Assembly: GCA_029265355.1 (NCBI GenBank)
Contig: JAJUJL010000005.1
Location: 168,339-232,338 of the forward strand
DNA length: 64,000 bases
Direction of reading: 5' to 3'
Source of the DNA: Chloroflexota bacterium
GTDB lineage: Bacteria > Chloroflexota > Anaerolineae > Anaerolineales > UBA4823
Shown here: piece by piece, positions 1 to 64,000 of the stretch
Layout of the letters: each line of letters begins with the position of its first letter
Numbering within the stretch: position 1 is the stretch's first letter
Program-made: the position numbers and the translations under genes
The notes under the pieces: generated by a model
Told to the model about the DNA's origin: nothing
Databases searched by the model: none
The model's input: the letters and a program-made list of their open reading frames with translations, nothing else

Positions 1-751
1 GGACGAACGGAAAGCTGGTGTGCACCAGCACTTGCAGGGTTGCCCCCAGGCGTTCCTGGGCTATCTTTTCTTTGCGCAGGCGGGTGATGGGGTGCTCGAT
101 CGCCGCTTTCCAGATCACGCCGCTGACGATGGCGACTACGATGGTTGTTTCTGGCGCCAGGCGCGCAAAAAGCGCTACGCTCTCCGACCAGGTTGAGAGC
201 GACTCCTCCGCGCCCTGCATGCTGACCGGATCCGGTTCGATCCTGCCGGCTGGCATATTGAGCAATGCACCCCCGCTGCGCAGATGCGCGACTGCGGCGC
301 GTATGACTGCCATGCGCTGGGGCGTTTTTTCGTCCGGCACGTAGATGAGAGATGGGCTGACATTGTGCAGCGCCAGGAGAAATGGACGAATTGCGGCAAT
401 GATCCGCAAGTCTGAGCGCGGCAAGCTGGCGAACAGCGCCAGGGTATCGGTCATGCCCGGATGGTTAGAAAGCACCAGCAGTGGGCCTTCGGCTGGCAGG
501 TTTTCTGCGCCGACGATTTCCAATCCACCGACATAATTGTTCAAGGCGCGCCGCGAAGCGGCAGATAGCCCGCTGCGGGCAACATCCTGATCAAAGGCGA
601 TCATCTGGCGCGCGAAGCGGCGGGAGGGAAACCAACACAGCGCCTCCAACAGCCTGCGCCCGCGGCGCACGTTTTCCAAGCCCAGTGAAACCAGGAAATC
701 CTGGATATTGATCTGGGTCAGTGTTTCGAGCTGGCTGTCTTGAGCTGGCAT
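1..751 (-). CDS. Lysophospholipid/glycerol-phosphate acyltransferase (PlsC-like), truncated at window edge
   Basis: Manual translation from ATG at 751 (MPAQDSQLETLTQINIQDFL...). It contains GAENLPAEGPLLVLSNHPGMTD (HxxxxD acyltransferase motif) and stays open to the window edge. Not in the ORF track. Confidence 0.75.
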   Translation of the reverse strand, partial: MPAQDSQLETLTQINIQDFLVSLGLENVRRGRRLLEALCWFPSRRFARQMIAFDQDVARSGLSAASRRALNNYVGGLEIVGAENLPAEGPLLVLSNHPGMTDTLALFASLPRSDLRIIAAIRPFLLALHNVSPSLIYVPDEKTPQRMAVIRAAVAHLRSGGALLNMPAGRIEPDPVSMQGAEESLSTWSESVALFARLAPETTIVVAIVSGVIWKAAIEHPITRLRKEKIAQERLGATLQVLVHTSFPFV

Positions 752-848
752 GATAGATAGATCCCTTGCCCGTTTTCCCAGCGGGCGCTATGATTTTACC
801 CTGGGTGCAGGCAAGGGCAAAGGGTTGATGAATCCCCAGAAAGCAATT

Positions 849-2072
849 TTAGTGCGGTTTGAAGACCCCCAAAACGACGCCGCGGATCGAGAAGCCAGTC
901 GATCCTTGATCGAAGTACTGTTCCTCATACGCCAGATTGTTGCTCTTTGGCACCAGAGAGATGCGCCGGCCGCGGCGGTTAAAAATCTTTAGCGTGGCGC
1001 CTTCATCGACACCGTTGATCTCAGCGGCGACGATATCACCCGCCTCGCAAGTATCTTGCTGAACCACGAGCACAAAGTCGCCGGGGTCAATACCCGCCCG
1101 GTTCAGGCTGTCGCCCACCACCTTCAGAATAAAGTAGTTCCGGGTGGCTGTGAGACGGATGATACCCAGGTTGGCGCGCAGGCTGAACAGGCGGCAGTGC
1201 ACGCCCAGCAAGTTGAAGTCCTTCATTTCGCCATCGATGCGAATGCCGCCCAGGCGGTAGGGAAGCTGCCCATCCGGGCCAAAACCGCCGGCAGGGATGC
1301 GCCCGATGATGTTCAACTGGCGCGGGCGGGTGACTGCCAGGCGGGCTTCCACCCACTCCACGCGGGCGCTGGTCTTCTTCACTGGCGCCACCACACCGGA
1401 GGCCGGCGGCGGATTCTCAGATGGAGACTCCGGCGATTTATCCCCAGCCACGGGCAGGTGCAGAATTTCGGTATTGCTCAGCGGCGCCTCCCCGGCAGGC
1501 GGCCTGGGAGACTGGGTTGGGATCGAGGGGCGATCGACAGGAGCTGCTACGAGCTCGCTCTCCCAATATTGATTGAGTTGCTGGCGCATCTCCTGGCATG
1601 CCGCCCGGTACCACTCTGTAGTGGGCCAGATGGTCTGGTTGGGCAGCGCCAGGATTTCAAAGTCCACCAGGCCGCCCTTGAAGTGCTCCAGGGCCTTCAG
1701 CGAAAGCGGTTTCTGCTCGTGCACCAGCAATCCCAGCATCCACAGCGCCACACCCCGAAAATGGCGGTGCTCATTTGCATTGGTCACCAATGGGTTGAGG
1801 ACTGCGACCGCTTGTTCGATAAGCTGAAACGCAAGCTCTTTTCTATCGACGGCATAGGTTGCCCGCCCGCACTCGATGTATATTTGAGCGCGCTCAAGGG
1901 AGTCCAGCTTGCCGGCGCTGGCTTCTTTCAAGGCAAAGATCAACCGTTCCACGTTTTTGCGCTGCTTTTGGTTAGCTGCCTGGCGCATCTGGTTGACCAG
2001 CACGTCAATGCCATGCTGGTAGCAGATAGCATCCGGTATCAAACGATGGTAGGTGCTTTCCAGGTCTTTCAT
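849..2072 (-). CDS. S24 (LexA/UmuD-like) peptidase domain protein with helical TPR-like N-terminus and Pro-rich linker
   Basis: C-terminal IIGRIPAGG (Ala-Gly site), LKVVGDSLNRAGIDPGD (Ser), GDIVAAEI and ATLK (Lys). GGAGG RBS precedes ATG 2072. Confidence 0.75.
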   Translation of the reverse strand: MKDLESTYHRLIPDAICYQHGIDVLVNQMRQAANQKQRKNVERLIFALKEASAGKLDSLERAQIYIECGRATYAVDRKELAFQLIEQAVAVLNPLVTNANEHRHFRGVALWMLGLLVHEQKPLSLKALEHFKGGLVDFEILALPNQTIWPTTEWYRAACQEMRQQLNQYWESELVAAPVDRPSIPTQSPRPPAGEAPLSNTEILHLPVAGDKSPESPSENPPPASGVVAPVKKTSARVEWVEARLAVTRPRQLNIIGRIPAGGFGPDGQLPYRLGGIRIDGEMKDFNLLGVHCRLFSLRANLGIIRLTATRNYFILKVVGDSLNRAGIDPGDFVLVVQQDTCEAGDIVAAEINGVDEGATLKIFNRRGRRISLVPKSNNLAYEEQYFDQGSTGFSIRGVVLGVFKPH

Positions 2073-2230
2073 TGCAATCCTCCCTGGCATCCCCGAGGCA
2101 AGGGGCGCAGTGCATAGAGAATAGCAAGGTCAACCGGGGCGCGTCAACTGATGAATGTCACATAGTATCAAGGAAGAATTGCAGAAATATTGCGAAACCG
2201 AAATAAAACCACCAGCATCCACACAGATTT

Positions 2231-3244
2231 CTACCTGAGGACTATATCCGCCACCACCCCGCGGTGATCCGAGACGCCATCAAACGGAGCAAGGTTGGTG
2301 TTTACAACGCGCCATTGCGGAGAAGCAAAGATGTAATCGATGCGCGCCAGCCACATCGGCACGGCGATGCCCGCCAGGCTGGGGCGCGAGCTGCCCGGCC
2401 CGTCGCTGCCGGGAAAGGTGTGTCCGAACCCAAATCCAGCCTCAGCCCAGGTATCCTGAAGTGTACCCGCCAGGATGCGGTAGGCCTGGCTGGTAGGCGT
2501 AGTGTTGGCATCCCCGGCGGCGATCAGCGGGCCGCGGCGTCTCGCCAGCTCGACAATTGCCTGCGCCTCCGCCTGCCGGTAGAGGCTCTGGTCTCCCAGG
2601 ATGGGCAGTGTGCCCAGCGTGGAAGGGATCATGTGAAAGTTGACCAGCGTCACTCGCTGGCCTTGCCATGCCATCTCCAGCACCTGCGGCTCGCCGACCC
2701 AATCCAGCGACAGGGCTTCCCCGGCGGGCAAGAGAGGATATTTGCTCAGCACCCCCATGCCATGTACGCCAGGCTGCGGGTCGAGCGCCTGGTATGGATA
2801 CTGTTCACCAAGCTCCGAGGCGAGCAGCGCTGCCAACGCGGGATTTAGCTCCTGAAGAAAAACGACCTCTGTATCCTGGCTGCTGATCATGTCCACCTGC
2901 GGCTTTGGGTTGGCGGCGTAACCCAGGGCGTTGAAGGTCAGCACCCGCAGCGCAGGCTCGGAAGCGCCCGAAGCGGATGGAGCAGGGACGAACAGCCCAC
3001 CCCACAGCCACAAGAAAGCAAACAGCGCCGCCAGGCTGCCAATCCACAGCTCCACCCGGCGGGTGCGCCAGGCGCCGAACAGCGCCAGCGGCAACGGGAA
3101 GAACAGATAGACTGCCAGGAGGTTGGCGAGCGCCACCGGCGCCAGGCGATCGCCGGTCAATGCACTCAAAACCAGCCAGCCAAACAGCAGGGTGAAATAG
3201 GCCCAGTTGGCGGCGACCAGGTAGCGAGAGATCAGGGGCAACAT
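2231..3244 (-). CDS. Endonuclease/exonuclease/phosphatase (EEP) family membrane protein
   Basis: N-terminal TM helices; LRVLTFN, FLQE, AAGDAN, RIDYIF and SDHRGV motifs. Confidence 0.85.
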   Translation of the reverse strand: MLPLISRYLVAANWAYFTLLFGWLVLSALTGDRLAPVALANLLAVYLFFPLPLALFGAWRTRRVELWIGSLAALFAFLWLWGGLFVPAPSASGASEPALRVLTFNALGYAANPKPQVDMISSQDTEVVFLQELNPALAALLASELGEQYPYQALDPQPGVHGMGVLSKYPLLPAGEALSLDWVGEPQVLEMAWQGQRVTLVNFHMIPSTLGTLPILGDQSLYRQAEAQAIVELARRRGPLIAAGDANTTPTSQAYRILAGTLQDTWAEAGFGFGHTFPGSDGPGSSRPSLAGIAVPMWLARIDYIFASPQWRVVNTNLAPFDGVSDHRGVVADIVLR

Positions 3245-3274
3245 CGAGCGAGATTATACTTGCCCACAGGCTGC

Positions 3275-4255
3275 TCAGGGCAGCACGAACCAACCACCCT
3301 GCAGGCAATCCAGTGCGGCGCGGTAGACGGGCTTGAGCAGGGGATGGGTGTCCATTGTCAGCGCTTCATCCGCAGTCAGCCAGGCCAGGTCGAGCGTCTC
3401 CGTGCCGTCAATGCGCAGCGATCCGCCGGTCGGGCAGCAAGCGAACAACGCCACCACCGATTGAACCCGATCGCCGTTGGGATACACCCAAATCTCCGGC
3501 GGCGAGAAGATGCCCAGCAGGCGCTGTGGAATCACCTCCAGACCGGTTTCTTCGCACAGCTCGCGCACCAACCCCTGGGCGGCGTTTTCTCCAAAATCAA
3601 GGTAGCCGCCCGGAAAATGCCACAAACCGTTATCCCTGCGCCTGGCGACCAACAGCCGTCCATCCGCACGTTGCACCAGGCCGGCGCTGCCGACGCCAAT
3701 GTACGCAGCATTGCCAATTCTTTCGCGGATCGACTCGATCTGCCGGGCGTATGGCGTGCGTTGATTGGGTGGGCGGAATGCGGGCGTCCCCCCTGCCAGG
3801 CAGTCGTCGAGCATGGCGTTGTACCAGGGCAGGATGGATTCACGCGGCAATTCCAGGGGAGCAAAAAAAGCTTGCTCTGTACTCTCCACGCCATCGACGC
3901 GCATCTCGCCGCCGGCAACCTGCGCTTCGAAGCACACCGTGAACTGCTGCACTTCGTCGCCATTGGGGTAGAGGGTGTCGTACTCAGGTTCGGAGTACAA
4001 GCCGACCAGACGCAGTGGACCGGCATGCAGGCCGGTTTCCTCCAGCAGCTCGCGGCGAGCGCAGGATTGGATATCCTCGCCTAGCTCCAGCGAGCCGCCC
4101 GGCAGCCCCCAGGCGTGGAAATCCGCCCGCCGCTGCAGCAGGATGCGCCCGATGGAATCGCGCAAAACGATAGAGGCAAACGCCAGGAAGGTCTTGGAAT
4201 GACCGATCTGGGCGCGCAGGTATTGGATGTACGATTGTGAGGGGAGATTTTCCAA
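3275..4255 (-). CDS. Tandem double NUDIX hydrolase
   Basis: Two Nudix boxes (GGSLELGEDIQSCARRELLEETG; GGYLDFGENAAQGLVRELCEETG). Start is uncertain (TTG 4255 preferred); the upstream in-frame extension is an RHS remnant. Confidence 0.85.
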   Translation of the reverse strand: MENLPSQSYIQYLRAQIGHSKTFLAFASIVLRDSIGRILLQRRADFHAWGLPGGSLELGEDIQSCARRELLEETGLHAGPLRLVGLYSEPEYDTLYPNGDEVQQFTVCFEAQVAGGEMRVDGVESTEQAFFAPLELPRESILPWYNAMLDDCLAGGTPAFRPPNQRTPYARQIESIRERIGNAAYIGVGSAGLVQRADGRLLVARRRDNGLWHFPGGYLDFGENAAQGLVRELCEETGLEVIPQRLLGIFSPPEIWVYPNGDRVQSVVALFACCPTGGSLRIDGTETLDLAWLTADEALTMDTHPLLKPVYRAALDCLQGGWFVLP

Positions 4256-4390
4256 TGATATGACTCGACTGCCAGGTATTAGGAACCTGAGAATGATACC
4301 ACGGGAATCCAGGGGTACTGTTTCACTGTGCAATACGTGATTGGCAATCTTGATGGTGGATCTTAAGACCTGGCCTGGGCAGAGCGAAGG

Positions 4391-4462
4391 ATGGTCGCCC
4401 AGCAGGTAATGCTGCTTCGCATTGACACGCATTGCCAGCCGTTGCGAGCTGGCGTAGAAGCA
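4391..4462 (-). pseudogene. RHS-core remnant
   Basis: Translates CFYASSQRLAMRVNAKQHYLLGDH, resembling the RHS core YYAGxQRxAMR...YLLGDHLGS. In-frame stops lie just upstream. Confidence 0.6.
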
Positions 4463-4512
4463 GGGCAGCTATCAGCCAGCCCATCCGCCCCGGACGAGTT
4501 GGTAACTCGTCC
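4463..4512. repeat. REP-like hairpin doublet (copy A)
   Basis: Perfect GGACGAGTT-GGT-AACTCGTCC (4492-4512), linker ATCCGCCCC, and a degenerate GGGCAG...AGCCC hairpin. Homologous to 40238-40284. Confidence 0.6.
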
Positions 4513-4721
4513 CACACGGTGTTGAGACCAGGATGGCGAGCGTGCTGATAATATCGAGGGGACTGGTGCAGTAATGCACCCTGGATGTTAACATTATCGC
4601 GAATTCCGGCTTGAAATAGTCGTGGGCAGGGTTTACCCTGGCCAGCCCAGATTAAAGTCCAATGAACCTATCATAAGCATCAGGACTCACACCGCCTGAT
4701 TCATGGTATGATTTATCTAAT

Positions 4722-5117
4722 TTGGAGGTTGCTATGGAAGATAAAATTACGATTATTGAGGGGCCTCCGCCCACCTTTGAAGCCGTTCCGGATGGTTGGG
4801 CGTTGGGCCTGAGCGAAGGCCCTATTCTTAACGATATTGCCGTAACCCGCTTGCGTACGTACAACGGCCCCTCTTTAGTCGAACGCTGCCACCGCGCCTG
4901 GCGCAATCATCAGCCGATCCACCTGGAATATCGCACCGAGGACGGCCTCCAGCATCAAGCGCCGATTGTTGCAGCGCGCACGCTGGAAGTGGATGAGGGG
5001 CAGATCCTCATCCTATGGCTGCGCATGGAGGATCAGGAAGTTGAATTGGAGCTGGACTACGGAGACGACGAAACCGATGATTTTGACTATGACGATGGAA
5101 GCACGACTCCCTTTTAG
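4722..5117 (+). CDS. Conserved hypothetical protein (acidic C-terminus)
   Basis: Clean ORF with GGAGG RBS and a terminator downstream. Confidence 0.7.
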   Translation: MEVAMEDKITIIEGPPPTFEAVPDGWALGLSEGPILNDIAVTRLRTYNGPSLVERCHRAWRNHQPIHLEYRTEDGLQHQAPIVAARTLEVDEGQILILWLRMEDQEVELELDYGDDETDDFDYDDGSTTPF

Positions 5118-5139
5118 CCCTGGCAACGGCTAATGGCAA

Positions 5140-5174
5140 ACGTCCCGAGCGTCTGGCTCGGGACGTCTTTTTTT
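5140..5174 (+). terminator. Rho-independent terminator
   Basis: ACGTCCCGAGC-GTCTG-GCTCGGGACGT followed by a T-run. Confidence 0.85.
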
Positions 5175-5243
5175 AAATCCCCTTTACGCAGGCGCAAGAA
5201 TTTATGCTAGACTCACAAACACACAAATGGCAGCGGAGGGAGA

Positions 5244-6059
5244 ATGGCAGAAAACGAGGCAACCTTACTCAGCGATCTCACCAGCGGCGTGTTGACGTTG
5301 ACCCTGAACCGACCCAAGGTGAACGCTCTCAACGCCGCTTTGATCCAGGCGCTGCAACAGGCGCTGCGTCTTGCCGCCAGGGATGCGCAGGTGCGCTGCA
5401 TACTGTTAACAGCAAAGGGCGCGGTCTTCAGCGCAGGGCAAGACTTGCTCGAGATGCAACAAGCGCAGGGCACATCGTTTCGCCAGCACCTGCAGCAAAC
5501 CTACAATCCGCTGATCTTGCAGCTTCGCCAGTTGGAAAAACCGGTACTGGCAGCAGTCAACGGGCCGGTGTCCGGGGCTGCTCTGGGGATTGTGCTGGCT
5601 TGCGACCTGCGCATCGCTGCCGAGAGCGCCCGTTTCGTGGTCGGCTTCCTGGGAATCGGACTAGCGCCAGATTCAGCGGTCTCGCTGCTGCTGCCAGCGC
5701 TGATTGGATTGGGACGAGCGACCGAGTTTGCCTTTTCCAACGCCCCAATCCACGCCGAGCAGGCGCTTGCCTGGGGACTGGTCAACCGGGTTGTGCCCAC
5801 AGCCGAGCTGGAAAACCAGGCCAGAGCCTATGCCCAGGCGCTGACGCTCGGACCGCTGGGCGCATTCGGGCTTGCCAAGCGGGCTTTCAATCGGGCAGTG
5901 CTGCCCAACCTGGAAGATGTGCTGGATTACGAAGCCCACCTGCAGGATATCGCTGCGCGCCTGCCTGAGCACCAGGAAGGCGTAGCGGCTTTCCTGGAAA
6001 AGCGCCTGCCACATTTCCAGCCTACGGCAGAATCAGGGCAAGCCACCGCAAGTAAATAG
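5244..6059 (+). CDS. Enoyl-CoA hydratase/isomerase (PaaG-like crotonase)
   Basis: LTLNRPKVNALN, FSAGQDL, KPVLAAVNGPVSGAALG and LAPDSA crotonase motifs. Confidence 0.9.
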   Translation: MAENEATLLSDLTSGVLTLTLNRPKVNALNAALIQALQQALRLAARDAQVRCILLTAKGAVFSAGQDLLEMQQAQGTSFRQHLQQTYNPLILQLRQLEKPVLAAVNGPVSGAALGIVLACDLRIAAESARFVVGFLGIGLAPDSAVSLLLPALIGLGRATEFAFSNAPIHAEQALAWGLVNRVVPTAELENQARAYAQALTLGPLGAFGLAKRAFNRAVLPNLEDVLDYEAHLQDIAARLPEHQEGVAAFLEKRLPHFQPTAESGQATASK

Positions 6060-6094
6060 CTTGCCTCACCCAGGGCATACGCACAGTGGGCAGG

Positions 6095-7105
6095 TTACTC
6101 GTAACCGCGCGGGTTCGCCGATTGCCAGCGCCAAACATCCGCGCACATGGCGTTGATATCCAGGCTGGCCTTCCAGCCCAATTCCCGTTCCGCCAGGCTG
6201 GGATCAGCATAGGATTCGGCAACATCACCAGGACGGCGAGCCACGATGCGGTAGGGGATTTTTACGCCGCTGGCTTTTTCGAAGGCTTGAACCACTTCCA
6301 GAACAGAATAGCCTCTGCCTGTGCCCAGGTTGTAGGCGACCACGCCTGGTTTCTGCTGCAGCTTCTCCAGCGCCTTGAGATGGCCTTTCGCCAGATCGAC
6401 GACGTGAATATAATCGCGCACCCCGGTGCCGTCTCGGGTGGGATAATCGCCGCCAAACACCGACAGCTCGCGCAATCGCCCCACCGCCACCTGGGCGATG
6501 TAGGGCAACAAGTTGTTGGGAATGCCCTGCGGATCTTCACCAATTCTGCCGCTGGGATGGGCGCCCACCGGGTTGAAATATCGCAGCAGAATGGCATTCC
6601 AGGCGGGATCGGCTCTGTGCAGGCTATAGAACATATCCTCGATGACCAGCTTGGTATGCCCGTAAGGATTGGTGAAGGAGCGCGGGAAATCCTCGGTAAC
6701 CGGTACTCGCTGCGGTTCGCCATACACTGTGCAGGATGAGCTGAAGACGATATCCTTAACGCCCATCCGCTCCATGACGCGCCACAAGACCAGCGTGCCG
6801 GTCAGGTTGTTGTGGTAGTAGCGCAGCGGTTGGGCGACCGACTCCCCGACGGCCTTCAGGCCGGCAAAGTGAATAACAGCATCGACGGCCGCGCGCTGAA
6901 AAACCGCTTCCAGGGCTGCTTCGTCCAACAAATCCACCTTGTAAAATTCTACAGGTTTGCCGGTAATACTCTTAACGCGGTGGACGGCTTCTTCTTTACT
7001 ATTCGACAGGTTGTCGACAATCACAACCTCGTAACCGGCATCGAGCAGCTCCACGCAGGTGTGGCTGCCAATGTAACCTGCCCCCCCAGTGACCAGGATT
7101 CGCAT
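6095..7105 (-). CDS. galE: UDP-glucose 4-epimerase
   Basis: [62 protein letters not shown] supports start 7105. Confidence 0.97.
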
Positions 7106-7115
7106 GACTTGCTCC

Positions 7116-7739
7116 TCACAACTGGACTTTTCGGTGATGAACGCGATGATGTTCCGCCTGAATGATTGCCGCAATCACATCCACGGTTTCTTTCAGGTGA
7201 TTATCATGGTTAACCACCACGTAATCGAATTCTTCGATGCGCTTCATCTCCTGCCGCGCCATGGCAATGCGCAGTTTCAACTGATCAGGAGGGTCGGTGC
7301 GCCGCTCAACCAGGCGCTGCACCAGGGCCTCTTCGCTCGCTGTGGTCAGAAAGATCAACACCGCTTGCGGGGCTTTCTCGCGGATGGTCGCCGCTCCTTG
7401 AACATCTACGCGCATGACCACATCCTTGCCGCTTTGCAGCGCTTCACGCACCTGTGCTCGGGGAATGCCCTTATAATCTTCATAGACAATGGCATATTCC
7501 AACAATTCATCGCGGTCGATCATTTCTGCGAATTGGCTGCGCGTATAAAACCAATAATCAACACCATGGCGTTCATTCTCACGCTTTGGGCGTGTGGTCG
7601 CGGTTACCACAAAATGAAAGGGCAAGCCGCGCGCTTTCATTTCGGCAATAACACTATCTTTGCCCGCTCCCGAAGGGCCAGAAATCACGATCAGCAATGG
7701 TTCAGAACGCTCGGGTTTAAAAAAGCCAGTTTCACTCAT
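7116..7739 (-). CDS. gmk: Guanylate kinase
   Basis: [12 protein letters not shown]-loop, [24 protein letters not shown]. Confidence 0.95.
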
Positions 7740-7808
7740 CGATATCGTGCTCCCAAAAATTATGCCCACTGATTATAATTCGAAAGTACTTTTGCCTGGA
7801 GGTAAATC

Positions 7809-8195
7809 ATGCCACACTATCCATACACCTGCCGGAACTGCCGCAAGCGATTTGAAGTCTTCATGACATTCAGCGAATATGGCACGCGCCGCGTGATCTG
7901 CCCCCACTGCCAGAGCGAGGAGGTGCAGCGCAGGATCACCCGTGTGCGCGTTGCGCGTTCTGAAGAAAGCCGCATGGAGTCGTTAGCTGACCCATCGAAG
8001 CTGGATGGGCTCGAAGATGATCCCAAGGCAATGGGACGTATGATGCGCGAAATGAGCCGTGAAATGGGAGAGGAGCTGGGGCCAGAATTCGACGAAGTGG
8101 TGGACCGCTTAGAATCCGGACAGTCGCCGGAAGAGATCGAGAAAGCCATACCCGAATTGGGCGGAGATGCCGACGGCGGGGATGATTTGTTATAG
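7809..8195 (+). CDS. FmdB family zinc-ribbon protein
   Basis: MPHYPYTCRNC...CPHCQSEEVQR signature. Confidence 0.85.
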   Translation: MPHYPYTCRNCRKRFEVFMTFSEYGTRRVICPHCQSEEVQRRITRVRVARSEESRMESLADPSKLDGLEDDPKAMGRMMREMSREMGEELGPEFDEVVDRLESGQSPEEIEKAIPELGGDADGGDDLL

Positions 8196-8203
8196 GCTGC
8201 TCA

Positions 8204-8836
8204 TTACGCCGGCGATTTTCCTGCGATTGCCAGGCGTTCCATAACCGCTGCTTTCACCGCCGCCTGGACGATCTCCGGCGGCGGTGCGGCATCTATCGTT
8301 ACCCAACGCGCAGGTTCCTGCCGCGCCAGGGCTAAAAACCCCTGGCGCACCCGGCGGTGAAATTCCAGGTCATAGGCATCCAGGCGATTCCACCCACCCT
8401 GCTGCGCCCGCCTTGCCAGCCCCACTTCCACATCCAAATCCAGCAACAGCGTCAGATCCGGTTTCAATCCGCCCGTGGCAAACCTGACAATTTCTGCCAG
8501 CGCTTCCAGGTCTACCTTATGACCATAGCCCTGGTACGCCAGGGTCGAATCAGCATACCGGTCGCACAGCACCACCCCCCCTTGCGATAAGTGTGGGCGA
8601 ATAACTTGCTCCACCAATTGCGCCCGCGAGGCTTGAAACAGCAGGATCTCGGTGCGCGGGTGCATGGCCTTGTTCTTCATATCGAACAGCACAGAGCGTA
8701 TTTGGTCACCAATCTCTGTGCCGCCCGGCTCGCGCGTGTGCAACACGTTGTAACCGAGCTGGCGCAGATGCTCTGCCAGGCTACGGATGTGGGTGGTTTT
8801 CCCACTTCCCTCGGGACCCTCGAAGGTAATGAACAT
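8204..8836 (-). CDS. tmk: Thymidylate kinase
   Basis: MFITFEGPEGSGKTT, TREPGGT, CDRYADSTLAYQGYG. Confidence 0.97.
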   Translation of the reverse strand: MFITFEGPEGSGKTTHIRSLAEHLRQLGYNVLHTREPGGTEIGDQIRSVLFDMKNKAMHPRTEILLFQASRAQLVEQVIRPHLSQGGVVLCDRYADSTLAYQGYGHKVDLEALAEIVRFATGGLKPDLTLLLDLDVEVGLARRAQQGGWNRLDAYDLEFHRRVRQGFLALARQEPARWVTIDAAPPPEIVQAAVKAAVMERLAIAGKSPA

Positions 8837-8861
8837 GGTCTGGTGAGTGTTTACCTTGCCG

Positions 8862-10511
8862 TTACTCGCGAAAGATGCGCACCCGGCGACGGGGCTCTTT
8901 GCCATAGGAGTGCGAATGCAGCTTGGCTTGTCGGGCCATCTGGTGCTGCAGCCGGCGAATGGAGGCAGAGGCGGGCTGCAGTTCGACCCACCGTTCACCG
9001 TTCAGCACCGCATCGATGGCCGCCTGCGTCTCGCGGCGCACACCTTCTTCGCCCCGCTCATCGATCGCCACCGTGCTCAGATTAAACAGGTCGCTCAGAA
9101 ACTGCTGCATTTGATTGACCGTATTGGCGCGCAACACATAGATCGGCATGCCGCGGTTCTCTGCATCCATGATCGTGCGCTGGCGGTTGCGGTAATAGGA
9201 TCGCAGAGTGACCAGCACTTCAGCCTCTCCAGGCTCATTGACGATCATCGCCGGCACACCCAGGCGTTTTGCAGCCTGGGTCAGCCGGTTTCGGGCAACA
9301 CCGTAAGGGTAGACGCGAATGGTCTGCAGTGCGGCAGTTCCCGCAGCAAAGGAGTCAGCAGAATAGCGAGCGCTTCGTCCTTCGCCTTCCGTCTGTTCAT
9401 CCTGACGGCTATAGAGGCTGCGCTCTTGCGCGTTGCGGTCAGGGCCTCCGCCGTTTCCCACCCGGCGACCAGCCGAAGAGCGGCTCTGCGTGGCAAAAAC
9501 GCCCGGTGCAATGGCCGCTTTTTCCACGTGGAAGCCGCCGCTTTCATCTCGGACGCGAATTTCAGGGGGCAGCGGGTAACCGCGCAGCACCGAATCGACC
9601 GCCTCGGCCACATCGGGGTGAATGGCAAAGGTATCGCGATTCTGAATTTCAATCAACACATCAAAGGTTGGTGGAGCGCGCCGCTCCAGCACGGTCTTCT
9701 GGGTGCCCCGCCGGCGGGCTTCCTCATCAGAAAGGGTGACGGATTCGATACCGCCTACCAGATCAGAGAGAGTCGGGTTGAGCAATAAATTCTCGAGCGT
9801 ATTGCCATGCGCTGTACCGATCAATTGCACACCCCGTTCAGCAATGGTGCGCGCTGCCGCCGCCTCGAGCTCTCGGCCGATCTCATCGATCACGATGGCT
9901 TCCGGGTTGTGATTCTCGACCGCTTCGATCATCACCTCGTGCTGCAGAGAAGGCCTGGCTACCTGCATACGCCGGGCGCGCCCCACTGCCGGGTGTGGGA
10001 CATCTCCATCGCCGCCAATTTCATTGGATGTATCCACAATCACCACCCGCTTGGTCTCTGCCAGCATGCGCGCCGCCTCGCGCAACAGGGTGGTCTTGCC
10101 GACGCCTGGTCGGCCAAGCAAAAGCAGGCTTTTCCCGCTCTCGATCAAGTCTTTGATGATATCGGTTGTGCCATAGACTGCCCGCCCAACCCGGCAGGTG
10201 AGGCCGACAATGCGCCCACGCCGGTTGCGTATGGCTGAGATACGATGCAAGGTGCGTTCCATACCGGCGCGGTTATCAGCGTCAAATTCACCGATGCGCT
10301 CAACGACATAATCAATCTCTGCGGGGGTCACCTCGCTGGGCAGCAAAACAATTTCTCGATCCACAAAACGCGCTGTCGGCACGCGTCCCAGGTCCAGGAT
10401 GATTTCCAGCAAATTGGCTTCGTCATTCGCCTTACGCACCGCTTTTTGAACATCTGCTGGTAGAACGTCTAAGAGCGCCTGCAAATCATCAGTTATCCGC
10501 TTTTGCGACAT
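8862..10511 (-). CDS. Ycf45/SpoIIIAA-like AAA ATPase with C-terminal R3H domain
   Basis: GRPGVGKTT, VIDEIG, TAHGNTLENL; C-terminal ASIRRLQHQMA (R3H). Confidence 0.85.
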   Translation of the reverse strand: MSQKRITDDLQALLDVLPADVQKAVRKANDEANLLEIILDLGRVPTARFVDREIVLLPSEVTPAEIDYVVERIGEFDADNRAGMERTLHRISAIRNRRGRIVGLTCRVGRAVYGTTDIIKDLIESGKSLLLLGRPGVGKTTLLREAARMLAETKRVVIVDTSNEIGGDGDVPHPAVGRARRMQVARPSLQHEVMIEAVENHNPEAIVIDEIGRELEAAAARTIAERGVQLIGTAHGNTLENLLLNPTLSDLVGGIESVTLSDEEARRRGTQKTVLERRAPPTFDVLIEIQNRDTFAIHPDVAEAVDSVLRGYPLPPEIRVRDESGGFHVEKAAIAPGVFATQSRSSAGRRVGNGGGPDRNAQERSLYSRQDEQTEGEGRSARYSADSFAAGTAALQTIRVYPYGVARNRLTQAAKRLGVPAMIVNEPGEAEVLVTLRSYYRNRQRTIMDAENRGMPIYVLRANTVNQMQQFLSDLFNLSTVAIDERGEEGVRRETQAAIDAVLNGERWVELQPASASIRRLQHQMARQAKLHSHSYGKEPRRRVRIFRE

Positions 10512-11469
10512 AAGTTCTTGTCTTCTCCAAAAAAACTCGCTGCACATGCGCGATTGGAGCTGTCATCTCTGGCGAGCCGCCCTCCAATACGGGCAATGCA
10601 TACGACCTCAAAGCTTTTTGTGGGACTGCCAGGTGGCGAACCATTACCGCCTGGCGCGGTCCCGGTTCCGCTCCCATCGCTTCCACGGCAGGCTCCAACC
10701 AGGATTCATAAGTGCGAATGCACAGGTAGATGGGACGGGAGCGCCGGTATGACAGTTTCTGCAGGAAATCTACCAGCCGGTCCACCGCCTCTTCGGCGTC
10801 CGGGTGAACAAAAGGCTGCGCCCAGATGCCGCGATGTCCATATTTTAACTCCACGTAGGCCAGCACATCTCCATCCTGGCGATAAACCATCCCCTGCAAC
10901 CGCTCTGCCGGGAAGGGCTCAACCTGCTGCACCAGGCCGGGCACCAGGTTGTTATACAACGACCGGACTGAGATCAAATCCCGGTCACAGGCGGCATCCC
11001 AGCCGGTCGCCTGGATTTCGCTGGTATTATGCTGCTTCAGCCGCCAGACGCGCTGGCGGGCGTAAATGGCAAAACCAGCCTGGCGCAGGGCGTCATACAC
11101 CGGGCTATGTTCGTTGACATCTGCCAGCAAGCGAAATGCGCCCCGAGCCACCACTTGCGACGCAATGTGCTCGAGCAGCCTGACCAGCTTGGCATTATCC
11201 AGGCCTGGCTCCGGCGCCAGAAAGGTGAGTTGCGCCACCTGAGAGCCGCCCAGGTGGATGACCTGACCGATGAGAAGGTCTCCCGCGCTATCCGCTCCAT
11301 CGCAGATCGCCGTGTAGATGCCCGCGGTGGGCATCAGGGCAGAAAACACAGCTCCTGAGATGAGCATGGGGCCGCGCGTCAATACCAGAGCGTTATGCAA
11401 GAACACGCTCTCTTTGCGCAGGCGATAGAGAGCCGCTAGGTCACGCCAGTCAAAAGATCGAACGCTCAT
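10489..11469 (-). CDS. Conserved hypothetical protein, probable GNAT fold
   Basis: Long ORF in operon; SPVYDALRQAGF resembles a GNAT C-terminal motif. Confidence 0.6.
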   Translation of the reverse strand: MSVRSFDWRDLAALYRLRKESVFLHNALVLTRGPMLISGAVFSALMPTAGIYTAICDGADSAGDLLIGQVIHLGGSQVAQLTFLAPEPGLDNAKLVRLLEHIASQVVARGAFRLLADVNEHSPVYDALRQAGFAIYARQRVWRLKQHNTSEIQATGWDAACDRDLISVRSLYNNLVPGLVQQVEPFPAERLQGMVYRQDGDVLAYVELKYGHRGIWAQPFVHPDAEEAVDRLVDFLQKLSYRRSRPIYLCIRTYESWLEPAVEAMGAEPGPRQAVMVRHLAVPQKALRSYALPVLEGGSPEMTAPIAHVQRVFLEKTRTYVAKADN

Positions 11470-11477
11470 CCAGTCCC

Positions 11478-12086
11478 TTACACCGGCGCCGCCCTGGGCT
11501 GACGAACCTCAGAGGCCATGTGCAAGAACAGGCGGTGAAAGCGATCGTCATCGGTCAACTCTGGATGAAAAGAGGTGGCCAGCAGATGACGCTGGCGAGC
11601 AGCAACGATCCGCCCATTGTCCAGTTGAGCCAGAACGCGCGCCTCGCCACGCACCGTCTCGATCAGCGGGGCGCGAATAAACACCGCATGGTAAGGCTGT
11701 GCGCTCGGGTCCACCAGTTGCAGCTCAGGCACCACCAGGTCGACCTCAAAGCTGGCGATCTGCCTGCCGAAGGCGTTGCGCTCCACGGTAATGTCCATCA
11801 GCTCCAACAACGGCTGTGGACGGCGGGCATCGCGCGACAGGAAAATCGCTCCTGCACAGGTTCCCCAAATCGCCTTGTGCGCGCCAAATTGACGCAATGG
11901 CTCGATCAGGCCAAAATCCACCGCCAATTTGCCTATGGTGGTCGATTCCCCGCCCGGGATGATCAGGCCGTCCAATTGCTCCAAATGCTCTGGCAGGCGC
12001 ACTTGAACCACATCGACCTGCAGCCGGCGCAGCATGGCAATGTGTTCAGAAAAATCACCTTGTAAAGCAAGCACACCGATGCGCAT
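11478..12086 (-). CDS. pdxT: Pyridoxal 5'-phosphate synthase glutaminase subunit
   Basis: IGVLALQGDF, IPGGEST, WGTCAG, SFHPEL. Confidence 0.97.
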   Translation of the reverse strand: MRIGVLALQGDFSEHIAMLRRLQVDVVQVRLPEHLEQLDGLIIPGGESTTIGKLAVDFGLIEPLRQFGAHKAIWGTCAGAIFLSRDARRPQPLLELMDITVERNAFGRQIASFEVDLVVPELQLVDPSAQPYHAVFIRAPLIETVRGEARVLAQLDNGRIVAARQRHLLATSFHPELTDDDRFHRLFLHMASEVRQPRAAPV

Positions 12087-12179
12087 GAAATCTCTCATTC
12101 AAACCAAAGGCAAAACACCCATCTAGCAATGCCCAGATGGTGAATACACGTGGGTTGGCTGGGGCAAAGCAAGGCAACG

Positions 12180-13067
12180 TCACCAACCGCGACCGGCGAT
12201 CAGCTCAGCTTCCGGTATGCTCGAGATTTGGCGCCCCACCATAGGTTCACCCAGATTGCGGCTGACTTCTGCCAGGATGTACGGATCGCGGTAGTGCGTC
12301 ACGGCCTTGACGATGGCGGCCGCGCGCCGGGCAGGATCGCCGGATTTGAAGATGCCTGAGCCAACAAAGACACCATCCACACCCAACTGCATCATCAGGG
12401 CGGCGTCTGCTGGCGTGGCAATACCACCAGCAGCGAAGTTGACCACCGGCAAACGTCCCAGGCTGCGCGTCTCCAACACAAGCTCGTACGGCGCGCCGAT
12501 CTCTTTCGAAAAAGTCATCAACTCTTCCTCAGGCATCGCCTGCAATCGCCGGATTTCACCCAACACGGCCCGTGCGTGCCGGACAGCCTCGACCACATCA
12601 CCGGTGCCCGCCTCGCCCTTGGTGCGGATCATGGCTGCGCCCTCGCCGATACGGCGCAGCGCCTCGCCCAGGTTGCGGCAGCCACACACAAACGGCACTT
12701 TGAAGGTGTGTTTATTGATATGATGGGCCTCATCTGCAGGGGTTAACACCTCTGACTCGTCGATATAGTCCACGCCGATCGCTTCCAGGATCTGCGCCTC
12801 GACAAAATGCCCTATGCGGCATTTTGCCATCACCGGTATGGAAACCGCATCCATGATCTTCAAGATCAGCTCGGGATCGCTCATGCGGGCTACTCCGCCG
12901 TTGGCGCGGATATCCGCGGGCACACGCTCCAGGGCCATCACCGCCACTGCCCCAGCGTCCTCAGCAATGCGAGCATGCTCTGGCGTGACAACATCCATAA
13001 TTACGCCGCCCTTGAGCATCTGCGCCAGTCCTTTTTTAACTGCGAAAGTTGCTATCTGCTGTTCCAT
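12180..13067 (-). CDS. pdxS: Pyridoxal 5'-phosphate synthase lyase subunit
   Basis: [39 protein letters not shown]. Confidence 0.98.
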
Positions 13068-13155
13068 AAAATCTACCTCCTGGGTCTAAATTTGACCCCA
13101 GTTTTTAATCATTCTACCACGCGGGTGAAAGCATGACAATCCAGGCTCTCTCAAG

Positions 13156-13288
13156 TTCGGACAACAATTCGGACAATCAGGGTAAGGCTGTCATCGCGAG
13201 CGACAGCGAAGCGATCTCCGCGATCATTCAGGAGATCGCCTCGCCCCTTCGGGTCTCACAATGACCCGCGAGATGGGGGTTGTCCGAA
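13156..13288. repeat. Palindromic REP/MITE-like element flanked by 10-bp inverted repeats
   Basis: GTCATCGCGAG...CTCACAATGAC (13190-13265) with inner GCGATCTCC/GGAGATCGC; outer TTCGGACAAC (13156) and GTTGTCCGAA (13279). Confidence 0.6.
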
Positions 13289-13476
13289 GGTCAGAGACTC
13301 TTTGGGAATCGCGGTGGCGACAGGCGGGTGTGGAGGTCGTTAGCGGCTTTGCCCTTGCTGCTAAAGCCCAGGGGGAGGAATAAGATCAGCGCAAGAGTAA
13401 CGGCAGATAGATACTCTCCGGTGGCGGGGTCAAGCTGCTCACCCGGTTTGCTGCCATCTCGGCAAACCACAGCTCA

Positions 13477-13800
13477 CTATCTGCCTAAACGGCAATGATG
13501 GCAGCGTGAGGGCAGCCACATCAGAAGCGCTTTTAGAAACTCGCGGCATAGATGCTCACGCGACGCGGCCGCCCATTCCGCGTAGCGGTCAGTAGCAAAC
13601 AGGTCGCCCTGGTAGAGATTTACTGTTGTCTCCCAATCTTCTGTGCGAACAGATGCCTCGAATTCTAGAAAATCCACACACGAGCCTGGCGGCAGGTGCA
13701 GTTCGACCAGCCCTTCAATGTAACCGCCCTTGATGACCTGCCCTGCAGCTTACAACCAGCATGCTTCGGCGTCAAGAGCGCGCCGGATTTCTGGAGAGCA
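13477..13800 (-). pseudogene. Degraded BTAD (SARP/AfsR-type) transcriptional regulator fragment
   Basis: EIRRALD...*...LHLPPGSCVDFLEFE...WETTVNLYQGDLFATDRYAEWAAASREHL, with in-frame stops and no intact start or HTH. Confidence 0.65.
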
Positions 13801-13820
13801 GCTCAATGGTTAACAATAAT

Positions 13821-13834
13821 AGAACACAAGTTCG
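13821..13834. promoter_or_regulatory. Putative LexA (GAAC-N4-GTTC) SOS box
   Basis: AGAAC-ACAA-GTTCG in an AT-rich gap, next to a TATTAT -10-like hexamer on the minus strand. Confidence 0.5.
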
Positions 13835-13949
13835 ATTATTTAGCAGCAGTTTCCATGACCGAAATAGGTCGGCTACGTATTTAGGCGGCTATGCAGATGC
13901 TGAAGATTGCAGCAAAATCATGGCAAATTCCCCCTGGGCTATCCCAGGA

Positions 13950-13965
13950 TGTTTCACGTGAAACA
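13950..13965. other. parS site 1
   Basis: Exact TGTTTCACGTGAAACA, the canonical ParB-binding palindrome. Confidence 0.9.
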
Positions 13966-14019
13966 CTGTTCGGCCGAAAACAAATGCGGCTTCAGGCGGA
14001 AGCCAGGCGAGCCGCTCGT

Positions 14020-14035
14020 CGTTTCACGTGAAACA
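14020..14035. other. parS site 2
   Basis: CGTTTCACGTGAAACA, one mismatch to consensus, 70 bp from site 1. Confidence 0.85.
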
Positions 14036-14036
14036 A

Positions 14037-15053
14037 TCACACGCCGTTCGCCTGAGCCCAGGCATCCAGCGTCTCTTCAACAGTATCCAGGTAGATATCA
14101 AAGGCCTCTATTCGCTCAGCAAAGCCGTCGCCCACCAACCCCAATCCAGCGGCAGCGTTCTGCCAGGCGAGTCGCGCGGTGTGCCCTTCGGGCAGCACAT
14201 CTGCGGCTGAAGTCCAGGTGCGCAGCAGCGGCCACAGCACTGCCTGGGGTGATTCCCCTTTCAGCATGCGCTCCATGGCTTTGGCATAGTACGCCATTCG
14301 AGCAGGGTGCAGGCGAGCCGGGAGGTCCTGTCTGGTTTCTTCAACCGCTGCGTTCCAGGCCGCCTGCCATGCCGGTAGCATTTGCTGCAGTTCGGGTGTC
14401 CCTCCGGCGTTAGCGCCGCCCAACAAACCGAGCAATCCGGGCAGGAGCCCCGGGCGATTCAGCGCACCTGCCCTTTCCCCGAAAGCCAGCAGCAATCGCC
14501 GCTCGGTCAGCGGCATGCCGTTCAGGCTGGCTACAGCATTGACAGTGTGCTCGATGGCTCGCAGGTAGCGCAGCATGATCGATGTTGGAGTATCTCCTTC
14601 CTGTGGACTGTGGAACGACATCCACATCTGGCGGGCATGTTCGTATTGCTGGCGCGAACGGCGCAGCATGTAATCCGGTCGGTCGAATTGCCCGCGCACA
14701 CTGGCCTGGATAAAATCCAAAAAATGCTGAGGATCATAGAGCGGCTTGCAGTAGAACAACGTGGGGCCCATCCAGGGATGCAGTCTCAGTGTCCGTGTAT
14801 CTCGGAATTCTCTCTGCGCATAATGGGCAAGGTCCAGATGCACAAGATCGTTGATGGGCACAATTTCCCGGTCAGCTTGCGGTGTTTCGAGATGGATGAA
14901 GGTCAAATCGATATCCGTTGCGCCGCCAAGCAGGTATTCATCACCCAATAACGATCCGCTCAAATAGACCGCGATGACATCGCTTCCGGGGCGCGTTCGC
15001 TGCTTGACCGTTTCATCGGCAATATTTAAGAGCATATCTCGGGTGATCCGCAT
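14037..15053 (-). CDS. Hypothetical protein with N-terminal DNA pol-beta-like nucleotidyltransferase domain
   Basis: VIAVYLSGSLL...GGATDIDL (GS...DxD motif) followed by a helical C-terminus. Confidence 0.65.
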   Translation of the reverse strand: MRITRDMLLNIADETVKQRTRPGSDVIAVYLSGSLLGDEYLLGGATDIDLTFIHLETPQADREIVPINDLVHLDLAHYAQREFRDTRTLRLHPWMGPTLFYCKPLYDPQHFLDFIQASVRGQFDRPDYMLRRSRQQYEHARQMWMSFHSPQEGDTPTSIMLRYLRAIEHTVNAVASLNGMPLTERRLLLAFGERAGALNRPGLLPGLLGLLGGANAGGTPELQQMLPAWQAAWNAAVEETRQDLPARLHPARMAYYAKAMERMLKGESPQAVLWPLLRTWTSAADVLPEGHTARLAWQNAAAGLGLVGDGFAERIEAFDIYLDTVEETLDAWAQANGV

Positions 15054-15094
15054 TGTTTCCCTCTTGTTCCCGTTTCAATTATCGGCAGATCTTC

Positions 15095-15757
15095 TCATTC
15101 TTTGTGAGCGGCGTTCAAGGGCAACTCCGCCTGGAAGGGCGACAGGTGCAAAGCCTGGCGGATTCGGTTCTCGACCAGATTCAAGTTGTCTGCGTTGCGC
15201 ACAAAATCCAGGTTATTGGTATCGATGGCCAGTATCGGCACCCCGTGTGATTTTCCACGCTCTGGATCCAGGTATACCGCTTCATAAGTGCGGTTGAGTT
15301 GATCAATGTAGGTGCGCTCCATATTTCGCTCGTAGGGACGATCACGCAGAGCGATGCGCTGCATCAAGGTATCGGTGTCCGCCCTGAGATAGACAATCAG
15401 GTCCGGCAGGATAATTTTCTCTGCCAGGGCTTCGTGCACGCGGAAGTACATATCCAGCTCGTCGCCATGCAGGTTAATGCGGGCGAAGAGCGAGTCTTTT
15501 TCGAAGGTATAATCTGCGATCAGGTTGGCGCCGCGCTGCAGTATTTCGGGCACAGCGCGCCGTTGCTGGTGATAGCGGCTCAGCAAGAAAAATATTTGTG
15601 TCTGGAAGGCATAGCGCTCACGATCCGCGTAAAAGTCTGAGAGGAATGGGTTTTCCTCAAAGACCTCCAGCAGTATTTCCGCCTGGAGTGAGCTCTGCAG
15701 CAGCCGAGCCAGCGTTGTTTTTCCGACCCCGATTACACCTTCGATGGCAATATACAT
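15095..15757 (-). CDS. Deoxynucleoside kinase
   Basis: YIAIEGVIGVGKTT, ENPFLSDFYAD, FQTQIFFLLSR, PDLIVYL. Confidence 0.93.
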   Translation of the reverse strand: MYIAIEGVIGVGKTTLARLLQSSLQAEILLEVFEENPFLSDFYADRERYAFQTQIFFLLSRYHQQRRAVPEILQRGANLIADYTFEKDSLFARINLHGDELDMYFRVHEALAEKIILPDLIVYLRADTDTLMQRIALRDRPYERNMERTYIDQLNRTYEAVYLDPERGKSHGVPILAIDTNNLDFVRNADNLNLVENRIRQALHLSPFQAELPLNAAHKE

Positions 15758-15824
15758 ATATCTTCACCTGTTGAGTGTGTTGGATTGCGCCTTATGCCAG
15801 GCTGTGTGGGTATCATTCGCCATA

Positions 15825-16529
15825 TCAACTGCTTTTGGTGGGCAATCCGCCTGTCATGGCGCGCAGCAAGGTGCGGATCACCAGCCTGCCAGACTCGGCC
15901 CGGTGCAGTACACGTCCCAGCGGAGATGCATTCACCGCCGTTTCAACCAGGATATCCAGGCGTTCGCCGCCTTTCTGCCTGGCCTGCAAATACGCCATAC
16001 CGGCCCCAAATAAGTACCCCAGATCCATCCCCGTCTGAGATTGCGGTTCTCCCGTATCCTTCTCCCGACTCGCTTCATAGCGGTCCCAATCCGCCAGGGC
16101 ATCCAACAGCGCCTTGACGACATCCTTCTCCCGTCCTGTGGCAGATGTTTTTGAATTTTCCCCCTCCTCCTGGGGTTTTAGCTGGCTGGCAGTGTAAGAC
16201 ACCAGATCTTGAAGGCTGAGTCGATGTTCCTGCAATCGCGCTGCAAGCAGAGATAGGCCAACCCCATAGACATGCGCTGAGTCATTGTCTGGCAATGCTT
16301 CCAACTGGCGACTGGCCTGCAACATGACTTGAGAAAGATCCGCTCCCTGGGAGCCAGCAGCTTGCTCAGACTGGGCTGTTCGAACTGCAACCTCGAAAAT
16401 GGCCACCATGTGATCGCCATGATTACCATCGACCGTATCGGCCTGGTTCAGTCGCAAGCGCTGATCCCTCAGCGCCTGTAGTACAGCGCTGAAAATCTCA
16501 TACAGGTCGAGGCGTGGCTGCTCAAGCAT
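15825..16529 (-). CDS. Stand-alone DAK2/DhaL-like domain protein
   Basis: LNQADTVDGNHGDHM resembles the DAK2 LNxLD...GDHG motif. Confidence 0.6.
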   Translation of the reverse strand: MLEQPRLDLYEIFSAVLQALRDQRLRLNQADTVDGNHGDHMVAIFEVAVRTAQSEQAAGSQGADLSQVMLQASRQLEALPDNDSAHVYGVGLSLLAARLQEHRLSLQDLVSYTASQLKPQEEGENSKTSATGREKDVVKALLDALADWDRYEASREKDTGEPQSQTGMDLGYLFGAGMAYLQARQKGGERLDILVETAVNASPLGRVLHRAESGRLVIRTLLRAMTGGLPTKSS

Positions 16530-16615
16530 TCGTAATAGCTGCGGTGCGCCGTTCTTCTGCTCGCAGAAGCCTGGCTAGAGCGACGCACCGGTAGAGAAAA
16601 TGGTAGAGATGGCGC

Positions 16616-18397
16616 TCAGGCTTTCGCAACAGGCAATTTTTCGATTTCATCCAGCGTCGCAGACAGAACATCAAAGCCGCCCTGCCAAAACTCAGCCGAA
16701 GCGATATCGACGCCCGCTTCGCTCAAAACACGCGCTGGCGACTCAGACCCGCCAGCCGCCAGGATATTCAAATACCGCGGCTTGAAGGAATCGCCCTCGG
16801 ATTTGTACTGCTGGTACAACGAGAGCACCAACAGTTGCCCAAAGGCGTAAGCATAGACGTAGAAAGGCACCTGGTAGATATGGGGGATCGAAACCCATTC
16901 CCAACGAAACTCATCGCTGACATCCACTGCATCCCCGAATTGCCGCCTCAGGTTCTCCATGTAAGCTGTGGAGAGATCATCCACCGAGGCGCCTTGCAGC
17001 ACCATCTCATGCGCCTGGCGCTCAAACAGGGCAAAGAAGGCTTGCCGCATAATGGTCGCATAGGCGTCATCCATCTGGCGGAAGAGCAAGTCTCGGCGCA
17101 CAGCCTCGTCATTCTCGTTGGAGAGCAGCTTGTCGATGAGCACCATTTCGGCAAATGTCGAGGCCGTTTCCGCCAACGGCAAAGAAGGGTGGAAAGTGAA
17201 CAGATTGTGATGGGCAGCCAGCATGGAATGGATGGCATGGCCCAGTTCGTGCGCCATGGTTGCCACATCATCAGCTCGGCCCTGGTAATTGAGCAGCACC
17301 CAAGGAGTCATGTCCGGTACAACGGTGCTGCAAAACGCCCCGCCGCGTTTTCCCTTGCGCACCTCGCTATCCAGCCGCTGTTCATCGAATACGCGGCGCG
17401 CCAGGCTGGCGACCTTAGGTTCGAATTCCTGTAATGATTCGAGCACCATTTCAGCCGCCTCGCCAAAGGCATAGGTCTTTTCAGATTCAGCAATTGTGGC
17501 GTAGATATCGTAACGGCGCAGGCGCTCCATTCCCAACCAGCGGGCCTTAAGCCGGAAATAGCGTTGGAAAAGTGGGGCGTTGCGCTCGCAGACTTGCAAC
17601 AGGGTGTCCACAACCTGATCCGGGATATCATTTGCCAGGTTGCGCGCCGCGATCGGGCTGGCAAATTTTCGCAATTCTACTTGCTCGTTTCGCCAATCTC
17701 GCACCAATGTTTGATAAATCTGCCCTAAGATCGCGCCTTCTTCCCCATACACCCGGTATAGCTCCTGGTAAGCTCGAGCGCGCCAATCGGCGTTGTTGCT
17801 GCGCGCATACACCATCAGTTCTCCGCGCGTCAACTCCTTGATCTCGCCATCCACTTCCATCTTGAAAACATAGCGGTTGGTAATCGTATCGTACAGGTTA
17901 CCCAGTGCGCTCGATCCCGTTACGTTTTTGATATTAATGATCTTCTCTTCCGCTTCCGAAAGCGTGTGCGGTTTGAAGTGGCGCATCTCTTCCAGCCAGT
18001 AGCGATAATCGCCGGCTTTAGCCATCAAGCGGGCTGCATTGTGATCATCCAGGTCCTTCCACCACAAGCTGAAAAACAGCACCCGGTTTTGCAGCTCTGC
18101 CATGAGCTGTTCGACCTGCCCCAAGAAAGCCATGATTCCCTGATCCTGGGTATCTGCCGCAAAGCTGAGCCCGGCAAAACCGTACAGGCGATAACCCAGG
18201 TGATTGATAGCTTCCAGGCTACGCACAATCTCGAAGAATTCTTCGGGCGAGATATCTGGCTTAAGCCGGGCGCGATTAGCTTCAAAAGCACTGACCTGTG
18301 CTTTCAATTCATCGATGGCTTGTCGCACTTCGGGAGAGTCAACCGAGGAAAACAGGGGAGACAGGCTCCATTGCGTCTGTGTGTAAGGTAGGGTCAT
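16616..18397 (-). CDS. pepF: Oligoendopeptidase F (M3B)
   Basis: TMAHELGHAIH (HExxH), AETASTFAE, IPHIYQVPFYVYAY. Confidence 0.93.
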   Translation of the reverse strand: MTLPYTQTQWSLSPLFSSVDSPEVRQAIDELKAQVSAFEANRARLKPDISPEEFFEIVRSLEAINHLGYRLYGFAGLSFAADTQDQGIMAFLGQVEQLMAELQNRVLFFSLWWKDLDDHNAARLMAKAGDYRYWLEEMRHFKPHTLSEAEEKIINIKNVTGSSALGNLYDTITNRYVFKMEVDGEIKELTRGELMVYARSNNADWRARAYQELYRVYGEEGAILGQIYQTLVRDWRNEQVELRKFASPIAARNLANDIPDQVVDTLLQVCERNAPLFQRYFRLKARWLGMERLRRYDIYATIAESEKTYAFGEAAEMVLESLQEFEPKVASLARRVFDEQRLDSEVRKGKRGGAFCSTVVPDMTPWVLLNYQGRADDVATMAHELGHAIHSMLAAHHNLFTFHPSLPLAETASTFAEMVLIDKLLSNENDEAVRRDLLFRQMDDAYATIMRQAFFALFERQAHEMVLQGASVDDLSTAYMENLRRQFGDAVDVSDEFRWEWVSIPHIYQVPFYVYAYAFGQLLVLSLYQQYKSEGDSFKPRYLNILAAGGSESPARVLSEAGVDIASAEFWQGGFDVLSATLDEIEKLPVAKA

Positions 18398-18465
18398 TTG
18401 GGGATTCTCGTCTTTCTCTGGTCGAGGGATTGAGATGTTGAAGAAATAAATTATACCTGATGCCG

Positions 18466-19536
18466 TTACAGATTAAATCGCACATGCATGATTTCGCCAT
18501 CGCGCAAGATATATTCCTTACCCTCCAGGCGCAGCTTGCCCTTTGAGCGCGCCTCGTTTAATCCACCCAGGCTGAGCAGCTCTTCACAGTGAACAACTTC
18601 GGCGCGAATGAATCCTTTTTGTAGATCGGAGTGGATCACACCTGCCGCTTCGAGCGCAGACGTGCCGCGCTGGATTGTCCAGGCGCGCACTTCATCTGGC
18701 CCAACCGTGAAGAACGACTGCAACCCCAGTAAATCGTATGACAGGGCAATGACTTTGGAAAGTCCCATCTCTTCGATGCCATATTCCGCCATAAACAATT
18801 GTGCATCTTCCCTGGAGAGCTGGGCCAATTCCATTTCCAGGCGCCCTTGCAGGCTGGTCACCGCGCTGCGTTGATGAGCGTAATTGATCGTTGGCGCCGG
18901 CTGATCGTCCGAGAGATTGAGCAACACCAACATTGGTTTGCGCGAGAGGAAGCCGAATCCGGAGATCATTTTCTCGTCTTCGCTGGAAATCTCCAGATCG
19001 CGCAGCGGCAAGTCTGCGGCCAGGTGTTCGTGAAAGCGATTGAAGAGATCGATCTCGCGCTCAATCAAGGTGCGATCACGCCCTCCGCCCTTTTTGCGTT
19101 CCTCTACTAACCTCTCTAACCGGCGTTCCACGGCGATCAGATCATTCAGCAGTAATTCAGCATCCATGGTGGCGATATCACGCCGTGGATCGAGGCTGCC
19201 AGCAGGGTGCGGCACGTTGAGATTCTCAAAGCAGCGCACCACGTGCACGAATCCATCCATTTGAGACAATTGGTTTAGCAACTGACCCGAGATGCCGCTT
19301 TTACTGGCGCTTCCCTCCAGGCCAGCGATATCGGCGTAGGTCACCTTGGCGTAAATGGTTTTTTTGGGATTGAAAAGTTTTGAAAGCCGGTCGACGCGTT
19401 CATCTGGCACATCGACGACCGCTGTGTGTACTTCAAAACGTCCCCCGCTCATGGTTACAGGCTGGTTACCCCGCGTAAGGGCATTGAAAATGGTGGTTTT
19501 TCCTGATTGTGGTAACCCGATGATACCTAATCGCAT
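18466..19536 (-). CDS. ychF: Redox-regulated ATPase YchF
   Basis: GIIGLPQSGKTT, DIAGL, SFFTVGPDEVRAWT, RLEGKEYILRDGEIMHVRFN. Confidence 0.96.
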   Translation of the reverse strand: MRLGIIGLPQSGKTTIFNALTRGNQPVTMSGGRFEVHTAVVDVPDERVDRLSKLFNPKKTIYAKVTYADIAGLEGSASKSGISGQLLNQLSQMDGFVHVVRCFENLNVPHPAGSLDPRRDIATMDAELLLNDLIAVERRLERLVEERKKGGGRDRTLIEREIDLFNRFHEHLAADLPLRDLEISSEDEKMISGFGFLSRKPMLVLLNLSDDQPAPTINYAHQRSAVTSLQGRLEMELAQLSREDAQLFMAEYGIEEMGLSKVIALSYDLLGLQSFFTVGPDEVRAWTIQRGTSALEAAGVIHSDLQKGFIRAEVVHCEELLSLGGLNEARSKGKLRLEGKEYILRDGEIMHVRFNL

Positions 19537-19628
19537 GCTGCTCTCCTCAAGTCATGGTTTTTTTGTGCCATGATCTTGACCGTGAAACTATCTTTCGTTA
19601 TACTTGATTGGAGGCTATAGCCCAGTGA

Positions 19629-19710
19629 GCCGAAGTGGCGGAATAGGCAGACGCGCACGACTCAAAATCGTGTTCCCTCGGGAGTGTGGGTTCGATTCCC
19701 ACCTTCGGCA
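19629..19710 (+). tRNA. tRNA-Leu(CAA)
   Basis: Acceptor GCCGAAG/CTTCGGC, D-loop GGAATAGGCAGAC, anticodon arm CACGA-CTCAAAA-TCGTG, long variable arm, GGTTCGATTCC. CCA not encoded. Confidence 0.97.
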
Positions 19711-19846
19711 CAGGCAATCCCAATCATTGGCAACAAGGGATTATAGCACAGGCTCTCCGGGGCTAATCCCGGAGAGCATTTTTTCCGCTCACTTTCTCAA
19801 CGACTAAGTGCGGCCTTTTCATGTTGCGTTCATCAGGAGGTGACGA

Positions 19847-21106
19847 ATGCCATCGCTCAATGAAATTCTGGCTGTCATCCTGGGAGGTGGGGTGGGGAAA
19901 CGCCTGTACCCGCTCACGCGCCAGCGAGCCAAACCAGCCGTGCCCATCGCCGGGAAATATCGCCTGATCGATGTGCCCATCAGCAACTGTATCAACTCGG
20001 GCATCAATCGCATCGCGGTGCTAACCCAATTCAACTCTGTATCATTGCACCGCCATATCACCCAGACCTACACTTTCGATGATTTCCACCGTGGTTGGGT
20101 GCAGATCCTGGCAGCCGAACAAACCCCGCGCAGCGCTGATTGGTACCAGGGCACCGCCGACGCGGTGCGCAAACAATTGTTCGAGATCAAAGCCACTGGG
20201 GCAAAATACGTGCTTATCCTGGCGGGTGATCATTTGTACCGCATGGATTACGAGCTAATGGCCGCTTTCCATTGGGAAAATAACGCGGATATCACTGTGG
20301 CAGTGCAGCCGGTGGCGGCGCAGGAAGCCTACCGCTTTGGACTGCTCAAGCGCACTGCCGATCATCGCATCGTTGCGTTTGTTGAAAAACCTCGCGATGC
20401 GGAGATACTGTCCCAATTTGTCAGCCGGGATGACCCGGAATATCCTTACCTGGGATCGATGGGCATTTATATTTTCAACACCAATGTGCTGGTCGAATTG
20501 CTGGAAGAAACCACCCAGGAAGATTTCGGCGGGCAGATCATTCCCAACGCCATACATACCCACACTGTGGTCGGTTTCGATTTCGATGGCTACTGGGAAG
20601 ATATCGGAACGATTCGTTCATTTTACGAAACCAACCTGCGCCTGGCGCTGCCGGACGCGCCGTTTAATTTCTATGATCCGGTTCGCCCGATCTATACCCG
20701 TCCCCGCTATCTCCCCGGTTCGGTATTCGATGGCGCTACGCTGCACAATGTGCTGATCTCGGATGGTTGCAAAATTCACCGCGCTGAGATCAGTGACTGC
20801 GTCATCGGCTTACGCAGCCAGATCGCGGATGGCGTGCGCCTGAGCAAAACAATTTTGATGGGCGCCGATTACTATGATACACCTGAAACCATCCACGCCT
20901 CGGGCATACCCATCGGTGTTGGCAAAAACTGCGACATCGAAGGAGCGATCATCGACAAGAATGTGCGCATCGGCGAGGGGGTGGTCATCAAGCCATTTCC
21001 ACGCGGGACAGAGTTGGACAGCGGCACCTGGGCTGTGCAGGATGGCATCGTCGTCGTGCCCAAAAGCACCGTGCTTCATCCTGGCACCTACATCGGACCG
21101 GATTAA
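19847..21106 (+). CDS. glgC: Glucose-1-phosphate adenylyltransferase
   Basis: ILGGGVGKRLYPLT, RAKPAVPIAGKYRLID, WYQGTADAVR, FVEKP, YWEDIGT. Confidence 0.97.
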   Translation: MPSLNEILAVILGGGVGKRLYPLTRQRAKPAVPIAGKYRLIDVPISNCINSGINRIAVLTQFNSVSLHRHITQTYTFDDFHRGWVQILAAEQTPRSADWYQGTADAVRKQLFEIKATGAKYVLILAGDHLYRMDYELMAAFHWENNADITVAVQPVAAQEAYRFGLLKRTADHRIVAFVEKPRDAEILSQFVSRDDPEYPYLGSMGIYIFNTNVLVELLEETTQEDFGGQIIPNAIHTHTVVGFDFDGYWEDIGTIRSFYETNLRLALPDAPFNFYDPVRPIYTRPRYLPGSVFDGATLHNVLISDGCKIHRAEISDCVIGLRSQIADGVRLSKTILMGADYYDTPETIHASGIPIGVGKNCDIEGAIIDKNVRIGEGVVIKPFPRGTELDSGTWAVQDGIVVVPKSTVLHPGTYIGPD

Positions 21107-21123
21107 TGCGTCAAAGGATAAGA

Positions 21124-21168
21124 TGGTGGGTTGTTTTGGACGGCTTCGCCACCGAAAACAACCCACCA
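21124..21168. terminator. Inverted repeat between convergent genes (likely bidirectional terminator)
   Basis: TGGTGGGTTGTTTT ... AAAACAACCCACCA 14-bp stem. Confidence 0.7.
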
Positions 21169-21231
21169 ATTAACCACATTCTCAATGCTGGCTGCCTTGC
21201 CAGCATCTTTTGTCTTTTCTGCGAATTTTGA

Positions 21232-21630
21232 TTAAGCTCGAGCGGGCTCCATCACCTGGGTAGTGATGTCGAACTGCGGCGGCTGCTCGAAATGTTTCTT
21301 TACTGCGCACAATTCTGCAGCGCGCACCAGCGCCGGAAGGTATTTTTCGGGGAAAGTTGGCGGCACCTGGATCTCCAGATCTATCTTGCCGACCAATCCG
21401 GTGAACATATTGCTGTGCATGCGCTGAACGATGCGAATGCCTTCGGTTGGCAGGCCGCGCTGCTGGCAAAAACCGAGCACGTAAATGCCAGCGCAGGTGC
21501 CAATCGAGGCCAGGAAGGTGGCAAATGGAGTCGGGGCTGTTGCTGCGGGCGGCTGGTCAGTCTTCACGGTGAAAGGGCCAAAGTGGGCGTCAACGCGCGC
21601 CCCGCCTGGAAAATCGATGATCATCTCCAT
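21232..21630 (-). CDS. OsmC family protein
   Basis: VKTDQP...PTPFATFLASIGTCAG...AELCAVKK with two conserved Cys. Confidence 0.85.
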   Translation of the reverse strand: MEMIIDFPGGARVDAHFGPFTVKTDQPPAATAPTPFATFLASIGTCAGIYVLGFCQQRGLPTEGIRIVQRMHSNMFTGLVGKIDLEIQVPPTFPEKYLPALVRAAELCAVKKHFEQPPQFDITTQVMEPARA

Positions 21631-21774
21631 GGATAAGTATCCTCCGGTAATGTGTAGGGTATGCTGTACGTGTTTTTAGATGCACAATTGGGCCATTGGT
21701 TGCAATATGAGGTGAGCCCATCCGGTTAAAACCAGGATAGGCCCACCCATCAAGGAGGAAAATTTTCCGCGATT

Positions 21775-23085
21775 CTATCTGACCCCTACACCGGGCAGAG
21801 CTGCAGATAGCGGCTGCTTGCCTCGGTACCAGAAAAAGCCCCAGTACAACGCCACCGAGATCACATATAAGATAATAGTGCCAGCGAAAGGCAGGTCAAA
21901 GCCATATTGCACCTGCAGCCAGCCGCTGATCGTGGGGCTGAATGCCCAGCCAAAATTCCATGCCATGCTGACCAGGCTGGCTACCATGGCGCGCGACTCG
22001 GGCTCGACGTGCTCCATTACATAGGTCTGGTAAACCGGACCGCTCATATTCATTAGTGCCAGGCGGATGTAGTATGCCAGCGCGCTCACCCAAAACCAGG
22101 GAGCAAAACCCAGCAAAATGAGAAATGGTATGGATAACCCTTGCGTGATCACCACCAGTTGGATCTTCCCCATACCATCCGCCAGGGCAGGCGCAATCAG
22201 CAATCCCAGGCCCATTGCCAGCGATCCCCAAGCAAACAAGGAGCCAATCACCGGGTCGGGTTGGTGATGAACCACGCGGAAAAAGACATTCATAAAGGGC
22301 ATGATCAGGCCGGCGCCAATCGAAGTGACCAGCATCGGCAAGATCAGTTTCCCCAGCAGGATTGGATGATGGCGGGCGTAACTCAGGGGAGCAAAGATCG
22401 AGCGCTCCGCTCCGTGTTGACCCGACGGGCGCAAGAGAAGGAGCGGCAGTAGGCTGGTGATATAGAGTATGGCAATGATGAACAGCGCAGCGCCATAGGC
22501 CTGGCTGCTGGTCGCCGCAACCTCCAAGGCGCTGGAGGCCCAACCGGGCAGATACCCGCCGATCCAGTTGCCCGCGGAGGCCATTGCCATCTGCAGGCCC
22601 GAGCTGAAGCTGAACAAATAGGTGCGTTCCTGCTCATCGCTATTTTCCATCAAAAATGGCGCCATGGAAACCCCCGCCAGGCTCTGCGCCAGGCCAGAGA
22701 CCACGTTCATCGCCATGAACATCCAGGCGAACGGCCACAGCACCATTAACAGAATAGAAGCGCTGACCAAGCCGGCGGAAAGGAGCAGCGAGCGCTTGCG
22801 CCCGATGAGATCAGACAGGTATCCCATCGGTAATGCCGCCAGCAGCGCCGTCAGGCTGCTGGCGGTGATCATACTGCCCAGCAGCGCCTCGTCAAAACCC
22901 AGGCTGAGCACGTAAAAGTTGAACAGCAGGCGAAATACACCCATGGCAATGCCAGCGATGATCACGTTGATCAAATAGAGCCGGGCATTCCGCTTGAATG
23001 AGCGCACTCGAGCAACATAGTCGCTGGCAACCCGCTGTGTCGATTCCCAAACTGCATAAGTCATTGAAGATTTTTTCCTTTCCAC
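21775..23085 (-). CDS. MFS transporter
   Basis: About 12 hydrophobic segments; GYLSDLIGRK motif A. Confidence 0.9.
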   Translation of the reverse strand: MERKKSSMTYAVWESTQRVASDYVARVRSFKRNARLYLINVIIAGIAMGVFRLLFNFYVLSLGFDEALLGSMITASSLTALLAALPMGYLSDLIGRKRSLLLSAGLVSASILLMVLWPFAWMFMAMNVVSGLAQSLAGVSMAPFLMENSDEQERTYLFSFSSGLQMAMASAGNWIGGYLPGWASSALEVAATSSQAYGAALFIIAILYITSLLPLLLLRPSGQHGAERSIFAPLSYARHHPILLGKLILPMLVTSIGAGLIMPFMNVFFRVVHHQPDPVIGSLFAWGSLAMGLGLLIAPALADGMGKIQLVVITQGLSIPFLILLGFAPWFWVSALAYYIRLALMNMSGPVYQTYVMEHVEPESRAMVASLVSMAWNFGWAFSPTISGWLQVQYGFDLPFAGTIILYVISVALYWGFFWYRGKQPLSAALPGVGVR

Positions 23086-23175
23086 AAAATCGCCGAAAAT
23101 GGTACAAATAACCAGGCATTGAGTGTGGCGGTTTACTCCAGGACCTCGCCGATGCTTATCACCATTTTGCTTGAG

Positions 23176-24276
23176 TCACTCCCGGGGTAACACCTGGCTC
23201 TCTCCAACCCGGAGAAATTGCTCCAGGTTGTCGAAAGTAACGGGGATACCCTCTCGGCGCAAGCTGTAACGCCGTTCACCGCTTTCTTGCAGCACAATGT
23301 GCACCAGCCCTGCCAGGCGGAGAATACTGAGATGATGCAGAACAGTCGGCGGCCGTAATCGCAACTTGCGCGACAATTCTGCCAACGTGAAGGTTTGTTC
23401 AGCCAGGTAACGCAGCATTCTCAATCGGGTGGGATCGGCAAGCGCCTTGAGCACGCGCAGCATACCATCCGGAATAACATCTCCCGGCACCAGCGAGACA
23501 TTTGCCGGGCGCGCTCCAAACAGGAAGCCCAAACGGTTATCCTGCAGGCGGCGGATGATCACCAATGGCGTTATCCAGATGGATGGAATAAAAATCACCT
23601 CCGAAATGTCGGCGGGAAGAGACAGGTGCACACCTTGAGACAGGGTATCCATCAAGCCAGTCAGGCTCATCTTTGCAGACTGCTCCTGCGCCTGCACTAA
23701 GCCTTGATACAACAAAGGCTGGACGTGCTTTTCCTCCTCGGCAAAAAAAACCTGGTAATAGGCTTGCAAAGCGCGAACCAGGCGCTCGCCTGTTTCGTGT
23801 GCGGTTGCCCAGGCTTCCAAACATTTTTTTAAGAAGCGCTCTTTTGGCAATTTATAGGGACTGTATACCGCTTTCAGAGCCTCCAGGTCCTCTGTTTGCC
23901 ATTTGCCGGCTTCGGCGATGGCATTCAGCCTTTGCTGGAAACTTTTATCCAGATGCAACGCAAGGGTCAGGTGAGTCAGTCGTTCGATTGCAGGAATCTG
24001 CTGTAATGCAGAAAGCGCCGCAGAAGCCTCCCGAAGAGCCGCAGACGAAAGAATCCACTCGATGGGCACGCCCATTGTTGGCATGAGGTCTTCCAGCAAT
24101 TGGCGGTCATTGGGTTGCAGGCGTGACCGAACCCCCGCAGCCCAGGAAGGGCGCAGGCCAAACAAGCCTGGATCATGCAGCACAATCAGGCTGGCAAAAA
24201 AATCATAACTGCTGCCAATATCCCAGGAGATTTTTATCTCTGCATCGCTCATTACCGTACAAATCCAATTAGACAT
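23176..24276 (-). CDS. ArsR-family regulator (C-terminal wHTH, long N-terminal domain)
   Basis: LKALADPTRLRMLRYL...TVLHHLSILRLAGLV. Alternative start at 24252. Confidence 0.88.
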   Translation of the reverse strand: MSNWICTVMSDAEIKISWDIGSSYDFFASLIVLHDPGLFGLRPSWAAGVRSRLQPNDRQLLEDLMPTMGVPIEWILSSAALREASAALSALQQIPAIERLTHLTLALHLDKSFQQRLNAIAEAGKWQTEDLEALKAVYSPYKLPKERFLKKCLEAWATAHETGERLVRALQAYYQVFFAEEEKHVQPLLYQGLVQAQEQSAKMSLTGLMDTLSQGVHLSLPADISEVIFIPSIWITPLVIIRRLQDNRLGFLFGARPANVSLVPGDVIPDGMLRVLKALADPTRLRMLRYLAEQTFTLAELSRKLRLRPPTVLHHLSILRLAGLVHIVLQESGERRYSLRREGIPVTFDNLEQFLRVGESQVLPRE

Positions 24277-24301
24277 TTACCTAATTAGACAATTATCTAA
24301 T
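24267..24301. promoter_or_regulatory. Tandem 16-bp quasi-palindromic repeat, candidate ArsR operator
   Basis: AATTAGACATTTACCT followed by AATTAGACAATTATCT-AAT (TTAG-N8-CTAA twice). Confidence 0.45.
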
Positions 24302-24800
24302 CTATCATATATCCGTTAATCGATCTCGTCAAGCATCCTCCCCATACATCCTTGAAAGTAAAAATAGTAGCCTTGCATACCCCCATATCTAGGGACTCTC
24401 TAACGCACCAGAGAACCCCTGACGTGTTTCTGGTTGTGGATAACTCGCGAAATACTGTGGATAAACCTGTTAATCTGGGGAAAACTTGCTTTTTTGTGCT
24501 AAAAATCCGTTCTTCGTAGACCCCCATATCTGGGGGATGCTTAATTTGTTTCCCGATATAGCCGCGCGCCTTTGTGGGATGGAAAAACAACTAGATCTTC
24601 TGCGAATCTCATCCAACCAGCCCTGGGGATAAAATCACCTGCGATTAACGCCATATCTGGGAATGCCTACGCCTGATCCCTCATCAATACGGTCTTTTCT
24701 GCCCGGTTTCGATTTTCTCCACATATCCACACCCCCTACGAAGACTACGATATATAAATTAAACAATCATCATTGGATAAAGAATCCAATTAAGAAAAAG
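24300..24800. other. Putative chromosomal replication origin (oriC)
   Basis: Perfect DnaA boxes TGTGGATAA at 24435 and 24456; near-matches at 24476, 24624, 24715 and 24723; then CCCC-CTACGAAGACTACGA-TATATAAATTAAA. parS pair ~10.5 kb away. Confidence 0.8.
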
Positions 24801-24806
24801 CCAGCC

Positions 24807-26378
24807 TCACGGGCTGGAAAAGTAACGTTGTCTTAATTGCCCGAAATCAGCCTCTGTAAACTGCGCCAATAGCTCAAAAAAACCTTGGGCAGTCGCGATT
24901 TGATTTCGATTTTGATCCACGTACGCTTTGAGAAAAGCGGTGAAGGATTCATCGCCAACGGTTTTGCGCAGTTCTTCCAAAAAGACAGCCCCGTTGAGAT
25001 ACACAGCATCGCGATAGGCGCGATACCCCTCAGGGTTATAGATACTGCCATCCACCGCGCCGCGCGGCTGGTAATAATTCACCCGGTATGTCCACCACCA
25101 ATCCAACGCTTCAGGGTAGTAACGTTCGAAAAACAAGCGTTCGCTGTAGGTGCACAATGCTTCGTCAAGCCAGGGTTCGTTCCCTTGATCGTTGCCTACC
25201 AACCCATAAAACCACTGGTGAGCGGTTTCATGCGCGGCAATGGCGATCAGATATTCCGCCGGCGTTCCCTGATACAGGTTGTAGAACCCATTGCTCAAAA
25301 AGTACAAACCGTCGTATTCCATTCCGTCCAGGAAATCTGCCTCTACCACAGACAGCGTCTTGCGTGGGTAATCGCCAAAAAGCTGGTTGAATAGCGCCAG
25401 TGCTTTGATGGTGGTGTCCAACACTGCCTCGCCCGCCGCGGGATGGAAAGGGAAGGTGTAAGCTGTGACTTCGACATTCCCAACCTGCGCACTTTTCACC
25501 TGGTATTGGGTGCTGACCGATAGAGCAAAGCCGCGCGCCTTTTCGAGGTGATATCGCCGCCACTCGCCCTCCACTTGAGCGGGGGCGCTGGCAGCAACAA
25601 CATGAAACGAGTTCTCGTCCGAAATTCGCAGATTCACCGTGAAATTGGCTGCTTCGTATGCCAGGTGTTCGCCAAAAAAGAAGGCCTTATTCGCCAACCA
25701 TCCGCTTCCCTCGCGATAGGGTGGAATGAATGGATACCAATCGACCAGGTTGGTCTGGCGTTCGGTGTAGCCGAAGGGTATAGGGCGTGTTTCTGCAGAG
25801 GGCGTCGGCGAGGGCAGTTGGATGGCATAGGAGATTGCCAGGGAAAGGATCTCTCCCGGCATCAATGGCGTGATCAGGGGCAGGGTGATCTGTCCCGTAT
25901 CCCAGGCAATTTCGCCGATCGCAGGCCCAGACTGGGAGGTGATGCTGTTGAGTTGAAACGCTCCCGGGTAATAGGCTGGCTCGATCATCAGGCGGATATC
26001 CGGCAGCGGTTCGCTGGAACGGTTCTGATAGCGGATTTGTTGATCGACGGCGATATAGTGGGTCGAATAGTTCAAGACCGCCGTCAGGGTATAGAATGCG
26101 CTGGGTTCAAAGCTGGCAGGAGGCGGGACGAAGGTGGGGGAGGGCGTCTCTGTGCCAGGCGCAGGATTCCCGGCGATCGCCGGTTGCGTGATGGCCGGAG
26201 GAGAGATTGGCAGCGATGTAGCGGTGCGCTCGATCAGGCTGGCATCATTGCCTTCGGGGCGGCTGGCCGGTGTTTGGTCAGGAGAATTGGCCTGGCAACC
26301 TGCCAATACCATCACCAATAAGATGAGCAGCAGCCAATGACGGGATCGCGGCCTGGATTTCATATCAAGCAAGACCAA
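24807..26378 (-). CDS. M1-family metallopeptidase, lipoprotein with Pro/Thr linker
   Basis: LAGC lipobox, GMEY, AHETAHQWF...WLDEAL, Y..GAVFL. Confidence 0.9.
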   Translation of the reverse strand: MVLLDMKSRPRSRHWLLLILLVMVLAGCQANSPDQTPASRPEGNDASLIERTATSLPISPPAITQPAIAGNPAPGTETPSPTFVPPPASFEPSAFYTLTAVLNYSTHYIAVDQQIRYQNRSSEPLPDIRLMIEPAYYPGAFQLNSITSQSGPAIGEIAWDTGQITLPLITPLMPGEILSLAISYAIQLPSPTPSAETRPIPFGYTERQTNLVDWYPFIPPYREGSGWLANKAFFFGEHLAYEAANFTVNLRISDENSFHVVAASAPAQVEGEWRRYHLEKARGFALSVSTQYQVKSAQVGNVEVTAYTFPFHPAAGEAVLDTTIKALALFNQLFGDYPRKTLSVVEADFLDGMEYDGLYFLSNGFYNLYQGTPAEYLIAIAAHETAHQWFYGLVGNDQGNEPWLDEALCTYSERLFFERYYPEALDWWWTYRVNYYQPRGAVDGSIYNPEGYRAYRDAVYLNGAVFLEELRKTVGDESFTAFLKAYVDQNRNQIATAQGFFELLAQFTEADFGQLRQRYFSSP

Positions 26379-26402
26379 GGATGGATAAACACCGAGATCT
26401 GC

Positions 26403-27356
26403 TCAGCCGGTCATCTCGGCGCGCACTTTTTGATACAAAGCCTCAGCTTTCAATTCACTGAGCGTGTAGCAAGGAGCATGGAGGTGTTCTGCCAGCGATT
26501 GCGCCAGTCCCTGGTCGAAAGCGGCGTGTTCCATATTGATGACCACGCAGCGAATTTCATCTCCGGCGATTTGATTTGCTATGCGGTGGGACTCTTCTTG
26601 AGGCGGCAGGTTTGTCAGGGATACATTGCCGGCGCCATCCGTCAGCAGAATGATCAGCGGGTTGACATCCGGGTGCACAATGCGCTCTTTGCGGATCACC
26701 TCGTGTGCCAGGAGCAAGCCGGCGGAGAGCGGGGTCTTACCGCCAACTGGGATATCGGCCAGTGAACGCTGCGCCAACTGCACCGAGTTGGTCGGGGGGA
26801 GCACCAGCGTGGCGCGATCTTTCTGGAAAACAACCAGGCCAACTCGATCGCGGCGTTGGTAGGCGTCGGTGAGCAGAGATAGGATAGCTCCTTTGGTGGC
26901 CGCCATACGCTCAGCGACAGCCATTGACCAGGAAGCATCCACCACAAACAGCACCAGGTTGGAGGCCTTCTTGATGCGAATTTTGCGCTGGTAATCGGAT
27001 GACCGCACTGCGAAAGCGACGCGTTTGCGCATCTCACTGCGCTGGCGTTGAAATGGCGCTGCGGCGCGCAAGGTAGCATCGAAAGCCAGGTCTTCTGGTT
27101 CACCAGGGGAAGGGCGCGCCTGGATGTAGCGGCCGCGTTTTCGATCGGTGCGGGTGCGCGAACGGCGGCCCCCTTGACGGCGGGTCATACGGTCCAGAGG
27201 ATTTTCGATTTTGCGCGGGACGAACGATTGCCCGATCTTGACCTTTTCGCCGCCTTCCCACCAGTTGGCGCGCCCGGTGTCGAACACCTGTTGGGGAGCT
27301 GGCTCTGCTGGTTGTCGGCTAGAGTCCTCTTCCGGTAAAATCTCCGGTGTTATCCC
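26403..27356 (-). CDS. C-terminal (linker + VWA) half of ChlD/CobT-like chelatase medium subunit, reached by -1 shift from the upstream ORF
   Basis: FVVDASWSM (MIDAS), GGKTPL, LLTDG. The frame is open upstream of the ORF-track GTG (27287) through the A10 run. Confidence 0.85.
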   Translation of the reverse strand, partial: GITPEILPEEDSSRQPAEPAPQQVFDTGRANWWEGGEKVKIGQSFVPRKIENPLDRMTRRQGGRRSRTRTDRKRGRYIQARPSPGEPEDLAFDATLRAAAPFQRQRSEMRKRVAFAVRSSDYQRKIRIKKASNLVLFVVDASWSMAVAERMAATKGAILSLLTDAYQRRDRVGLVVFQKDRATLVLPPTNSVQLAQRSLADIPVGGKTPLSAGLLLAHEVIRKERIVHPDVNPLIILLTDGAGNVSLTNLPPQEESHRIANQIAGDEIRCVVINMEHAAFDQGLAQSLAEHLHAPCYTLSELKAEALYQKVRAEMTG

Positions 27357-28453
27357 TTTTTTTTTTCTGAATTGGGCGGCTGGTTTTCATCCAGGGAGGG
27401 CTCAGGCTCGCCAGATGAGAAGGCTTGACCCTGTAGCTGTTCGATGCGCTCTTGCAGATCTTCCATGCTGATTTCAGCCTGGTGGAATGGGCCTCGTTTG
27501 ATGCGGTGCGGCAGAGCCAGTTCAGCCGCCAGGGCAATATCGCGATCGGAGATGGCTTTACGACCTTCGAACGCGGCGTGGGCGCGAGCCGTCTTCAGGA
27601 TTACCAGATCGGCGCGGTGACCATCGACATTCAAAGAGGCGCTCAAGGCGGCGATCGAGAGCAGGTCGCGCCGGTTGTAGGTGACTTGATCGACCAGCAA
27701 GCGCGCCTGGTCAATTTGGTGGGATAACTCTTCTTCGGAGTGCATCCAGCGCTTACGGAATTCTTCGGAATTGCTTTCGAACGACAGGTTGCGCTCCATG
27801 ATCAGCACGCGCTCTCTGGCGTCACGAATGCCATGAATTTCCACCGAGAGTGCAAAGCGGTCTAACAATTGGGGGCGCAGATCGCCCTCTTCGGGGTTCA
27901 TTGTGCCGACCAGGATAAAGCGCGCGGGGTGAGAGAAGGAGATGCCTTCGCGCTCGACGATGTTCATGCCCATGGCAGCGGAGTCCAGCAGCAAATCGAC
28001 CACATGATCATCCAGCAGGTTGACCTCGTCAATGTACAGCAGCCCGCGGTTGGCGGCTGCCAGCACGCCAGGCTCGAAGTGTCGTTCACCCTTCTGGATG
28101 GCCTTTTCGATGTCAAGCGTGCCGACCACGCGATCCTCTGTGGCCGAAACAGGCAGGTTGACAAAGGGCGTGGTGCGCAGTTCGACCGGCAGCATTTGCC
28201 CGCTCTCGGCCCGTTCGCGGCATTCTGTGCACCAGGTGGTTGGGCGGTCCGGGTCGCAGCCGAAGCGACAATCCGCCACCACGGCGACCTTTGGCAGCAG
28301 CGCAGCCAGAGCCCTGGCAGCGGTGGACTTGGCGGTGCCGCGCTCTCCCCGGATCAGGACGCCGCCAATGCGGGGGTCCACGGCGTTCAAAACCAGGGCG
28401 CGTTTCATACGCTCCTGTCCAACAATGGCGGTAAAGGGATAGATGTAAGGCAT
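27350..28453 (-). CDS. ChlI/BchI-like AAA+ chelatase ATPase subunit (N-terminal half of a frameshifted chlD-like gene)
   Basis: YPFTAIVGQE, GERGTAKST, ATEDRVVGTLD, LYIDEVNLL, MNPEEGDLRPQLLDRF, DGHRAD. Confidence 0.93.
   Translation of the reverse strand: MPYIYPFTAIVGQERMKRALVLNAVDPRIGGVLIRGERGTAKSTAARALAALLPKVAVVADCRFGCDPDRPTTWCTECRERAESGQMLPVELRTTPFVNLPVSATEDRVVGTLDIEKAIQKGERHFEPGVLAAANRGLLYIDEVNLLDDHVVDLLLDSAAMGMNIVEREGISFSHPARFILVGTMNPEEGDLRPQLLDRFALSVEIHGIRDARERVLIMERNLSFESNSEEFRKRWMHSEEELSHQIDQARLLVDQVTYNRRDLLSIAALSASLNVDGHRADLVILKTARAHAAFEGRKAISDRDIALAAELALPHRIKRGPFHQAEISMEDLQERIEQLQGQAFSSGEPEPSLDENQPPNSEKKKG
27357..27366 (-). other. A10 slippery site (programmed -1 frameshift or transcriptional slippage)
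   Basis: GAA AAA AAA AAG GGA TAA. The -1 frame reads KGITPEILPEEDSSRQPAEPAPQQVFDTG into the VWA ORF. Confidence 0.75.
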
Positions 28454-28508
28454 TTACTCCACTCCAGCAGGCATTATAACCCACTCTCACGATATTTAAT
28501 CGCGAAGG

Positions 28509-28537
28509 TTGCCAAGTTCTTTGCTCCGAATTATAAT
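28509..28537 (+). promoter_or_regulatory. Sigma70-type promoter of rpsA
   Basis: TTGCCA-N17-TATAAT. Confidence 0.75.
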
Positions 28538-28578
28538 GGTAAGTACATCCTATCCACACTTGGAGCAAGCCTTTTATT

Positions 28579-29826
28579 ATGGAAGAGAAAGACGTCCTCA
28601 TCGGGCACGGGGGTCAGCCCGCAAGCGAGCAAGCAGACACCACACCACAACCGGAAACAGCATCGATGGAATCCCTGTTGGAGGCGGAAGGCCTTGGCCT
28701 GGATTTCCCCAAACAAGGAGAGATACGCACGGGCGTGGTCGCTACCCTGGGAGAGAATGAAATCCTGGTTAGCATTGGAACCAAATCGGAGGGAGTGATC
28801 TCCGGGCGTGAGCTGGAAGCCATTCCAGCAGAAGAACGCGCCGCACTGCGCGTAGGGGATCGTATTCCCGTGTTTGTTGTGGTTCCTGAAGATGCGAACG
28901 GCAACGTTGTATTGTCCTATGTGCGCGCTCGCGAAGAAAGGGATTGGGAAGAAGCCGAAGCTTTGTTGGAGTCGAACGCAGTGTACGATAGCAAGATTAT
29001 CGGCTTCAATAAAGGCGGCTTGCTCGTCCCCGTGGGGCGCCTGCGCGGCTTTGTGCCGGCCTCTCAAATCAGTATGGTGCGCCGCGCCAGCATGTCGGGA
29101 GACACGCCAGACCAGCGTTGGGGCAGAATGGTGGGTGAGCATATCCGGGTTAAGGTCATCGAGGTCGACCGTGAACGGCGCCGCCTGATCCTTTCTGAGC
29201 GATCTGCCTTGCAAGAGACGCGCGAATCATTAAAGGATCGCCTGCTGGATGAACTGCAGGTTGGGGATGTGCGCAAGGGGCGCGTCACCAGCGTGGCCGA
29301 ATTCGGCGCCTTTGTGAATATTGATGGCGCAGATGGCCTGGTGCATCTTTCTGAGATTTCCTGGGATCGCATACAGCACCCCAACGAGGTGCTCAAAGTG
29401 GGCCAGGAAGTAGATGTAAAAGTCATCAGCATCGACCGCGATCGCAAACGCATTGGCCTTTCCATTCGCCAGCTTCAGGCTGATCCCTGGGTGAAGCGCA
29501 TGGGGCACATCAAAGAGGGCCAACTGATCGAAGGCAAAATCACCCACCTGACCAAATTTGGCGCTTTTGCCAGCCTGGGCGAAGACCTTGAAGGGTTGAT
29601 CCACGTCTCCGAGCTGAGCGAGCAGCGCATTGGTCACCCCAAAGAGGTGGTCAAAGAAGGTGATGTGTTAACCCTGCGGGTGATCAAAATCGACGCCGAG
29701 CGCAGGCGCATCGGTTTAAGCCTGCGCAAAGTCGATTCGCCCCAATATGCCGACCTGGATTACAAGACTTTCCTGGCCGAAGGCGCAGAGCAATCGAAGG
29801 GCGACGAAACAGAGCCGGAAGAGTAG
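28579..29826 (+). CDS. rpsA: 30S ribosomal protein S1 (four S1 domains)
   Basis: FNKGGL, GFVPASQ, FGAFVNIDGADGLVHLSEISW, RIGLSIRQ. Confidence 0.95.
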   Translation: MEEKDVLIGHGGQPASEQADTTPQPETASMESLLEAEGLGLDFPKQGEIRTGVVATLGENEILVSIGTKSEGVISGRELEAIPAEERAALRVGDRIPVFVVVPEDANGNVVLSYVRAREERDWEEAEALLESNAVYDSKIIGFNKGGLLVPVGRLRGFVPASQISMVRRASMSGDTPDQRWGRMVGEHIRVKVIEVDRERRRLILSERSALQETRESLKDRLLDELQVGDVRKGRVTSVAEFGAFVNIDGADGLVHLSEISWDRIQHPNEVLKVGQEVDVKVISIDRDRKRIGLSIRQLQADPWVKRMGHIKEGQLIEGKITHLTKFGAFASLGEDLEGLIHVSELSEQRIGHPKEVVKEGDVLTLRVIKIDAERRRIGLSLRKVDSPQYADLDYKTFLAEGAEQSKGDETEPEE

Positions 29827-29844
29827 AAGCCTTCCCATCAGCAG

Positions 29845-29893
29845 TAAAGCAAGGGCCTGTTCAGCCTGGCAGAGCAAGCCCTTGCTTTATTTT
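29845..29893 (+). terminator. Terminator after rpsA
   Basis: TAAAGCAAGGGC ... GCCCTTGCTTTA followed by TTTT. Confidence 0.7.
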
Positions 29894-30028
29894 AAGCGTG
29901 AGTTCGGGATAAGAGGCGGGAAAATCTGGAGCAGCCAGGAGAACCAAACAAGATGAGAACACACAATAGTTGCTTTTTCGGATAAAATTCATTGGAATTT
30001 CTCTGACAATTTGCCAGGAGACTGACCT

Positions 30029-31429
30029 GTGCCCAAAACATTTCAATGTCCCAATTGCGGCGCGCCGGTGGATCTGGATGCCAGCAGCGATCCGGTGATC
30101 CCCTGCCCTTACTGCCAGACGGCGATCATTGTGCCGGAAGACCTCCGCACGCGACTGCCGCGAGCAACCGAAGAGCCGTTCGCGGCGACTCATGGCTCAC
30201 AGGCAGCGATCTTCACCGAGACAGCGGAAGATTTCTTTCGACAGGAGAACCTCGGGCGCTTACGCGAGATGGCAGATCTGGCGCGCAGCGGAGAAGTCGA
30301 GAAGGCGGCCGCAATTTACGCAGACATCTTCGGCACAAGCAGGGACGTTGCTCGCCTGGCAACTCAGCGCTTGTCGGAAGGTAAGCCGGTCGCTATCGCT
30401 CAAACCTCCGGGTCTGAGGGGGCTCAGCTCGCGCAAGTTTTCACTGTGGAATCCCGCCAGACCCTGGTTGATCAACAGGTGGCAACCAGGAAAGCAGCGG
30501 GCGTTGCAGCAGCGACGGTGGGCGGCATTTCTTGCGTCAGCCTGGCAGCGCTGATCATCATCCTGGGCGTTACCATTGTTCCCATCTTCTTTGCTCTGCT
30601 CTCACCTGGCGGTCCCCTGGAAAAGATCGGGGCGCGCCTCAATCCGCTGGCCTTTGCCAGGCTGGATTTATCCTTTGGCGGCGAGGGTACCGGTGCAGGG
30701 TTGTTCGATGACCCGCGCGGCATCGCGATCGATCCGGCGGGCAATCTATTCATCGCCAACTACTCGGATGGGCGGGTGCAGAGCTTCGATCTTTCCGGCA
30801 ATTATCAGCTCCTGTGGAACATTGGAGCAGAGCAGTATGTCAAAAGCATGGCTGCCGATCGGGATGGCAATGTCTTCATGGTTTACAAAGGAGACATCTG
30901 GAAGTACCGCGGTGCAGATGGGCAATTGATTGCACAGATTCAGCACCCTGAAGATGAATGGATTGAGGCAATCGCAGCAACCGCCGACGGAGGGTTGTTG
31001 GCGGCGGTAACCACCGATGATGTGCTGCGCTTCGACGCCAGCGGGGAGCTGGTCTGGTCGCTGCCAGGCGCTGCTGAAGATGCAGATACTGTCGAAGACC
31101 TGGCGGTCGATGGCGTTGGCAACATCTATCTGCTCACCAGATCGGAGGCGATCATCGTCCTATCTCCCGAAGGCCGCCTGCTGTCGCGCTTTGGCAGCAG
31201 CGGCGATGAGCCAGGCCAACTGCGCGCAGTGGGCGCCATTGCCGTAGATGGACAGAGCCGCATCTACGTGAGTGATATCAAAGGCATCCAGGTGTACCAG
31301 CCGGATGGGCGCTACCTGGATTTGATCGACGTGCCGGGTTATGCCTTCGGCCTGGCATTCGACAGCCAGGGGGGGCTGTGGGTGGTTTCCAATGAGCCTG
31401 CTATCATCCGCTACCGCATCGTCAAGTAA
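30029..31429 (+). CDS. Membrane protein: N-terminal Zn ribbon, helical domain, TM, C-terminal NHL beta-propeller
   Basis: CPNCG...CPYC; TM segment; GEGTGAGLFDDPRGIAID and GDEPGQLRAVGAIAVD NHL repeats. Confidence 0.8.
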   Translation: MPKTFQCPNCGAPVDLDASSDPVIPCPYCQTAIIVPEDLRTRLPRATEEPFAATHGSQAAIFTETAEDFFRQENLGRLREMADLARSGEVEKAAAIYADIFGTSRDVARLATQRLSEGKPVAIAQTSGSEGAQLAQVFTVESRQTLVDQQVATRKAAGVAAATVGGISCVSLAALIIILGVTIVPIFFALLSPGGPLEKIGARLNPLAFARLDLSFGGEGTGAGLFDDPRGIAIDPAGNLFIANYSDGRVQSFDLSGNYQLLWNIGAEQYVKSMAADRDGNVFMVYKGDIWKYRGADGQLIAQIQHPEDEWIEAIAATADGGLLAAVTTDDVLRFDASGELVWSLPGAAEDADTVEDLAVDGVGNIYLLTRSEAIIVLSPEGRLLSRFGSSGDEPGQLRAVGAIAVDGQSRIYVSDIKGIQVYQPDGRYLDLIDVPGYAFGLAFDSQGGLWVVSNEPAIIRYRIVK

Positions 31430-31440
31430 TGAGACGCTGT

Positions 31441-33270
31441 CTAGATGGCGTGACCCTTGAACTGGCTCATGTAGAGTTGGTAGTAGAAACCGCGTTTTTG
31501 CAGCAGCTCCTGGTGACTGCCGCGCTCGATAATCTCCCCCTCTTTGATCACCAGCAATTCGCCAGCATTGCGGATGGTGCTCAGGCGATGGGCAATAACG
31601 AAGCTGGTGCGTCCTGACATCAATCGCTGCAGCGCCTGGTGAATGCGCGCTTCGGTGCGCGTATCAACACTGCTGGTGGCCTCGTCCAGGATCAGGATAC
31701 GAGGATTGGACAGCACCGCGCGGGCAATGGTCAGGAGTTGCCGCTGGCCCTGGCTCAGGTTGCTGCCGCGCTCGGTCAGCAGCGTCTGGTAGCCCTGGGG
31801 GAGTTGGCGGATGAAGTAATCGGCGTCTGCCACACGGGCGGCCTCGATCACCTCTTCATCGCTGGCATCCAGCCTGCCATAGCGGATATTTTCCATCACT
31901 GTATTGGAAAACAAGAAGGAGTCTTGCAGCACCATGCCTATCTGGCGGCGCAAGTTGGCGCGTTTTGCCTGGCGGATATCCACATCGTCGATGGTGATCG
32001 CCCCTCGGTCCACATCGTAGAAGCGCATCAACAGGTTGACAAGCGTTGTTTTACCGGCCCCGGTTGGGCCAACCAGTGCAATCGTCTGCCCGGTTTGGGC
32101 TGCCAGGCTCATGTCCTTGATCACGGGCAGTTGCGGCAGATAACCGAAGGTGACGTGATCGAAGCGCACCTTCCCATCGATCGATACCAAAGCTGAGGGA
32201 TTTGCCCCATCTTCGATCTCCGGAACAGAATCGAGAATCTCGAAGACCCGCTCAGCGCCTGCCAGGGCTGCCTGGATATCATTGTAGACATTGGCGAGCT
32301 GGCGCAGGGGCTGCATGAATCGGCGCCCGTAGCTGATGGAAGCGGCGATTTGTCCCACGGTTGCCAGACCCTGGATTGCCAGCCAACCGCCGACGCCTGC
32401 CAGCACGATCACGAACAGGTTGCCCAAGATGTTGGTCAGCGGCATCAGCAGCAGGGCGTACGAATTGGCGTACACGCCAGCCCGGTAAACTGCCTGGTTG
32501 TGACTGCGAAACTGCTCCACCGCAGCTTCTTTGCGCCGGAAAGCGCTGATCACGCGCTGCCCGCTGATCGATTCCTCCATGTTAGCATTCAACTCGCCCA
32601 ACTCTTTTTGCAGGGTGCGGTAGCCGCGGCGGGTATAGCGCGCCACAAAGCTGGTGAACCAGAAGGTCAGCGGAACGATTGCCAGGGCGGCGAGCGCCAG
32701 CCAGGGATTGAGTGCAAACATGGCGATCAGGATTCCCCCCAGTGTCAGCAGCCCGGCAGCCAGCGTGGTGACGTTTTGCGATACTGCCTGGTTGATGGCG
32801 TCGATATCGTTGGTCAAACGGCTCATCAGCTCCCCGGCCGGCTGCTGATCATAGAAACGCAGTGACAGATCTTGGAGATGGTTGAACAAATCCTGCCGCA
32901 GGCGTCTCAAGGCGCTCTGCGAGACGCGCGCCATGATCCAATCGGCGCTGGCCTGCATTGCGCCGCCGGTCAGGAAGACCCCCAGCATGAACAGGGCAGT
33001 GCGCACCAGGCCGGAGATATCTTTGCCGCTGATGTAGCGGTCGATTGCCACACCCATCAGGTAAGGGCCGATCAAATCCATCAGGATGGCAACCAACATC
33101 AGGGCAAAGACCGCTGCGATGGTCAGCAGGTAAGGCTTCAGATAGGGGAGCAACCGACGCAACGCCCGGCGTGCATCCCTGGCTTTCTCGATCTTGCCCG
33201 GGCTGGCCGGGCCGCGCCGCAATTGCGGGCGCAAAAAGGGTTCTTTGCCATTGCCCGGCTGGTTAGCCAT
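31441..33270 (-). CDS. ABC exporter, fused TMD-NBD (heterodimer subunit 2)
   Basis: GPTGAGKTT, LSQGQRQ, ILDEATS. ATG overlaps the end of the upstream gene. Confidence 0.93.
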   Translation of the reverse strand: MANQPGNGKEPFLRPQLRRGPASPGKIEKARDARRALRRLLPYLKPYLLTIAAVFALMLVAILMDLIGPYLMGVAIDRYISGKDISGLVRTALFMLGVFLTGGAMQASADWIMARVSQSALRRLRQDLFNHLQDLSLRFYDQQPAGELMSRLTNDIDAINQAVSQNVTTLAAGLLTLGGILIAMFALNPWLALAALAIVPLTFWFTSFVARYTRRGYRTLQKELGELNANMEESISGQRVISAFRRKEAAVEQFRSHNQAVYRAGVYANSYALLLMPLTNILGNLFVIVLAGVGGWLAIQGLATVGQIAASISYGRRFMQPLRQLANVYNDIQAALAGAERVFEILDSVPEIEDGANPSALVSIDGKVRFDHVTFGYLPQLPVIKDMSLAAQTGQTIALVGPTGAGKTTLVNLLMRFYDVDRGAITIDDVDIRQAKRANLRRQIGMVLQDSFLFSNTVMENIRYGRLDASDEEVIEAARVADADYFIRQLPQGYQTLLTERGSNLSQGQRQLLTIARAVLSNPRILILDEATSSVDTRTEARIHQALQRLMSGRTSFVIAHRLSTIRNAGELLVIKEGEIIERGSHQELLQKRGFYYQLYMSQFKGHAI

Positions 33271-35035
33271 GCGCCGCCTCGCCTTTGCTTTGCTCCAAGA
33301 TCGCCCCGTCGCCAAGCTGCGAATCGAAGATTTCCCGGTAAATCTGGCTGGACTGCATTAGCTCAGCATGCCTGCCGGCCGCCGCAATGCGCCCCTTTTC
33401 CAGGACGACGATTTTGTCTGCGTTGAGCACCGTGCTGATGCGCTGGGCGACGATGAAGCAGGTGCGGTTCTTGAGCAACTCATCCAGTGCGGCCTGGATT
33501 TTGGCTTCGGTCTCCACATCCACCGCGCTGGTGCTGTCGTCTAATATCAAAATCTTGGGCTGCACCAGCAGCGCCCGGGCAATCGCAATGCGTTGTTTTT
33601 GACCTCCCGATAGATTCACACCGCGCTGCTTTACAGGGGTATCATAGCCCTCAGGCAGATCGAGGATAAAGTCGTGCGCCTGGGCGGCCTTGGCGGCGGC
33701 AATCACCTCCTCATCGCTGGCTGCTGGTTTGCCGTAGCGGATGTTATCGCGCACACTGCCGGAAAACAGCACCGTCTCTTGCAGGGCAACGCCCACCTGC
33801 GCCATCAGCGAGTCGTGTGTCACCTGGCGCACATCGTACCCGTCGATGAGCACCCGTCCTCGAGTGACATCGTAGAAGCGCGGGATCAGGTTGACCAGTG
33901 TAGACTTGCCGGAGCCCGTCGCTCCCAGTATGGCGATGGTTTCCCCGGGATTGGCGACCAGGTTGATCTCCTCCAAAACAGGCTCAGTGCCGTCATCAGT
34001 ATAGCTGAAGCTCACCTTCTCGAACGTCACCTGCCCGGCAATGTCTTTTGGCAGCGGGACCGCTTCGGGTTGATCCTGGACTGCGATGGGCTCCTCCAGG
34101 GCGTGGTTGATGCGTTCCGCCGAAGCATTGGCCGCCGCCAGCACCTGAGCCAGGTTGGACATGATCACCAGCGGTGTCAGAGTGGTCAGCAGGTAGTTGG
34201 TGAAAGCGACGATCTGCCCCAGAGATAGATCCCCACGCATACTGTGCATGCCGCCGATCCAGATGATCATCACGATGCCCAGGTTGATCAGGAAGGTGAG
34301 CCCCGGGTTCAAAAGGGCGGTGATCTGCATCACACGAATGGTGTCCTCGGTGAAATCCTGGTTGGCATTGGCAAAGCGGCTGATCTCGTGCTCGGCGCGA
34401 GTAAACGCTTTCACCACGCGCACCCCGGCGATGTTTTCCTGCAGCACGGTGTTGAGCGCATCCAGTTTGCTTTGCACGATCAAATACAGTGGGTGTGTCT
34501 TGGTGATAAACCCGACGATGATAGCCCCCATCGCCAGCAGCAGCGGCAGGATCCACAGCGCTAACTGCGGGCTGGTAGAGACCATCAGAATGATGCTGCC
34601 GATCATCAGCAGCGGAGCGCGCGTGCCAATGCGGATCGAAACCCGCGCCACGCGCTGAATCATGCTGATATCGCTGGTCAGCCGCACCATGAGCTGCCCG
34701 GTGCGCATGCGATCCAGGTTACTGAAGGAGAAATTCATTATCTTAGAAAACAGAGCTTCGCGCAGATCGCGACCGACGCCCTCACCAACCTGCACCGAGA
34801 GAATGTTGTTGCCAATGGCGAACAGCGTGCTCAGTACGGTGATGCCCAGCATGAGCAAGGTGGTGTTCAGCACCAATGGGAGATCGTGACCGGCGATGCC
34901 CTGGTCGATAATGCGCTCGATTAAGCGCGGGATCGCCAGGTCCATCAGCACGACCGAAACCAGAAAGAGCAAAGCCAATGCGCTTCTTTGCCAGTAGGGA
35001 GCGGCAAAGCGGAGGATTTTCCGGAGATGCTTCAT
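33263..35035 (-). CDS. ABC exporter, fused TMD-NBD (heterodimer subunit 1, degenerate Walker B)
   Basis: GATGSGKST, LSGGQKQR, ILDDSTS. Confidence 0.93.
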   Translation of the reverse strand: MKHLRKILRFAAPYWQRSALALLFLVSVVLMDLAIPRLIERIIDQGIAGHDLPLVLNTTLLMLGITVLSTLFAIGNNILSVQVGEGVGRDLREALFSKIMNFSFSNLDRMRTGQLMVRLTSDISMIQRVARVSIRIGTRAPLLMIGSIILMVSTSPQLALWILPLLLAMGAIIVGFITKTHPLYLIVQSKLDALNTVLQENIAGVRVVKAFTRAEHEISRFANANQDFTEDTIRVMQITALLNPGLTFLINLGIVMIIWIGGMHSMRGDLSLGQIVAFTNYLLTTLTPLVIMSNLAQVLAAANASAERINHALEEPIAVQDQPEAVPLPKDIAGQVTFEKVSFSYTDDGTEPVLEEINLVANPGETIAILGATGSGKSTLVNLIPRFYDVTRGRVLIDGYDVRQVTHDSLMAQVGVALQETVLFSGSVRDNIRYGKPAASDEEVIAAAKAAQAHDFILDLPEGYDTPVKQRGVNLSGGQKQRIAIARALLVQPKILILDDSTSAVDVETEAKIQAALDELLKNRTCFIVAQRISTVLNADKIVVLEKGRIAAAGRHAELMQSSQIYREIFDSQLGDGAILEQSKGEAAHG

Positions 35036-35080
35036 GTAAATCTAATTATAGCCTCAGATGCTCAGGCGTCTCCTGGGTAA

Positions 35081-35115
35081 CAGGGCTTTCACGAAGTATT
35101 CTTGTGAAAGCCCTG
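35081..35115. promoter_or_regulatory. Long palindrome between divergent promoters (candidate operator)
   Basis: CAGGGCTTTCAC-N11-GTGAAAGCCCTG. Confidence 0.5.
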
Positions 35116-35136
35116 CGAATATATGACATTCGTCGC

Positions 35137-35165
35137 TTGACAGGCGACTTTTTCTTTGATACTAT
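35137..35165 (+). promoter_or_regulatory. Sigma70 promoter of SAM riboswitch operon
   Basis: TTGACA-N17-TACTAT. Confidence 0.75.
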
Positions 35166-35185
35166 CAGTCCAATTAAATAAGAGC

Positions 35186-35292
35186 ATCTTATCAAGAGAG
35201 GTGGAGGGACCGGCCCTGTGAAACCTCGGCAACCCGGCGCAAGCCAAGGTGCCAATTCCGGCAGATCCGGCTCGGGATCTGGAAGATGAGAG
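35186..35292 (+). ncRNA. SAM-I (S-box) riboswitch
   Basis: TCTTATCAAGAGAGGTGGAGGGACCGGCCCTGTGAAACCTCGGCAACC...AAGGTGCCAATTCC...GGAAGATGAGAG, upstream of methionine pathway genes. Confidence 0.97.
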
Positions 35293-35309
35293 TGGTCCTA
35301 TGACTGCAT

Positions 35310-35343
35310 CCTCCTCAACCGGTACCCGTTGAGGAGGTTTTTT
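35310..35343 (+). terminator. Riboswitch expression-platform terminator
   Basis: CCTCCTCAAC/GTTGAGGAGG followed by T6. Confidence 0.88.
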
Positions 35344-35399
35344 GAACCTCTCCTCTCTGGTAAGAACTGCTGTTTACGTTATCACCAGAGAGGAGCGCC

Positions 35400-36599
35400 A
35401 TGATGATACACACCCAAAGTCGCCCTGCCGCCGATACCCAAAGCGTGCATGCCGGGGAGGAGCGCCGCAAACCGCACGGCGCACTGACCACCCCGATCGT
35501 GCAGACTTCCACCTACACCTTCCGCGATACGGCTGAAATCCTCGACTTCATGCAGTACAAGGCGGAGCACGAGAAAGCGCCGCGCGAAGAGTACGGGCGC
35601 TACGGCAACCCGACCCTGCGCGCGGCCGAGCGCAAGTTGGCGGCGCTGGAAAGGGCTGAAGCAGCTTTGCTGTTTGCTTCTGGGATGAACGCCATCACCA
35701 CCGCTCTGCTGGCGCTGCTTTCGGCGGGCGATCACATCGTGCTGGTATCCGACTCGTACCACCGCACGCGCGAATTCGCCCTTTCCTTCATGGGGCGCTG
35801 GGGCATCGAAACCAGCCTGGCGCCAATCGACGACCTGGCAGCCCTGGAATTCGCCATCCGCCCCAATACACGGCTTATTTTCGCCGAGACGCCCACCAAC
35901 CCCTACCTGCGCGTCATCGACCTGGAGCGCCTGGCTGCCATTGCCCGCAAGCACGGGCTGTTGACCATGGTGGACAGCACATTCGCCACACCGATCAACC
36001 TGCGCCCGCTGGAATACGGCATCGACCTGGTGACGCACTCGGCCTCCAAGTACCTGGGCGGGCACAACGACCTGCTGGCGGGAGTGGTGCTGGGAGCGGA
36101 ATGGATGCTCTCGCCCATCGAGCACGCCCGAGGCGTAATGGGCGGTATCTCCGCACCGAATGACGGTTACTTACTGTTGCGCGGCTTGAAGACCCTCGAC
36201 CTGCGCGTCCAGCGCCAGAATGAAAACGGGCTGCGCATCGCCCAGTTCCTGGCAGATCACCCCGGCGTCCGCCGCGTCTATTACCCAGGGCTGGACTGCC
36301 ACCCGGACCATGAGATCGCCAAACGCCAGATGCAAGGCTTCGGCGGTGTGGTCAGCTTCGAGATCGACGGCGATTTCGAAAAGACCGGGCGCTTCATCGA
36401 CCGTTTGCAGATACCTTACATCGGGCCAACGTTGGGCGGTGTGGAAAGCATCGTGCAGCAGCCGGCGGCGCTCTTCTCGCTGCACGCGTCCGAGCGCCAG
36501 GCCGCCGGGTTGAAAGACAACCTGGTGCGCTACGCCGCCGGCATCGAGTCGGCTGAAGACCTGATCCTGGACCTGGCGCAGGCATTGGCAGGCTTATGA
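35400..36599 (+). CDS. Cys/Met metabolism PLP enzyme, probable cystathionine gamma-synthase (MetB-like)
   Basis: YGRYGNPT, FASGMNA, ETPTNP, VDSTFATP, HSASKYLGGHNDL; under SAM-I control. Confidence 0.9.
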   Translation: MMIHTQSRPAADTQSVHAGEERRKPHGALTTPIVQTSTYTFRDTAEILDFMQYKAEHEKAPREEYGRYGNPTLRAAERKLAALERAEAALLFASGMNAITTALLALLSAGDHIVLVSDSYHRTREFALSFMGRWGIETSLAPIDDLAALEFAIRPNTRLIFAETPTNPYLRVIDLERLAAIARKHGLLTMVDSTFATPINLRPLEYGIDLVTHSASKYLGGHNDLLAGVVLGAEWMLSPIEHARGVMGGISAPNDGYLLLRGLKTLDLRVQRQNENGLRIAQFLADHPGVRRVYYPGLDCHPDHEIAKRQMQGFGGVVSFEIDGDFEKTGRFIDRLQIPYIGPTLGGVESIVQQPAALFSLHASERQAAGLKDNLVRYAAGIESAEDLILDLAQALAGL

Positions 36600-36607
36600 G
36601 TAGGCTT

Positions 36608-38101
36608 ATGAGTGCGCCTTCGTTGCTCGACAAAAGACTCAGCGTGCACAAGTTTGGCGGCACTTCGCTTGGTTCTGCTGAGCGATTTGCTGCCGTCGCT
36701 GACTTGCTGCTGGAGATGCAAGGCGAGCAGTCCGTTCTGCCGGTGGTGGTGGTATCAGCGATGAGCGGCGCAACCAACCAGTTGATTGCCGGGGCGCGCG
36801 CCGCGGCGGAAGGGGCAGACCAGCGCTACTGGCAGGTGAAAGCCAGCCTGTTGGAGCGCCACCTGCAGGTTGTCTCGGAACTGCTGCAGCGCCCGGCAGA
36901 GCGCCTGCAGGTCAGCGGTTGGGTGGAAGACCGCCTACACGACCTGGAGCGCCTGTACCGCAGTATCGCCGTGCTGGGTGAAGTGACCGCTCGTGGGCTG
37001 GACGCAGTCTCATCCTTCGGCGAGCTGCTCTCCAGCCATATCCTGGCGGCGGCGCTGCGCGAGCGCGGCCTGCGCGCCCAGGCCATCAGCGCCGCCGAGT
37101 TGATCGTCACCGACGATCGCTTTGGCTCAGCCCGCCCGCTGTGGCGCGAGACGCAACAGCAGGTGCAGCAGCGCCTGCGCCCGCTGCTTGAACAGGGTAT
37201 CCTGCCGGTGGTCACCGGCTACCTGGCAGCCACCCGCCAGGGCGCAATCACCACCCTGGGCCGCGGCGGCAGCGATTACTCCGCCGCTTTACTGGGAGCA
37301 GCCCTGCCGGCGAGCGAAGTGTGCATTTGGAGCGACGTGGATGGCATCCTGACGGCCGATCCCAACCTGGTGCCGGAGGCAAGCACGCTGGGCGAGTTGA
37401 CTTACGAAGACGCCGCGGCGCTGGCCTATTTCGGGGCTGATGTGCTGCACCCCAAGACCATCCGCCCGGTAGCCGCCGCGGGTATTCCGCTGCGCTTATT
37501 GAACAGCTTCAACCCGAGTCATCCGGGCACACTGGTTTGGGCGCCAGCCCGTCCGGGGCGCAGCGAACAGGCGGCAAAGGATCGCCGGATAGCCATCATT
37601 TCCTCCAACGGCCTGGCCTTGATCCGCCTGGGTAGTTCGGACGACTCCTGGAACCCACTGCTCGCCTCGCGCGCTTTGCAATGCCTGGGCGCCTCCGGAT
37701 TGGATGTGCCCATGTTCTCGCAGTCGTTCTCTGAGCATAGCCTGAACCTGGTGGTGAGGCAGCAGGATCAAGAACACTGCCTCAAACTGCTGGAGGAGGC
37801 CTTTGGCAGCGAGCTGGCTGGCAAAGGAGAGGATGCCAATGGCTTCCACCTCGATGTTCGGCTGGAAGTAGCCACCGTATCTGTGGTCGGGATACCGCGT
37901 GGGCGGGATGATGGTTTGATTGCGCGCGCCTTCACTGCCCTTGGTCGCCAGGGCACGCGTGTGATTGCCGTGGCGCAGTCGAGCGGGGAAAGCTCGGTCT
38001 CTTTTTGCATCCCTGCAGAACAACTGGCGGCTACGGTGCGCGGCCTGCACACCGATTTGGGACTAGCGGTTCCGGACGCCTCTGTATTGAGACATGCCTA
38101 A
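36608..38101 (+). CDS. Aspartate kinase with two ACT domains
   Basis: KFGGTSLG, VVSAMSGATN, TTLGRGGSDYSA, SDVDGILTADP, VLHPKT. Confidence 0.93.
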   Translation: MSAPSLLDKRLSVHKFGGTSLGSAERFAAVADLLLEMQGEQSVLPVVVVSAMSGATNQLIAGARAAAEGADQRYWQVKASLLERHLQVVSELLQRPAERLQVSGWVEDRLHDLERLYRSIAVLGEVTARGLDAVSSFGELLSSHILAAALRERGLRAQAISAAELIVTDDRFGSARPLWRETQQQVQQRLRPLLEQGILPVVTGYLAATRQGAITTLGRGGSDYSAALLGAALPASEVCIWSDVDGILTADPNLVPEASTLGELTYEDAAALAYFGADVLHPKTIRPVAAAGIPLRLLNSFNPSHPGTLVWAPARPGRSEQAAKDRRIAIISSNGLALIRLGSSDDSWNPLLASRALQCLGASGLDVPMFSQSFSEHSLNLVVRQQDQEHCLKLLEEAFGSELAGKGEDANGFHLDVRLEVATVSVVGIPRGRDDGLIARAFTALGRQGTRVIAVAQSSGESSVSFCIPAEQLAATVRGLHTDLGLAVPDASVLRHA

Positions 38102-39354
38102 TCAGCGGTGGCTCCCGCCAGCACCGGCTCATCGCCATTGTAGTTGCGCAACTGCGGCCAGCGGCGAGAAATCCACCCCACCGCCAGCAAGCAGCCCACC
38201 CCGCCGGAAATGATGGCAGCCGGCGCGCCGAAGAGCTGCGCCACCAGCCCGGCCTCGATCTCGCCCAACTGCGGCCCGCCCATGAAGAAGATCTGGTTGA
38301 CGCTAGTCATGCGCCCGCGGATATGGTCGGGGGTCTGGAGTTGGCGGATGGTGTTGCGGATGATGGTGCTGACCGAATCCGATGCGCCGATCCAGGCCAG
38401 GGCGATCATCGCCAATGGAAAGCTGCGTGCAAAGCCAAAGGCGACCGTCGCCAGGCCGAAGGAAACCACCGCCCACAGGAAGATCGGTCCCTGGCGGCGC
38501 AGTTGGTCAACCTGGGAGACCACCAGCGCGGCGATCACTGCGCCGATGGATTGGGCCGCCGAGAGCCAGCCGTACTCCACCGCGCCCACATTGAGAATAT
38601 CGCGCGCCACGATCGGCATCAGCGTGTTGGCGGATGAAAAGAAGGTGGCGAAGAAATCTATCAGCATGGTGGATAAGATAATGGGATGGGCGACGATGAA
38701 GCGCAGCCCCTCCTGGATGGCGCCCAGGCTGACGCCGCGGCGCCGGTCGCCTACAATCTGTTGCGGCACAGCGCCCATGGCGATCAATGCCAGGATCACT
38801 CCCAGGTAGCTAACGGCGTTGAAGAAGTAAGTGTAAGCCTGTCCCAGGTAAGCGATTACCAGCCCGCTCAAGGCTGGACCCAGGATGGCGCCGGTCTGAA
38901 AAGCAATCGAAGTCAGGCTGAAGGCGTTGGAAAGATCTTTAGCGGGCACCAGGTTGGGCACCAGCGCCTGGCGCGCCGGGGTGTCGAAGGCTACAGCCGT
39001 CGCCTGGACAGCCGTCAGAATGTACAGGTGCCACAAGGTCACGCTGCCGGTGAAGGTGAAGTAGGCCAGCGCCAGGGCGCTGAAAGCCATCACGCTCTGG
39101 CTGATGAACAACAGCTTGCGGCGGTTGACCACGTCGGCCATGGCGCCGCCGATCAGCGAGAAGATGACGATGGGCAGGATACGCGCCAATCCCACCCCAC
39201 CCAGGGCAATGGGTTGGTCGGTCAGCGTGCGGATGTGCCAGAACAGCGCCCAGGTTTGCATCTGGGTGCCAGCGATCGAGAACATCAATCCGAACCACAG
39301 GTAGCGGAAGCGGGGGTAACGCAAAGCAGGGGGGATGTGGAAAGAAAAGGACAT
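38098..39354 (-). CDS. MFS transporter (DHA3/EntS-like)
   Basis: About 12 TMs; GGAMADVVNRRK, FDTPARQALVPNLV. Confidence 0.9.
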   Translation of the reverse strand: MSFSFHIPPALRYPRFRYLWFGLMFSIAGTQMQTWALFWHIRTLTDQPIALGGVGLARILPIVIFSLIGGAMADVVNRRKLLFISQSVMAFSALALAYFTFTGSVTLWHLYILTAVQATAVAFDTPARQALVPNLVPAKDLSNAFSLTSIAFQTGAILGPALSGLVIAYLGQAYTYFFNAVSYLGVILALIAMGAVPQQIVGDRRRGVSLGAIQEGLRFIVAHPIILSTMLIDFFATFFSSANTLMPIVARDILNVGAVEYGWLSAAQSIGAVIAALVVSQVDQLRRQGPIFLWAVVSFGLATVAFGFARSFPLAMIALAWIGASDSVSTIIRNTIRQLQTPDHIRGRMTSVNQIFFMGGPQLGEIEAGLVAQLFGAPAAIISGGVGCLLAVGWISRRWPQLRNYNGDEPVLAGATAD

Positions 39355-39407
39355 TGGAAGATACTTTCAGGGAAGGGAGATGGGCAGGTTAAGCGCCTGC
39401 CGGTCTG

Positions 39408-40109
39408 TCAGCCGCTGCCCGAGCTGGCCAGCACATCAAAGATTTGCCCGTTGATAGCGCCGGCTTGCGGTGAGCATAAGAACAGCGCCAGCCCGGTCAC
39501 CGCCTCCGGATCACCCTCGGTTTCAGCCGGCGGAGCAGCGCTGGCAAGCGGCATACCACCGGGACAGATGGCATTGACGCGTATGTTGAAGGACGATAAC
39601 TCGTGCGCCGCCTGGCGGGTCAGCTCAGACAGCGCTGCTTTACTGGCAGCATAGGCGGCGTAATTGGGTTGCCTTGTGGCGACCCCTGTGATATTGAGAA
39701 TTGCGCCGCCGCCCCGCTCTTTCATCACGCGCCCAATAGATTGGATCAAGTAGAACGGGCCGTTCAGGTTGACATCAAGGGTGCGCAGCCAATCCCACTC
39801 GTCCATCTCCAGGATGGCGAGGCGCGGCTTGACCGCGGCGTTATTGACCAGCACATCGATGCGCCCGTACTGCTCGCGCACCTGCTCCACCAACCCCTGC
39901 ACGGGCATCTTCTTGGCGATGTCGAAGATGAAAGGCTGGCAGAAACCGCCGCTCGCCTCAGCCAGGCGCACAGTCTCATCCAGGTTGATTGGCGTCAGGT
40001 CGTTGGCTGCTACGGTTGCGCCGTGTGCGGCGAACGCCAGCGCCAGGGCGCGACCCAGCCCGCGCCCCGCGCCGGTGACGAGCACTACCTGGTTGGTGAA
40101 GTCGTACAC
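39408..40109 (-). CDS. SDR family oxidoreductase
   Basis: VTGAGRGLG, LVNNAA, YAASK, RVNAICPG. GAAGGAG RBS before GTG 40109. Confidence 0.9.
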   Translation of the reverse strand: MYDFTNQVVLVTGAGRGLGRALALAFAAHGATVAANDLTPINLDETVRLAEASGGFCQPFIFDIAKKMPVQGLVEQVREQYGRIDVLVNNAAVKPRLAILEMDEWDWLRTLDVNLNGPFYLIQSIGRVMKERGGGAILNITGVATRQPNYAAYAASKAALSELTRQAAHELSSFNIRVNAICPGGMPLASAAPPAETEGDPEAVTGLALFLCSPQAGAINGQIFDVLASSGSG

Positions 40110-40237
40110 GCTGTCTCCTTCGTGGATGACAAACCGCAAAGGCCTGTTACACCTGCAGTGCGTTGGTCGGTAAGGCAGACCTTTGGGATTTTCTGCTCGA
40201 TGCCGGTGGTAATTATACTCCCGGGTTGAGCAAGTCA

Positions 40238-40284
40238 GAGCTGTCAGCTCGTCCGGGGTGGATGGGCAAGTTGTCAGCTTGCCC
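40238..40284. repeat. REP-like hairpin doublet (copy B)
   Basis: GAGCTGTCAGCTCGTCC-GGGGTGGAT-GGGCAAGTTGTCAGCTTGCCC; 19/20 nt core identity with the reverse complement of 4479-4498. Confidence 0.6.
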
Positions 40285-40338
40285 TATTTCTTGTCATGCA
40301 AGACGCCAATGAATGATCCCGCCGTGGGAAAGTGGTAA

Positions 40339-40569
40339 GATCAATACGACAGCGAGGGTCAGCGGGGTAAGACGATCATCGAAGGGACGCTCAACGACAC
40401 GGTGATTACCGACCTGGGCAACGACTACGAAGTCGAGACGATTGGCAGCGCAATCACTCCCTGCAAAGTCTACTACGCGGGCGCTCAGCGGCTGGCCATG
40501 CGAACTGGCAGCGGGACGGAGATGAGCGGTTTGCAATGGATGATCGGCTTTAGATGTGGGAGCCTGTAA
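40339..40569 (+). pseudogene. RHS/YD-repeat core remnant
   Basis: DQYDSEGQRGKTII...TDLGNDYEVE...KVYYAGAQRLAMRTGSG...LQWMIGFRCGSL*; no start codon. Confidence 0.7.
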
Positions 40570-40632
40570 GCCGATTTTTAGGGGGCAGGGTGGTTTGACA
40601 ACGAAGGTATAATCTGCGCTGGAGGACAAACG

Positions 40633-41016
40633 ATGCATAAACTGGTCATTCTGATCGAATCGTTGCCGGATCAAACTGCCTTCGACGAAGCCTGGCCTCA
40701 ATTTCTACACGCCGCGGAAGGCATGCCTGGCTTGATCAGCGAGTCTACCAGCCGGGTGGATGTATTCCTGTTTGGCAGTTATTCAGTGAGCATGGTGCAC
40801 GAGCTGTATTTTGACACTCCCGAGCAGGCGCGGGAAGCGATGGCCTCGCCCCAGGGACGCCTGGCAGGACGCCTGCTGCAAGCCATGACCGGCGGTAAGG
40901 TGACGTTATTTTTAGCGGATCACAAACAGGATAAGCTGGAAAACATCCGCAAACACCTCACAGCCGAGCTTTCTGAAGCCGCTGCCAATTCCGGCGAGAC
41001 GCAGGCAGGCGCCTAG
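40633..41016 (+). CDS. EthD-like protein
   Basis: MHKLVILI..P.DQTAFDEAW...ELYFDT..AREAMASPQG. Confidence 0.75.
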   Translation: MHKLVILIESLPDQTAFDEAWPQFLHAAEGMPGLISESTSRVDVFLFGSYSVSMVHELYFDTPEQAREAMASPQGRLAGRLLQAMTGGKVTLFLADHKQDKLENIRKHLTAELSEAAANSGETQAGA

Positions 41017-41017
41017 T

Positions 41018-41776
41018 ATGCTGCGCTCCGGATGCCTGCGCCTGTTGGCGGGCGCGGTGGTGGTGCTGCTGCTGGTGGGCGCTTACGGGTTCTTCACCAG
41101 CTTTCATTCCGGTGCAGCAGGAGCAAGCCTGGTCAGCAGCCTGAGCCGGTCTGGGCGAGTGCTGGCTTACCTCCGCGATCCCGAAGAGCACCGCGAGTGG
41201 GCCTGGCAGGCTGGCAGCCGTTGCGCGCTCACCCCGAATGGACCGTCAGCGCCGTTTATCCTGCCAACGGATGGCTTTGCCGGCTACCTGTGGGATGATT
41301 CTTTCCGCCCCGGGCATCGCCACCAGGGGATCGATATCTTCGGCGGCAGCGATGTGGGCGTCACGCCTGTGCTGGCAGCCTATCCGGGTTACCTGACCCG
41401 ACTGCCAGACTGGAAATCCACCGTGATTATTCGCATTCCCGAAGATCCCTTGCTGCCGGGTCGCCAGATCTGGACCTATTACACCCACATGGCGGATGCC
41501 CAGGGAAACTCTTACGTGGATGCCGCTTTTCCACCGGGGACGGTTGAGCAGTACGTGGAAGCCGGAACGCTCCTGGGATACCAGGGGAATTTCTCCGGCG
41601 ATCCTGGCAACCCGGTCGGGGTGCACCTGCATTTTTCGATCGTGTTGGATGACGGCGCTGGTCGCTTCCGCAACGAGCTGGAGATCGCCAATACGCTGGA
41701 TCCTTCCCCGTATTTGGGTTTGCCGCTCAACGCGCGCACCAACCAGGATCAAATTCCCGTTTGCCAGGCAGAGTGA
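41018..41776 (+). CDS. M23 family metallopeptidase
   Basis: HQGIDIFG (HxxxD), YYTHM, VHLHF (HxH); N-terminal signal or TM. Confidence 0.88.
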   Translation: MLRSGCLRLLAGAVVVLLLVGAYGFFTSFHSGAAGASLVSSLSRSGRVLAYLRDPEEHREWAWQAGSRCALTPNGPSAPFILPTDGFAGYLWDDSFRPGHRHQGIDIFGGSDVGVTPVLAAYPGYLTRLPDWKSTVIIRIPEDPLLPGRQIWTYYTHMADAQGNSYVDAAFPPGTVEQYVEAGTLLGYQGNFSGDPGNPVGVHLHFSIVLDDGAGRFRNELEIANTLDPSPYLGLPLNARTNQDQIPVCQAE

Positions 41777-41800
41777 AAGCCGGTTGAGGCAGCGGGTGGA

Positions 41801-44020
41801 TCAATAAGCTCGCCGCAGGCGCCAGTCCAGGGCGGTGTGCCGTTGGGCAACGCGATTGTTGCCCACGGCGATGTGGATCGCCCGGCGGCTGCCGACCAGC
41901 ACACACAGTTTTTTGGCGCGCGTCACCGCAGTGTACAGCAAATTGCGCTGCAGCATGAGGTAATGCGCCGTCACCAGCGGGATGACCACCGCTGGAAACT
42001 CCGAGCCCTGCGCTTTGTGCACCGAAACGGCGTAAGCCAGCACCAGTTGATCGGCCTCGCTCCAGTCATACAGGGCTTGCTGTTCATCGAAGCGCACGGT
42101 CAGAGTGTGGTTGGTGGGATCGAATCCGGTCACGATGCCAATATCCCCGTTGTAGACATCCTTGTCGTAGTTGTTCTGCACCTGCATCACCTTGTCGCCC
42201 AGGCGAAAGGTCTGTCCGAACAGTTTTTTTTCTGCCTTGAGCGGAGAAGCCGGATTGAGCACCGCCTGAAGGCGCTCGTTTAGGGCGGTAACGCCGGCTG
42301 GGCCGCGGTACATCGGCGCTAATACCTGCACATCCTGGCTGGGGTCCAGGCCAAAACGTTCCGGTATGCGCCGGCAAACCACGTCTTCCACCCATTCAGC
42401 CGCCTGATCGGCAGATTCGGCGGGGAACAGATAGAAATCCTGGCTGTCCTTGGAGAATTCCGGCATCTCCCCGCGGTTGATGCGGTGGGCGTTTTCGATG
42501 ATCTGTGAGCCGGCAGCCTGGCGGAAGATGGTGCTCAGGCGTGTCACGGGAGCGACGCCGCTGCGGATGACATCGCGCAGCACATCGCCGGGGCCCACCG
42601 ATGGAAGCTGGTCGACGTCGCCCACCAGCAGCAAATGCATGCCCGGCTGCAGGGCTTTGAGCAGATTGTAGAAGAGCGTCAGCTCCAGCATCGAGGTTTC
42701 GTCGACCACCAGGAAATCGATCGCCAGCGGATTTTCGGCGTTGTGTTTGAAGCCTTCTCCCGGCGAAAAGCCCAATAAACGGTGCAGCGTGCTGGCTGGA
42801 CGCCCAGTGGCCTCGGACAGGCGCTTGGCGGCTCTGCCGGTTGGAGAGGCCAGGGCGTAACGCTTGTGAGATTCTTCCAGGACACGGATCAAAGCCCGGA
42901 TGCAGGTGGTTTTGCCGGTGCCCGGACCGCCAGTGAGCACGCTCACCGGGTTGCCCAGGGCAGTGCGGATGGCTTGCTGCTGTTCGCCAGATAAGCTGGC
43001 CTCCAGCGCCAGCAGGGCGGGTGGAATATCGCTCAGCCGGGAGGGGAAGGCGGCTGCCAGGGAGGCCAGTTTTTCGGCTGCGCCCACCTCGCTGTAAAAC
43101 AAGGGCGTCAGGTAAACCGCAGAGCCTCCATAGGGAGCGGCGGTTTCGCTCACTGCACCTGTTTTGGATGGCTGGCCCTGGTCTACCGGCACGGCGTCCC
43201 GGTGGATGCGCTGCTGGCTTTCCAGGCGGGCCAGCGCAGGCGGTATCATCTCGGCCTCCACACCCAACAGGCTGGCAGCCTGCTCCGTGAGCGCATCGGC
43301 CGGTGCATACACATTGCCCTGCTCGCTGGCTTCGTTCAGGCTGTAAACCAGCCCGGCTTCGATGCGCGAGGGGTGATCCTGCGGCAGCCCTAAGGATTGT
43401 GCAATGCGGTCGGCGGTCTTGAATCCGATGCCGAAAATATCGCGCGCCAACCGGTATGGGTCGCTCTGCACGATCGCCAGGGCCTGGTCGCCGTACTGTT
43501 TGTAAATTTTGACCGCCAGGTTGGTGCTGATATTGTGAGCATGCAAGAAGAGCATGATCTCTTTCACCTGGCGCTGCTCATCCCAGGCGGCAGCGATCAG
43601 GGCGGCGCGGTGCGGGCCAATGTCAGCGACTTCCTTCAACCGCTCCGGCTGGTTCTCGATTACTTCCAACGTCTTGGCGCCAAAGAAATCCACGATGCGA
43701 TCCGCCAGCTTGGGACCGATGCCCTTGATCAGGCCGGAGCCCAGGTAGCGGCGAATGCCCGCCACCGTGGCGGGCAAGGTCTGTTCGCAGTATTCAACCT
43801 GGAATTGCTGCCCATGCTTGGGGTGGCTCAGCCAATGGCCTTTCAGGCGCAGGTTTTCTCCCGGCGAAAGCTCCGGCAGGTTGCCGACCACGGTCACCAG
43901 GCCATCTCGGTTTTGACCAGGCAGGCGCAGATTGCGCTCTGGGCGCAGGCGCAGGACACTGTACCCGGTTTCAGGATTGTAGAAGGTGACCCGCTCTACT
44001 GAGCCGGAAAGCTCATCCAT
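41801..44020 (-). CDS. recD2: RecD2-like ATP-dependent helicase
   Basis: HhH region (IKGIGPK), TGGPGTGKTT, ASPTGRAAKR, VDETSM, VGDVDQL, HKAQGSEF, LYTAVTRAK. Confidence 0.95.
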   Translation of the reverse strand: MDELSGSVERVTFYNPETGYSVLRLRPERNLRLPGQNRDGLVTVVGNLPELSPGENLRLKGHWLSHPKHGQQFQVEYCEQTLPATVAGIRRYLGSGLIKGIGPKLADRIVDFFGAKTLEVIENQPERLKEVADIGPHRAALIAAAWDEQRQVKEIMLFLHAHNISTNLAVKIYKQYGDQALAIVQSDPYRLARDIFGIGFKTADRIAQSLGLPQDHPSRIEAGLVYSLNEASEQGNVYAPADALTEQAASLLGVEAEMIPPALARLESQQRIHRDAVPVDQGQPSKTGAVSETAAPYGGSAVYLTPLFYSEVGAAEKLASLAAAFPSRLSDIPPALLALEASLSGEQQQAIRTALGNPVSVLTGGPGTGKTTCIRALIRVLEESHKRYALASPTGRAAKRLSEATGRPASTLHRLLGFSPGEGFKHNAENPLAIDFLVVDETSMLELTLFYNLLKALQPGMHLLLVGDVDQLPSVGPGDVLRDVIRSGVAPVTRLSTIFRQAAGSQIIENAHRINRGEMPEFSKDSQDFYLFPAESADQAAEWVEDVVCRRIPERFGLDPSQDVQVLAPMYRGPAGVTALNERLQAVLNPASPLKAEKKLFGQTFRLGDKVMQVQNNYDKDVYNGDIGIVTGFDPTNHTLTVRFDEQQALYDWSEADQLVLAYAVSVHKAQGSEFPAVVIPLVTAHYLMLQRNLLYTAVTRAKKLCVLVGSRRAIHIAVGNNRVAQRHTALDWRLRRAY

Positions 44021-44032
44021 TTCCTTGCGGTT

Positions 44033-45448
44033 CTAGGGCATCGGGTTGGAAGCCGCCCAATCTGTGCCCAGGATGACGACCACATCCACCTGGCTGGTGG
44101 GATCATAGCGGCTGAACAAGCGCGTGGGTTGAATGTTCATTAACTCCATCAGGTACTTGACCGTATAGGGCTTACCGGTGTAATCGAAGATGGTGGTGTT
44201 GGTATAAAGTTGCTCGGCATTGCCGGCTTCCCCAACGCTCAATCCCTGGCTTTGCAAGAACTCGCTGGTGCGCGCTGCCAGGCCAGCGGTGGAAGAGCCG
44301 TTGAGCACGGATAAGCGCGGCGCTTCTGCGATTGCCAGTTCAAGCGGCGACTGGCTGCCAGCCAGGGGGCTGATCGGCTCAGAGCCAAAGAAAACTGCGT
44401 CGCGCGTCTCGCGAATTTTGTCGGCGATCGGCTTCAATACCTGGTCGCCTTCGACGGTGGTGACCAACAGAACCTGGTCTGGCGGGGCGATCACGCCGCG
44501 GCGAATGTTGTCGGGGGGGATCTGTTGCGCCAGCCAGGCAAGCTGGATCGCCTGCTCGAGTGACAGGTTGGTATTGATTCCGGAGGCGATTTCCTGGTAA
44601 AGCTGCGGCGCTTTGGAAATCAGCGTGGGCAGCATATCTCGGCTGGCGATGCGGTTGCGGATGGCCATGATCACCTGCTGTTGGCGCTGGGCGCGATCAA
44701 AGTCTCCGCCTTCGGTCTTGCGCGCCCGGGCGTAGGCCAGGGCCAGCTCGCCGGGCAGGGTCTGTACCCCGGGCTGCAGGGTTTTGGTGTTGTTATCCCC
44801 CAGCGGGTCGATGGTGATGCGTTCAGGCACATCGATCTTAACGCCGCCGATCTCATCGATGAAGCGCACAAAAGCGCCAAAGTCCACCTGGGCGTAGTAG
44901 TCAATGGGCACACCCAGCAGCTCTTCCACGGTTGCCATGGCCAGGCCGGGTCCCCCACCGGGCACTTCGAAGGCGATGCCCAGACTGTACGCTGTGTTGA
45001 TGCGCCCATACTCAAACCCGGGGATATTGACCCACAGGTCACGCGGGATGGACATCATCCCGGCGGTGCGCGTGAGGGGATCCAGGGTCAACAGCATCAT
45101 TGTGTCGGTGCGCGGCGCGCCCTCGCCGGCTTCCCAGTCGCGGTAATCCAGCCCCATCACCAGCACTGTCACGCGGCTGGCTCCATCCCAGGGCTGTGGC
45201 GTGGGACCGCTGGGGGGCTGCAGCGGGGTCTGGGGATTATCGACGATGACAGCGCCTTGGGGCGTCTCCGTTGGCTCGACGATGGCGATGCCTGGCAGCG
45301 AGGTGAGTTCCCAGGAGACGACCAGGTCGCGCACGATGATGAAGGTCAGCACGCCGGCGATGACGGCGGCGATCAGGAATGCAATGATCACCGCCAGCGT
45401 GAGCCGGCGCGTGATCGGATTTTTTACTTCAGGTGTGAGACGATTCAT
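44033..45448 (-). CDS. LytR-CpsA-Psr (LCP) family protein with LytR_C domain
   Basis: RTDTMMLL, SIPRDLWV, LAYARARK..GDFDRAQRQQ; C-terminal VLNGSSTAGLA. Confidence 0.92.
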   Translation of the reverse strand: MNRLTPEVKNPITRRLTLAVIIAFLIAAVIAGVLTFIIVRDLVVSWELTSLPGIAIVEPTETPQGAVIVDNPQTPLQPPSGPTPQPWDGASRVTVLVMGLDYRDWEAGEGAPRTDTMMLLTLDPLTRTAGMMSIPRDLWVNIPGFEYGRINTAYSLGIAFEVPGGGPGLAMATVEELLGVPIDYYAQVDFGAFVRFIDEIGGVKIDVPERITIDPLGDNNTKTLQPGVQTLPGELALAYARARKTEGGDFDRAQRQQQVIMAIRNRIASRDMLPTLISKAPQLYQEIASGINTNLSLEQAIQLAWLAQQIPPDNIRRGVIAPPDQVLLVTTVEGDQVLKPIADKIRETRDAVFFGSEPISPLAGSQSPLELAIAEAPRLSVLNGSSTAGLAARTSEFLQSQGLSVGEAGNAEQLYTNTTIFDYTGKPYTVKYLMELMNIQPTRLFSRYDPTSQVDVVVILGTDWAASNPMP

Positions 45449-45596
45449 ATCCTAAGCCTTGTGGCAGTCGAATGCTCGGGCTGCCGGAATCTCCCCTTGG
45501 AAAGGGGGTAAGGGGATTATAATGTCCGAAAGCGCCCCTGGCAAGCGCATCTGTAATGCCACCGTCAGCAGGCGCATAGGGATATCGAATTCGCTT

Positions 45597-47609
45597 ATGC
45601 CTTTGATTACCGCCTCTAACCTGTCCCGCTCATTCGGGGCAGTCGATATTTTTACCGGCATCTCGCTCAGCATTCCGCATGGGGCGCGCATTGCCATCGT
45701 GGGGCCGAATGGAATTGGCAAAACCACGCTGATCCGCATCTTGATCGCCCTGGATGAGCCCACGACCGGCAGCGTGCAGCGCGCTCGGGACCTGAAAATT
45801 GGCTACCTGCCGCAGGAGGCGGCCCTGCAGGGCAGCCACAGCGTGTGGCAGGAATGTCTGAATGCGATGCAGGATTTGTTGGAGATAGAAGCCGAGCTGA
45901 CCTCGTTGGAAGCCGCCATGAGCAACCCGGGGCACGCTGACCAGGCCCTGGAACGCTACAGCGGGCTGCAGGCCGAATTCGAGCGGCGCGGCGGTTACAG
46001 CTATGAAACGCGCATTCGCCAGGTGCTGGCTGGATTGGGTTTCGATAGCGGTGATTACCAACGCCCCATCACACAGCTCTCCGGCGGGCAGCGCACACGC
46101 CTGGTGCTGGCGCGCTTGCTGCTCTCTGAGCCTGATCTGTTGGTGCTGGATGAGCCGACCAATCACCTGGACATGCAGGCTGTAGAATGGCTGGAAGGAT
46201 ACCTTTCGCAGTGGGCAGGAGCAGTGCTGATTGTCTCCCATGATCGCTATTTCCTGGACCGGGTGGTGGATCGGGTGTGGGAGATGCGCTCCGATGGGTT
46301 GGAGGAGTATCGCGGCAACTACACAGCCTATGTCCAGCAGCGGCAGGAGCGCTGGAACCTGCGCCAGAAATTGTTCGAAGCGGAACAAGAGCGTTTGCTC
46401 AAAGAGCTGGACTATGTCAAGCGCAACATCTCGGGGCAGCGCACGCTGCAAGCCAAAGGCAAGCTGCGCCGCTTGAGCCGCGAAGTGGAAGCCATCGAGA
46501 GCCTGGGTATCGAAGGCGTCCATGGGCGGAGCTGGCTGGAGGTCAGCCAGGAAGCCGACATTTCAACGCACACGTTGAGCGTGGCCGAGGTCGAAAAGCG
46601 CATTCGCTCCCTCAGACCGCCCAGCCACCGCCTGCCGCAGCTAAACCTGCACTTGCGCGCCGCCAATCGCTCCGGCGAGCTGGTGCTGCGCACCTATGAT
46701 CTGAAAATTGGTTACCCGGACGAGGGCCAGCCGCTTTTCACGGTGCCCGACCTGGTGTTCAAGCGCGGCGAGTGCGCTGCGATTATTGGACCCAACGGCG
46801 CAGGTAAAACCACCTTTTTGAAAACGCTCCTGGGTTTACTCGAGCCGCTGTCTGGTAAGCTGGTGCTGGGCGCCAGCCTGGAAGTGGCGTATTTTGCACA
46901 GGCGCATGAAGATCTTCGCCCAGAACGAACGCTGGTGCAGGAGATCGAGTCGGTCAAGTCCAACATGCTGCTGGCAGAGATACGCAGTTACCTGGCGCGT
47001 TTCCTGTTCAGCGGCGAGCAGGTTTTCAATCCGGTCAGCACGCTTTCGGGCGGCGAGCGCGGCCGCCTGGCTTTAGCCAAATTGATGCTCAATGACGCCA
47101 ATCTGCTGCTCCTGGACGAGCCAACCAACCACCTGGATATTCCTTCTCAGGAAATACTGCAAGAGGCGCTGGATGCTTACCAGGGTACCATCCTGCTGGT
47201 ATCTCACGACCGTTACCTGATCGATGCCCTGGCGACGCAGGTCTGGGCAATCGAACCGGATGAGGGCGCCATGCAGGTTTTCGAGGGCAACTACAGCCAG
47301 TACCGAGAATGGAAAGAAGCCCAACGCCTGGCAGAAAGCAGCCTGCGCCAGCAGCAAGCTGCCCAGGCAACGCGTCAAAAAAGCCGCTCGAATGGCTCGG
47401 CTGAGCAGAAACGGCGCAAGCTGCGCCTGGCTCAAGTCGAGAATCACATCGCAGAGCTGGAAACCCGCCTGTCTGAACTGGCCACGCGACTGGAAAACCC
47501 TCCCTCTGATCCTATCAAAGTGCAGCGATGGGGTGAAGAATACGTGCACATCCAGAACGAGATCAACGCCCTGCTGGCCGAATGGGAATCGTTGCACGAG
47601 CAGAGTTGA
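45597..47609 (+). CDS. ABC-F family ATPase
   Basis: Two NBDs (GPNGIGKTT/LSGGQ; GPNGAGKTT/LSGGE, LDEPTNHLD), no TMD, C-terminal coiled coil. Confidence 0.93.
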   Translation: MPLITASNLSRSFGAVDIFTGISLSIPHGARIAIVGPNGIGKTTLIRILIALDEPTTGSVQRARDLKIGYLPQEAALQGSHSVWQECLNAMQDLLEIEAELTSLEAAMSNPGHADQALERYSGLQAEFERRGGYSYETRIRQVLAGLGFDSGDYQRPITQLSGGQRTRLVLARLLLSEPDLLVLDEPTNHLDMQAVEWLEGYLSQWAGAVLIVSHDRYFLDRVVDRVWEMRSDGLEEYRGNYTAYVQQRQERWNLRQKLFEAEQERLLKELDYVKRNISGQRTLQAKGKLRRLSREVEAIESLGIEGVHGRSWLEVSQEADISTHTLSVAEVEKRIRSLRPPSHRLPQLNLHLRAANRSGELVLRTYDLKIGYPDEGQPLFTVPDLVFKRGECAAIIGPNGAGKTTFLKTLLGLLEPLSGKLVLGASLEVAYFAQAHEDLRPERTLVQEIESVKSNMLLAEIRSYLARFLFSGEQVFNPVSTLSGGERGRLALAKLMLNDANLLLLDEPTNHLDIPSQEILQEALDAYQGTILLVSHDRYLIDALATQVWAIEPDEGAMQVFEGNYSQYREWKEAQRLAESSLRQQQAAQATRQKSRSNGSAEQKRRKLRLAQVENHIAELETRLSELATRLENPPSDPIKVQRWGEEYVHIQNEINALLAEWESLHEQS

Positions 47610-47707
47610 TTTGCGGCGACAGGCTGGAAAACGTCCTTCTAGCCTGACTCTCGACACACACCTGCGCTTAATTTTTCTCCTTTTTTTCCTCTGTTACAAT
47701 ACCTGCC

Positions 47708-48964
47708 ATGCGCAAATTTTCCTGGAAAACGATTTTGCTGGTCTTCGTGGGGTTGGCGCTGTTTGCTGCCCTGCTTTACCAGCTCCCTGCAGTGCAGCAG
47801 CGCCTTGGCTGGCGGGTGGATTTTGCCCTGGCGTACGTGCGCGGCGTGATCTCGCCGGTGGGCGAGCTGCCCACGCCGCTTCCCCCGCCCGCGGTCAAGG
47901 TGACCGCCCGCCCCTCGCCCACACCTACCGCCTCCCCCACCCCCCAGGCGACCGGCTCACCCACCCCTGGAGTGACGCCCACACCCACGCTCACCCCTAC
48001 GCCTATCCCGGCGGCGATTTCTTTGACACCCCCGAAGTGGGAGAAGCAAGACGCCAACGCCTGCGGCCCGACCACGCTGGCGTTGGACCTGCGCTATTGG
48101 GGTTGGGAAGGCGATCAATTCACCATTTCTGAGTTGCTCAAGCCGAAGCGCGAAGATCGCAATGTCAATGTCGAAGAGCTGGTTTACTACACGCGCACCC
48201 GCGCCGGCTGGTTGCATGCTGAGTACCGGGTAGGCGGCGACCTGGAGACGCTGAAAAGGTTTATTGCTGCCGGTATTCCCGTGATCATCGAAGAGGCTTT
48301 TACCCTCGAAACCACTTATTGGCCCAACGATGACCGCTGGGCGGCGCACTATAACCTGCTGACTGCCTACGATGACGCTGCGGGAGTTTTCATTGGACAG
48401 GATACCTACCTCGGCGCAGATCAACGCCTGCCGTATGCCAGGCTGGATCGCGATTGGCAGGCGTTCAACCGGGTGTATATCCTGGTTTATCCACCGGAGA
48501 AAGAAGCCCAGGTCAAAGAAATCCTGGGACCCCATTGGGATGTGGATTACAACCGGCAGCAGGCGCTGCAAACCGCCCAGTCTGAAGCTGAAGCTGACCC
48601 AGATAATGCCTTTGCCTGGTTCAATGTGGGCACCAACCTGGTGTACTTCGAGCGCTACGGTGAAGCCGCCGCCGCTTTCGACCGGGCGCGCCAGATTGGC
48701 TTGCCGCAGCGCATGCTGCGCTACCAGTTCACCCCCTTCTTTGCCTACTTTCATTCCCGGCGCATGGAAGACTTGCAGGCGTTGGTGGATTACGCCTTGC
48801 GCATCACCAAGAACAGCGAAGAAGCCCTGCTGTGGCGCGGCTGGTATAAGTACCGCAACGGGGACTCGCTGGGGGCGATGGAAGATTTTCGCCAGGCTCT
48901 GATCGAGAATCCCAATTATGAAGATGCCAAGCTGGCAATCGCCTTCATCACCAATCGCCAATGA
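47708..48964 (+). CDS. C39-like peptidase domain + TPR protein, N-terminal TM and Pro/Thr linker
   Basis: KQDANACGPTTL (Q..C), AHYNLLTAYDD (H..D), TPR motifs. Confidence 0.85.
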   Translation: MRKFSWKTILLVFVGLALFAALLYQLPAVQQRLGWRVDFALAYVRGVISPVGELPTPLPPPAVKVTARPSPTPTASPTPQATGSPTPGVTPTPTLTPTPIPAAISLTPPKWEKQDANACGPTTLALDLRYWGWEGDQFTISELLKPKREDRNVNVEELVYYTRTRAGWLHAEYRVGGDLETLKRFIAAGIPVIIEEAFTLETTYWPNDDRWAAHYNLLTAYDDAAGVFIGQDTYLGADQRLPYARLDRDWQAFNRVYILVYPPEKEAQVKEILGPHWDVDYNRQQALQTAQSEAEADPDNAFAWFNVGTNLVYFERYGEAAAAFDRARQIGLPQRMLRYQFTPFFAYFHSRRMEDLQALVDYALRITKNSEEALLWRGWYKYRNGDSLGAMEDFRQALIENPNYEDAKLAIAFITNRQ

Positions 48965-48979
48965 GCTGCACCGGACTGG

Positions 48980-49381
48980 TCAATCCGCCGGTGTGCGCCC
49001 GCCGGTGAGCTTTCTGGCCAACACGCGCCAGGTCACCAGCCCAAGCAGCCCTCCCACCAGGTCCACACCCAGGTCGAACAATATTCCCGGTAACCAGAAG
49101 ATATCCTGGCTCAAGGTTTGCAAGGCTTCTTGGGAAACGCCCACGACCAGCGCCGCCAGCAGCATGCCCGCCGTGCTGACCGGCGTGAGCGCCAGGCGAA
49201 GGTTCCAGGCGAGCAGCAGGGTGAAGCCGGCGAACAGGAGAATGTGCATCAGCACATGCACCCAATCGGGATAGAATAGAGCATCGAAGTGGCGGCGGAA
49301 GCCAGGCCAAACCTGGCGGAATATCGCCACCGGAAAGAGGATGCCAAACAGCCAGAGCCAGAGCAGCCAGCGCAGGCGCAT
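48980..49381 (-). CDS. Small membrane protein (VanZ-like)
   Basis: HVLMHILLFAG...QEALQ...DLGVDLVGG; 4 hydrophobic segments. Confidence 0.65.
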   Translation of the reverse strand: MRLRWLLWLWLFGILFPVAIFRQVWPGFRRHFDALFYPDWVHVLMHILLFAGFTLLLAWNLRLALTPVSTAGMLLAALVVGVSQEALQTLSQDIFWLPGILFDLGVDLVGGLLGLVTWRVLARKLTGGRTPAD

Positions 49382-49409
49382 GCCCCGATGATAACATACC
49401 CTCGATGGA

Positions 49410-50816
49410 TCAATGTCCCTCTGCACCGCGCGCCAGCCCGGCGGGCTGCGCTTCCTCTTTACCGGGCCGGATATAAATCAGCGCCGCCACCAGCAGAGCA
49501 GCCATCAGCAGACCCGCCAGCAAGAAGGGGGCGGTGGAGCCCAATGCCTGGAAGATCGCCCCTCCCAGCAGCGGCGCAATGGCGTTGGCGCCGCTCAAGA
49601 ATGCGGCGGAGATGCCCAACATGCCGCCCACCTCGCTACGCTCGATGCGCTTGGTGATCAGGCTGTTGATGCTGGGCTGCAGCACGCCGCCGCCGATCGA
49701 AGCCGGCACCATGGCGACCAGAATCCATACCAGGCCAAGCCATCCCTTGTGGTCATCCGGCGGCAGCTCGACTGCCAGGTGGCGTGTGGTGGGGTTCTCG
49801 TGGGTGCGGAAATCACCGCTGGCGCTCAGCTCAGCTTGCAGCGCTGCTCGCGAATAAGATGGCAGCGGCTGGCGCGGTGTCAACGCCGTCAGCGTCAGAC
49901 CTATCGCCAGGGCCGCCAGGCCCAGGTAGATTAAGCGCCGGTCGCCAAGCTTACGGCTCCAGGGACCAATGAAGCCGCCCTGCACCGCAACGACCAGGAT
50001 GCCGACGAAGACGAAGATGATGGCGTTGCCGGAGGCATTCAGCCCCAGGCGATTGAGGGTGAAAAGCGCCAGTAACTGCTCGAAGCCGCCGAAAGCAATT
50101 TGCTGGAAGAACATCAGCGCCAACAGCAAGCCCACCGTCGGATGGCGCAGCGCCTCGAGCATGGCGCTGATCGAAAAAGCCGCTTTGCGACTGCTCTCCC
50201 CGCGCTGCTCGGCAGGCAGCGACTCTTCCAACCAGAACCAGGTCAACAGCACCGAAAGCAGCGAGAAACCAGCCGCGACGAAAGCTGGTACGCGGTAATC
50301 ATTGCCGCTTGCCGCCAGCGAGACGAAGGCGATGATCGGGCCGATGACAAAGCCCAATCCGAAAGCCGCCCCCAGCAGGCCCAGCCCCTGGGTGCGCGTC
50401 TTTTCACTGGTGTTGTCGGTGATCACTGCCTGCGCGGTGGAGATGTTGGCGCCAGAGAGACCGTCGATGATGCGGGCGGCGAACAGCAGCCACAACGAGT
50501 TGGCAAACCCCAGCAAGAGAAAGCCCAAAAATGTGCCGATCTGGCTGATCACCAGCACCGGCTTGCGTCCGTAGCGGTCCGAGAGGCGCCCCAGCAGCGG
50601 CGCGCCGATGAACTGCATCACGGGATAGGCTGCCCCTAGCAGGCCGATGACCAGCGCATTGGCGCCGAACGACGTGGCGTACAGCGGCATGAGCGGGATA
50701 ATGACGGTCAGGCCTAGCAGGTCGATCAGCACAATAACGAATACCGGCAGAATTTTCTTGAAATTCAGCCGCTCTTCAGGGGCGACCGCGGGGATCGGTT
50801 TTGTTTGGTTACTCAT
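49410..50816 (-). CDS. TetA-like MFS efflux transporter
   Basis: IDLLGLTVIIPLMP, LGRLSDRYGRKPVL, ARIIDGLSGAN. Confidence 0.92.
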   Translation of the reverse strand: MSNQTKPIPAVAPEERLNFKKILPVFVIVLIDLLGLTVIIPLMPLYATSFGANALVIGLLGAAYPVMQFIGAPLLGRLSDRYGRKPVLVISQIGTFLGFLLLGFANSLWLLFAARIIDGLSGANISTAQAVITDNTSEKTRTQGLGLLGAAFGLGFVIGPIIAFVSLAASGNDYRVPAFVAAGFSLLSVLLTWFWLEESLPAEQRGESSRKAAFSISAMLEALRHPTVGLLLALMFFQQIAFGGFEQLLALFTLNRLGLNASGNAIIFVFVGILVVAVQGGFIGPWSRKLGDRRLIYLGLAALAIGLTLTALTPRQPLPSYSRAALQAELSASGDFRTHENPTTRHLAVELPPDDHKGWLGLVWILVAMVPASIGGGVLQPSINSLITKRIERSEVGGMLGISAAFLSGANAIAPLLGGAIFQALGSTAPFLLAGLLMAALLVAALIYIRPGKEEAQPAGLARGAEGH

Positions 50817-50920
50817 ACTATGCCTGGCTCCTCAAGCGTTTGAAAATATGCCCTCACCGGCTGTGGCTGCGACCGGGCGCATCCCAGCCAGGGCAACTAT
50901 ACAACCCCCTGTCTTGCTCG

Positions 50921-51826
50921 TCAAGTCGCTCCCGCGCTGAGACGTTTTACGTCACCTAAAACATCACGGGCGCGGTCTATGCCAGCCTGCAGCGAGCGTT
51001 GTATGCTTGATTGTGAAAAATCCAGCGTATCTCCCAGCGGCTCCAGCGGTGAGATGACCTTGCACTCGTAATACTTGTATGGGCGGCCGGAGGGGTGATA
51101 AAGGGTCACCCCCTGGGCCTGCGCCTGTTTCACCAGGTGATTGATGCGCAGGAATTCGCGCACGTCGCTGGCAAACAGCTCATCCAGCAAGATATCCAGC
51201 GTGCGCAGCCCAATTTTGGCGATATCTCTGGGGGCTTCCGACAGCCCTGTGAACTGCTCGGGGTTGCAGTTGATGATCACGATCTCGCTGGGGTCGGCGT
51301 CCAGCACATCGCCGATCGGGCTGATGTTGCGCACCCCCCCGTCCACCATGCTCCTGTGTTCATCAGAGATGTCCACCGGCTCCCAGATGATGGGCATCAC
51401 CGTGGATGCCAGGATGGCTTTTTCCAGGTTGGGATCGTGGGCGCGAAATTCGACATACTCGCCGCTGACCAGCGATACGGCGCCCACGCGCAGATCGGCG
51501 TGGATGCGTTCAGGCTCAAATTCCTGGCGCAGCAGGCGCTGCAGAGGCTGGTTGCTGTAGAAGGATTTGGCGCCGAACAGCAGGCGGATCACGGAGAGGA
51601 GGTTGAAGCCACCGGTGTAAACCTGCTCGTCGGAGATGGTGTTCCAGATTTCCATCAGGCGGGCGTACTTTTCCATTGCCAGCATGGCGCCGTTCAGCGC
51701 GCCGACCGAGACGCCGGCGATGATATCCCAGCGGTAGCCCTTGACTTCGCGGGCATAGCGCTCTGCCCCCGCCTGAAAGGCGCCCTTAGCGCCGCCGCCG
51801 CTGAGCACAAGTGCAGTCTTTTTCAC
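50921..51826 (-). CDS. Patatin-like phospholipase
   Basis: LSGGGAKG, GVSVG nucleophile elbow, DGG. Confidence 0.93.
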   Translation of the reverse strand: MKKTALVLSGGGAKGAFQAGAERYAREVKGYRWDIIAGVSVGALNGAMLAMEKYARLMEIWNTISDEQVYTGGFNLLSVIRLLFGAKSFYSNQPLQRLLRQEFEPERIHADLRVGAVSLVSGEYVEFRAHDPNLEKAILASTVMPIIWEPVDISDEHRSMVDGGVRNISPIGDVLDADPSEIVIINCNPEQFTGLSEAPRDIAKIGLRTLDILLDELFASDVREFLRINHLVKQAQAQGVTLYHPSGRPYKYYECKVISPLEPLGDTLDFSQSSIQRSLQAGIDRARDVLGDVKRLSAGAT

Positions 51827-51855
51827 AACAGCTCCTCCATCCGCCAGGGAACTTC

Positions 51856-51986
51856 AAAAACAGCCCCGCGGCAGTTCTGCCCTCAGACCTGGTCGATTGC
51901 CCGACCAGACAGTGAGACTGGCCGGGCAACACTTGTGCCGGCATCCATGCCCACCAGTCTGCTGGCAGGTTCATACCGCAGGGCTG
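51856..51986 (-). ncRNA. Candidate structured leader or sRNA upstream of the patatin gene
   Basis: Nested stems: 11-bp closing stem, 5-bp stem, two 7-bp stems, then a T5 run. No known family recognised. Confidence 0.3.
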
Positions 51987-52028
51987 TCCGCAGTTAATGC
52001 AAGAGCCGTGCCGCCTGCGCGCTGCGCA

Positions 52029-54551
52029 TCACCTGGGTTCCAGGGTCAAGATGTCATGCGGGCCGCTCTCCACCTGCTGACGCTCCCAGTTGGAGGCGTG
52101 GTAGCGGAAGTTGCGCCAGTCATCGATGAGGTGATCGTACATAGGGTGGAGAGGATGGCCGCTCTGCCCCAGGCTGTGGATCATGCGCGAGTTGCCCAGG
52201 TTGCCCAGGTCGATCACCTGGCGCAGGGCCGGGATACAGGTCACCTCGTAGCCGCGGGTGGCATTCCAACAGGTCTTCTGCGGCACCGATTCGCTGCCAT
52301 GAGTGGGGAAAGGCCCGCGATTAAAGATATCTTCGATGAGCTTGATCCCCGACCTGCCCAGCGTGGCATGGCGGTAGAAAATGGTGTGCAAATCGCCCCA
52401 GCGCCATTGGTTAAAGTCGGAGCCAAAGCGCTCAAGGCCCTCAGTATAAGCGGCCTGGAACGAGCGCTTCAGGATATCATCGCGCGTCTCGAGCGTCTCG
52501 GCGCTATCCAGCTTATCCCACCAGACTTTGCCGGGCTGCTGCAGCAAAAAATACATCGCATCGGATATTTCGTGGTTTCCGTTGGGGCGGAAGTTGGCTG
52601 GCACCTGGTCGGTGTAAGTTTCCTCCAGCAGGCGCTTCCAGAAGATGTTGAACAGCGCTGCCTCTGGGCTATCCATTCTCATCTGTGCATCCCAGCCCAG
52701 CAGTCGGTCGCGAGCGGCGGCGACTGCGGGGTCGTCGAAGGACAGCTCCTTCAGGTAGGGAATGATCTCCAGCGCCGACAGGCTCTGGTTGTCGGTCTGG
52801 ATGGCAATCATATCATCCACCGTGATGCCGTCCCGGTCGCCTTCGATCAGGCTGGTAATGCGCTGCGCCCGCTGGCCACGGTCGTGGCTGACGCTCAGCA
52901 GGTAGGGATATTCTTCGTAGCGCACCTGCGGGTTATTGGCGGTGACGATGAAACCGCGCTCCGGGTTGAAGGCTTTGGGCATTTCCTCGTAGGGGATGAA
53001 GCCGATCCAGCGGTAATCATCATTCCAGCCAGGCACAGGCAGCGAGCCGTCGCCGCCAGCGCGGATGGGCACCTTGCCGGGCAGCACGTAACCGATATTG
53101 CCATCCACATCGGCGTAAATCCAGTTCTGCTTGCCGGCGTCGAAATAACTCAGCGCATTGACAAAATCGTCCCAGTTTTGAGCGCGGTTCACCATCGAGA
53201 CGGCGCGCAGCGACTGCACTGGCTCCAGGGCGGTCCAGGCAAAGGACAGGGCGTACAACTGGGTTTGATCGCCATCATAAGAGAACGGTTTCTGGCTGAC
53301 CATGTAGTCGCTGGCGACCACGCCGTTGCGCGTGCTGCGCACGAAAAATACCACCGGCTCGTCCTGCCCGCGCACGCGGATCTCTTCGCGGCGGATGTCC
53401 ATATCCACCCATTCGCCGTTGACTTCATACTGGTTGGGGTTTTCCGGGTTGATGCGTTCGATGAACACATCTTCAGCGTCGAAGGAAGCGTTGGTCAGTC
53501 CCCAGGCGATGCGGTCGTTGTGGCCAATCAGGATGCCCGGCACCCCGGGCAGGGAAAAGCCGCGGAAATTGTACGGGCAGGTTTGGGTTTTCTCCTTGCA
53601 ATGCATGCCGATCTCATACCACAGCGCCGGGGCGTTGACCGACATGTGCGGATCATTGGCCAGCATCGGTTCGCCGGTGCTGGTGCGCTTGCCGGAAACC
53701 ACGAAACTGTTCGAGCCGCCGCTCAATCCGAAGCCCAACTCAGCCAGCAGGGCTGGTTCTTGAGAGACAGCCTGGATATCCTGCCACAAGTCGGCGATGG
53801 CTTGCAATTCAACCTGGCTGAAAGCGGGTCTGTTGATCGCGGCGCCTTGCTGGATCAATTCTTCGCTTTCCAATATTGTGGGACGATCCTCACGATAGGG
53901 CGGGTTCAGCTCAGCGTAGCGCTCCTTGCCCACGGCTGCCAGCAACTCGATATTGCGGATGTCGTCGTTGGGCTGTGAGCCCTGATCGTAGATCATCATT
54001 TCAGCCCAGATCATCGAGTCGACCGGTGTCCAGGGTTCGACCTCGAATTTGACCCCCTGCATCCCCAGCAGGGCAAACTCCAAACCGAGCTGGGCCGGTT
54101 TGCGGTTGGAGATGTAGGCATTCACACCTGCCGTATAAGCGTCGATCACGCTGCGCGTATCCGCGTCCAGCATCTGGTAAGAGCGGGTGGTCAGGCCGTG
54201 GAAGTTGAAGTGGCGCAGGTAGCGATCTGTTTCCAGCGTGTTGGCGCCGAAAATTTCGGACAGGCGACCAGCAGCCGTGCGCCGCTGGAATTCCATTTGC
54301 CAGAAGCGCTCCTGGGCATGCACATAGCCCTGGGCGAAAAACAGGTCTTCCGTCGTGCTGGCATAGATGTGCGCCACGCCGTACTGGTCGCGCACGATCT
54401 CCACAGTCTGTGCCAGTCCTTCCAGTCGCACCGTGCCGCTTGTTTTCGGGATTGCCTGGCGGGTGAACCAGTACACGTAGCCGCCCGCAGCGGAGGCCAG
54501 GACGGCGATGACCAAGACAATTATTGCAATGACGCGAATCGATCGAGACAT
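52029..54551 (-). CDS. Penicillin/AHL acylase family (S45 Ntn hydrolase), N-terminal membrane anchor
   Basis: RDQYGVAHIYA, FFAQGYVHAQERFWQM, GGSNSFVVSG (catalytic Ser), LANDPH, GQSGHP. Confidence 0.93.
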   Translation of the reverse strand: MSRSIRVIAIIVLVIAVLASAAGGYVYWFTRQAIPKTSGTVRLEGLAQTVEIVRDQYGVAHIYASTTEDLFFAQGYVHAQERFWQMEFQRRTAAGRLSEIFGANTLETDRYLRHFNFHGLTTRSYQMLDADTRSVIDAYTAGVNAYISNRKPAQLGLEFALLGMQGVKFEVEPWTPVDSMIWAEMMIYDQGSQPNDDIRNIELLAAVGKERYAELNPPYREDRPTILESEELIQQGAAINRPAFSQVELQAIADLWQDIQAVSQEPALLAELGFGLSGGSNSFVVSGKRTSTGEPMLANDPHMSVNAPALWYEIGMHCKEKTQTCPYNFRGFSLPGVPGILIGHNDRIAWGLTNASFDAEDVFIERINPENPNQYEVNGEWVDMDIRREEIRVRGQDEPVVFFVRSTRNGVVASDYMVSQKPFSYDGDQTQLYALSFAWTALEPVQSLRAVSMVNRAQNWDDFVNALSYFDAGKQNWIYADVDGNIGYVLPGKVPIRAGGDGSLPVPGWNDDYRWIGFIPYEEMPKAFNPERGFIVTANNPQVRYEEYPYLLSVSHDRGQRAQRITSLIEGDRDGITVDDMIAIQTDNQSLSALEIIPYLKELSFDDPAVAAARDRLLGWDAQMRMDSPEAALFNIFWKRLLEETYTDQVPANFRPNGNHEISDAMYFLLQQPGKVWWDKLDSAETLETRDDILKRSFQAAYTEGLERFGSDFNQWRWGDLHTIFYRHATLGRSGIKLIEDIFNRGPFPTHGSESVPQKTCWNATRGYEVTCIPALRQVIDLGNLGNSRMIHSLGQSGHPLHPMYDHLIDDWRNFRYHASNWERQQVESGPHDILTLEPR

Positions 54552-54649
54552 AAAGCTGCTCCCTCCCAATCATCCTGCGAATCTTTCGAGCGCTGGCGAG
54601 TCGCCCAGGCTGGTGCAGATTCTATCAAATATGCCCGTGAATCGGTCGC

Positions 54650-56362
54650 TTAATTTGTTGGTGAAATCTCGCTGGTGCTTTTGGCTGTTGGCGCGGGCCG
54701 GCGCCCCACCCAGCGCGCCAGTCCTGCGGAGATGGCGCACAAAACGAGGCCCAGCCCGGCGATTATCAAGATCTGGATCAGCGAGATGAATGCCAGGAAC
54801 ATGCTCGGAAAGTGTGGCAAGGTCCAGCGCGGGACGAAACCATTGAGCCAAAAGCTGACCCAGACAGGCAGCGAAAGCAGGTAAAGCACCGCCAGGGTCA
54901 GCTCCAGCGAGGCAATACTGGCCCGGAGAGGCGCCTGTTGCAGGCTTTGTGTTTGCCAGGTGTACACCAGCCAGGCCGCTGCCAGCGCCAGGCCAGCGGT
55001 GATGGCGCTGTAAGTGATGATATCACTGGCGCTGACCACCGAGCTGAGCGAGTAAGTGCGCCTGTCCACCACGGCGTAGCGCAGGTTGAAAGCCGCCAGG
55101 TAGACCAATCCAGCGGCCAACAGCCACAACGCCTGCCGGCGGGAACGGCGCAGCAGCCACAGACAGGGCAGCAAGGCGCCTGCCAGCGCTGGCAGTAAGC
55201 GCAGCAGCCGCTCTCGATTCAGTCGCGATTGGCGAGCATTTTCGAGCGCCGCCTGGTACACGCCAACGATTTCCTCCACCCCGTTTACGCCCGGTTTAAG
55301 CGGCAGGCTTTGATCGCCGATGCCTTTGCGGTATGCCGCCAGCAGCGCCGCCTGCTGCTGCTCCAGCGCGGTTGGCAGGGCAGCCAGGGCGCTTTCCGGT
55401 AAGTCGAGCATGGCGGTGAGCACCTTTCCCTGGCTGGCAGCCGGCAAGCTGGCGCCCAACAGGGCTGCCAGGGTCGGCGCCACATCCACCATCTGAATAT
55501 CTCCGTAGTTGCCTGGTCGTACGCCGGCGCCAGCGAGCACGAACGGTTCGATCAGCACCACCGCCTCCGTGCCGCCGTGCCCACCGCGGTCAATCTGCCC
55601 GTGATCGCTGAGCACCAGCAGCGTGTCCTGGCTCAAGTCCAGGGCTGAGGCAATTTCGGCGATCAAATCATCGGCGCGGCGGGCGGCTTCGTTCCAGCGC
55701 GGGTCGCGCGGGCCGCCCTCGTGATGCCCGGCATAATCCACCTGGTCGATGTGAATCAGCACCAGTTGGATATCTCCAGCATGCAGCCAGGGCAAGGCGG
55801 CTTCCACCACCTGGCGATCAGCCCGCTGGTCTTCGCCGGCGGTGTAGAAATGGGCGTCGACGGCCTCTTGGGGCACCAGCTTCTCGAACCAGTAATAGGC
55901 TGATATGGCGGTTCTCAAGCCTGCCCGGTGCGCTGCAGAGAACAGGTTATCCTGAGTCCAGGTGGGTATGTCTTCGTATTCCAGGTTGAAAGCCGGTCCG
56001 TCGCTGATATCCGGCCAGGCGCCGGTGAAGAGCACCGAATAGCCAGGCGCAGAGTAAGAAGGCGGGCGGCTGTGCATTGTCGCTGAGGCGCCTTGTTGGC
56101 GCAAATGGTTCAAAAAGGGCATCACCCGCGGGTCGGCGGCCGTATCGGCGCGCAGCGCGTCCACCAGGATGAATACCACCCGCTGCGTGGGTCTCTCCGC
56201 TGGGTCGCCGATCAGCGTTAAGCCAGCCTGCGGCCGATTCTCGCTCAGCGGCGAGCGATAGGCATACAGGGAATCGATCAGCCCGGTAGCCCATAGATAT
56301 GCGCCGGCTGCCAGTGCAATGCAAACCAGCAACCGAACGAGCAGCGCGACCGAGTTTCTCAT
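54650..56362 (-). CDS. Alkaline-phosphatase-superfamily membrane protein (phosphodiesterase/phosphotransferase)
   Basis: FILVDALRAD, PSYSAP, DQVDYAGH, LSDHGQIDRGGHGG; multiple C-terminal TMs. Confidence 0.8.
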   Translation of the reverse strand: MRNSVALLVRLLVCIALAAGAYLWATGLIDSLYAYRSPLSENRPQAGLTLIGDPAERPTQRVVFILVDALRADTAADPRVMPFLNHLRQQGASATMHSRPPSYSAPGYSVLFTGAWPDISDGPAFNLEYEDIPTWTQDNLFSAAHRAGLRTAISAYYWFEKLVPQEAVDAHFYTAGEDQRADRQVVEAALPWLHAGDIQLVLIHIDQVDYAGHHEGGPRDPRWNEAARRADDLIAEIASALDLSQDTLLVLSDHGQIDRGGHGGTEAVVLIEPFVLAGAGVRPGNYGDIQMVDVAPTLAALLGASLPAASQGKVLTAMLDLPESALAALPTALEQQQAALLAAYRKGIGDQSLPLKPGVNGVEEIVGVYQAALENARQSRLNRERLLRLLPALAGALLPCLWLLRRSRRQALWLLAAGLVYLAAFNLRYAVVDRRTYSLSSVVSASDIITYSAITAGLALAAAWLVYTWQTQSLQQAPLRASIASLELTLAVLYLLSLPVWVSFWLNGFVPRWTLPHFPSMFLAFISLIQILIIAGLGLVLCAISAGLARWVGRRPAPTAKSTSEISPTN

Positions 56363-56412
56363 CTTCGCCCTAACCCGAATTTGTCGCCGGATATCCAGTC
56401 AGTTTTAACGGA

Positions 56413-57573
56413 TTATACCCCTAAGGGTACCAGGTCATTCAAGTAAACCCAACCCTGCAGGTACTTGAAGCGCGGCACAGGCTGCAGCAGGCCCACCATC
56501 GCCAGGTCTCCTTGCACGCTCAAAATGCGCACCGGCGTCTCTTCCGGGATATATTCGATCGGATGGCGCGGCGGCTCGGGTCCTGGCACCACGCCGATGT
56601 TCTTGTAAATCTCAGCGTGCCTGGCGATCGTGCTATTCTGCACCAATTCGGCCTTGACCCAGCCTTGCAGGTTGAACAACGTGCCCAACAGGCCGGGCAC
56701 CTTTACCAGCATCCACTGATCAGAGGTCTTGATCACCTGCTTGTTCTTCTTTTTTGGCACATCTTTCTTCTTGGCCTTTTTTCCGGTCTGCTCGATCACC
56801 TCTACCTTGAACGAGGTAACCGTTTTCTGCACTTTGACCTGTGTGCCGGGGTCCAAAGGGCTTTGCGCCAGGCGCGGCGGCAAGTGGGGAGGCAGCCCGC
56901 CTTGATCCAGGTAAACGCGCGCCGGTCGTTTCATGGTGTAGCGTTCGATGATGGGTTGTTGGCGGCCGAAGAGCTGCTCGCGAAAATGTTGCAAATCGAA
57001 GGCTGGTCCTGGGTCCACCTTGGCGACGTGAATATCCTCGTGGCCAAGAACTTCCTGCAGGTGGTAGCGCTCTACGATCAGGCGCGAAACCTCCAGCGCC
57101 GCCTCGATCTGCACTTTGGGAAAGATCTGCCAGCCGTTCTTGGCGAAATTCTTCCAATGCGCAGCCACCAGCACCTGGTCGTCTGGATAGACCGCGCCGG
57201 ATTTGGCCACCCAGCCGTTGGGGCCTGGCTTCAAGGCGCCGTCGTTGTCCAGTTCGATGCCGATCGAATATCTGTTGATCAAACGTCGCCCTTCCCAGAA
57301 GCTGAAACCCGCATGCCAGGCGATGCGGTCGAATGGCACCAGTTGAGTGATTTGCCCATCGCGCCCGATGACCAGGTGAGCAGAAACCCGTTTGTCGGGA
57401 TTGCCCGGCTGAGGATTGGTCAGCCACTCGATAGCCCCTTGAGCGTTGGAGCCAGCGGTGTAGTGCATGATCAGAAAGACGTGCTCGACCGCAGGGCCAA
57501 TGTTTGGGCTGGGAATAAAGGGGTAGGGCGTGCCATCATCGTGGTACAAACGATGATCGTCGTGGATTTTCAT
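56413..57573 (-). CDS. N-acetylmuramoyl-L-alanine amidase (Amidase_2) with C-terminal SH3-like region
   Basis: IMHYTAG, VSAHLVI, AWHAG, SIGIEL, GHEDI..KVDPG. Confidence 0.88.
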   Translation of the reverse strand: MKIHDDHRLYHDDGTPYPFIPSPNIGPAVEHVFLIMHYTAGSNAQGAIEWLTNPQPGNPDKRVSAHLVIGRDGQITQLVPFDRIAWHAGFSFWEGRRLINRYSIGIELDNDGALKPGPNGWVAKSGAVYPDDQVLVAAHWKNFAKNGWQIFPKVQIEAALEVSRLIVERYHLQEVLGHEDIHVAKVDPGPAFDLQHFREQLFGRQQPIIERYTMKRPARVYLDQGGLPPHLPPRLAQSPLDPGTQVKVQKTVTSFKVEVIEQTGKKAKKKDVPKKKNKQVIKTSDQWMLVKVPGLLGTLFNLQGWVKAELVQNSTIARHAEIYKNIGVVPGPEPPRHPIEYIPEETPVRILSVQGDLAMVGLLQPVPRFKYLQGWVYLNDLVPLGV

Positions 57574-57913
57574 GGTTTTCTCCAAAGTGGTTGGCGAGAC
57601 TGCAAGAACGGCGGATCGGAATGGCCAGAGCAAAGCGGCAGGGCAGCGGTGAATTCTGGCGTTGTGTTGATATTATAAGACACATTGAGTCTAAATTATA
57701 GAGTCTTTGTTGCCGTTGAGAAAACGCCTGTACTGGGGCGGAATTTGGACAGGGCATCTTCGTTATCCTATTCATAGGGCAGAGCTTGCACCCGCATTTC
57801 GACCATGGCAAACGTATTCATTAGCGAACCGCAGCAGAGTAATAAAGTGCTACAATACTCGATAATAATAGGATAAATCATGTCGCAATCATGCTTCGAC
57901 CAGGAGGTAACGG

Positions 57914-58474
57914 ATGGATACACTGGCTGCCACGCTTCAGAAAATCAAGGATGCTGGACTCTCGCCCACCCTACAGGTGAGCGTTCACCTCTCCAAGAAT
58001 GAGTTGGACGAGGTCAAAGAGATCAGATCTCGCCTGGCAAAGCAAGGGATCAGCTCAGAGGTCTATTTGGTCATCAGCGTGGCAGATCAGGCTGGCGAGC
58101 CGGGAGGCGGGCCTGTCTCCCCACCTGTCGAAGGGCAAGCTGGCGAACCGTCAGGTGAGCCGGGGCAGGCTGAAGCGATTGAAAAAGAAGGCTTCCTGGC
58201 GGTGGTGCGTTCAGCTAAGGTGAACTGTATGAACTTCACCCGCCGCGACAAAGCTGGCAAGCCGGTCATGGAGCCGGTCATGCCGCGCGTGCAGCTCTTC
58301 CAGGGAAACACGCTGCGCCTTTCAGCAAAGCATAAGGTCAGCGATAAAGACTCCGGGGACGGTCATATCACCGCCACCGGAGGTTTGAAGTTCTATTTCA
58401 TCACCGAGAGCCCCCAGAATCGGTCAGCGGAGGGGCTGTATATCCGAGAGGAAGAGGTTACGAAATTGCCATAG
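57914..58474 (+). CDS. Hypothetical protein
   Basis: ORF with AGGAGG RBS, divergent from the amidase; no clear family. Confidence 0.65.
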   Translation: MDTLAATLQKIKDAGLSPTLQVSVHLSKNELDEVKEIRSRLAKQGISSEVYLVISVADQAGEPGGGPVSPPVEGQAGEPSGEPGQAEAIEKEGFLAVVRSAKVNCMNFTRRDKAGKPVMEPVMPRVQLFQGNTLRLSAKHKVSDKDSGDGHITATGGLKFYFITESPQNRSAEGLYIREEEVTKLP

Positions 58475-58906
58475 CCTGTTTTGGGATGGTCAGCCTGCCG
58501 TTGTGGATCATCGCCAGGCCATCCCGGTCGATGACGCCAGCATCCACTACGGCTTTTCTTCCCATCCGGCGGAGCTCCAGGTGAGTCTGTTCGCCGGCGG
58601 TTAGACGCGCCTGATAACCCTTCTCCCGTATGATGCCGGGTTGCTTGCCAGGTGCGGCGATCTTTGCGCAATCTGCTGGCACAGGATTTGCCAACGAGTA
58701 GTTTTGTGGTAAAAACATGACTACCCGATGATGCGTGGCAGCAAGCCGTCTTGGCGGCAAATTTTCGAAATCAATACTCTGCAGACGGTCGCTGTTGCTG
58801 CCCACCCTGGCAGCATGGGAGCGGCGACCAACAGGGCGCCGCAGAGAGACTGGCCGCAGCTACGCTCAATCAGGCGTCCGACATCTTCAAACCCGGGAGA
58901 AGAGTT

Positions 58907-59527
58907 ATGTTCCGCTTTTTCAAGAAAAGGCAGGACGCCTTTTTACGCCTGATCATCCAGCAGGCGGAGCTGACTGCCAAAGGCACTGATCTGCTGAAGA
59001 AATACATGGACGCGCCATCTGCCGAGGTCAGTGCACAATTGACCAGCACTGAAAAAGAGGCGGATGAAGTGCGGCGTATCCTGATCGATGAACTGAACCG
59101 CACCTTTATCACGCCCATCGATCGCGAGGATATCCATGCCCTGTCGCGCGCCATCGATGATATGCTGGACTACGCTTACTCGACAGTCACAGAAATGGAA
59201 GTGCTCAAAGTGCGGCCCACCCCACACATGGTGCGCATTGCCGGGCTGTTGCATGACGCCGCGGCCGAGATTCTACTGGCTACGCAGCGTTTGGAACACC
59301 ATCCCAACGTGGCCAACGACCACGCCCAGCGCGCCAAGGCGCTCGAGAACCGGGTGGAGAGTGTGTATCGCGAGGCGCTGGCCGAGCTGTTCAGCGGTCC
59401 GGAAGATGTGCAACATATCGTCAAAATGTTGAAAAAGCGCGAGGTGTACCGTCACCTGAGCAACTCGGCAGACCGGGGGGACGAAGCCGCCAACGTGATT
59501 GCCGATATCGTGGTTAAAATCACTTAG
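58907..59527 (+). CDS. DUF47 phosphate-transport regulator (PhoU-like)
   Basis: EKEADEVRR...LNRTFITPIDREDI..L...DD..D; adjacent to a PiT gene. Confidence 0.9.
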   Translation: MFRFFKKRQDAFLRLIIQQAELTAKGTDLLKKYMDAPSAEVSAQLTSTEKEADEVRRILIDELNRTFITPIDREDIHALSRAIDDMLDYAYSTVTEMEVLKVRPTPHMVRIAGLLHDAAAEILLATQRLEHHPNVANDHAQRAKALENRVESVYREALAELFSGPEDVQHIVKMLKKREVYRHLSNSADRGDEAANVIADIVVKIT

Positions 59528-59539
59528 GCGGGAGAGCGT

Positions 59540-60514
59540 ATGCCGGACGCGCTGGTCATTTTGATCATATTGGCGGTGCTGTTCGATTTTCTGAACGGCA
59601 TTCACGATTCTTCCAATATCGTGGCGACAATGATCGCCTCGCGCGCCTTCGAGCCGCGCCTGGCGTTAGGCGCAACCGCCGTCGCGCACTTCGTCGCCCC
59701 CTTCCTGTTCGGCGTGGCGGTGGCGAAGACCATCGGGCACGAGATCGTGGCTGCCCAAGCCATCACGATGCAGGTGATCATTGCCGCGCTGCTGTCTGCC
59801 ATCGCCTGGAACCTGATCACCTGGTTCTTCGGCATACCTTCCAGCTCATCGCACGCTCTGATCGGCGGCATACTGGGCGCGGTGGCTGTCTCTGCCGGGC
59901 TGAGTGTGGTGAAGCTGGACGGGTTGGTGAAAGTGTTCAGCGCTCTGTTTGCCTCTCCGGTGGTCGGGTTGGTGGGCGGCTTTCTCTTCGCCCGGCTGGT
60001 ATTTGCGCTGGCGGCGAACGCCTCGCCGCGCATCAACTGGTTCTTTAAGCGCGCCCAACTGGTCACCGCCCTGGCGCTGGCTTTCAGCCACGGCACCAAT
60101 GACGCCCAGAAGACGATGGGCATCATCACCCTGGGACTGGTGGTGACGGGCTCATTGAGCAGTTTTGCTGTGCCGCTGTGGGTGGTGGCGATCAGCGCAG
60201 GGGCAATCGCCCTGGGCACCGCCCTGGGCGGCTGGCGCCTGATCCGCACGCTGGGCGGCAGGTTTTATAAGCTCAAACCGGTGGATGGCTTCAACGCCCA
60301 GGCCACCTCCACCATCATCATCCTGGCGGCTTCGCTGTTCGGCGGACCAGTGAGCACCACGCATGTGGTCAGCACCGCCATCATGGGCGTAGGGGCTGCT
60401 GAACGTCTCAACAAGGTGCGCTGGGGGGCGGCGGGGGAGATTTTGATCGCCTGGCTGATTACCATTCCGGCAACAGCCCTGGCGGCAGCGGGAATTTATT
60501 GGCTGCTCGTGTGA
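59540..60514 (+). CDS. pit: Inorganic phosphate transporter (PiT family)
   Basis: NGIHDSSNIVAT, PSSSSHAL, SHGTNDAQK, PVSTTH. Confidence 0.95.
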   Translation: MPDALVILIILAVLFDFLNGIHDSSNIVATMIASRAFEPRLALGATAVAHFVAPFLFGVAVAKTIGHEIVAAQAITMQVIIAALLSAIAWNLITWFFGIPSSSSHALIGGILGAVAVSAGLSVVKLDGLVKVFSALFASPVVGLVGGFLFARLVFALAANASPRINWFFKRAQLVTALALAFSHGTNDAQKTMGIITLGLVVTGSLSSFAVPLWVVAISAGAIALGTALGGWRLIRTLGGRFYKLKPVDGFNAQATSTIIILAASLFGGPVSTTHVVSTAIMGVGAAERLNKVRWGAAGEILIAWLITIPATALAAAGIYWLLV

Positions 60515-60581
60515 GGCGCAAATTCTCGCGGCATCAGCCGCAGTTCGTGCGCAGCTTTCTGTCCCTCGGTTTCACAACGGA

Positions 60582-61751
60582 GTGAACGCTGCCATGCTTT
60601 ACCTGGAAGGCTGCAACCTGCTCAATCCGGACGGACGCTTGAAAGACGCCGCTGTCGTCATCGAAGGCGGGCGCATTCGGGCGGTCGGGTCGCGCCTGGA
60701 AACCCCTCCCCCGCTCGGAGCAAAGCGACTGCTCTGCCGCGACTTGCTGCTCTCACCGGGTTGGATCGACTTGCAGATCAACGGCGGCTTCGGCTTCGAC
60801 TTCACCGCCCAGCCAGAGTCGATCTGGCAGGTGGGAGCGCGCCTGCCAGAGCACGGCGTAACTGCCTTCCTCCCCACCATCATCACTTCGCCGCTCGCCG
60901 CGCTGCAGGCTGCCATGCAGGCGCTGCGCGCTGGGCCTCCGGTCGGTTACCGCGGCGCTCTTCCGCTCGGCCTGCACGTGGAGGGGCCGTTCCTCAACCC
61001 AGAAAAACGCGGCGCCCACAACCCGGCGCATCTGCGCCTGCCCAGCCTGGAACTGGCGAAAGACTGGTTGCCTCAAAATGGTGTGCGGTTGGTAACCTTG
61101 GCGCCCGAGCTGCCGGGAGCGTTGGAAGTGATCCGCTTCCTGGCGCAGCAAGGGGTAGTCGTCAGCGCCGGGCATTCCCTGGCTTCCTGGGAGCAAGCCC
61201 AGGCGGCTATCGAGGCCGGCGTCACCTGCGGCACTCACCTGTTCAACGCCATGCCGCCGCTCGATCACCGCTCTCCGGGACTGGCAGCAGCTTTGCTCAC
61301 CGATCCCAGGATGCGCTTTGGCATCATCCTGGATGGCATTCATGTTCATCCCGGCGCAGCGGCGCTTGCCTGGCGCGCCGCCGGCAAGCGCTTGTTCCTG
61401 GTAACCGACGCCATGGCAGCCTTGGGCATGGACCCCGGCGAGTACGTTCTGGGCGACCAGCAGGTGGTGGTGGACGACACCACCGCTCGTCTACGGGATG
61501 GTTGCCTGGCGGGCAGTATCCTGCGCATGGACCAGGCTGTGCGCAACCTGGCGGAGTACTGTGGATGTACTCCGGAGCAAGCTTGCGCTGCTGCCTCCAC
61601 TGCGCCAGCGAGTGTGATTGGGGAAAGTGGGTGCGGGCAGATCTCGCCCGGAGCCAGGGCCGATCTGACTGTTCTTACGCCAGAGCTGCAGGTCGTAGCC
61701 ACCGTCGTTGGCGGTGAGATCGTTTTCATGAAGGGTAACCTATGGGACTAA
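60582..61751 (+). CDS. nagA: N-acetylglucosamine-6-phosphate deacetylase
   Basis: PGWIDLQING, LHVEGPFL, VSAGHS, THLFNAM, DGIHVHP, VTDAM, LAGS. Confidence 0.96.
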   Translation: MNAAMLYLEGCNLLNPDGRLKDAAVVIEGGRIRAVGSRLETPPPLGAKRLLCRDLLLSPGWIDLQINGGFGFDFTAQPESIWQVGARLPEHGVTAFLPTIITSPLAALQAAMQALRAGPPVGYRGALPLGLHVEGPFLNPEKRGAHNPAHLRLPSLELAKDWLPQNGVRLVTLAPELPGALEVIRFLAQQGVVVSAGHSLASWEQAQAAIEAGVTCGTHLFNAMPPLDHRSPGLAAALLTDPRMRFGIILDGIHVHPGAAALAWRAAGKRLFLVTDAMAALGMDPGEYVLGDQQVVVDDTTARLRDGCLAGSILRMDQAVRNLAEYCGCTPEQACAAASTAPASVIGESGCGQISPGARADLTVLTPELQVVATVVGGEIVFMKGNLWD

Positions 61752-62058
61752 GAGACGAAATTTTCGAGCAGCCGCAGGTCTTCGAGCGCCTGCTGGCGAA
61801 TTGCTAGGCAATGATCAATGCGTTGATAGACCAAACCAGGCAACCGCCGATTTTCAACACGGCCGATATCGCAGGTAGAGCCGGGTTTCCTGGCGCTGGC
61901 GGTGGTTTACCGCGGGGCGCATGAACATTGCCGCTTGCACCAGCGAGGGGGGACGGTTATTTAGCACATCCAATGTCACCCGATTTTATCCATGGACGCC
62001 TGGCTGGCGCAATGCGAAACCCATGCCGCCTGTGATGCGGTCACCTGACCTCGCCCTA

Positions 62059-62087
62059 TTGACAATCTTTTCCTCCGAATCTACACT
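62059..62087 (+). promoter_or_regulatory. Sigma70 promoter giving an apparently leaderless yifB mRNA
   Basis: TTGACA-N17-TACACT, ATG 7 nt downstream, no Shine-Dalgarno. Confidence 0.65.
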
Positions 62088-62093
62088 TACACC

Positions 62094-63623
62094 ATGTTAG
62101 CACGCGTCTACTCTTGCGCCGTGATCGGCCTCGAAGGCGTCATCGTCGAGGTGGAAGTCGATTCCGCCGGCGGGTTGCCCGTTATGGACATCGTCGGGCT
62201 GCCGGACGCGGCGGTGAAGGAGTCACGCGAGCGCGTCCGGGCGGCGATCAAGAACTCCGACCTGCCCTACCCGCGCAAGCGCGTGGTGGTCAACCTGGCG
62301 CCGGCAGCGGTGCGCAAAGAAGGGCCGACCTACGATCTGCCCATCGCCCTGGGCGTTTTGGTGATGAGCGAGCTGCTGCCGCAGCAGGCGCTGGATGGGG
62401 CGTTGGTGGTGGGCGAGCTTTCGCTGGATGGCATCGTTCGCCACGCGCCGGGTATCCTGCCAATTGCGGCGGTCGCCAGGCAGCAGGGTTTCCAGCGCGT
62501 TTTCGTTCCGCAAGCGGATGCCGCCGAGGCGGCGCTCATCCCCGGTCTGGAAGTCATCCCGGTGCGCACGCTGGGCGAGCTGTTTGCCCACCTGAGCGGC
62601 GAGCAGGTGATCCAACCGCACCCGCCCACGCAGGTCGAGTCGCTGCCTGCCCCGGCGCAGACCGATTTTTCCGAGATCAAGGGCCAGGAGCACGTGAAGC
62701 GCGCCCTGGAGGTGGCAGCGGCGGGTGGGCACAACGTATTGATGATCGGCCCGCCTGGCGCTGGCAAGACCCTGCTGGCGCGGGCGCTGCCGGGCATCCT
62801 GCCGCGCCTGAGCATCGAGGAGGCGCTGGATGTCACCCGCATCTACTCGGTCGCTGACCAGCTCCCGCCGGATACGCCGCTCATCCGGGCGCGCCCCTTC
62901 CGCTCGCCGCACCACACTATCTCGCATGCCGGGCTGGTGGGCGGCGGCAACGTGCCCCACCCAGGCGAGATCTCGCTGGCGCACCGCGGCGTGCTCTTCC
63001 TGGACGAGCTGCCCGAGTTCAGCATGCGTGTGCTGGAGGTGATGCGCCAGCCAATGGAAGATAAAGTGGTCACCATCGCCCGCGCCCAGGGTTCGCTGAC
63101 TTTTCCCGCCAATTTCCAGCTCATCGCCGCCATGAATCCCTGCCCGTGCGGTTACTACGGCGACCCGGTCAAGGCCTGCACCTGCTCTTCGGCCATGGTG
63201 ACCAAGTATCAAAAGCGCATCTCCGGCCCTCTCCTGGATCGCATCGATATCCACATCGAGGTGCCACGCGTGGAATATGATAAGCTCTCGCAAGACCGCC
63301 TGGGCGAGCCGTCCGCCACCGTGCAGGCGCGGGTGGAAGCTGCCCGCCAGCGGCAGCGCCGGCGCTTTACCGGGCAGGACGGCATCGCCAGCAACGCCGA
63401 CATGCGCCCGGCAGAGGTGCGCCAGCACTGCAAGCTGGATGACGCCGGCAACACGCTGATGCGCACCGCGATGAGGCAACTGCAGCTCTCGGCGCGCGCC
63501 TATCACCGCATCCTGAAGCTAGCGCGCACGATCGCAGATTTGGCGGGGGCGGAGAGCATAACGCCGGTGCACCTGGCGGAGGCACTGCAGTACCGGCCGC
63601 GGGCGCTGATGGATAACGGGTGA
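62094..63623 (+). CDS. comM: YifB/ComM Mg-chelatase-like AAA+ ATPase
   Basis: IVGLPDAAVKESRERV, VNLAPA, DIKGQ-like FSEIKGQE, GPPGAGKT, HRGVLFLDELPEF, AMNPCPCG, SGPLLDRID. Confidence 0.93.
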   Translation: MLARVYSCAVIGLEGVIVEVEVDSAGGLPVMDIVGLPDAAVKESRERVRAAIKNSDLPYPRKRVVVNLAPAAVRKEGPTYDLPIALGVLVMSELLPQQALDGALVVGELSLDGIVRHAPGILPIAAVARQQGFQRVFVPQADAAEAALIPGLEVIPVRTLGELFAHLSGEQVIQPHPPTQVESLPAPAQTDFSEIKGQEHVKRALEVAAAGGHNVLMIGPPGAGKTLLARALPGILPRLSIEEALDVTRIYSVADQLPPDTPLIRARPFRSPHHTISHAGLVGGGNVPHPGEISLAHRGVLFLDELPEFSMRVLEVMRQPMEDKVVTIARAQGSLTFPANFQLIAAMNPCPCGYYGDPVKACTCSSAMVTKYQKRISGPLLDRIDIHIEVPRVEYDKLSQDRLGEPSATVQARVEAARQRQRRRFTGQDGIASNADMRPAEVRQHCKLDDAGNTLMRTAMRQLQLSARAYHRILKLARTIADLAGAESITPVHLAEALQYRPRALMDNG

Positions 63624-63639
63624 GCCTTGCATTGATAAA

Positions 63640-64000
63640 ATGGGTTTTATGGTAACGCCCTCCATTTCGGATTATCTCGCCCAGTCTGCGCCCGGCATGT
63701 TGACGCTGGGCGGGGCGCGCATGGCCTTCCTGGATATCGAATCTGGCTTTTGGAGCCTGCGTCGCCAGGTGGAGGCCGCGCTGGGAGCAAAGGCGGCCAG
63801 CGAAATCTTTCAGCAGGCAGGCGCCAACGGGGGCGCTTCGTATGCCGCTGCGCAGGGACGCGCCGATGACCCGCAGGCGCAAGGCATGTTGTTCGCGCAA
63901 TGCCTCCGGGCTTACCAGGCCGCAGGATTCGGCCAGTTCGACATCGTGCAGGCTTCCTGGCCGCTCGGACGCGTGACGGTGCGGGCGTGGGGGGCTTTCG
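63640..64000 (+). CDS. XylR_N/V4R-domain protein (partial, runs off window)
   Basis: Manual translation GMLTLGGARMAFLDIESGFWSLRRQV...LG...AGANGG...AGFGQFDI, a V4R-type pattern. Confidence 0.65.
   Translation, partial: MGFMVTPSISDYLAQSAPGMLTLGGARMAFLDIESGFWSLRRQVEAALGAKAASEIFQQAGANGGASYAAAQGRADDPQAQGMLFAQCLRAYQAAGFGQFDIVQASWPLGRVTVRAWGAF

Follow-up and report, generated by a model that had tools for sequence, protein, structure and literature searches.

A REPIN-like hairpin doublet in probable relics of a truncated RHS gene, two of which lie at the ends of a 35.5-kb inversion in an Anaerolineales genome

Two mutually inverted copies (A and B) of a two-hairpin element joined to RHS-derived sequence are present in the analyzed stretch of DNA (below, the window: 64,000 nt, C32:168339-232338, inside one 236-kb contig). 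The analysis makes it likely that these copies are decaying paralogues derived from a truncated RHS gene, with an orphan REPIN inside, and it places A and B at the ends of an inversion.

The genome (G000) is a 64-contig draft of 5.05 Mb, 98.45% complete, with the GC content of 58.6%. Labels such as C6, C12, C17, C27, C32 and C58 denote its contigs, G001 is the sister species, and the set of relatives comprises 81 genomes of the same family from 55 genera, among them G001, G002, G003, G005, G007, G008, G013, G073 and G092. Genome-wide loci were identified with R1, a covariance model built on the REPIN doublet (threshold E<1e-3), and covariation in the alignment of 17 doublets was compared with 500 shuffles. 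RHS copies were mapped by Blastn on a mini-RHS reference, with the ATG in position 179 and the REPIN in positions 243-299.

In both copies the two-hairpin element is followed by RHS-derived sequence, copy A spanning window positions 4391-4655 (minus strand) and copy B positions 40230-40566 (plus strand). The parts of the copies, the bordering genes and the inverted segment are as follows.

3275..4255, minus strand: NUDIX hydrolase gene, conserved part (ORF list; G001 orthologue)
4256..4390, minus strand: about 135 nt between RHS fragment A and the conserved NUDIX start, inside the left inversion junction
4391..4459, minus strand: RHS-derived fragment of copy A, FYASSQRLAMRVNAKQHYLLGDH (80.6% identity over 72 nt to positions 889-960 of the C27 mini-RHS; BLASTP 17/23)
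4460..4515, minus strand: REPIN-like doublet of copy A (R1 match C32:172798-172853, 58.9 bits, E=1.3e-12; doublet alignment), made up of hairpin 1 GGGACGAGTT-ACC-AACTCGTCC, spacer GGGGCGGAT and hairpin 2 GGGCTGGCT-GAT-AGCTGCCC
4516..4655, minus strand: diverged RHS 5'UTR and signal-peptide leader remnant of copy A, ...LDIISTLAILVSTPCG... (aligned to the C50, C27, C17 and C12 leaders)
4661..40119, no strand: inverted segment of 35.5 kb, flipped relative to G001 and to the ancestral adjacency of genes X and Y (X|Y)
4734..5117, plus strand: gene X, small conserved protein bordering the left junction (no Pfam match)
39408..40115, minus strand: SDR gene on the inner side of the right junction, divergent neighbour of NUDIX in G001
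40230..40287, plus strand: REPIN-like doublet of copy B (R1 match C32:208568-208625, 48.4 bits, E=1e-9)
40288..40566, plus strand: RHS-derived part of copy B (Blastn to reference 250-356 and 767-924; BLASTP 38/73 to the C-end of the intact C6 RHS)
40633..41016, plus strand: gene Y, small conserved protein bordering the right junction, ancestral divergent neighbour of X (no Pfam match)

The preliminary description of this DNA had noted on the minus strand at copy A a hairpin pair running into an RHS signature, and both are confirmed, the hairpins (GGACGAGTTACCAACTCGTCC-GGGGCGGAT-GGGC...GCCC; zero matches expected from shuffles) in positions 4479-4512 and the signature in positions 4459-4391. 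The second hairpin is imperfect and is followed directly by the peptide FYASSQRLAMRVNAKQHYLLGDH, translated from 4459-4391. The termini of this doublet are degenerate (GTGGG...CCTGC), the GTAG tag having decayed to GTGG, and the stem of hairpin 1 is preserved via a compensatory C:G to T:A change. The same doublet does precede a second RHS fragment, as had been stated: the core common to A and B, CTCGTCCGGGG(C/T)GGATGGGC, is identical in 19 of 20 positions, and the pair of doublets forms the longest inverted repeat in the window. The doublet of copy B reads (GTCA)GAGCTGTCAGCTCGTCC, spacer GGGGTGGAT, then GGGCAAGTTGTCAGCTTGCCCTAT, with the 5' arm of hairpin 1 truncated.

The RHS-derived part of copy B consists of the YD repeat that follows the REPIN, MNDPAVGKW*DQYD, interrupted in frame by TAA, and, past an internal deletion, of GQRGKTIIEG...KVYYAGAQRLAMRTGSGTEMSGLQWMIG, the peptide ...KVYYAGAQRLAMRTGSGTEMSGLQWMIG beginning about 110 nt 3' of the doublet; it is 81% identical to RHS at the nucleotide level over 158 nt, and the RHS-like stretch ends with ...YYAGAQRLAMRTGSGTEMSGLQWMIG. 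Copy A retains the region just upstream of Rhs_assc_core and lacks the core domain itself as well as a toxin tip and an immunity gene. The Blastn alignment of its leader remnant covers reference positions 206-303 at 72%, the 5'UTR being very diverged, and the remnant ends at the ancestral X-proximal boundary. The peptides break off at the DHxGS motif, as had been described, A at GDH and B at MIG, immediately before DHLGS.

Taken alone, peptides A and B show no match to RHS HMMs, YD/RHS repeats or Rhs_assc_core (TIGR03696), yet in BLASTP 17 of 23 residues of A are identical to a longer paralogue, and 38 of 73 residues of B are identical to the C-end of the intact RHS on C6, which scores 60.5 bits with Rhs_assc_core (cut-off 32.5). 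Both peptides map just before the Rhs_assc_core of the intact paralogue, which explains why they are missed by the HMMs and seem to decay at DHxGS. Hence the RHS identity suggested for the peptides is upheld, and, judging from these alignments, A and B derive from bona fide RHS genes. Neither copy is adjoined by a toxin tip or an immunity gene, the next genes being NUDIX and gene Y, and A and B probably have no function at present.

Copy A now constitutes the upstream region of the NUDIX gene. The NUDIX ORF spans positions 3275-4432, remaining open upstream to an ATG at 4432 within the RHS fragment, and thus copy A is in frame with it, as claimed previously; this overlap, however, is not conserved. 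Homology to the G001 orthologue (C192:3169-4182 of G001, starting with MTSPQQPYIQYL) begins only near 4245-4262 (Blastn limit 4245), close to the start codon, so the overlap with RHS represents an unconserved extension of the frame, and TTG at 4255 is the likely NUDIX start. The gene has lost its ancestral upstream region. A promoter and terminator scan identified no sigma-70-like promoter or terminator at the A junction, and the sequence in positions 4256..4390 has no match elsewhere in G000 and none to the G001 intergenic region between NUDIX and SDR (N|S).

REPINs are formed by two REP palindromes in inverted orientation (PMC3116915, PMC3337134; Bertels & Rainey 2011), and GTAG-tagged REPs are known in Chloroflexi and within ORFs, often near the N-terminus (PMC3733652; Di Nocera et al. 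2013). The general layout of the 17 aligned doublets is 5' GTAGG-ACSRGCTGTYAGCYSGT-CC, a spacer of 5-9 nt, and GG-GCAAGCTNNCAGCTTGC-CCTAC 3'. The consensus of hairpin 1 is GGAC(C/G)(G/A)GCT-GTY-AGC..GTCC, that of hairpin 2 is GGGCAAGCT-NNC-AGCTTGCCC, and the single REP consensus, GTAGGAC..GCTGTYAGC..GTCC, is a palindrome tagged by GTAG. Stem cells are paired in 91.8% of cases, seven pairs show double (compensatory) changes, and none of the 500 shuffles reaches the observed covariation. By these features the doublet is classified as REPIN-like, comprising two GTAG-tagged REP hairpins in inverted orientation with covarying stems, in agreement with the REP-type assignment made initially.

R1 identifies 24 loci of this family in G000, in intergenic contexts, which is a low number for a REPIN population. 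Matches are found in 13 of the 81 genomes of the family (11 of 55 genera), G000 having the most, and the single-hairpin motif also occurs in Planctomycetota, Verrucomicrobiota, Acidobacteriota and other Chloroflexota. The search of three copy loci against Rfam yielded no family; the doublet with its spacer has no exact-pattern matches in public genomes, and the post-REPIN segment has none in metagenomes. The REPIN-RHS composite has been seen only in G000. The family resembles known REPINs and RAYTs in having GTAG-tagged palindromes of about 21 nt, set in inverted pairs with a short spacer and dispersed in mostly extragenic copies, in compensatory changes in the stems, in the patchy distribution across genomes, and, in some of them, in a single-copy Y1 gene flanked by hairpins (the REPtron layout). 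It differs from them in the small number of copies, in the lack of the cognate RAYT in G000, in the stems of the two hairpins of a doublet, which are not the same (GACCGGC or GACGAGC vs GCAAGC), and in that seven members form a subfamily lying within RHS pseudogenes.

A transposase flanked by such hairpins, proposed as a check in the preliminary description, is present in relatives, but not in G000. The genome G013 contains a 208-aa ORF, upstream of which there are four tandem hairpins of the family, and at its 3' side GACATATTGTAGGGCGGGCTGTCAGCTTGTCCTAC, the TAG of which is the stop codon. The encoded protein, which starts with MPPLDYKLFYQRHLPHYQ... and includes ...MPNHVHLV... and ...FWQHESYDHVVRD..., scores 36.1 bits with Pfam Y1_Tnp (cut-off 23) and 73.4 bits with NCBIfam REP_Tyr_transpos (cut-off 80), and an HUH motif and a catalytic Tyr can be read from its sequence (NHVHLV and SYDH). 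The predicted product is a RAYT-like Y1/HUH transposase. The homologue in G073 is 63% identical to this protein and has one internal TAG; REPINs are located on both sides of it, one ending some 50 nt short of the gene match and the other starting about 55 nt beyond it. The third homologue is found in G092, and all three RAYT-bearing genomes belong to the 13 that contain the REPIN.

Neither the G000 draft nor G001 yielded a homologue of the G013 RAYT. The only two Y1 genes of G000, on C13 and C38, are distant (32-33% identity), and each lies within arrays of quite different REPs. REPIN decay following RAYT loss has been described (bioRxiv 10.1101/2021.07.10.451892), and the REPINs of G000 look like an orphaned, decaying population that has no cognate RAYT; the loss of the latter would explain why the family is small and diverged here.

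Sequence derived from RHS directly 3' of the doublet, which had been suggested for genome-wide counting, is observed at 7 of the 24 REPIN loci, while RHS-like DNA with 300-nt margins makes up about 0.4% of G000 (enrichment P ~1e-11, a formal value, since the seven loci are not independent). The other 17 REPINs have no RHS alongside, their sites being intergenic and unrelated. The seven RHS-linked copies are listed here with the parts of the mini-RHS reference that they retain.

C12:176582, plus strand: copy C12, reference 85-677
C17:34454, minus strand: copy C17, reference 135-363, then another RHS type
C27:79686, plus strand: copy C27, the longest one, 1.37 kb
C32:49253, minus strand: copy c, reference 220-363
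C32:172798, minus strand: copy A, reference 206-303 and 889-960
C32:208568, plus strand: copy B, reference 250-356 and 767-924
C58:142054, plus strand: copy C58, reference 245-362 and 768-930

The junctions are identical in all seven copies, in the order RHS leader, REPIN, YD repeat, late RHS core, and the outer boundaries of the copies are nested. Five of them (A, c, C12, C17 and C27) contain the REPIN internally, RHS leader or 5'UTR lying to its left; upstream of the doublet, C12, C17 and C27 share about 170 nt of conserved 5'UTR, an RBS and ATG-MNPTRRIYRIVSLLVILAL. The same 5'UTR and leader, with no REPIN, head the full-length RHS genes on C50, C57 and at the ends of C44 and C17, where the leader runs on as ...LLLQSVPAQADD... 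To the right of the doublet there are about 60 nt common to all copies, encoding ...MNDPDMG(T/R)WY.Q.D. This post-REPIN segment matches the YD repeat ...IDADMGTWYYSYDASSNL... in one of the full-length G001 RHS genes, and the next segment, ...DAASNVDWIKDY..., corresponds to a repeat located much further along that gene. Copy C27 extends to ...YYYAGSQRLAMRANADLYYLLGDHLGSTS...YFYGARWYDP and scores 22.7 bits with RHS_repeat (cut-off 22) and 30.7 bits, below the cut-off, with Rhs_assc_core, matched partially (model positions 1-42 of 76).

Stops, a frameshift or truncation disrupt all copies, deletions have trimmed each of them differently, and none has the complete core domain with the toxin tip. 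Copies B and C58, which lie at two different loci, have one internal deletion in common and show 82% identity over 265 nt; this deletion lies between short direct repeats and could be recurrent. Programmed frameshifting, bypass or stop read-through across the hairpins was considered and rejected, as a 1-nt indel changes the frame between copies and the stops differ. The left boundary of C58 coincides with the REPIN 5' GTAGG, and the left flank GACATATT-GTAGG is the same as the 3' end of the G013 RAYT gene.

As the junctions are identical in all seven copies, these can be considered paralogues of one ancestral junction, that is, relics of a single chimeric mini-RHS gene and not the products of repeated captures, A and B being two of the shortest relics. 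Common descent likewise accounts for one shared TAA at GTW*DQ. In the proposed scenario, one REPIN would have come to lie at a junction within an RHS gene, between the signal-peptide hydrophobic core (...SLLVILAL) and a mid-body YD repeat (...DPDMGTWY...). Later deletions from one YD repeat to another would have produced the mini-RHS, consisting of promoter, 5'UTR, leader, REPIN, YD repeat and late core (we infer this order of deletions), and the chimera is present today in seven paralogous copies at seven loci. Simple decay in place does not explain the same junction at seven loci, and the clean G001 site at the C27 locus, together with the deletion common to B and C58, points to some process that copied an RHS pseudogene module of 0.3-1.4 kb to the seven loci.

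The relics share with known Rhs elements the dispersal as paralogues, including truncated fragments that end near the core, the alignment of A and B just before the Rhs_assc_core of an intact paralogue, and the ability to act as homology for rearrangement. They differ in the absence of a complete core domain, toxin tip or immunity gene, in being single in intergenic regions and not 3' of a main rhs gene, and in the fusion of the 5' leader to the late core with the REPIN at the fusion point.

The comparison with empty orthologous sites in G001, also suggested in the preliminary description, yielded one clean empty site. At the C27 locus, G001 has a clean 60-nt site where G000 carries the 1.37-kb copy. 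At the C58 locus the intergenic DNA of G001 is unrelated, with no clean empty site, and at the C17 and C12 loci the G001 contigs break. At the c locus the orthologous G001 relic begins at the same leader position (GGGGATTGGATA|..GTCATCCTG) and has no REPIN; it keeps another RHS part, reference 457-563, 89% identical to C12. The same leader start suggests that the composite predates the split of G000 and G001, the two lineages having trimmed it differently. The REPIN element is not kept at orthologous G001 sites, and the eight G001 REPIN loci examined have no RHS alongside and no composite. Together with the internal position of the REPIN and the lack of REP-like hairpins at the outer ends of the G000 copies, these observations fit a REPIN that is a passenger at one ancient RHS junction, and do not fit repeated capture of RHS pieces by REPINs.

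The position of A and B as inversion endpoints was absent from the preliminary description. Two contigs of G001 align to the window by Blastn (against C32) in four blocks.

G001 C401 1-39952: window 37062 down to 4661, minus strand
G001 C401 42138-67968: window 40594 up to 60516, plus strand
G001 C192 3-2959: window 37181-40119, plus strand
G001 C192 3202-24309: window 4245 downward, minus strand

G002, G003, G005, G007 and G008 have genes X and Y next to each other in divergent orientation; in G001, where NUDIX and SDR are adjacent and divergent, X and Y are 2.3 kb apart. The X|Y adjacency in these outgroups indicates that the G001 order is ancestral, and the inversion of 4661-40119 is specific to the G000 lineage. 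The 2.2-kb G001 insert between X and Y has no Pfam match, and therefore cannot be named a toxin/immunity pair. Homology to G001 on the side of gene X stops at 4661, that on the SDR-proximal side stops at about 40225, and the Y-proximal homology begins at 40594; accordingly, on finer mapping the junctions fall within 4246-4660 and 40226-40593. The first of these intervals is occupied in its X-proximal part by copy A, and the second by copy B, inverted relative to A.

Rhs stands for "rearrangement hot spot", the name given for recombination between dispersed copies in E. coli, and inversions between inverted repeats are known for IS elements, rRNA operons and REP/BIME join-points. The inversion described here is similar to these repeat-driven events, as homologous inverted repeats are present in both junction intervals and the segment is collinear with the sister species but flipped; it is different in that the repeats are short, old and about 79% alike, and are not an active mobile element. 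Most likely, recombination between A and B caused the inversion: the inverted copies, when more alike, would have recombined, swapping their flanks and flipping the segment between them. At present A and B share about 55 nt at about 79% identity, with the longest identical run of 11 nt, and diverge from the family consensus by about 23% and 5%, respectively. This homology is too short for RecA recombination, and hence either the crossover is old or another hairpin-dependent mechanism acted. The alignment of A and B contains no diagnostic sites for the crossover point, and GC skew across the inverted segment is uninformative.

That A and B coincide with the inversion by chance, or that the inversion itself is an assembly artefact, is highly implausible. 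Such an explanation could draw on the draft status of the genome, with its 64 contigs, and on the very short homology that A and B now have; however, a single 236-kb contig spans both junctions, which have unique sequence on either side, an assembler cannot be confused by some 55 nt of repeat with 79% identity, and the G001 contigs are collinear right up to both junction intervals. As for coincidence, the presence of two of the seven copies, inverted, inside both junction intervals of about 0.4 kb is very unlikely by chance in 5 Mb.

The main alternative for the composite itself follows the original claim that REP hairpins move or capture RHS pieces: a RAYT cutting at REP hairpins would have mobilised the REPIN with the adjacent RHS sequence, by read-through or one-ended transposition, spreading core pieces and maybe shuffling toxins. 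One REPIN-RHS junction at seven loci could be read this way, as could the 1.37-kb copy missing from the clean G001 site, the shared deletion of B and C58 at different loci, the coincidence of the C58 left boundary with the REPIN end, the identity of the left flank to the 3' end of the G013 RAYT gene, and the second duplicate of a REPIN with its flank, found on C41. Still, we regard this explanation as unlikely. The REPIN is internal in five copies and not terminal, which argues against RAYT-driven co-mobilisation, and R1 finds no REP-like hairpin at the outer ends of the copies; moreover, the cognate RAYT is absent from both G000 and G001, 17 of the 24 G000 REPINs and all eight G001 loci examined have no adjacent RHS, and RHS is present without the REPIN in the G001 relic of the c locus. 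Nothing useful for toxin shuffling would have been carried, since no copy has both the complete core and the toxin tip, and the suggested new route for shuffling toxin parts finds no support. A related variant, in which promoter, leader, REPIN and RHS core once formed a mobile cassette, copied by a since-lost RAYT in trans or by another hairpin-dependent process, is similarly doubtful. If true, it would mean that dispersed inverted repeats restructure the chromosome and that RHS promoters and core pieces are placed beside unrelated genes.

The doublet could also be a functional element, its palindromes encoding (T/A)SCQL in a small secreted or lipid-anchored protein, or else serving as an operator or terminator pair that regulates RHS-like and neighbouring genes. 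Leader, REPIN and YD region do share one reading frame in C12 and C27, each palindrome encoding (T/A)SCQL; three copies are preceded by the conserved promoter, 5'UTR and RBS, and the short copies lie near gene starts. But no copy is intact, owing to in-frame stops, a frameshift or truncation, the variation preserves stems and not the peptide, the 17 other family members occupy unrelated intergenic sites, the element is not kept at orthologous sites of G001, and neither an Rfam match nor a promoter- or terminator-like site has been identified. This interpretation is largely refuted, and its probability is very low.

The components described here are all of known kinds, while their combination and the phylum provide new examples. 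A REPIN/RAYT-type system is documented in Anaerolineales (Chloroflexota), including an orphaned population with no transposase. The idea of REP hairpins ferrying RHS toxin parts, which is unsupported, can be removed, and the window provides a clean example in which a 35-kb inversion that distinguishes two sister species is bounded on both sides by short relics of a polymorphic-toxin gene.

The REPINs (GTAG-tagged doublets of REP hairpins) linked to RHS sequence share a left flank: the 13-nt sequence GACATATTGTAGG lies immediately to their left and runs into them, e.g. in the composite copies on contigs C17 and C27. It is identical to the last codons and the stop of the RAYT gene of the relative G013 (...CRDIL*; G013:C20 ~261945-261960), and at the peptide level the composite reads ...TYCR..., the RAYTs ending in ...VYCR(D/G).... 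This agreement between the sequences may hint that the RHS-linked REPIN derives from a REP overlapping the 3' end of a RAYT gene, though the identity of the 13 nt may also simply represent an extended REP consensus, given that WTGTAGG is common.

The analyzed genome, G000, encodes RAYT-like Y1 transposases of the RRSIRL.GYDY type at two loci outside the window:

C13:~4400-5900, Y1 transposase gene
C38:~63200-64465, Y1 transposase gene

Each lies inside arrays of its own, distinct GTAG-type repeats, the contig end of C38 consisting of tandem GTAGGGGCGGATCACGAT units, and hence the genome contains at least three REP families.

On contig C41, a REPIN and roughly 45 nt of the flank upstream of it occur twice as direct repeats, which are 91% identical and spaced 11.6 kb apart:

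C41:1065-1165, REPIN with flank
C41:12654-12754, REPIN with flank
C41:779-833, third occurrence of part of the flank

Here, for a second time, flanking DNA has been repeated along with a REPIN.

Among the composites, the window copy B contains an in-frame TAA (GTW*DQ, window positions 40324-40326), which is also present at the equivalent positions of the C12 and C27 copies, those on C17 and C58 reading TAT instead. The shared TAA is consistent with inheritance of this stop from one ancestral pseudogene common to them. A separate dispersed element with the invariant hairpin TGTTTCCATGACGCTGGAAGCGTCATCCGG occurs at about 20 loci of the genome, one of which (C58:141904-141924) precedes the C58 composite by 150 nt.

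RHS debris in the genome is not confined to REPIN-linked copies, as two isolated RHS-like fragments have no adjoining REPIN, and the search for copies through the REPIN therefore carries an ascertainment bias:

C58:39032-39274, isolated fragment
C12:300-416, isolated fragment

In the genome, every RHS gene of this type is preceded by a conserved, roughly 170-nt 5'UTR with the hairpin CCCAGGGGGAACGAGTGGAAAGCCCCCCAGGG and a T-run ahead of CGCGATAAT; in an Rfam search with three copy loci, it matched no family. Its sites are:

C50:43373-43551
C57
contig ends of C44 and C17
C12, C17 and C27

In the sister species, genes X and Y, which border the inversion junctions in the window, are separated by an unrelated 2.2-kb insert of lower GC content with three ORFs (G001:C401:39953-42137), none of the three having a match in a Pfam search. 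Thus, the X|Y intergenic site seems prone to gaining foreign DNA in this genus.

Follow-up and report, generated by a model that had tools for sequence, protein, structure and literature searches.

The intergenic gap and its flanking genes

The DNA analysed here is a window of 64,000 nucleotides from the genome of an Anaerolineales bacterium (Chloroflexota) from hot springs, assembled as 5.05 Mb in 64 contigs. Positions 24277-24806 of this window form a 530-bp intergenic gap. The gene on its left (23176..24276, minus strand) encodes a protein of 366 residues with a C-terminal ArsR-family helix-turn-helix domain (residues 281-326; Pfam HTH_5, 8.9e-13). The gene on its right (24807..26378, minus strand) encodes an M1-family peptidase (Pfam Peptidase_M1, 1.8e-17) and is transcribed toward the gap, with an intrinsic-terminator-like hairpin and T-run at its end (24801..24817, minus strand). 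The Pfam assignments confirm the original prediction on this point, which had placed an ArsR regulator and an M1 peptidase, and not dnaA or dnaN, at the two flanks. Strains represented in three hot-spring metagenomes vary at just 2 sites of the gap, both of them outside the annotated elements.

The left end of the gap is marked by two tandem 16-bp imperfect palindromes, TTAGACATTTACCTAA and TTAGACAATTATCTAA (24269..24300), which lie over the start codon of the ArsR-family gene and recur in 12 of 17 relatives as repeats of the form TTAGAyNNNNrTCTAA. They are probably that gene's own operators. A predicted sigma-70-like promoter (24332-24304, minus strand) overlaps the left palindrome region, and no 40-mer of the window is less stable than the one that starts at 24272 (dG -41.7, against a mean of -61.0).

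DnaA boxes, GC skew and the position of dnaA

Seven DnaA boxes with no more than 2 mismatches are located in the gap, where 1.2 are expected; for boxes with no more than 1 mismatch the window holds 19, against 7.3 +/- 3.05 in shuffles. The resulting cluster (C32:192773-193061 in contig coordinates) is the densest of the 5.05-Mb genome, with a score of 7 compared with 4 for the runner-up. It includes an array of three co-oriented boxes on the minus strand (24435..24484), with spacings of 21 and 20 bp: two perfect boxes TTATCCACA (24435-24443 and 24456-24464, 21 bp apart) and a third, TTTTCCCCA (24476-24484), with 2 mismatches. The two perfect boxes are invariant in 17 relatives, and a minus-strand DnaA-box array at -320 to -220 from the unwinding module described below is found class-wide. 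A further minus-strand box, TTATCCCCA (24624..24632), has 1 mismatch, and its counterpart in relatives is one half of an inverted box pair.

Cumulative GC skew, computed over the assembly, drops by 3098 over 194 kb of contig C32 and then climbs by 658 up to the end of the contig. Its lowest point, at C32:194050, lies 1.3 kb away from the DnaA-box cluster and marks the only large V-shape in the 64-contig assembly. At ~15 per kb the skew of C32 is weaker than that of most contigs (30-40 per kb) and, given the 64 contigs, a second turning point may lie at a contig break. The gene dnaA (C17:88814-90157) has dnaK and an AI-2E transporter gene as its neighbours and is on a contig whose skew is monotone (-38.8 per kb) with no turn, and dnaN is at 57.7 kb on C31. 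With dnaA on C17, dnaN on C31 and the cluster on C32, the prediction that the origin is detached from dnaA is supported. A bipartite origin with its second part near dnaA was considered and rejected, as neither intergenic region flanking dnaA contains a DnaA box with 1 mismatch or fewer; the nearest box is ~1.3 kb downstream, inside the neighbouring transporter gene. Three other sites were also rejected as origins. The cluster at C36:110055-110247 is inside an 842-residue ORF within a 43-kb stretch of extreme skew, that at C32:3742/3771 is a hairpin beside an IS256/Mutator-type transposase gene, and C2 has only a small local skew wiggle, without DnaA boxes.

Two of the features used by Ori-Finder/DoriC, an intergenic DnaA-box cluster and location at the cumulative GC-skew minimum, are thus present at 24277-24806, and no indicator gene (dnaA, dnaN, gidA and similar) adjoins this region. 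Gene orientation is too weakly biased in this genome to decide the matter. The minus-strand bias originally remarked on to the left of the site holds for the nearest 40 kb, where ~80% of crude ORFs are on the minus strand, and falls to 55% (88/160) over the whole left arm. On the right the plus-strand share is 48%, the first three genes are head-on to the fork, and strand bias is weak genome-wide. Depth was compared between the origin and the skew maximum of C46, a putative terminus, using Logan contigs from three hot-spring metagenomes; the ratios, at ~1.2, ~1.2 and ~1.0 (8-17x, with strain heterogeneity), are within noise.

A search with the M1 peptidase recovered 33 related loci. Its gene is a syntenic marker for the origin in related Anaerolineales, being followed by this architecture in at least 17 of their MAGs. 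Although the peptidases in these relatives are just 51-71% identical, the two perfect boxes, the tandem boxes, spacer, trios and A+T tract are all kept. Two relatives are assembled in contigs of 0.6-1.7 Mb, and in both the boxes again lie close to the skew minimum, at a distance of 1.3-1.7 kb. The coordinates are 1,491,874 (minimum) and 1,490,607 (boxes) in G001, where dnaA is 772 kb off, and 169,806 and 168,059 in G003, where dnaA is 46 kb off. The original proposal of a probable oriC is therefore borne out by the top DnaA-box cluster of the genome, by its skew minimum, and by conservation and the recurrence of the skew pattern in relatives. We consider it very likely that 24277-24806 is the single chromosomal replication origin (oriC) of this hot-spring Anaerolineales bacterium.

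The predicted unwinding module

The right-hand end of the gap closely resembles the incC region of Bacillus subtilis, whose basal unwinding system was reportedly described by Richardson (2016/2019) and Pelliciari (2021/2023). Two co-oriented boxes overlapping by 1 nt, a 4-nt G+C spacer, complementary-strand 3'-GNT-5' trios and an A+T tract follow one another in the same order and on the same strand. The B. subtilis sequence reads TTATCCACA-AATCCACA-GGCC-CTACTATTACTTCTACTA-TTTTTTATA (Table S1, PMC8287927), and that of the present origin TTCTCCACA-TATCCACA-CCCC-CTACGAAGACTACGA-TATATAAATTAAA. All of the elements originally read from this sequence (boxes, overlap, CCCC, trios and A+T tract) are exact at their positions.

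The tandem boxes TTCTCCACA and ATATCCACA (24715..24731, plus strand; starts 24715 and 24723) have 1 mismatch each and share 1 nt. They correspond to B. subtilis boxes 6 and 7 (compared with Table S1, PMC8287927) and are kept in 72 origins. The spacer CCCC (24732..24735) is 4 nt long; its equivalent is GGCC in B. subtilis, and GCCC, GGCC or CCCC in relatives. A distance of 12 nt separates the upstream tandem box from the first trio, within the reported 10-13 bp peak (PMC8287927). Five DnaA-trios, CTACGAAGACTACGA (24736..24750, minus strand), come next, with CTA CGA AGA CTA CGA on the top strand and 3'-GAT GCT TCT GAT GCT-5' on the bottom strand. A NAN run on the top strand (TAC GAA GAC TAC GAT) was not counted as trios, as both strand and polarity are wrong. 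The trios are followed by a predicted A+T-rich unwinding element (24751..24800, 80% A+T). The 40-mer from 24750 is the second least stable in the 64 kb (dG -42.9, against a window mean of -61.0, sd 4.3), and an A+T-rich tract after the trios is present in all relatives.

The rules of Pelliciari et al. 2021 call for a box, a spacer of no more than 16 bp and at least three trios with adenine in the middle (PMC8287927). A box with no more than 2 mismatches in a tandem pair, a spacer within 16 bp and a distal A+T tract are all found here. The trios differ. Their middle bases on the bottom strand are A, C, C, A and C, so that the canonical adenine is in trios 1 and 4 only and the array fails the published pattern (.A.){3,}, read 3'-5' (PMC8287927). 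The original description of a full basal unwinding module therefore stands for order, strand, box overlap, spacer and A+T tract, and not for the formal middle-adenine rule. Arrays of relatives do follow the pattern (L019 has 4 consecutive canonical trios, L091 has 6), and the array of this genome is homologous to these canonical arrays and in the right register. It also passes if A or C is allowed in the middle, following PMC10721633. In B. subtilis cytosine functionally substitutes for the central trio adenine, and its amino group contacts Asn187 (PMC10721633). Aligned with 8BTG, the DnaA of this genome retains the residues of base capture, Asn187, Ile190, Ile193, Arg202, Lys222, Glu223 and Glu228 (B. 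subtilis numbering). Across 72 origins, trios 2-5 have G in first position on the bottom strand in 85%, A or C in the middle in 88% and T in third position in 86%.

The pattern of the unwinding module was found in 58 of 401 genomes of the class Anaerolineae, in single copy in 57 of the 58, compared with 2 matches for a reversed control pattern. In 17 of 56 Anaerolineae genomes the module is directly downstream of dnaA and in 39 it is apart, which identifies detachment as a lineage rearrangement: the origin described here is separated from dnaA by rearrangement, and the homologous module is still directly 3' of dnaA in other families. In Anaerolineae with an attached origin dnaA lies directly to the left of the module, a place held here by the ArsR-family gene, and origins of different families within the class have unrelated flanking genes.

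The oriC of Escherichia coli is located between gidA and mioC and carries 13-mer repeats and IHF, Fis and SeqA sites. Like the present origin it is separated from dnaA by rearrangement (PMC8287927), but it has a weak unwinding-module score, whereas here the ancestral Bacillus-type module is fully kept despite relocation. Unlike that of B. subtilis, this origin is not between dnaA and dnaN and is without the upstream incA/B part beside dnaA; three of its five trios are C-centred, and palindromes resembling NrdR boxes are interleaved with its DnaA boxes. The core of Deinococcus radiodurans, tested in vitro (PMC8287927), is very similar, its Table S1 row when complemented reading TTTTCCACA-GTATCCACA-GGCC-CTACTACTGCTACTACTG and then A+T; its trios, in contrast to those here, have a middle adenine throughout. 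The sole Anaerolineae origin in Table S1 of PMC8287927 is DoriC ORI94030346, a predicted origin of Anaerolinea thermophila UNI-1, from the same order of bacteria. Unlike the class-wide module, this site at genome positions 420-460 shows just one box, with 2 mismatches, and a 16-nt spacer, and its trio score is low (7).

DnaA binding and the site of unwinding at the predicted oriC are inferred by homology with B. subtilis. DnaA-ATP would bind the co-oriented, high-affinity box array at 24435-24484, and also the tandem boxes at 24715-24731. From the latter a DnaA filament would extend over the 4-nt spacer on to the bottom-strand trios (24736-24750), capturing the G of each trio together with its amino-bearing middle base (A or C) and so stretching the bottom strand. 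The adjoining 80% A+T tract (24751-24800) would then open, and the helicase would be loaded there.

Opening could in principle begin instead at the left A+T-rich tract beside the ArsR-family gene (24262-24320), with the right-hand module being auxiliary only. The low stability of the 40-mer from 24272 and the partly non-canonical trios of this genome speak for such an arrangement, yet the left tract consists of clade-specific palindromes that overlap a promoter and start codon and are missing from the origins of other families. It is the right-hand module whose tandem boxes, 4-nt spacer, trios and A+T tract are kept in order and register across the 72 origins, and whose geometry directs unwinding in B. 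subtilis and five other species (PMC8287927). We therefore regard first opening on the left as improbable. Less probable still is that the cluster is a DnaA titration or regulatory locus (datA/DARS-like), or a DnaA-controlled promoter, with the true origin at an unassembled contig junction. In its favour are the lack of an adjoining indicator gene and the division of the assembly into 64 contigs. Against it, the skew minimum coincides with the cluster both here and in G001 and G003, and the homologous module is single-copy and, in 17 genomes of the class, occupies the classical position downstream of dnaA. All other clusters of the genome are far behind, the next two being those within an ORF and at the IS256-type transposase hairpin. 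Initiation at the right-hand module of a genuine oriC remains our preferred reading.

NrdR-box-like palindromes and the significance of the probable origin

Three GC-clamped ATATAT palindromes lie between the DnaA-binding elements: P1, CCCCCATATCTAGGGA (24380..24395); P2, CCCCCATATCTGGGGG (24521..24536), 197 bp upstream of the module; and P3, ACGCCATATCTGGGAA (24648..24663), 70 bp upstream of it. The NrdR box is a 16-bp partial palindrome with conserved positions C4, A6, A8, T9, T11 and G13, and each of the three copies has 6 of these 6, where the genome background of such boxes is 0.17 per kb. The position of P1 is kept in relatives. That of P2 is the most conserved class-wide, forming the peak of the offset histogram (-200 bin; 26 boxes, 70 origins), and P3 has in relatives a partner box 31 bp further on that is degenerate in this genome. 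In all, the motif is at fixed offsets in 54 of 70 class origins. At the same offset, other families carry boxes of canonical appearance, for example CCACTACATCTTGTGT. Elsewhere in this genome, 16-mers of the same type as P1-P3 are present in two CRISPR leaders and beside an integrase gene, and from these occurrences an IHF-like architectural protein was considered for the palindromes.

The palindromes share the 16-bp partial-palindrome form of the NrdR boxes at RNR promoters, and the motif is also at the nrdR promoters of the clade. The sites here differ from RNR-promoter boxes in being inside an origin, in being mostly isolated and not in 31-bp pairs, and in having conserved offsets from the module. 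In this genome the nrdR-nrdJ operon is on C44. A matrix built from the origin sites gives no strong hit at the nrdR promoter of this genome, and for this reason the NrdR reading was first doubted. The doubt was resolved by two boxes with 5 of the 6 positions, exactly 31 bp apart at -82 and -51 of nrdR, which occur at the same positions in this genome and in G001. With the same matrix, 5 of 6 relatives show a site scoring at least 10 bits at a distance of 44-310 bp upstream of nrdR.

That the palindromes are not NrdR sites, and instead are targets of another architectural or regulatory protein or form hairpin or cruciform elements, is a possibility we take seriously while not favouring it. Tight NrdR binding normally requires a pair of boxes joined by a 15-16 bp linker, with centres 31-32 bp apart, and here P1 and P2 are 141 bp and P2 and P3 127 bp apart. 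The copies in CRISPR leaders and beside the integrase gene point in the same direction, and the single non-RNR boxes of E. coli and P. aeruginosa are suspected of being false positives. Against this are the perfect agreement of all three copies at the conserved NrdR positions, the sites upstream of nrdR in this genome and its relatives, the canonical-looking boxes at the same offset in other families, and the 31-bp pairs present in some relatives' origins (L006, L012, L017 and G332). Single NrdR boxes have been predicted near dnaA (Shewanella) and topA (Pseudomonas). We found no description of NrdR boxes inside a replication origin, or of a link between NrdR and the origin, in the literature searched. 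On the strength of their sequence and fixed positions, P1-P3 probably bind NrdR, the dATP/ATP-sensing repressor of the genes for ribonucleotide reductase (RNR).

More tentatively, we suggest that across the Anaerolineae putative NrdR sites located between the array of DnaA boxes and the tandem pair, at about -340, -200, -70 and -40 bp from the unwinding module, could let NrdR read the dNTP pool directly at oriC, gating or shaping the DnaA complex, and that the natural C-centred trios (3'-GCT-5') could be the first natural counterpart of the A-to-C tolerance seen by mutagenesis in B. subtilis. In natural arrays the middle base of the trios alternates between A and C and is almost never G or T, a pattern that puts the 2023 'amino-group' model of trio recognition to an evolutionary test. 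Because of this alternation, search rules based on a middle adenine under-score Anaerolineae origins.

The finding fixes the replication origin in a large clade whose members are mostly uncultured and for which dnaA cannot serve as a marker. It is of help in analysing replichores, in estimating growth rates from metagenome coverage and in designing vectors. As the module is near-unchanged while its neighbourhood has been reshuffled within the class, it is the module, and not the dnaA-dnaN context, that is the conserved unit. The NrdR-type boxes at fixed origin positions, for their part, suggest a direct link between dNTP supply and initiation.

The DnaA-box cluster and its place in the genome

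The 530-bp intergenic gap (24277-24806) proposed as oriC contains a pair of perfect DnaA boxes 21 bp apart (24435 and 24456) and a one-mismatch box at 24624, all on the minus strand, together with two plus-strand boxes at 24715 and 24723 that have one mismatch each and share one base. The latter are followed directly by CCCC, then CTACGAAGACTACGA, then an 80% A+T tract, exactly as the original prediction had described. Allowing up to two mismatches, the gap holds seven DnaA boxes where the window's own rate predicts 1.2, and the 64-kb window as a whole carries 19 boxes with at most one mismatch, compared with 7.3 ± 3.05 in shuffles. The expected flanking genes, an ArsR regulator and an M1 peptidase, are both present on the minus strand, the product of the former (23176-24276) being 366 aa long with an ArsR-type HTH at its C-terminus. 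The peptidase gene (24807-26378) is transcribed toward the origin and closed by a terminator-like hairpin (24801-24817). Strains of three hot-spring metagenomes differ from the window in the gap at 24543 and 24686 only, both outside the annotated elements.

The ArsR-family gene has two tandem 16-bp palindromes of the type TTAGAC-N4-yCTAA overlapping its promoter and start codon (24269-24300). In 12 of 17 relatives they persist as two to four copies. They probably serve as operators for this regulator itself, and they abut the origin. To the right, the interval 26403-28453 carries genes for a VWA-domain protein and a MoxR/Mg-chelatase-like AAA+ ATPase, both on the minus strand. The first genes on this side, M1 peptidase included, oppose the rightward fork head-on, an unusual orientation beside an origin.

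The source assembly comprises 5.05 Mb in 64 contigs, the window being C32:168339-232338. When every 500-bp stretch of the genome was scored for DnaA boxes, the site ranked top with a score of 7, ahead of 4 for the next, and no better cluster was found elsewhere. The two runner-up clusters are incidental. One sits within an 842-aa ORF where the skew is extreme. The other, at C32:3742-3779, is a near-perfect inverted repeat carrying two perfect DnaA boxes (CTGTGGATAAGTGG...CCACTTATCCACAG) directly behind an IS256/Mutator-type transposase gene, and probably represents an IS end or a terminator hairpin rather than a DnaA site cluster.

Cumulative GC skew along C32 declines steadily through 194 kb, losing 3098, and then gains 658 before the contig ends; its minimum, at 194050, lies 1.3 kb from the box cluster (C32:192773-193061). 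No other contig of the assembly has a comparable V; C2 shows a small wiggle without DnaA boxes, and C46, C36 and a few more have maxima, not minima. On C36, a 43-kb stretch of successive large minus-strand ORFs (105000-147826) has an extreme skew, between -170 and -230 per kb, which is five- to sixfold the replichore skew of the genome, and produces a false terminus-like maximum at C36:104293.

The predicted detachment from dnaA is supported by the position of that gene on another contig (C17:88814-90157), where its neighbours are dnaK and an AI-2E transporter gene; dnaN is at 57.7 kb on C31. The dnaA product carries all three DnaA domains. Both intergenic regions flanking dnaA lack DnaA boxes with at most one mismatch, the closest box lying ∼1.3 kb downstream within the AI-2E transporter gene, and the skew of C17 is monotone (-38.8 per kb). 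Gene-strand bias is weak: the leftward excess of minus-strand genes holds in the nearest 40 kb (80%) but not over the left arm as a whole (55%). Depth ratios between origin and putative terminus were about 1.2, 1.2 and 1.0 in three hot-spring metagenomes, differences that fall within noise. At the tRNA-Leu(CAA) gene (19629-19711) metagenome contig depth spikes 2- to 7-fold, because the conserved tRNA sequence of other organisms is summed in. Strains of two hot-spring metagenomes have a 27-28 nt insertion at 15812, AAAAAA(A)CCTGGAAAATCCCAAATGCGC, which the window lacks.

The predicted unwinding module and its trios

The B. subtilis module is listed 3'-5' as AATAGGTGT-TTAGGTGT-CCGG-GATGATAATGAAGATGAT (Pelliciari et al. 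2021, PMC8287927, Table S1), so that its top strand reads TTATCCACA-AATCCACA-GGCC-CTACTATTACTTCTACTA. The window sequence, TTCTCCACA-TATCCACA-CCCC-CTA CGA AGA CTA CGA, is colinear with this entry, bearing out the likeness to incC. The claim of a full unwinding module holds for the boxes, spacer, A+T tract and array register, but not for the trios under the published search rule, which asks for three or more NAN triplets in a row on the 3'-5' strand (PMC8287927), as the strand in the window reads 3'-GAT GCT TCT GAT GCT-5'.

Several observations nevertheless sustain the trio reading. The register and outer bases are regular: on the bottom strand of 72 origins, the first base of trios 2-5 is G in 85% and the third is T in 86%, and the middle base is A in 55% and C in 33%, giving A or C in 88% (96% among the first 29 origins analysed). 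Some relatives have fully canonical arrays, with six consecutive CTA triplets in one relative (L091) and four in another (L019). Furthermore, cytosine can stand in for the central adenine in vitro and in vivo since, like A, it offers an amino group to Asn187, whereas G and T cannot (Pelliciari et al. 2023, PMC10721633). Alignment of the source genome's DnaA to the B. subtilis cryo-EM chain 8BTG shows conservation of Asn187, Ile190, Ile193 and Arg202, and also of Lys222, Glu223 and Glu228.

Of all 40-mers in the 64 kb (mean dG -61.0, sd 4.3), the A+T tract adjoining the trios ranks second in instability (dG -42.9), behind only the promoter/operator region of the ArsR-family gene, which lies at the opposite end of the gap. 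In the initiation mechanism we propose, DnaA-ATP would bind at the co-oriented array (24435-24484) and at the tandem boxes (24715-24731), and would oligomerise from the latter over the spacer onto the bottom-strand trios. Capture of the G plus A or C of every trio would stretch that strand, such that 24751-24800 would melt and permit helicase loading.

Conservation of the module and its separation from dnaA

A scan with the M1 peptidase returned 33 loci, almost all of them from MAGs that bear the label Anaerolineales, Anaerolineae or Chloroflexota. At least 17 of these, with peptidase identities of only 51-71%, share the whole set of elements, in unchanged order, immediately downstream of the peptidase gene: the perfect box pair with its 21-bp spacing, which does not vary in the alignment, then tandem overlapping boxes, a spacer of 4 nt (G+C), a trinucleotide array and an A+T-rich tract. 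Skew was tested independently in two relatives with long contigs. In G001 the minimum is at 1,491,874 and the box pair at 1,490,607, with dnaA 772 kb away on the same contig; in G003 the corresponding positions are 169,806 and 168,059, with dnaA 46 kb away and again on the same contig.

Of 401 genomes sampled from the class, 58 contain a strict pattern of tandem boxes, spacer and first trio, TCCMCNTWTCCMCANNNNCTAC, and 57 of the 58 have it as a single copy; a reversed control pattern gave two matches. In 17 of 56 genomes the module follows the DnaA AAA+ domain at a distance of ∼1 kb and shares its strand, the arrangement also seen in B. subtilis, and in the other 39 it lies apart from dnaA. 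Detachment is proven on single contigs or closed genomes at distances of 166 kb, 155 kb and ∼640 kb, and of 190 or 702 kb in G250. As the genes beside detached origins are unrelated from family to family, these arrangements indicate that the dnaA-linked origin is ancestral and has split from dnaA in several lineages, including the source genome, with the module nearly unchanged. The only cultured Anaerolineae in Table S1 of PMC8287927, Anaerolinea thermophila UNI-1 (ORI94030346), has a predicted origin whose module is weak, with a single box carrying two mismatches, a spacer of 16 nt and a trio score of 7. Since this is unlike the class-wide module, the published locus may be wrong.

NrdR-box-like palindromes within the probable origin

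Amid the DnaA elements are three CCCCCATATCTGGGGG-like 16-mers, GC-clamped ATATCT palindromes at 24380-24395, 24521-24536 and 24648-24663, whose positions are conserved among relatives. Each matches all six highly conserved positions of the NrdR box (C4, A6, A8, T9, T11, G13; PMC13584703), the background in the genome being 0.17 per kb. With a matrix derived from the origin sites, five of six relatives gave a hit of 10 bits or more at 44-310 bp ahead of nrdR (background one per 58 kb), including a 31-bp tandem in the nrdR promoter region of G003. In both the source genome and G001, a pair of 5-of-6 boxes with a spacing of exactly 31 bp occupies positions -82 and -51 relative to nrdR; in the source genome this pair (C44:31885-31931) lies just downstream of a TTGCAC-N17-TAGAAT promoter. 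The gene after nrdR there encodes an 868-aa ribonucleotide reductase, the sole match to an RNR large-subunit family in that genome; we label it "nrdJ" with no RNR class implied. The perfect palindrome is confined to the origin in the four relatives having a perfect copy (G003-G006).

Class-wide, one or more 6-of-6 boxes lie in the 420 bp preceding the module in 54 of 70 origins, compared with ∼5 expected. These boxes concentrate at about -340, -200, -80 and -40 from the module, are enriched in dnaA-attached and detached origins alike, and in some families look canonical, such as CCACTACATCTTGTGT. Two points call for caution over the NrdR reading. Tight NrdR binding normally needs a box pair with a 15-16 bp linker, but the boxes in the window are isolated, with spacings of 141 and 127 bp. 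The same type of 16-mer also occurs elsewhere in the source genome, on the leader side of two CRISPR loci near cas2/cas1-like genes (ATCCCATATCTGGGGG at C45:2769-2784 and CCCCCATATCTGGGGG at C48:947-962), and as a 32-bp tandem beside a tyrosine-integrase gene (C49:34433/34465). No report of NrdR boxes inside a replication origin was found in the literature searched.

Box density, the skew minimum and the relatives support the oriC interpretation of the original prediction, with the site as a chromosomal origin detached from dnaA that has a Bacillus-type unwinding module and partly C-centred trios. As an origin it belongs to an already known type. For specialists, its noteworthy features are the natural A/C-centred trios and the predicted NrdR-type boxes conserved inside the origin across the class.

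Follow-up and report, generated by a model that had tools for sequence, protein, structure and literature searches.

The 554-bp intergenic gap at 24253..24806 of the window (the whole 64-kb stretch of DNA that was analysed) is a chromosomal replication origin, and three 16-bp sites among its DnaA boxes resemble the NrdR operators of the clade to which this genome belongs. NrdR is a zinc-ribbon and ATP-cone repressor of ribonucleotide reductase (RNR) genes. We propose, at a probability of roughly 0.6, that the three motifs are NrdR operators built into oriC, interleaved with DnaA boxes, which would restrain initiation at high dATP. The sites are real and under selection at fixed positions of the origin; NrdR binding to them, its effect on initiation and the direction of that effect are what we infer. 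How bacteria adjust the start of replication to their precursor supply is a long-standing, open question; the links known so far lead from DnaA to RNR promoters or are of an indirect kind. The presence of conserved boxes in the origins of more than 100 related Anaerolineales species suggests that precursor supply may be read directly where replication starts.

Replication origin and DnaA-box scaffold

The window corresponds to positions 168339-232338 of contig C32, and the origin locus to C32:192615-193144. The gap was delimited by open reading frames, Pfam matches, the GC-skew minimum and conservation, and is flanked by an ArsR-HTH gene (23176-24252/24276, minus strand) and an M1 peptidase gene (24807-26378, minus strand). 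The cumulative GC-skew minimum of the contig, computed in 1-kb steps, falls in the block 193001-194000, i.e., at the origin locus, and C32 alone among the long contigs has an interior V-shaped minimum. The initial annotation had placed the motifs inside an origin, and the skew minimum at the locus supports that placement, together with the DnaA-box scaffold, the trio-like repeats and the AT-rich end described below.

Inside the non-coding gap, a span of 300 bp contains five DnaA boxes with at most one mismatch. Two are perfect copies of TTATCCACA on the minus strand (24435-24443 and 24456-24464), and this pair, TGTGGATAA (24435..24464), with its members 21 bp apart, anchors the scaffold. A third, degenerate DnaA-like box, TGGGGAAAA (24476..24484, minus strand), belongs to a TGGGGAAAAC block that is kept in the alignment of related origins. 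The one-mismatch boxes are TTATCCCCA (24624..24632, minus strand), within a TGGGGATAA block kept in relatives, and two abutting plus-strand boxes at 24715-24723 and 24723-24731, TTCTCCACA and ATATCCACA (24715..24731), which lie in a conserved TT.TCCACA-TATCCACA block and start the putative unwinding module. Directly after the abutting pair stand conserved triplets, CTACGAAGACTACGAT (CTACTACGACTACGAT in relatives; 24736..24751, plus strand), which we take to be DnaA-trios from their likeness to the Bacillus-type basal unwinding system. The AT-rich stretch at 24750..24800 is a candidate DNA-unwinding element, and an AT-rich tail is found in all aligned origins. The presumed module as a whole (24715-24800: DnaA-box pair, trio-like repeats and AT-rich element) is kept in the 16 origins aligned.

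In the bipartite origins of the Bacillus type, the basal unwinding system consists of a DnaA-box pair, DnaA-trios and an AT-rich element. The stretch 24715-24800 is similar in its abutting DnaA boxes, short GC stretch, CTA/CGA triplets and AT-rich tail, all kept in relatives. It differs from the Bacillus type in that the origin carries extra NrdR-type boxes and is detached from dnaA: the dnaA gene of this genome is on a separate contig, C17, and the origin is not adjacent to dnaA/dnaN here.

NrdR-type boxes among the DnaA boxes

The three motifs are CCCCCATATCTAGGGA (box 1, 24380..24395), CCCCCATATCTGGGGG (box 2, 24521..24536) and ACGCCATATCTGGGAA (box 3, 24648..24663), all on the plus strand. 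The coordinates given in the initial annotation are exact, and its spacings of 141 bp (boxes 1-2) and 127 bp (boxes 2-3) are the same when measured from centre to centre. It had also described the motifs as interleaved with DnaA boxes, and the two perfect and three one-mismatch boxes are indeed found among them. No NrdR-type box overlaps a DnaA box, the nearest being 15-47 bp away; box 1 stands alone, 47 bp from the first DnaA box.

The pattern CCATATCTRGGG, allowing at most one mismatch, has three sites in the window, and these are boxes 1-3. The expected count is 0.47, and three sites were reached in 2 of 100 shuffles, a test that leaves the clustering of the sites out of account. The more specific CCATATCTRGG occurs in seven copies in the 5.05-Mb genome, three of them inside these 284 bp.

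Published rules (Shahid et al., 2026; PMC13584703) describe the NrdR box as a 16-bp partial palindrome with a critical C4 and G13, an important A6 and T11, and at least 63% A/T among the bases that separate C4 from G13; position 10 was experimentally non-critical (PMC13584703). Boxes 1, 2 and 3 all carry C4 and G13, with 8 bp between them, as well as A6 and T11, and their A/T fractions between C4 and G13 are 0.75, 0.625 and 0.625, the values of boxes 2 and 3 (5/8 each) being at the published lower limit. The fit to the NrdR box core that had been claimed for all three therefore extends to the C4/A6/T11/G13 and A/T rules, and box 3, the lowest-scoring of the three in the matrix scan below, agrees with every one of them.

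Comparison with nrd promoters

The genome has a single NrdR gene (TIGR00244, 163.3 bits against a cut-off of 124.65 bits), whose product aligns over its full length with the E. coli and S. coelicolor NrdR structures (E = 1.7e-33 for those of E. coli). On contig C44, nrdR is followed downstream by the sole RNR gene, which is of class II; a search of the genome for NrdD found none. The window holds no RNR gene, as the initial annotation had correctly said, and the origin boxes overlap no RNR-operon promoter. A gene for NrdR is also present in nearly all relatives.

The nrdR upstream regions of 29 relatives were used as the motif reference. All 29 have a -10 element, TGCTAGAAT, followed by two partly palindromic boxes and, about 30 bp on, nrdR. 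The boxes of these nrdR-nrdJ promoters have the consensus aCCCCCATATATGGGGGt, and after refinement their spacing is 31 bp in 24 of the 29. From the 58 promoter boxes of the relatives only, with this genome excluded, a symmetrised 18-nt matrix was built and scanned over all 5.05 million positions of the genome. Box 2 scores best genome-wide (20.6 bits, rank 1), with box 1 at rank 4 (17.7 bits) and box 3 at rank 11 (14.4 bits). The boxes of the genome's own nrdR promoter are weaker versions than those of the origin: one scores 14.0 bits (rank 17) and the other, 31 bp away, 10.1 bits (not ranked). Only high matrix scores are meaningful, since type I-E CRISPR repeats, which are CCCC...GGGG palindromes, reach 8.8-12 bits.

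The comparison with nrd promoters that the initial annotation had called for thus returns the same motif, as a matrix made from promoters only ranks the origin boxes 1, 4 and 11. The consensus derived from origins is likewise the same as that derived from promoters, a comparison that is partly circular and for which unselected windows at fixed offsets were also examined. The sequence comparisons support the view that the motifs are NrdR-type boxes, matching the operators of the clade's own NrdR. The origin boxes share with the RNR-promoter boxes of S. coelicolor (nrdRJ, nrdAB) and E. coli (nrdAB, nrdHIEF, nrdDG) the 16-bp partial palindrome, C4, A6, A8T9, T11, G13 and an A/T-rich core, and closely resemble the validated S. 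coelicolor boxes TCCCCACATCTAGTGG and ACACAACATCTGGGGG. They differ from RNR-promoter boxes in overlapping no recognisable promoter and in sitting among DnaA boxes in oriC.

Several observations bear on specificity. The eight strongest sites in this genome all share ATATCT, and the boxes of its own nrdR promoter lack it, although position 10 is not critical in experiments. At the position of the base-proximal Arg17 of E. coli and S. coelicolor, NrdR proteins of the clade have Ser or Thr. Further copies of the box stand in the leaders of two CRISPR arrays of this genome and next to an integrase gene. In three relatives that share the type I-E Cas1 of this genome, the CRISPR leaders contain no box; we therefore reject the leader boxes as a conserved feature and regard them as lineage-specific.

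Conservation in related origins

The DNA of the origin gap is conserved in 23 of 40 relatives, and conservation of the scaffold spans family, order and class. In the 16 aligned origins the elements follow a fixed order: box 1, TGTGGATAACTCGCGAAAAACTGTGGATAA (invariant), TGGGGAAAAC, box 2 and the half-box, and then TGGGGATAA, boxes 3 and 4, TTCTCCACATATCCACA, CTACTACGACTACGAT and the AT-rich tail. Matrix boxes at -55, +85/86, +212/213 and/or +243/245 from the DnaA pair were found in 17 of 19 related origins, at a site density of 7.0 per kb within the origins versus 0.13 per kb in the flanks. The origin of an Anaerolinea thermophila MAG has boxes at -55, +85 and +212. The -55 offset of box 1 is kept in most of them, the box 2 position at +85/86 is occupied in nearly all, and the box 3 offset of +212/213 is matched in several. 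In the windows from +80 to +110, taken at a fixed offset with no selection by score, the palindrome is directly visible. The boxes are kept where the genes flanking the origin change. Origins of four relatives (G017, G039, G034 and G029) have no good boxes despite the presence of nrdR.

A composite pattern consisting of the perfect DnaA pair and an NrdR core at +86 was found in at least 120 species genomes, and among the matches listed, nearly all were labelled Anaerolineales, Anaerolineae or Chloroflexota. Elements outside the search pattern were scored in 74 further origins, taken from these genomes: box 1 is present in 59%, and the interval from +205 to +270 contains one or more boxes in 80%, where the background is 0.085 sites per kb. 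At the level of the class, the exact composite pattern occurs in 7 of 401 sampled genomes, including three other families, a yield that is low because the pattern demands perfect DnaA boxes. The initial annotation had asked whether the repeats are conserved in related origins; they are, at fixed offsets, and we conclude that the sites are real and under selection there.

The exact 12-mer CCCATATATGGG is rare, with 33 sites in 41 genomes versus 9 for the reversed control, and about two-thirds of these sites are in origins, just upstream of nrdR, or at a distance of about 370-500 bp ahead of dnaA. In 21 of 30 relatives, a box scoring at least 12 bits lies 340-430 bp upstream of dnaA; this dnaA-upstream box is absent from this genome and its genus-mate. 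The closest named DnaA relatives come from Anaerolineaceae MAGs.

Only in G029 and G036 does the origin element follow directly downstream of dnaA. The complete 4.43-Mb chromosome OY776212.2 has its homologous element at 730.6 kb, exactly on the switch in skew sign (-367 for 720-730 kb and +278 for 730-740 kb), and dnaA lies 1.07 Mb from the element in a region of uniformly positive skew with no switch. For G022, about 100 kb separate the element from the skew minimum, so that agreement there is rough. If our reading is true, the boxes would provide a sequence signature for finding origins in Anaerolineae, whose oriC is often distant from dnaA.

Spacing and pairing of the boxes

High-affinity NrdR binding takes two boxes with a linker of 15-16 bp, which corresponds to 31-32 bp from centre to centre, or with a spacing of whole helical turns; spacers of whole turns perform best, and isolated single boxes are not bound by E. 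coli NrdR (PMC13584703; PMC12051234). In contrast to the 31-32 bp of RNR-promoter boxes, the distances between the strong origin boxes correspond to 13.4 turns (boxes 1-2) and 12.1 turns (boxes 2-3), and the partners found at 30 bp are weak or half boxes. One of these is half-box 2', TCCCGATATAGCCGCG (24551..24566, plus strand), the left half of an NrdR box, with its centre 30 bp downstream of that of box 2. As a full box it scores below 2 bits here, and it reaches 9 bits or more in only 3% of the 74 further origins; a 'CC.A..T' island at its position is conserved in the 16-origin alignment. The other is candidate degenerate box 4, CCCTCATCAATACGGT (24678..24693, plus strand), whose centre is 30 bp downstream of that of box 3. 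It scores 5.4 bits here and is without C4 and G13; in relatives a true box often stands at +243/245, about 30-32 bp past box 3. Measured from box 2, both box 3 (12.1 turns) and the place of box 4 (15.0 turns) are in helical phase.

The spacing had been described as unlike the usual tandem of about 31 bp. That description stands for the strong boxes, at 141 and 127 bp, but may not apply to boxes 2 and 3 in relation to their weak or half partners about 30-31 bp away. Given the half-box 30 bp past box 2 and the box about 30-32 bp past box 3 in relatives, boxes 2 and 3 may each belong to a degenerate version of the canonical pair, with box 1 alone standing by itself, instead of all three being isolated. 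NrdR binding over a long range or to degenerate pairs would lie outside what canonical NrdR biochemistry predicts.

Proposed role and alternative explanations

With ATP and dATP together, NrdR assembles into tetramers, which bind a pair of boxes and bend each of them sharply, and with ATP alone it forms oligomers without DNA binding (PMC9110341; PMC12051234; PMC12176259; PMC13584703). We suggest that at a high dATP/ATP ratio, NrdR of this genome would take the ATP- and dATP-loaded tetramer form, which is the DNA-binding form in other bacteria. The tetramer could then occupy box 2 together with the half-box, box 3 together with the weak box 4, and also box 1, the last possibly looped to box 2 across the DnaA-box pair. 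A sharp bend at each bound box would alter the path of the approximately 280 bp that DnaA bridges between the high-affinity pair and the unwinding module. The altered path would most likely restrain origin opening, and NrdR in the ATP-only form would dissociate from the DNA. In most relatives, the box upstream of dnaA could add control of initiator synthesis by the same signal.

Simple competition between NrdR and DnaA is unlikely, since no box overlaps a DnaA box, and a bend or bridge in the approximately 280-bp stretch from DnaA pair to unwinding module is more plausible. Restraint at high dATP is the favoured direction; it is coherent with repression of nrd genes and, in relatives, of dnaA, and it matches the delay of S-phase entry by elevated dNTPs in Caulobacter (PMC12186491). 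Repression at high dATP is nevertheless not an obvious logic, and an activating role fits the data equally well. dATP-loaded NrdR might be an IHF-like architectural activator whose bends bring the distal DnaA pair to the unwinding module, so that dNTPs would have to be available before initiation is licensed. This has the appeal that licensing by precursor sufficiency is physiologically intuitive, and the boxes lie between DnaA boxes and never over them, as do IHF and Fis sites in the E. coli oriC. The sharp bending of NrdR-bound boxes (PMC9110341; PMC13584703) and the helical phasing of box 2 relative to box 3 (12.1 turns) and to the place of box 4 (15.0 turns) would suit it as well. Yet NrdR is known as a repressor only, the boxes upstream of dnaA in relatives suit co-repression with the nrd genes, and high dNTPs delay, not promote, S-phase entry in Caulobacter (PMC12186491). 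We consider an activator less likely than restraint but take it seriously. Less probable again is that another origin-binding protein reads the CCCATAT(A/C)TGGG palindrome, whose resemblance to NrdR boxes would then be convergent or incomplete. The non-canonical spacing, with single boxes left unbound by E. coli NrdR, the replacement of Arg17 in the clade's NrdR and the presence of the box at two CRISPR leaders and an integrase gene, odd places for an RNR repressor, all speak for such a protein. Against it, the same consensus, including the flanking a...t, recurs as 31-bp tandem pairs just past the nrdR-nrdJ -10 element in 29 genomes, the arrangement by which NrdR operators are defined. A candidate for the other binder was the product of the ArsR-HTH gene adjoining the origin, which does so in 8 of 19 relatives. 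We reject it, as its presence is limited to those 8, origins without the ArsR-like gene still have conserved boxes, and the gene has its own nearby repeats of the TTAGAC type; a search for related loci using this gene gave no match.

In a further explanation, NrdR binds the boxes, but they would serve the regulation of nrd genes instead of that of the origin. As origin-linked decoy or titration sites, they would, by doubling at initiation or being cleared on unwinding, free NrdR from the nrdR-nrdJ promoter and so time RNR synthesis to S phase. It is well established that loci of the datA type titrate DnaA, and the origin boxes (20.6, 17.7 and 14.4 bits) outscore those of the genome's own nrdR promoter (14.0 and 10.1 bits). 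A set of three or four sites is small for titration, however, and a mere sink has no need of exact, conserved offsets to DnaA boxes; we regard titration as very improbable. It is harder still to credit that the boxes are not protein sites at all and reflect a hairpin or cruciform, promoter or terminator elements of the flanking genes, or chance. Box 2 as single-stranded DNA folds into a 6-bp hairpin (-6.6 kcal/mol, z = -2.9), and box 1 is about 105-130 bp upstream of the start of the ArsR-like gene. The folding check found no hairpin for boxes 1 and 3, so a hairpin or cruciform is rejected as a shared feature, and 23900-25100 has no match to Rfam families. What is conserved is the sequence, including its A/T core, and the boxes follow the DnaA scaffold, not the flanking genes; their genome-wide rarity and clustering exclude chance.

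Our preferred reading, restraint of initiation by dATP-loaded NrdR, can be stated more broadly, which we do tentatively and at slightly less than even odds. Across the order Anaerolineales and parts of the class, NrdR would be a built-in component of oriC and mostly also a control on dnaA, acting as a direct checkpoint of the dNTP pool on initiation; it would bind over a long range (about 130-140 bp) or to degenerate pairs. Boxes of the same kind would, in this genome, further have been recruited to two CRISPR leaders and the end of an integrative element, with NrdR as a wider reader of 'replication state'. If true, a direct nucleotide sensor would be placed at the origin, the NrdR regulon would be widened beyond RNR genes, and the rule of two boxes 31 bp apart for NrdR would be challenged. 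As the E. coli and S. coelicolor NrdR proteins bind each other's boxes in vitro (PMC13584703), the claim is testable with purified proteins.

Comparison with known regulators of initiation

Our search of the available literature for NrdR sites in an origin, or for a link between NrdR and oriC, found no report. A 2005 paper by Rodionov and Gelfand reportedly includes some replication genes among candidate NrdR targets. NrdR boxes are known, as are regulator sites in origins; what appears to be new is the operators of a nucleotide-pool sensor as fixed parts of oriC.

Regulator sites inside origins include those of CtrA in the Caulobacter Cori, Spo0A in B. subtilis, MtrA in M. tuberculosis and AdpA in Streptomyces. 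As here, several sites of the regulator are interleaved with DnaA boxes, and they are thought to couple initiation to the state of the cell. These are phospho-relay or developmental regulators, and overlap of their sites with DnaA boxes or the region of unwinding is frequent, whereas the candidate here is a direct ATP/dATP sensor with boxes that overlap neither DnaA boxes nor the unwinding element. The sites of IHF and Fis in the E. coli oriC are similar in that bending proteins act at fixed places between DnaA boxes and shape the DnaA oligomer. IHF and Fis differ in being general nucleoid proteins with no nucleotide-sensing domain and an unrelated consensus.

The E. coli nrdAB promoter offers a parallel on the RNR side. 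In two papers (PMC4898720; PMC11317965), it is cited as carrying DnaA boxes, with DnaA controlling RNR. There, as here, the initiation machinery is linked to dNTP synthesis in cis. Relative to E. coli nrdAB the wiring is reversed, with candidate boxes of the RNR repressor located in the origin and, in relatives, upstream of dnaA.

NrdR-type boxes at other loci

NrdR-type boxes, candidate NrdR operators, scoring at least 12 bits were found in the divergent dnaA-dnaK gap of 21 out of 30 relatives (dnaA loci L076-L105), about 340-430 bp upstream of dnaA. Some of these gaps contain a second box at a distance of 39-40 bp. The dnaA upstream regions of the studied genome and its genus-mate hold no such NrdR-type box. 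The genome of the relative G040 has tandem boxes 31 bp apart (L058:1498-1546), approximately 190 bp upstream of mraZ-rsmH, the first genes of its division and cell-wall cluster.

Within the studied genome, boxes are present in the leaders of two CRISPR arrays, each lying in the stretch from the cas2 stop codon to the first repeat: one in a type I-C-like array (contig C48:946-963; 19.3 bits), identical to origin box 2 at 17 of 18 nucleotides, and one in a type I-E-like array (contig C45:2768-2785, equivalent to L126:423-440; 14.8 bits). No NrdR-type box occurs in the leaders of three relatives that share this I-E Cas1, and the CRISPR-leader boxes are thus lineage-specific. A tyrosine integrase gene has a tandem pair of boxes 32 bp apart (contig C49:34432-34481; 14.9 and 18.8 bits) at its 3' end, and the pair adjoins a tRNA-3'-like stretch. 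A similar integrase gene occurs in the relative G020, where a 24.3-bit box (L067:1498-1515) is flanked by a tRNA 3' end and the integrase gene. NrdR boxes may be borne at the att-proximal end of an integrative element. A further strong box, CCCCCATATCTGGGAG (contig C17:379-396, minus strand; 16.0 bits), lies downstream of an epimerase gene, in a non-coding gap close to one end of the contig.

NrdR protein and nrdR leaders

The NrdR gene of the studied genome is at L001:1489-1938 on the minus strand. NrdR carries the motif VVDT(S/T)H order-wide, compared with V(V/I)DSR in E. coli and S. coelicolor, so that Ser/Thr takes the place of the base-proximal Arg17 in the NrdR of this order. C4 and G13 are retained in the boxes. 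In most relatives' nrdR leaders (L026-L054), a CTACATTTGTTCTA element is conserved 3' of promoter box 2, in the interval from that box to the nrdR start.

Repeats at the ArsR-HTH gene

TTAGACA...TCTAA repeats (window positions 24265-24300) adjoin the start of an ArsR-HTH gene encoding 366 aa (23176-24276, minus strand; likely true start at 24252), and are probably that gene's own operator. The origin is neighboured by an ArsR-HTH gene and similar TTAGACA...TCTAA-type repeats in 8 of 19 relatives.

Follow-up and report, generated by a model that had tools for sequence, protein, structure and literature searches.

Background

In E. coli dnaX a ribosomal -1 shift takes place on A_AAA_AAG, and in Thermus thermophilus dnaX transcriptional slippage occurs on a run of nine A's (A9). 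Proteins of the TIGR02442 family (putative cobaltochelatase) are expected alongside CobN and/or B12 biosynthesis genes. The fs-chlD recoding family of chelatase-type genes has been treated, reportedly, in a 2020 article by Antonov in Mol Biol Evol.

The 'magnesium chelatase' recoding cluster of Antonov 2013 is fs-chlD, and its A_AAA_AAG or poly-A site was both reported and tested: cassettes assayed in E. coli gave 10%, 40% and 63% frameshifting with 7, 9 and 11 A's, respectively (PMC3711429). The A_AAA_AAR site has been described as being under purifying selection (PMC5009743, PMC9227772). Kuznetsov, Milenkin and Antonov 2022 listed fs-chlD in Brevefilum, Anaerolinea thermophila, Ornatilinea, Longilinea and Levilinea; the Anaerolineae species named there are without cobN/chlH and without the B12 and chlorophyll pathways, carry a separate chlI, and led those authors to ask what the orphan motor acts on (PMC9227772).

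Here we examine a locus of this kind in a hot-spring Anaerolineales bacterium, within a stretch of 64,000 nucleotides that we refer to as the window. An earlier note on this DNA had proposed that a ChlI-like ORF and a VWA ORF are joined by frameshifting on a run of ten A's (A10), and had stated, correctly, that poly-A frameshifting in chlD-family genes had been reported. The published values in E. coli are 10-63% (PMC3711429).

Results and discussion

A probable single gene in two reading frames

ORF analysis confirmed the layout at the junction (Table 1). The AAA+ ORF ends in ...NSEKKKG*, encoded on GAAAAAAAAAAGGGATAA, and the zero-frame codons across the A10 run are GAA AAA AAA AAG GGA TAA, which place the heptamer A_AAA_AAG in phase and the TAA stop (27350-27352) two codons past the run. 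The -1 frame reads KGITPEILPEEDSSRQPAEPAPQQVFDTG... at the run and leads into the VWA/MIDAS ORF; from stop to stop it is open from 27386 to 26403, or 327 codons. Since both frames are open only within their overlap, the frame shift has to fall there. A backward slip of one base yields a 683-aa fusion spanning 26403..28453.

Table 1. Coordinates of the features of the chelatase-type gene and its flanks (window positions)
Feature	Position	Strand	Basis or remark
Intergenic region, 125 nt, common to the divergent S1-domain (rpsA-like) gene	28454..28578	both	
Zero-frame ORF, short product (367-aa ChlI-like AAA+ ATPase)	27350..28453	minus	ORF list, Pfam and PDB matches
Walker A, GERGTAKST	28322-28348	minus	motif match
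Cys4 insert, CRFGC...CTEC	28220-28270	minus	motif match
Walker B, LLYIDEVN	28019-28042	minus	motif match
PQLLDRF	27854-27874	minus	motif match
End of AAA lid, LPHRIKR	27494-27514	minus	motif match
Overlap with zero and -1 frames both open, 37 nt	27350..27386	minus	stop-to-stop ORFs
A10 slippery run	27357..27366	minus	T10 on the plus strand
-1-frame continuation of the long product	26403..27367	minus	Pfam VWA_2 and VWA; PDB match to BchD VWA
Linker between AAA+ and VWA, acidic and Pro-rich	within 26403..27367	minus	
'Stand-alone' VWA ORF, gene-caller version, 294 aa	26403..27287	minus	GTG start
Conserved linker block, ANWWEGGEKVKIGQSFVPRKIENPLDRMTRR	27177-27269	minus	
MIDAS, DASWS	26925-26939	minus	motif intact
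MIDAS, GGKTPL	26727-26744	minus	motif intact
MIDAS, LTDGAGN	26625-26645	minus	motif intact
M1-family zinc peptidase, lipoprotein signal (LAGC), downstream	24807..26378	minus	

We interpret the two ORFs as one chlD-type gene (fs-chlD, TIGR02442) that is read in two ways, and give this reading, including the proposed products and signal, a probability of roughly 85%. Standard decoding would stop two codons past the run and give a ChlI-like 'small subunit' of about 40 kDa. In a fraction of expression events a one-base slip at the run (net -1) would carry decoding through the acidic linker into the VWA/MIDAS domain. The slipped product, of about 75 kDa, would be a ChlD-like 'medium subunit' whose AAA+ module is identical to that of the short form. 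What we observed is the anatomy of the sequence, its conservation, the family membership and the lack of CobN; that both proteins are made we infer, as we do slippage as the mechanism, the make-up of the complex and its function.

The profile matches agree with this interpretation. Against TIGR02442 the fusion scored 795.4 bits (curated cut-off, 779.45 bits) in a single uninterrupted match covering model positions 1-640 of 641, a score out of reach for either half alone, which upholds the description of a ChlD-like protein of about 683 aa alongside a ChlI-like one of 367 aa. The AAA+ half matched Mg_chelatase, AAA_lid_2 and, more weakly and overlapping, AAA_5 in Pfam; the best families for the ATPase were Mg_chelatase and TIGR02442/TIGR02030 (ChlI/BchI-type), and residues 4-327 align to the solved ChlI/BchI structures 8osf, 6l8d and 1g8p with E values of 1e-92 to 1e-100. 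The VWA half matched the BchD VWA structure 2x31_A (E = 7.6e-19). Walker A and B, the Arg finger and an intact MIDAS, all as motif matches only, are those expected of class I chelatase modules, and the pair shares the ChlI-type AAA+ fold and the VWA domain with its DxSxS...T...D MIDAS with both ChlI-ChlD-ChlH (Mg) and CobS-CobT-CobN (Co).

The sequence hallmarks of fs-chlD are present as well. The AAA+ and VWA ORFs are adjacent and overlapping on the same strand in different frames, a poly-A / A_AAA_AAR site that is conserved in orthologues lies inside the overlap, two subunits would come from the one gene, and the fusion shows homology to in-frame ChlD-type proteins along its entire length. 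The genome also resembles the Anaerolineae species of PMC9227772 in having no cobN and a separate chlI. We found no essential difference; the locus is another member of the family.

The run is unlikely to be an error

Homopolymers are prone to sequencing error, and the genomes compared below include many metagenome assemblies, so we considered whether a homopolymer error, a decayed pseudogene or DNA-level phase variation of the long form could account for the split. Contigs from three public runs (X1, X2 and X3) span the run with 0 gaps and read an identical A10, so that the A11 named in the earlier note as a possible error was not borne out; these are assembled contigs, not raw reads, so that minor length variants are possible. 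The source sample may be among the three runs, of which X2 looks like data from a single organism. Had the split arisen by random error or phase variation, about one third of orthologues should be in frame. Instead, 102 of 104 species-level genomes have the halves out of frame, each half being clearly conserved at the protein level, and an artefact or decay is hardly credible as an explanation. One locus (L062, in a metagenome-assembled genome) has an additional frame change near the junction.

Long homopolymers are scarce in this genome (5.05 Mb, 58.6% GC), which has only 42 A/T runs of at least 9. The A10 run described here is the only one that joins two long, real genes on the same strand. 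Two other candidates for recoding at a long run were rejected since they looked non-coding: one is intergenic, between Fur-like and CbiM/NikM-like genes, and the other lies inside an ORF judged spurious from its translation.

Conservation of the split among orthologues

The earlier note had proposed that orthologues be compared for the same split. Across 104 distinct Anaerolineales loci, a -1 shift is needed in 98 and a +1 shift in 4, and the halves are in frame in 2, so the orthologues are far from always in frame. A run of A9 or longer is present at the junction in 99 of the 104 (A9 in 60, A10 in 38 and A14 in 1), and the four +1 and two in-frame orthologues retain it. Past the run, the median distance is 2 codons to the zero-frame stop and 5 codons to the stop in the third frame. 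The gene was found as two adjacent matches (approximately residues 1-367 and 361-683) in 38-39 of 40 relatives.

About 55 Anaerolineae genomes carry a full-length orthologue in frame. Of 18 in-frame orthologues from other families, 13 retain a run of A7-A10 at this position, and in most of the 13 at least one of the alternative frames is closed by a stop 1-9 codons on. Such in-frame genes have the dnaX arrangement. As with the tau and gamma products of dnaX, the long and short proteins here would have a common AAA+ module and the short form would end just past the run. E. coli dnaX has the identical heptamer, and in the length of the run (A9-A10) and the mixture of frames required the loci recall the Thermus and Chlorobi-type dnaX genes (PMC3711429). 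The proteins themselves, however, are unrelated to those of dnaX in family and function, and in these loci the zero frame mostly leads to the short product and slippage to the long one, the reverse of E. coli dnaX.

The same comparison bears on whether the VWA domain is encoded by a separate gene, translated from its own GTG at 27287 or by reinitiation, with no fusion made. Gene callers do list two ORFs here, the second with a GTG start and 294 aa, as RefSeq did for the fs-chlD family (PMC3711429). This GTG, however, is the Val codon of a conserved QxVFD motif; it is GTC in a relative of the same genus, and most orthologues have no start codon there. A start codon (ATG, GTG or TTG) precedes the first conserved linker residue in only 23 of 103 loci, and in 54-55 there is none ahead of the conserved linker block, so a start of the VWA half's own is not conserved. 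The uninterrupted fusion match above the TIGR02442 cut-off and the in-frame orthologues argue in the same direction. We regard two separate genes as very improbable, and the 294-aa VWA ORF is probably not an independent gene.

The linker block itself (ANWWxGGxKVKxGxxFxPRxLxxPLD) is missing in three copies from CobN-bearing genomes, and these copies are taken to be CobN-linked.

Transcriptional slippage and ribosomal frameshifting

The recoding could occur in RNA polymerase, by addition of one A to the mRNA, or on the ribosome. According to the criterion of Antonov 2013, orthologues that differ in the direction of the shift point to transcriptional realignment (PMC3711429). We found neither a conserved downstream RNA structure (70-nt folds, z = -0.03 versus -0.09 for controls, p = 0.38) nor enrichment of an upstream SD-like element (a 4-mer in only 53 of 106 loci), and the recoding signal in Anaerolineales appears to be the homopolymer alone. 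The runs are nearly always at least 9 long, although 7 suffice for -1 ribosomal frameshifting. Run length, mixed shift directions and the lack of a detectable flanking stimulator modestly favour slippage over classic ribosomal frameshifting, and RNA polymerase slippage would, at slightly better than even odds, contribute most of the shift. Ribosomal -1 slippage on A_AAA_AAG may be an alternative or additional route, to which we give somewhat less than an even chance.

A purely ribosomal programmed -1 shift on A_AAA_AAG, acting on a homogeneous A10 mRNA, would give the same two products. The junction would read ...NSEKKKGITPE... with either a -1 frameshift or the addition of one A, and ...NSEKKGITPE... 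with an A8 transcript alone. The zero-frame phase yields exactly the classic ribosomal -1 heptamer of dnaX, a -1 shift is what 98 of the 104 orthologues need, the +1 shift of four loci might be explained by other routes, and the literature terms the family programmed ribosomal frameshifting (PMC5009743, PMC9227772). On the other hand, neither of the usual stimulators is enriched or consistent, 95% of loci have a run of at least 9 although a heptamer would be enough, a +1 shift is required in four genomes, in-frame orthologues retain the run, and by the Antonov 2013 criterion the mixed directions themselves indicate transcriptional realignment. We therefore consider an exclusively ribosomal mechanism possible but somewhat doubtful. 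Published reporters scored protein only, and so they did not separate slippage from the ribosomal route. RNA runs matching the window yielded nothing but fragments of other organisms, and runs for two relatives gave either low-depth contigs of uncertain type or nothing.

Taken as a whole, the interpretation in the earlier note is supported, with the sequence evidence leaning slightly towards transcriptional slippage. With no flanking stimulators to complicate it, the clade offers a clean natural setting in which to tell transcriptional from ribosomal slippage.

Gene neighbourhood

A TATAAT-like box and, 4 nt ahead of the ATG, GGAGTGGAG lie on the minus strand of the upstream intergenic region; its plus strand has a strong promoter-like site, TTGCCA-17-TATAAT, for the S1 gene. 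This divergent S1-domain gene recurs at 65 loci in one count and, in another, at 52 of the 86 loci with enough upstream flank, and the next commonest neighbour in the order is a dipeptidase-like gene, named from sequence only, at 31 loci. Class-wide, the only recurrent neighbour is an EamA/DMT-like membrane protein, likewise named from its sequence (13 of 35 loci). None of these conserved neighbours, in the order or in the class, suggested a client.

Downstream, the M1 peptidase gene starts 25 nt past the VWA stop, and no terminator-like site was found between the two, the next on the minus strand being at 24817-24801. The peptidase is probably co-transcribed with the chelatase-type gene here but is not a conserved partner, the two being neighbours in just 10 of 65 loci.

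A putative chelatase-type motor without its large subunit

If the analogy with ChlI-ChlD and CobS-CobT holds, the two products would assemble into a two-tier AAA+ motor, and a two-tier ring is the architecture expected of class I chelatase motors (bioRxiv 10.64898/2026.10.09.757910). The MIDAS domain would dock a client and transmit ATP-driven movement to it. In contrast to the known class I chelatases, both subunits here carry the same AAA+ module, apparently active as judged from its motifs, and the genome is without ChlH/CobN and CbiC.

The absence of a large subunit from the window, pointed out earlier, extends to the whole genome. A search for cobN/chlH, proposed in the same note, gave 0 matches to PF02514 (ChlH/BchH/CobN) in the genome, which is 98% complete. 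A highly diverged CobN that escaped the profile was considered and rejected, the best hit of a tblastn search with a relative's CobN having E = 0.12. The large subunit of a class I ATP-dependent tetrapyrrole chelatase is thus missing from the genome, and the co-occurrence with CobN or B12 genes expected for TIGR02442 was not seen, with neither CobN nor the corrin-ring gene CbiC in the genome; HemB is present.

The same holds more widely. CobN is absent from 40 of 41 relatives and present in 1. In 201 genomes of the class Anaerolineae, CobN was found in 15-16 (about 8%) and the AAA+/VWA gene of fs-chlD type in 181 (about 90%), and at least 165 of the 201 have the gene without CobN. As CobN/ChlH is absent here and in most Anaerolineae, the client cannot be the canonical large subunit, in line with the earlier suggestion that it may not be a chelation reaction. 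Elsewhere in the genome there is a separate ChlI-like paralog with 39% identity, which could supply the small subunit and make the short product less necessary. In these genomes a conserved cluster away from the locus places a ChlI-like paralog beside a URO-D-family protein, a possible lead to the client.

Other pairings of AAA+ and VWA proteins were also compared. CbbQ-CbbO and NorQ-NorD likewise combine an AAA+ ring with a VWA/MIDAS adaptor, by which a client enzyme is remodelled or metallated, but their ATPase is of the MoxR type and the one here is ChlI/BchI-type, and no client gene is adjacent. Membership of the MoxR-VWA chaperones was rejected on the type of the ATPase and the lack of a conserved client neighbour. 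A role in anti-phage defence was rejected too, PADLOC having given one weak, generic AAA+ match (26 bits); the vertical conservation of the gene beside the S1 gene also speaks against it.

We consider it an even bet that the Anaerolineae motor is a distinct, CobN/ChlH-independent subfamily with its own linker block, in which transcriptional slippage at the poly-A site would balance the two subunits, the DNA-encoded frame would have switched back and forth in evolution between 'short in frame' and 'long in frame', and the client would be something other than the large subunit of a class I chelatase.

Conclusions

As a recoding event the locus follows the textbook, and its use lies chiefly in annotation: both ORFs should be entered as one gene with two products. 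The site is strongly conserved but already known, having been published for the fs-chlD family and for Anaerolineae, the missing large partner included. What is added to Antonov 2013 and Kuznetsov 2022 are counts over 104 loci in the order and 201 genomes in the class, the null result for stimulators, the +1 and in-frame orthologues that keep the run, and the absence of the linker block from three copies in CobN-bearing genomes.

The puzzle lies in the motor. A ChlI/ChlD pair is near-universal in Anaerolineae while the subunit that would hold the tetrapyrrole is missing, and since this orphan state is a rule of the class and not a property of a few odd species, a search for the client is worthwhile. 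If the interpretation is right, the client would be something other than the large subunit of a class I chelatase, which would mean a new job for this motor.

Structure of the chelatase gene

The frameshifted chlD-type gene (fs-chlD) was read on both strands (see table). An earlier note, made from sequence alone, described an AAA+ ORF ending in NSEKKKG at an A10 run, with the -1 frame open into a VWA ORF and products of 367 and 683 aa. All of these details were correct, and the overall outcome confirms the observation and supports its interpretation. Taken from their stop-to-stop limits, the zero and -1 frames are both open over 37 nt surrounding the run, and a one-base step back after AAG produces the 683-aa fusion ...NSEKKK-GITPEILPEEDSSRQPAEPAPQQVFDTG....

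Coordinates of the chlD-type gene, its neighbors and related loci (window positions unless a contig is named)
Feature	Position	Strand	Remarks
AAA+ ORF, 367 aa	28453..27350	minus	ends ...PPNSEKKKG* on GAA AAA AAA AAG GGA TAA
A10 run	27357-27366	minus	both strands read
-1 frame, 327 codons	27386 down to 26403	minus	stop-to-stop reading
Conserved linker block ANWWEGGEKVKIGQSFVPRKIENPLDRMTRR	27177-27269	minus	found in orphan-type genes (from genomes without CobN/ChlH)
M1-family zinc peptidase	24807-26378	minus	lipoprotein signal (…VLAGC); starts 25 nt past VWA stop
S1-domain protein (rpsA-like), 415 aa	28579-29826	plus	several S1 domains; divergent to chlD-type gene
Stand-alone ChlI-like AAA+ gene (locus L133)	contig C5:166528-169718	minus	second such gene of this genome, outside the window
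A9 run	contig C26:24521-24529	minus	

A domain search placed Mg_chelatase/AAA_5/AAA_lid_2 at fusion residues 98-334 and VWA_2/VWA at residues 501-652. The fusion matches NCBIfam TIGR02442 ('putative cobaltochelatase', the ChlI/ChlD-type partner of CobN) in a single stretch covering model positions 1-640 of 641, with 795.4 bits for a cutoff of 779.45 bits. Solved ChlI/BchI chains match residues 4-327 (E-values 1e-92 to 1e-100) and the BchD VWA domain matches residues 498-638. The AAA+ motifs (Walker A GERGTAKST, Walker B LLYIDEVN, and PQLLDRF) and the MIDAS residues (DASWS, GGKTPL, LTDGAGN) are present. Every copy checked has a Cys4 insert following Walker A; among these copies are three from genomes with CobN, taken as CobN-linked.

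Conservation of the split

The split is genuine and under selection. Three separate public runs (two hot-spring metagenomes and one labeled single organism) supplied assembled contigs, rather than reads, that cross the A10 without a gap, which supports A10 over A11. The genome (5.05 Mb, 58.6% GC) has only 42 A/T runs of at least 9, and only the fs-chlD run lies where two genuine ORFs of one strand meet. Among 40 relatives belonging to the same family and order, 38-39 show the gene as a pair of adjoining matches (roughly 1-367 and 361-683). Orthologs were compared at 104 distinct loci, pooled from these relatives and from species-representative Anaerolineales genomes: 98 need a -1 shift, four need +1, and two are in frame and retain the run. 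The run is A9 at 60 loci, A10 at 38, A14 at one and A6-A8 at five. Beyond the run, the median distance to a stop is 2 codons in the zero frame and 5 in the third frame, so whichever way a slip goes, the outcome is one of two proteins, the short or the long. At L062, an uncultured Chloroflexia genome from a long-read assembly, the usual -1 junction at A10 is accompanied by a second frame change, which falls within the conserved block approximately 100 nt further downstream and is probably an assembly indel.

Aligned in the VWA frame from the run onwards, the proteins have a variable acidic linker followed by a conserved block, P..Q.VFD..ANWW.GG.KVK.GE.F.PR.LD.PLD. The alignment of 103 loci revealed no separate conserved start for the VWA half: an ATG, GTG or TTG ahead of the first conserved residue occurs at only 23, and 54-55 have none ahead of the conserved block. 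The GTG at 27287 encodes the Val of QxVFD and is GTC in a same-genus relative.

Recoding mechanism

Folding of the 70 nt past the run is no stronger than in control windows of the same genes (mean z -0.03 versus -0.09, p = 0.38), and a Shine-Dalgarno-like 4-mer 6-20 nt upstream is present in only half of the loci; the signal in the Anaerolineales clade is therefore the run itself. Several features lean to transcriptional slippage, which we would favor with a probability of about 0.55. Runs reach at least 9 in 95% of loci, while a heptamer would suffice for -1 ribosomal frameshifting; run phase varies among orthologs; four genomes need +1; and the run persists in in-frame orthologs, namely two within the order plus 13 of the 18 that were examined in other families of the class Anaerolineae; for most of these 13, one or both alternative frames reach a stop within 1-9 codons. 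An A9-A10 at the same linker position was recorded in frame at L074 and L097 (order) and at L143-L147, L149, L150 and L152 (other class families); at most of these loci an alternative frame reaches a stop within a few codons, and at several both do. In such orthologs, as in the dnaX arrangement, the long form is read straight from the DNA frame and the short form would arise by slippage. Thermus dnaX uses transcriptional slippage at an A9.

In E. coli, ribosomes too can slide along extended A tracts that encode lysine. A purely ribosomal shift at the run is the less likely alternative. The efficiencies measured for this gene family with reporters in E. coli (10%, 40% and 63% for 7, 9 and 11 A's; Antonov et al. 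2013, PMC3711429) fit either route; the long runs, varying phase, +1 cases and run-bearing in-frame orthologs lean towards transcriptional slippage. Mixed shift direction among orthologs is a criterion for transcriptional realignment in the same study.

Absence of a large subunit and genomic context

The earlier note saw no large subunit in the window, and this extends to the whole genome (98% complete), where PF02514 (CobN/ChlH) had no match and tblastn with a relative's CobN gave a best E of only 0.12. CobN was found in just one of 41 relatives. Of 201 genomes sampled evenly across the class, 181 had a strong TIGR02442 match (about 55 in frame, about 126 split) and 15-16 had CobN. Since HemB is present and CbiC absent, the organism produces tetrapyrroles but no corrin ring.

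The S1-domain gene and fs-chlD have a 125-nt promoter region in common, and this divergent arrangement is kept at 52 of 86 loci. The M1 peptidase is adjacent at only 10 of 65 orthologous loci; no terminator lies between the VWA stop and this gene, the first being at 24817-24801, so the two are probably co-transcribed here. At class level, the only recurring neighbor (13 of 35 loci, L154-L188, from other class families) is an EamA/DMT-like membrane protein of approximately 316 aa, named from sequence only, directly downstream on the same strand. A PADLOC search for defense systems had no match of note. As none of these neighbors offers a clue, the context gives no client, that is, no partner on which the motor acts.

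The ChlI-like protein of L133 shares 39% identity with the fs-chlD ATPase and has its own Cys4 insert and an N-terminal extension of approximately 55 aa. Its gene has a 4HBT thioesterase on one side and, on the other, a URO-D-family protein (PF01208, weak MtaA/CmuA similarity), and a URO-D gene follows the paralog in 14 of 19 relatives. This locus is possibly a tetrapyrrole- or corrinoid-linked system and may be related to the orphan motor. Separately, the A9 run on contig C26 of the same genome closely follows a Fur-like regulator gene and immediately precedes the GGAGG and start ATG of a gene for a CbiM/NikM-like metal transporter (both assigned by sequence only); being intergenic, it was rejected as a recoding site.

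Relation to known chlD frameshifts

The finding as such is already known. Poly-A frameshifting in the chlD family, which the earlier note gave as established, is published: the 'magnesium chelatase' frameshift cluster was described and tested by Antonov et al. 2013 (PMC3711429) and reviewed by Atkins et al. [quoted passage not shown] Kuznetsov et al. 2022 (PMC9227772) list fs-chlD in the Anaerolineae Brevefilum, Anaerolinea, Ornatilinea, Longilinea and Levilinea, species that lack both cobN/chlH and the pathways for B12 and chlorophyll, some with a separate chlI, and give its function there as unknown. The present gene is another member of exactly that group.

What is added here is breadth, with counts over 104 loci and 201 genomes. 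Antonov 2020 may also cover the further additions: the lack of detected flanking stimulators, the run-bearing variants that need +1 or are in frame, and the linker block, which, like the A-run, is missing from the three copies taken as CobN-linked (L137, L138 and L141, CobN-bearing genomes). This block might serve for docking or as a pore 'finger'.
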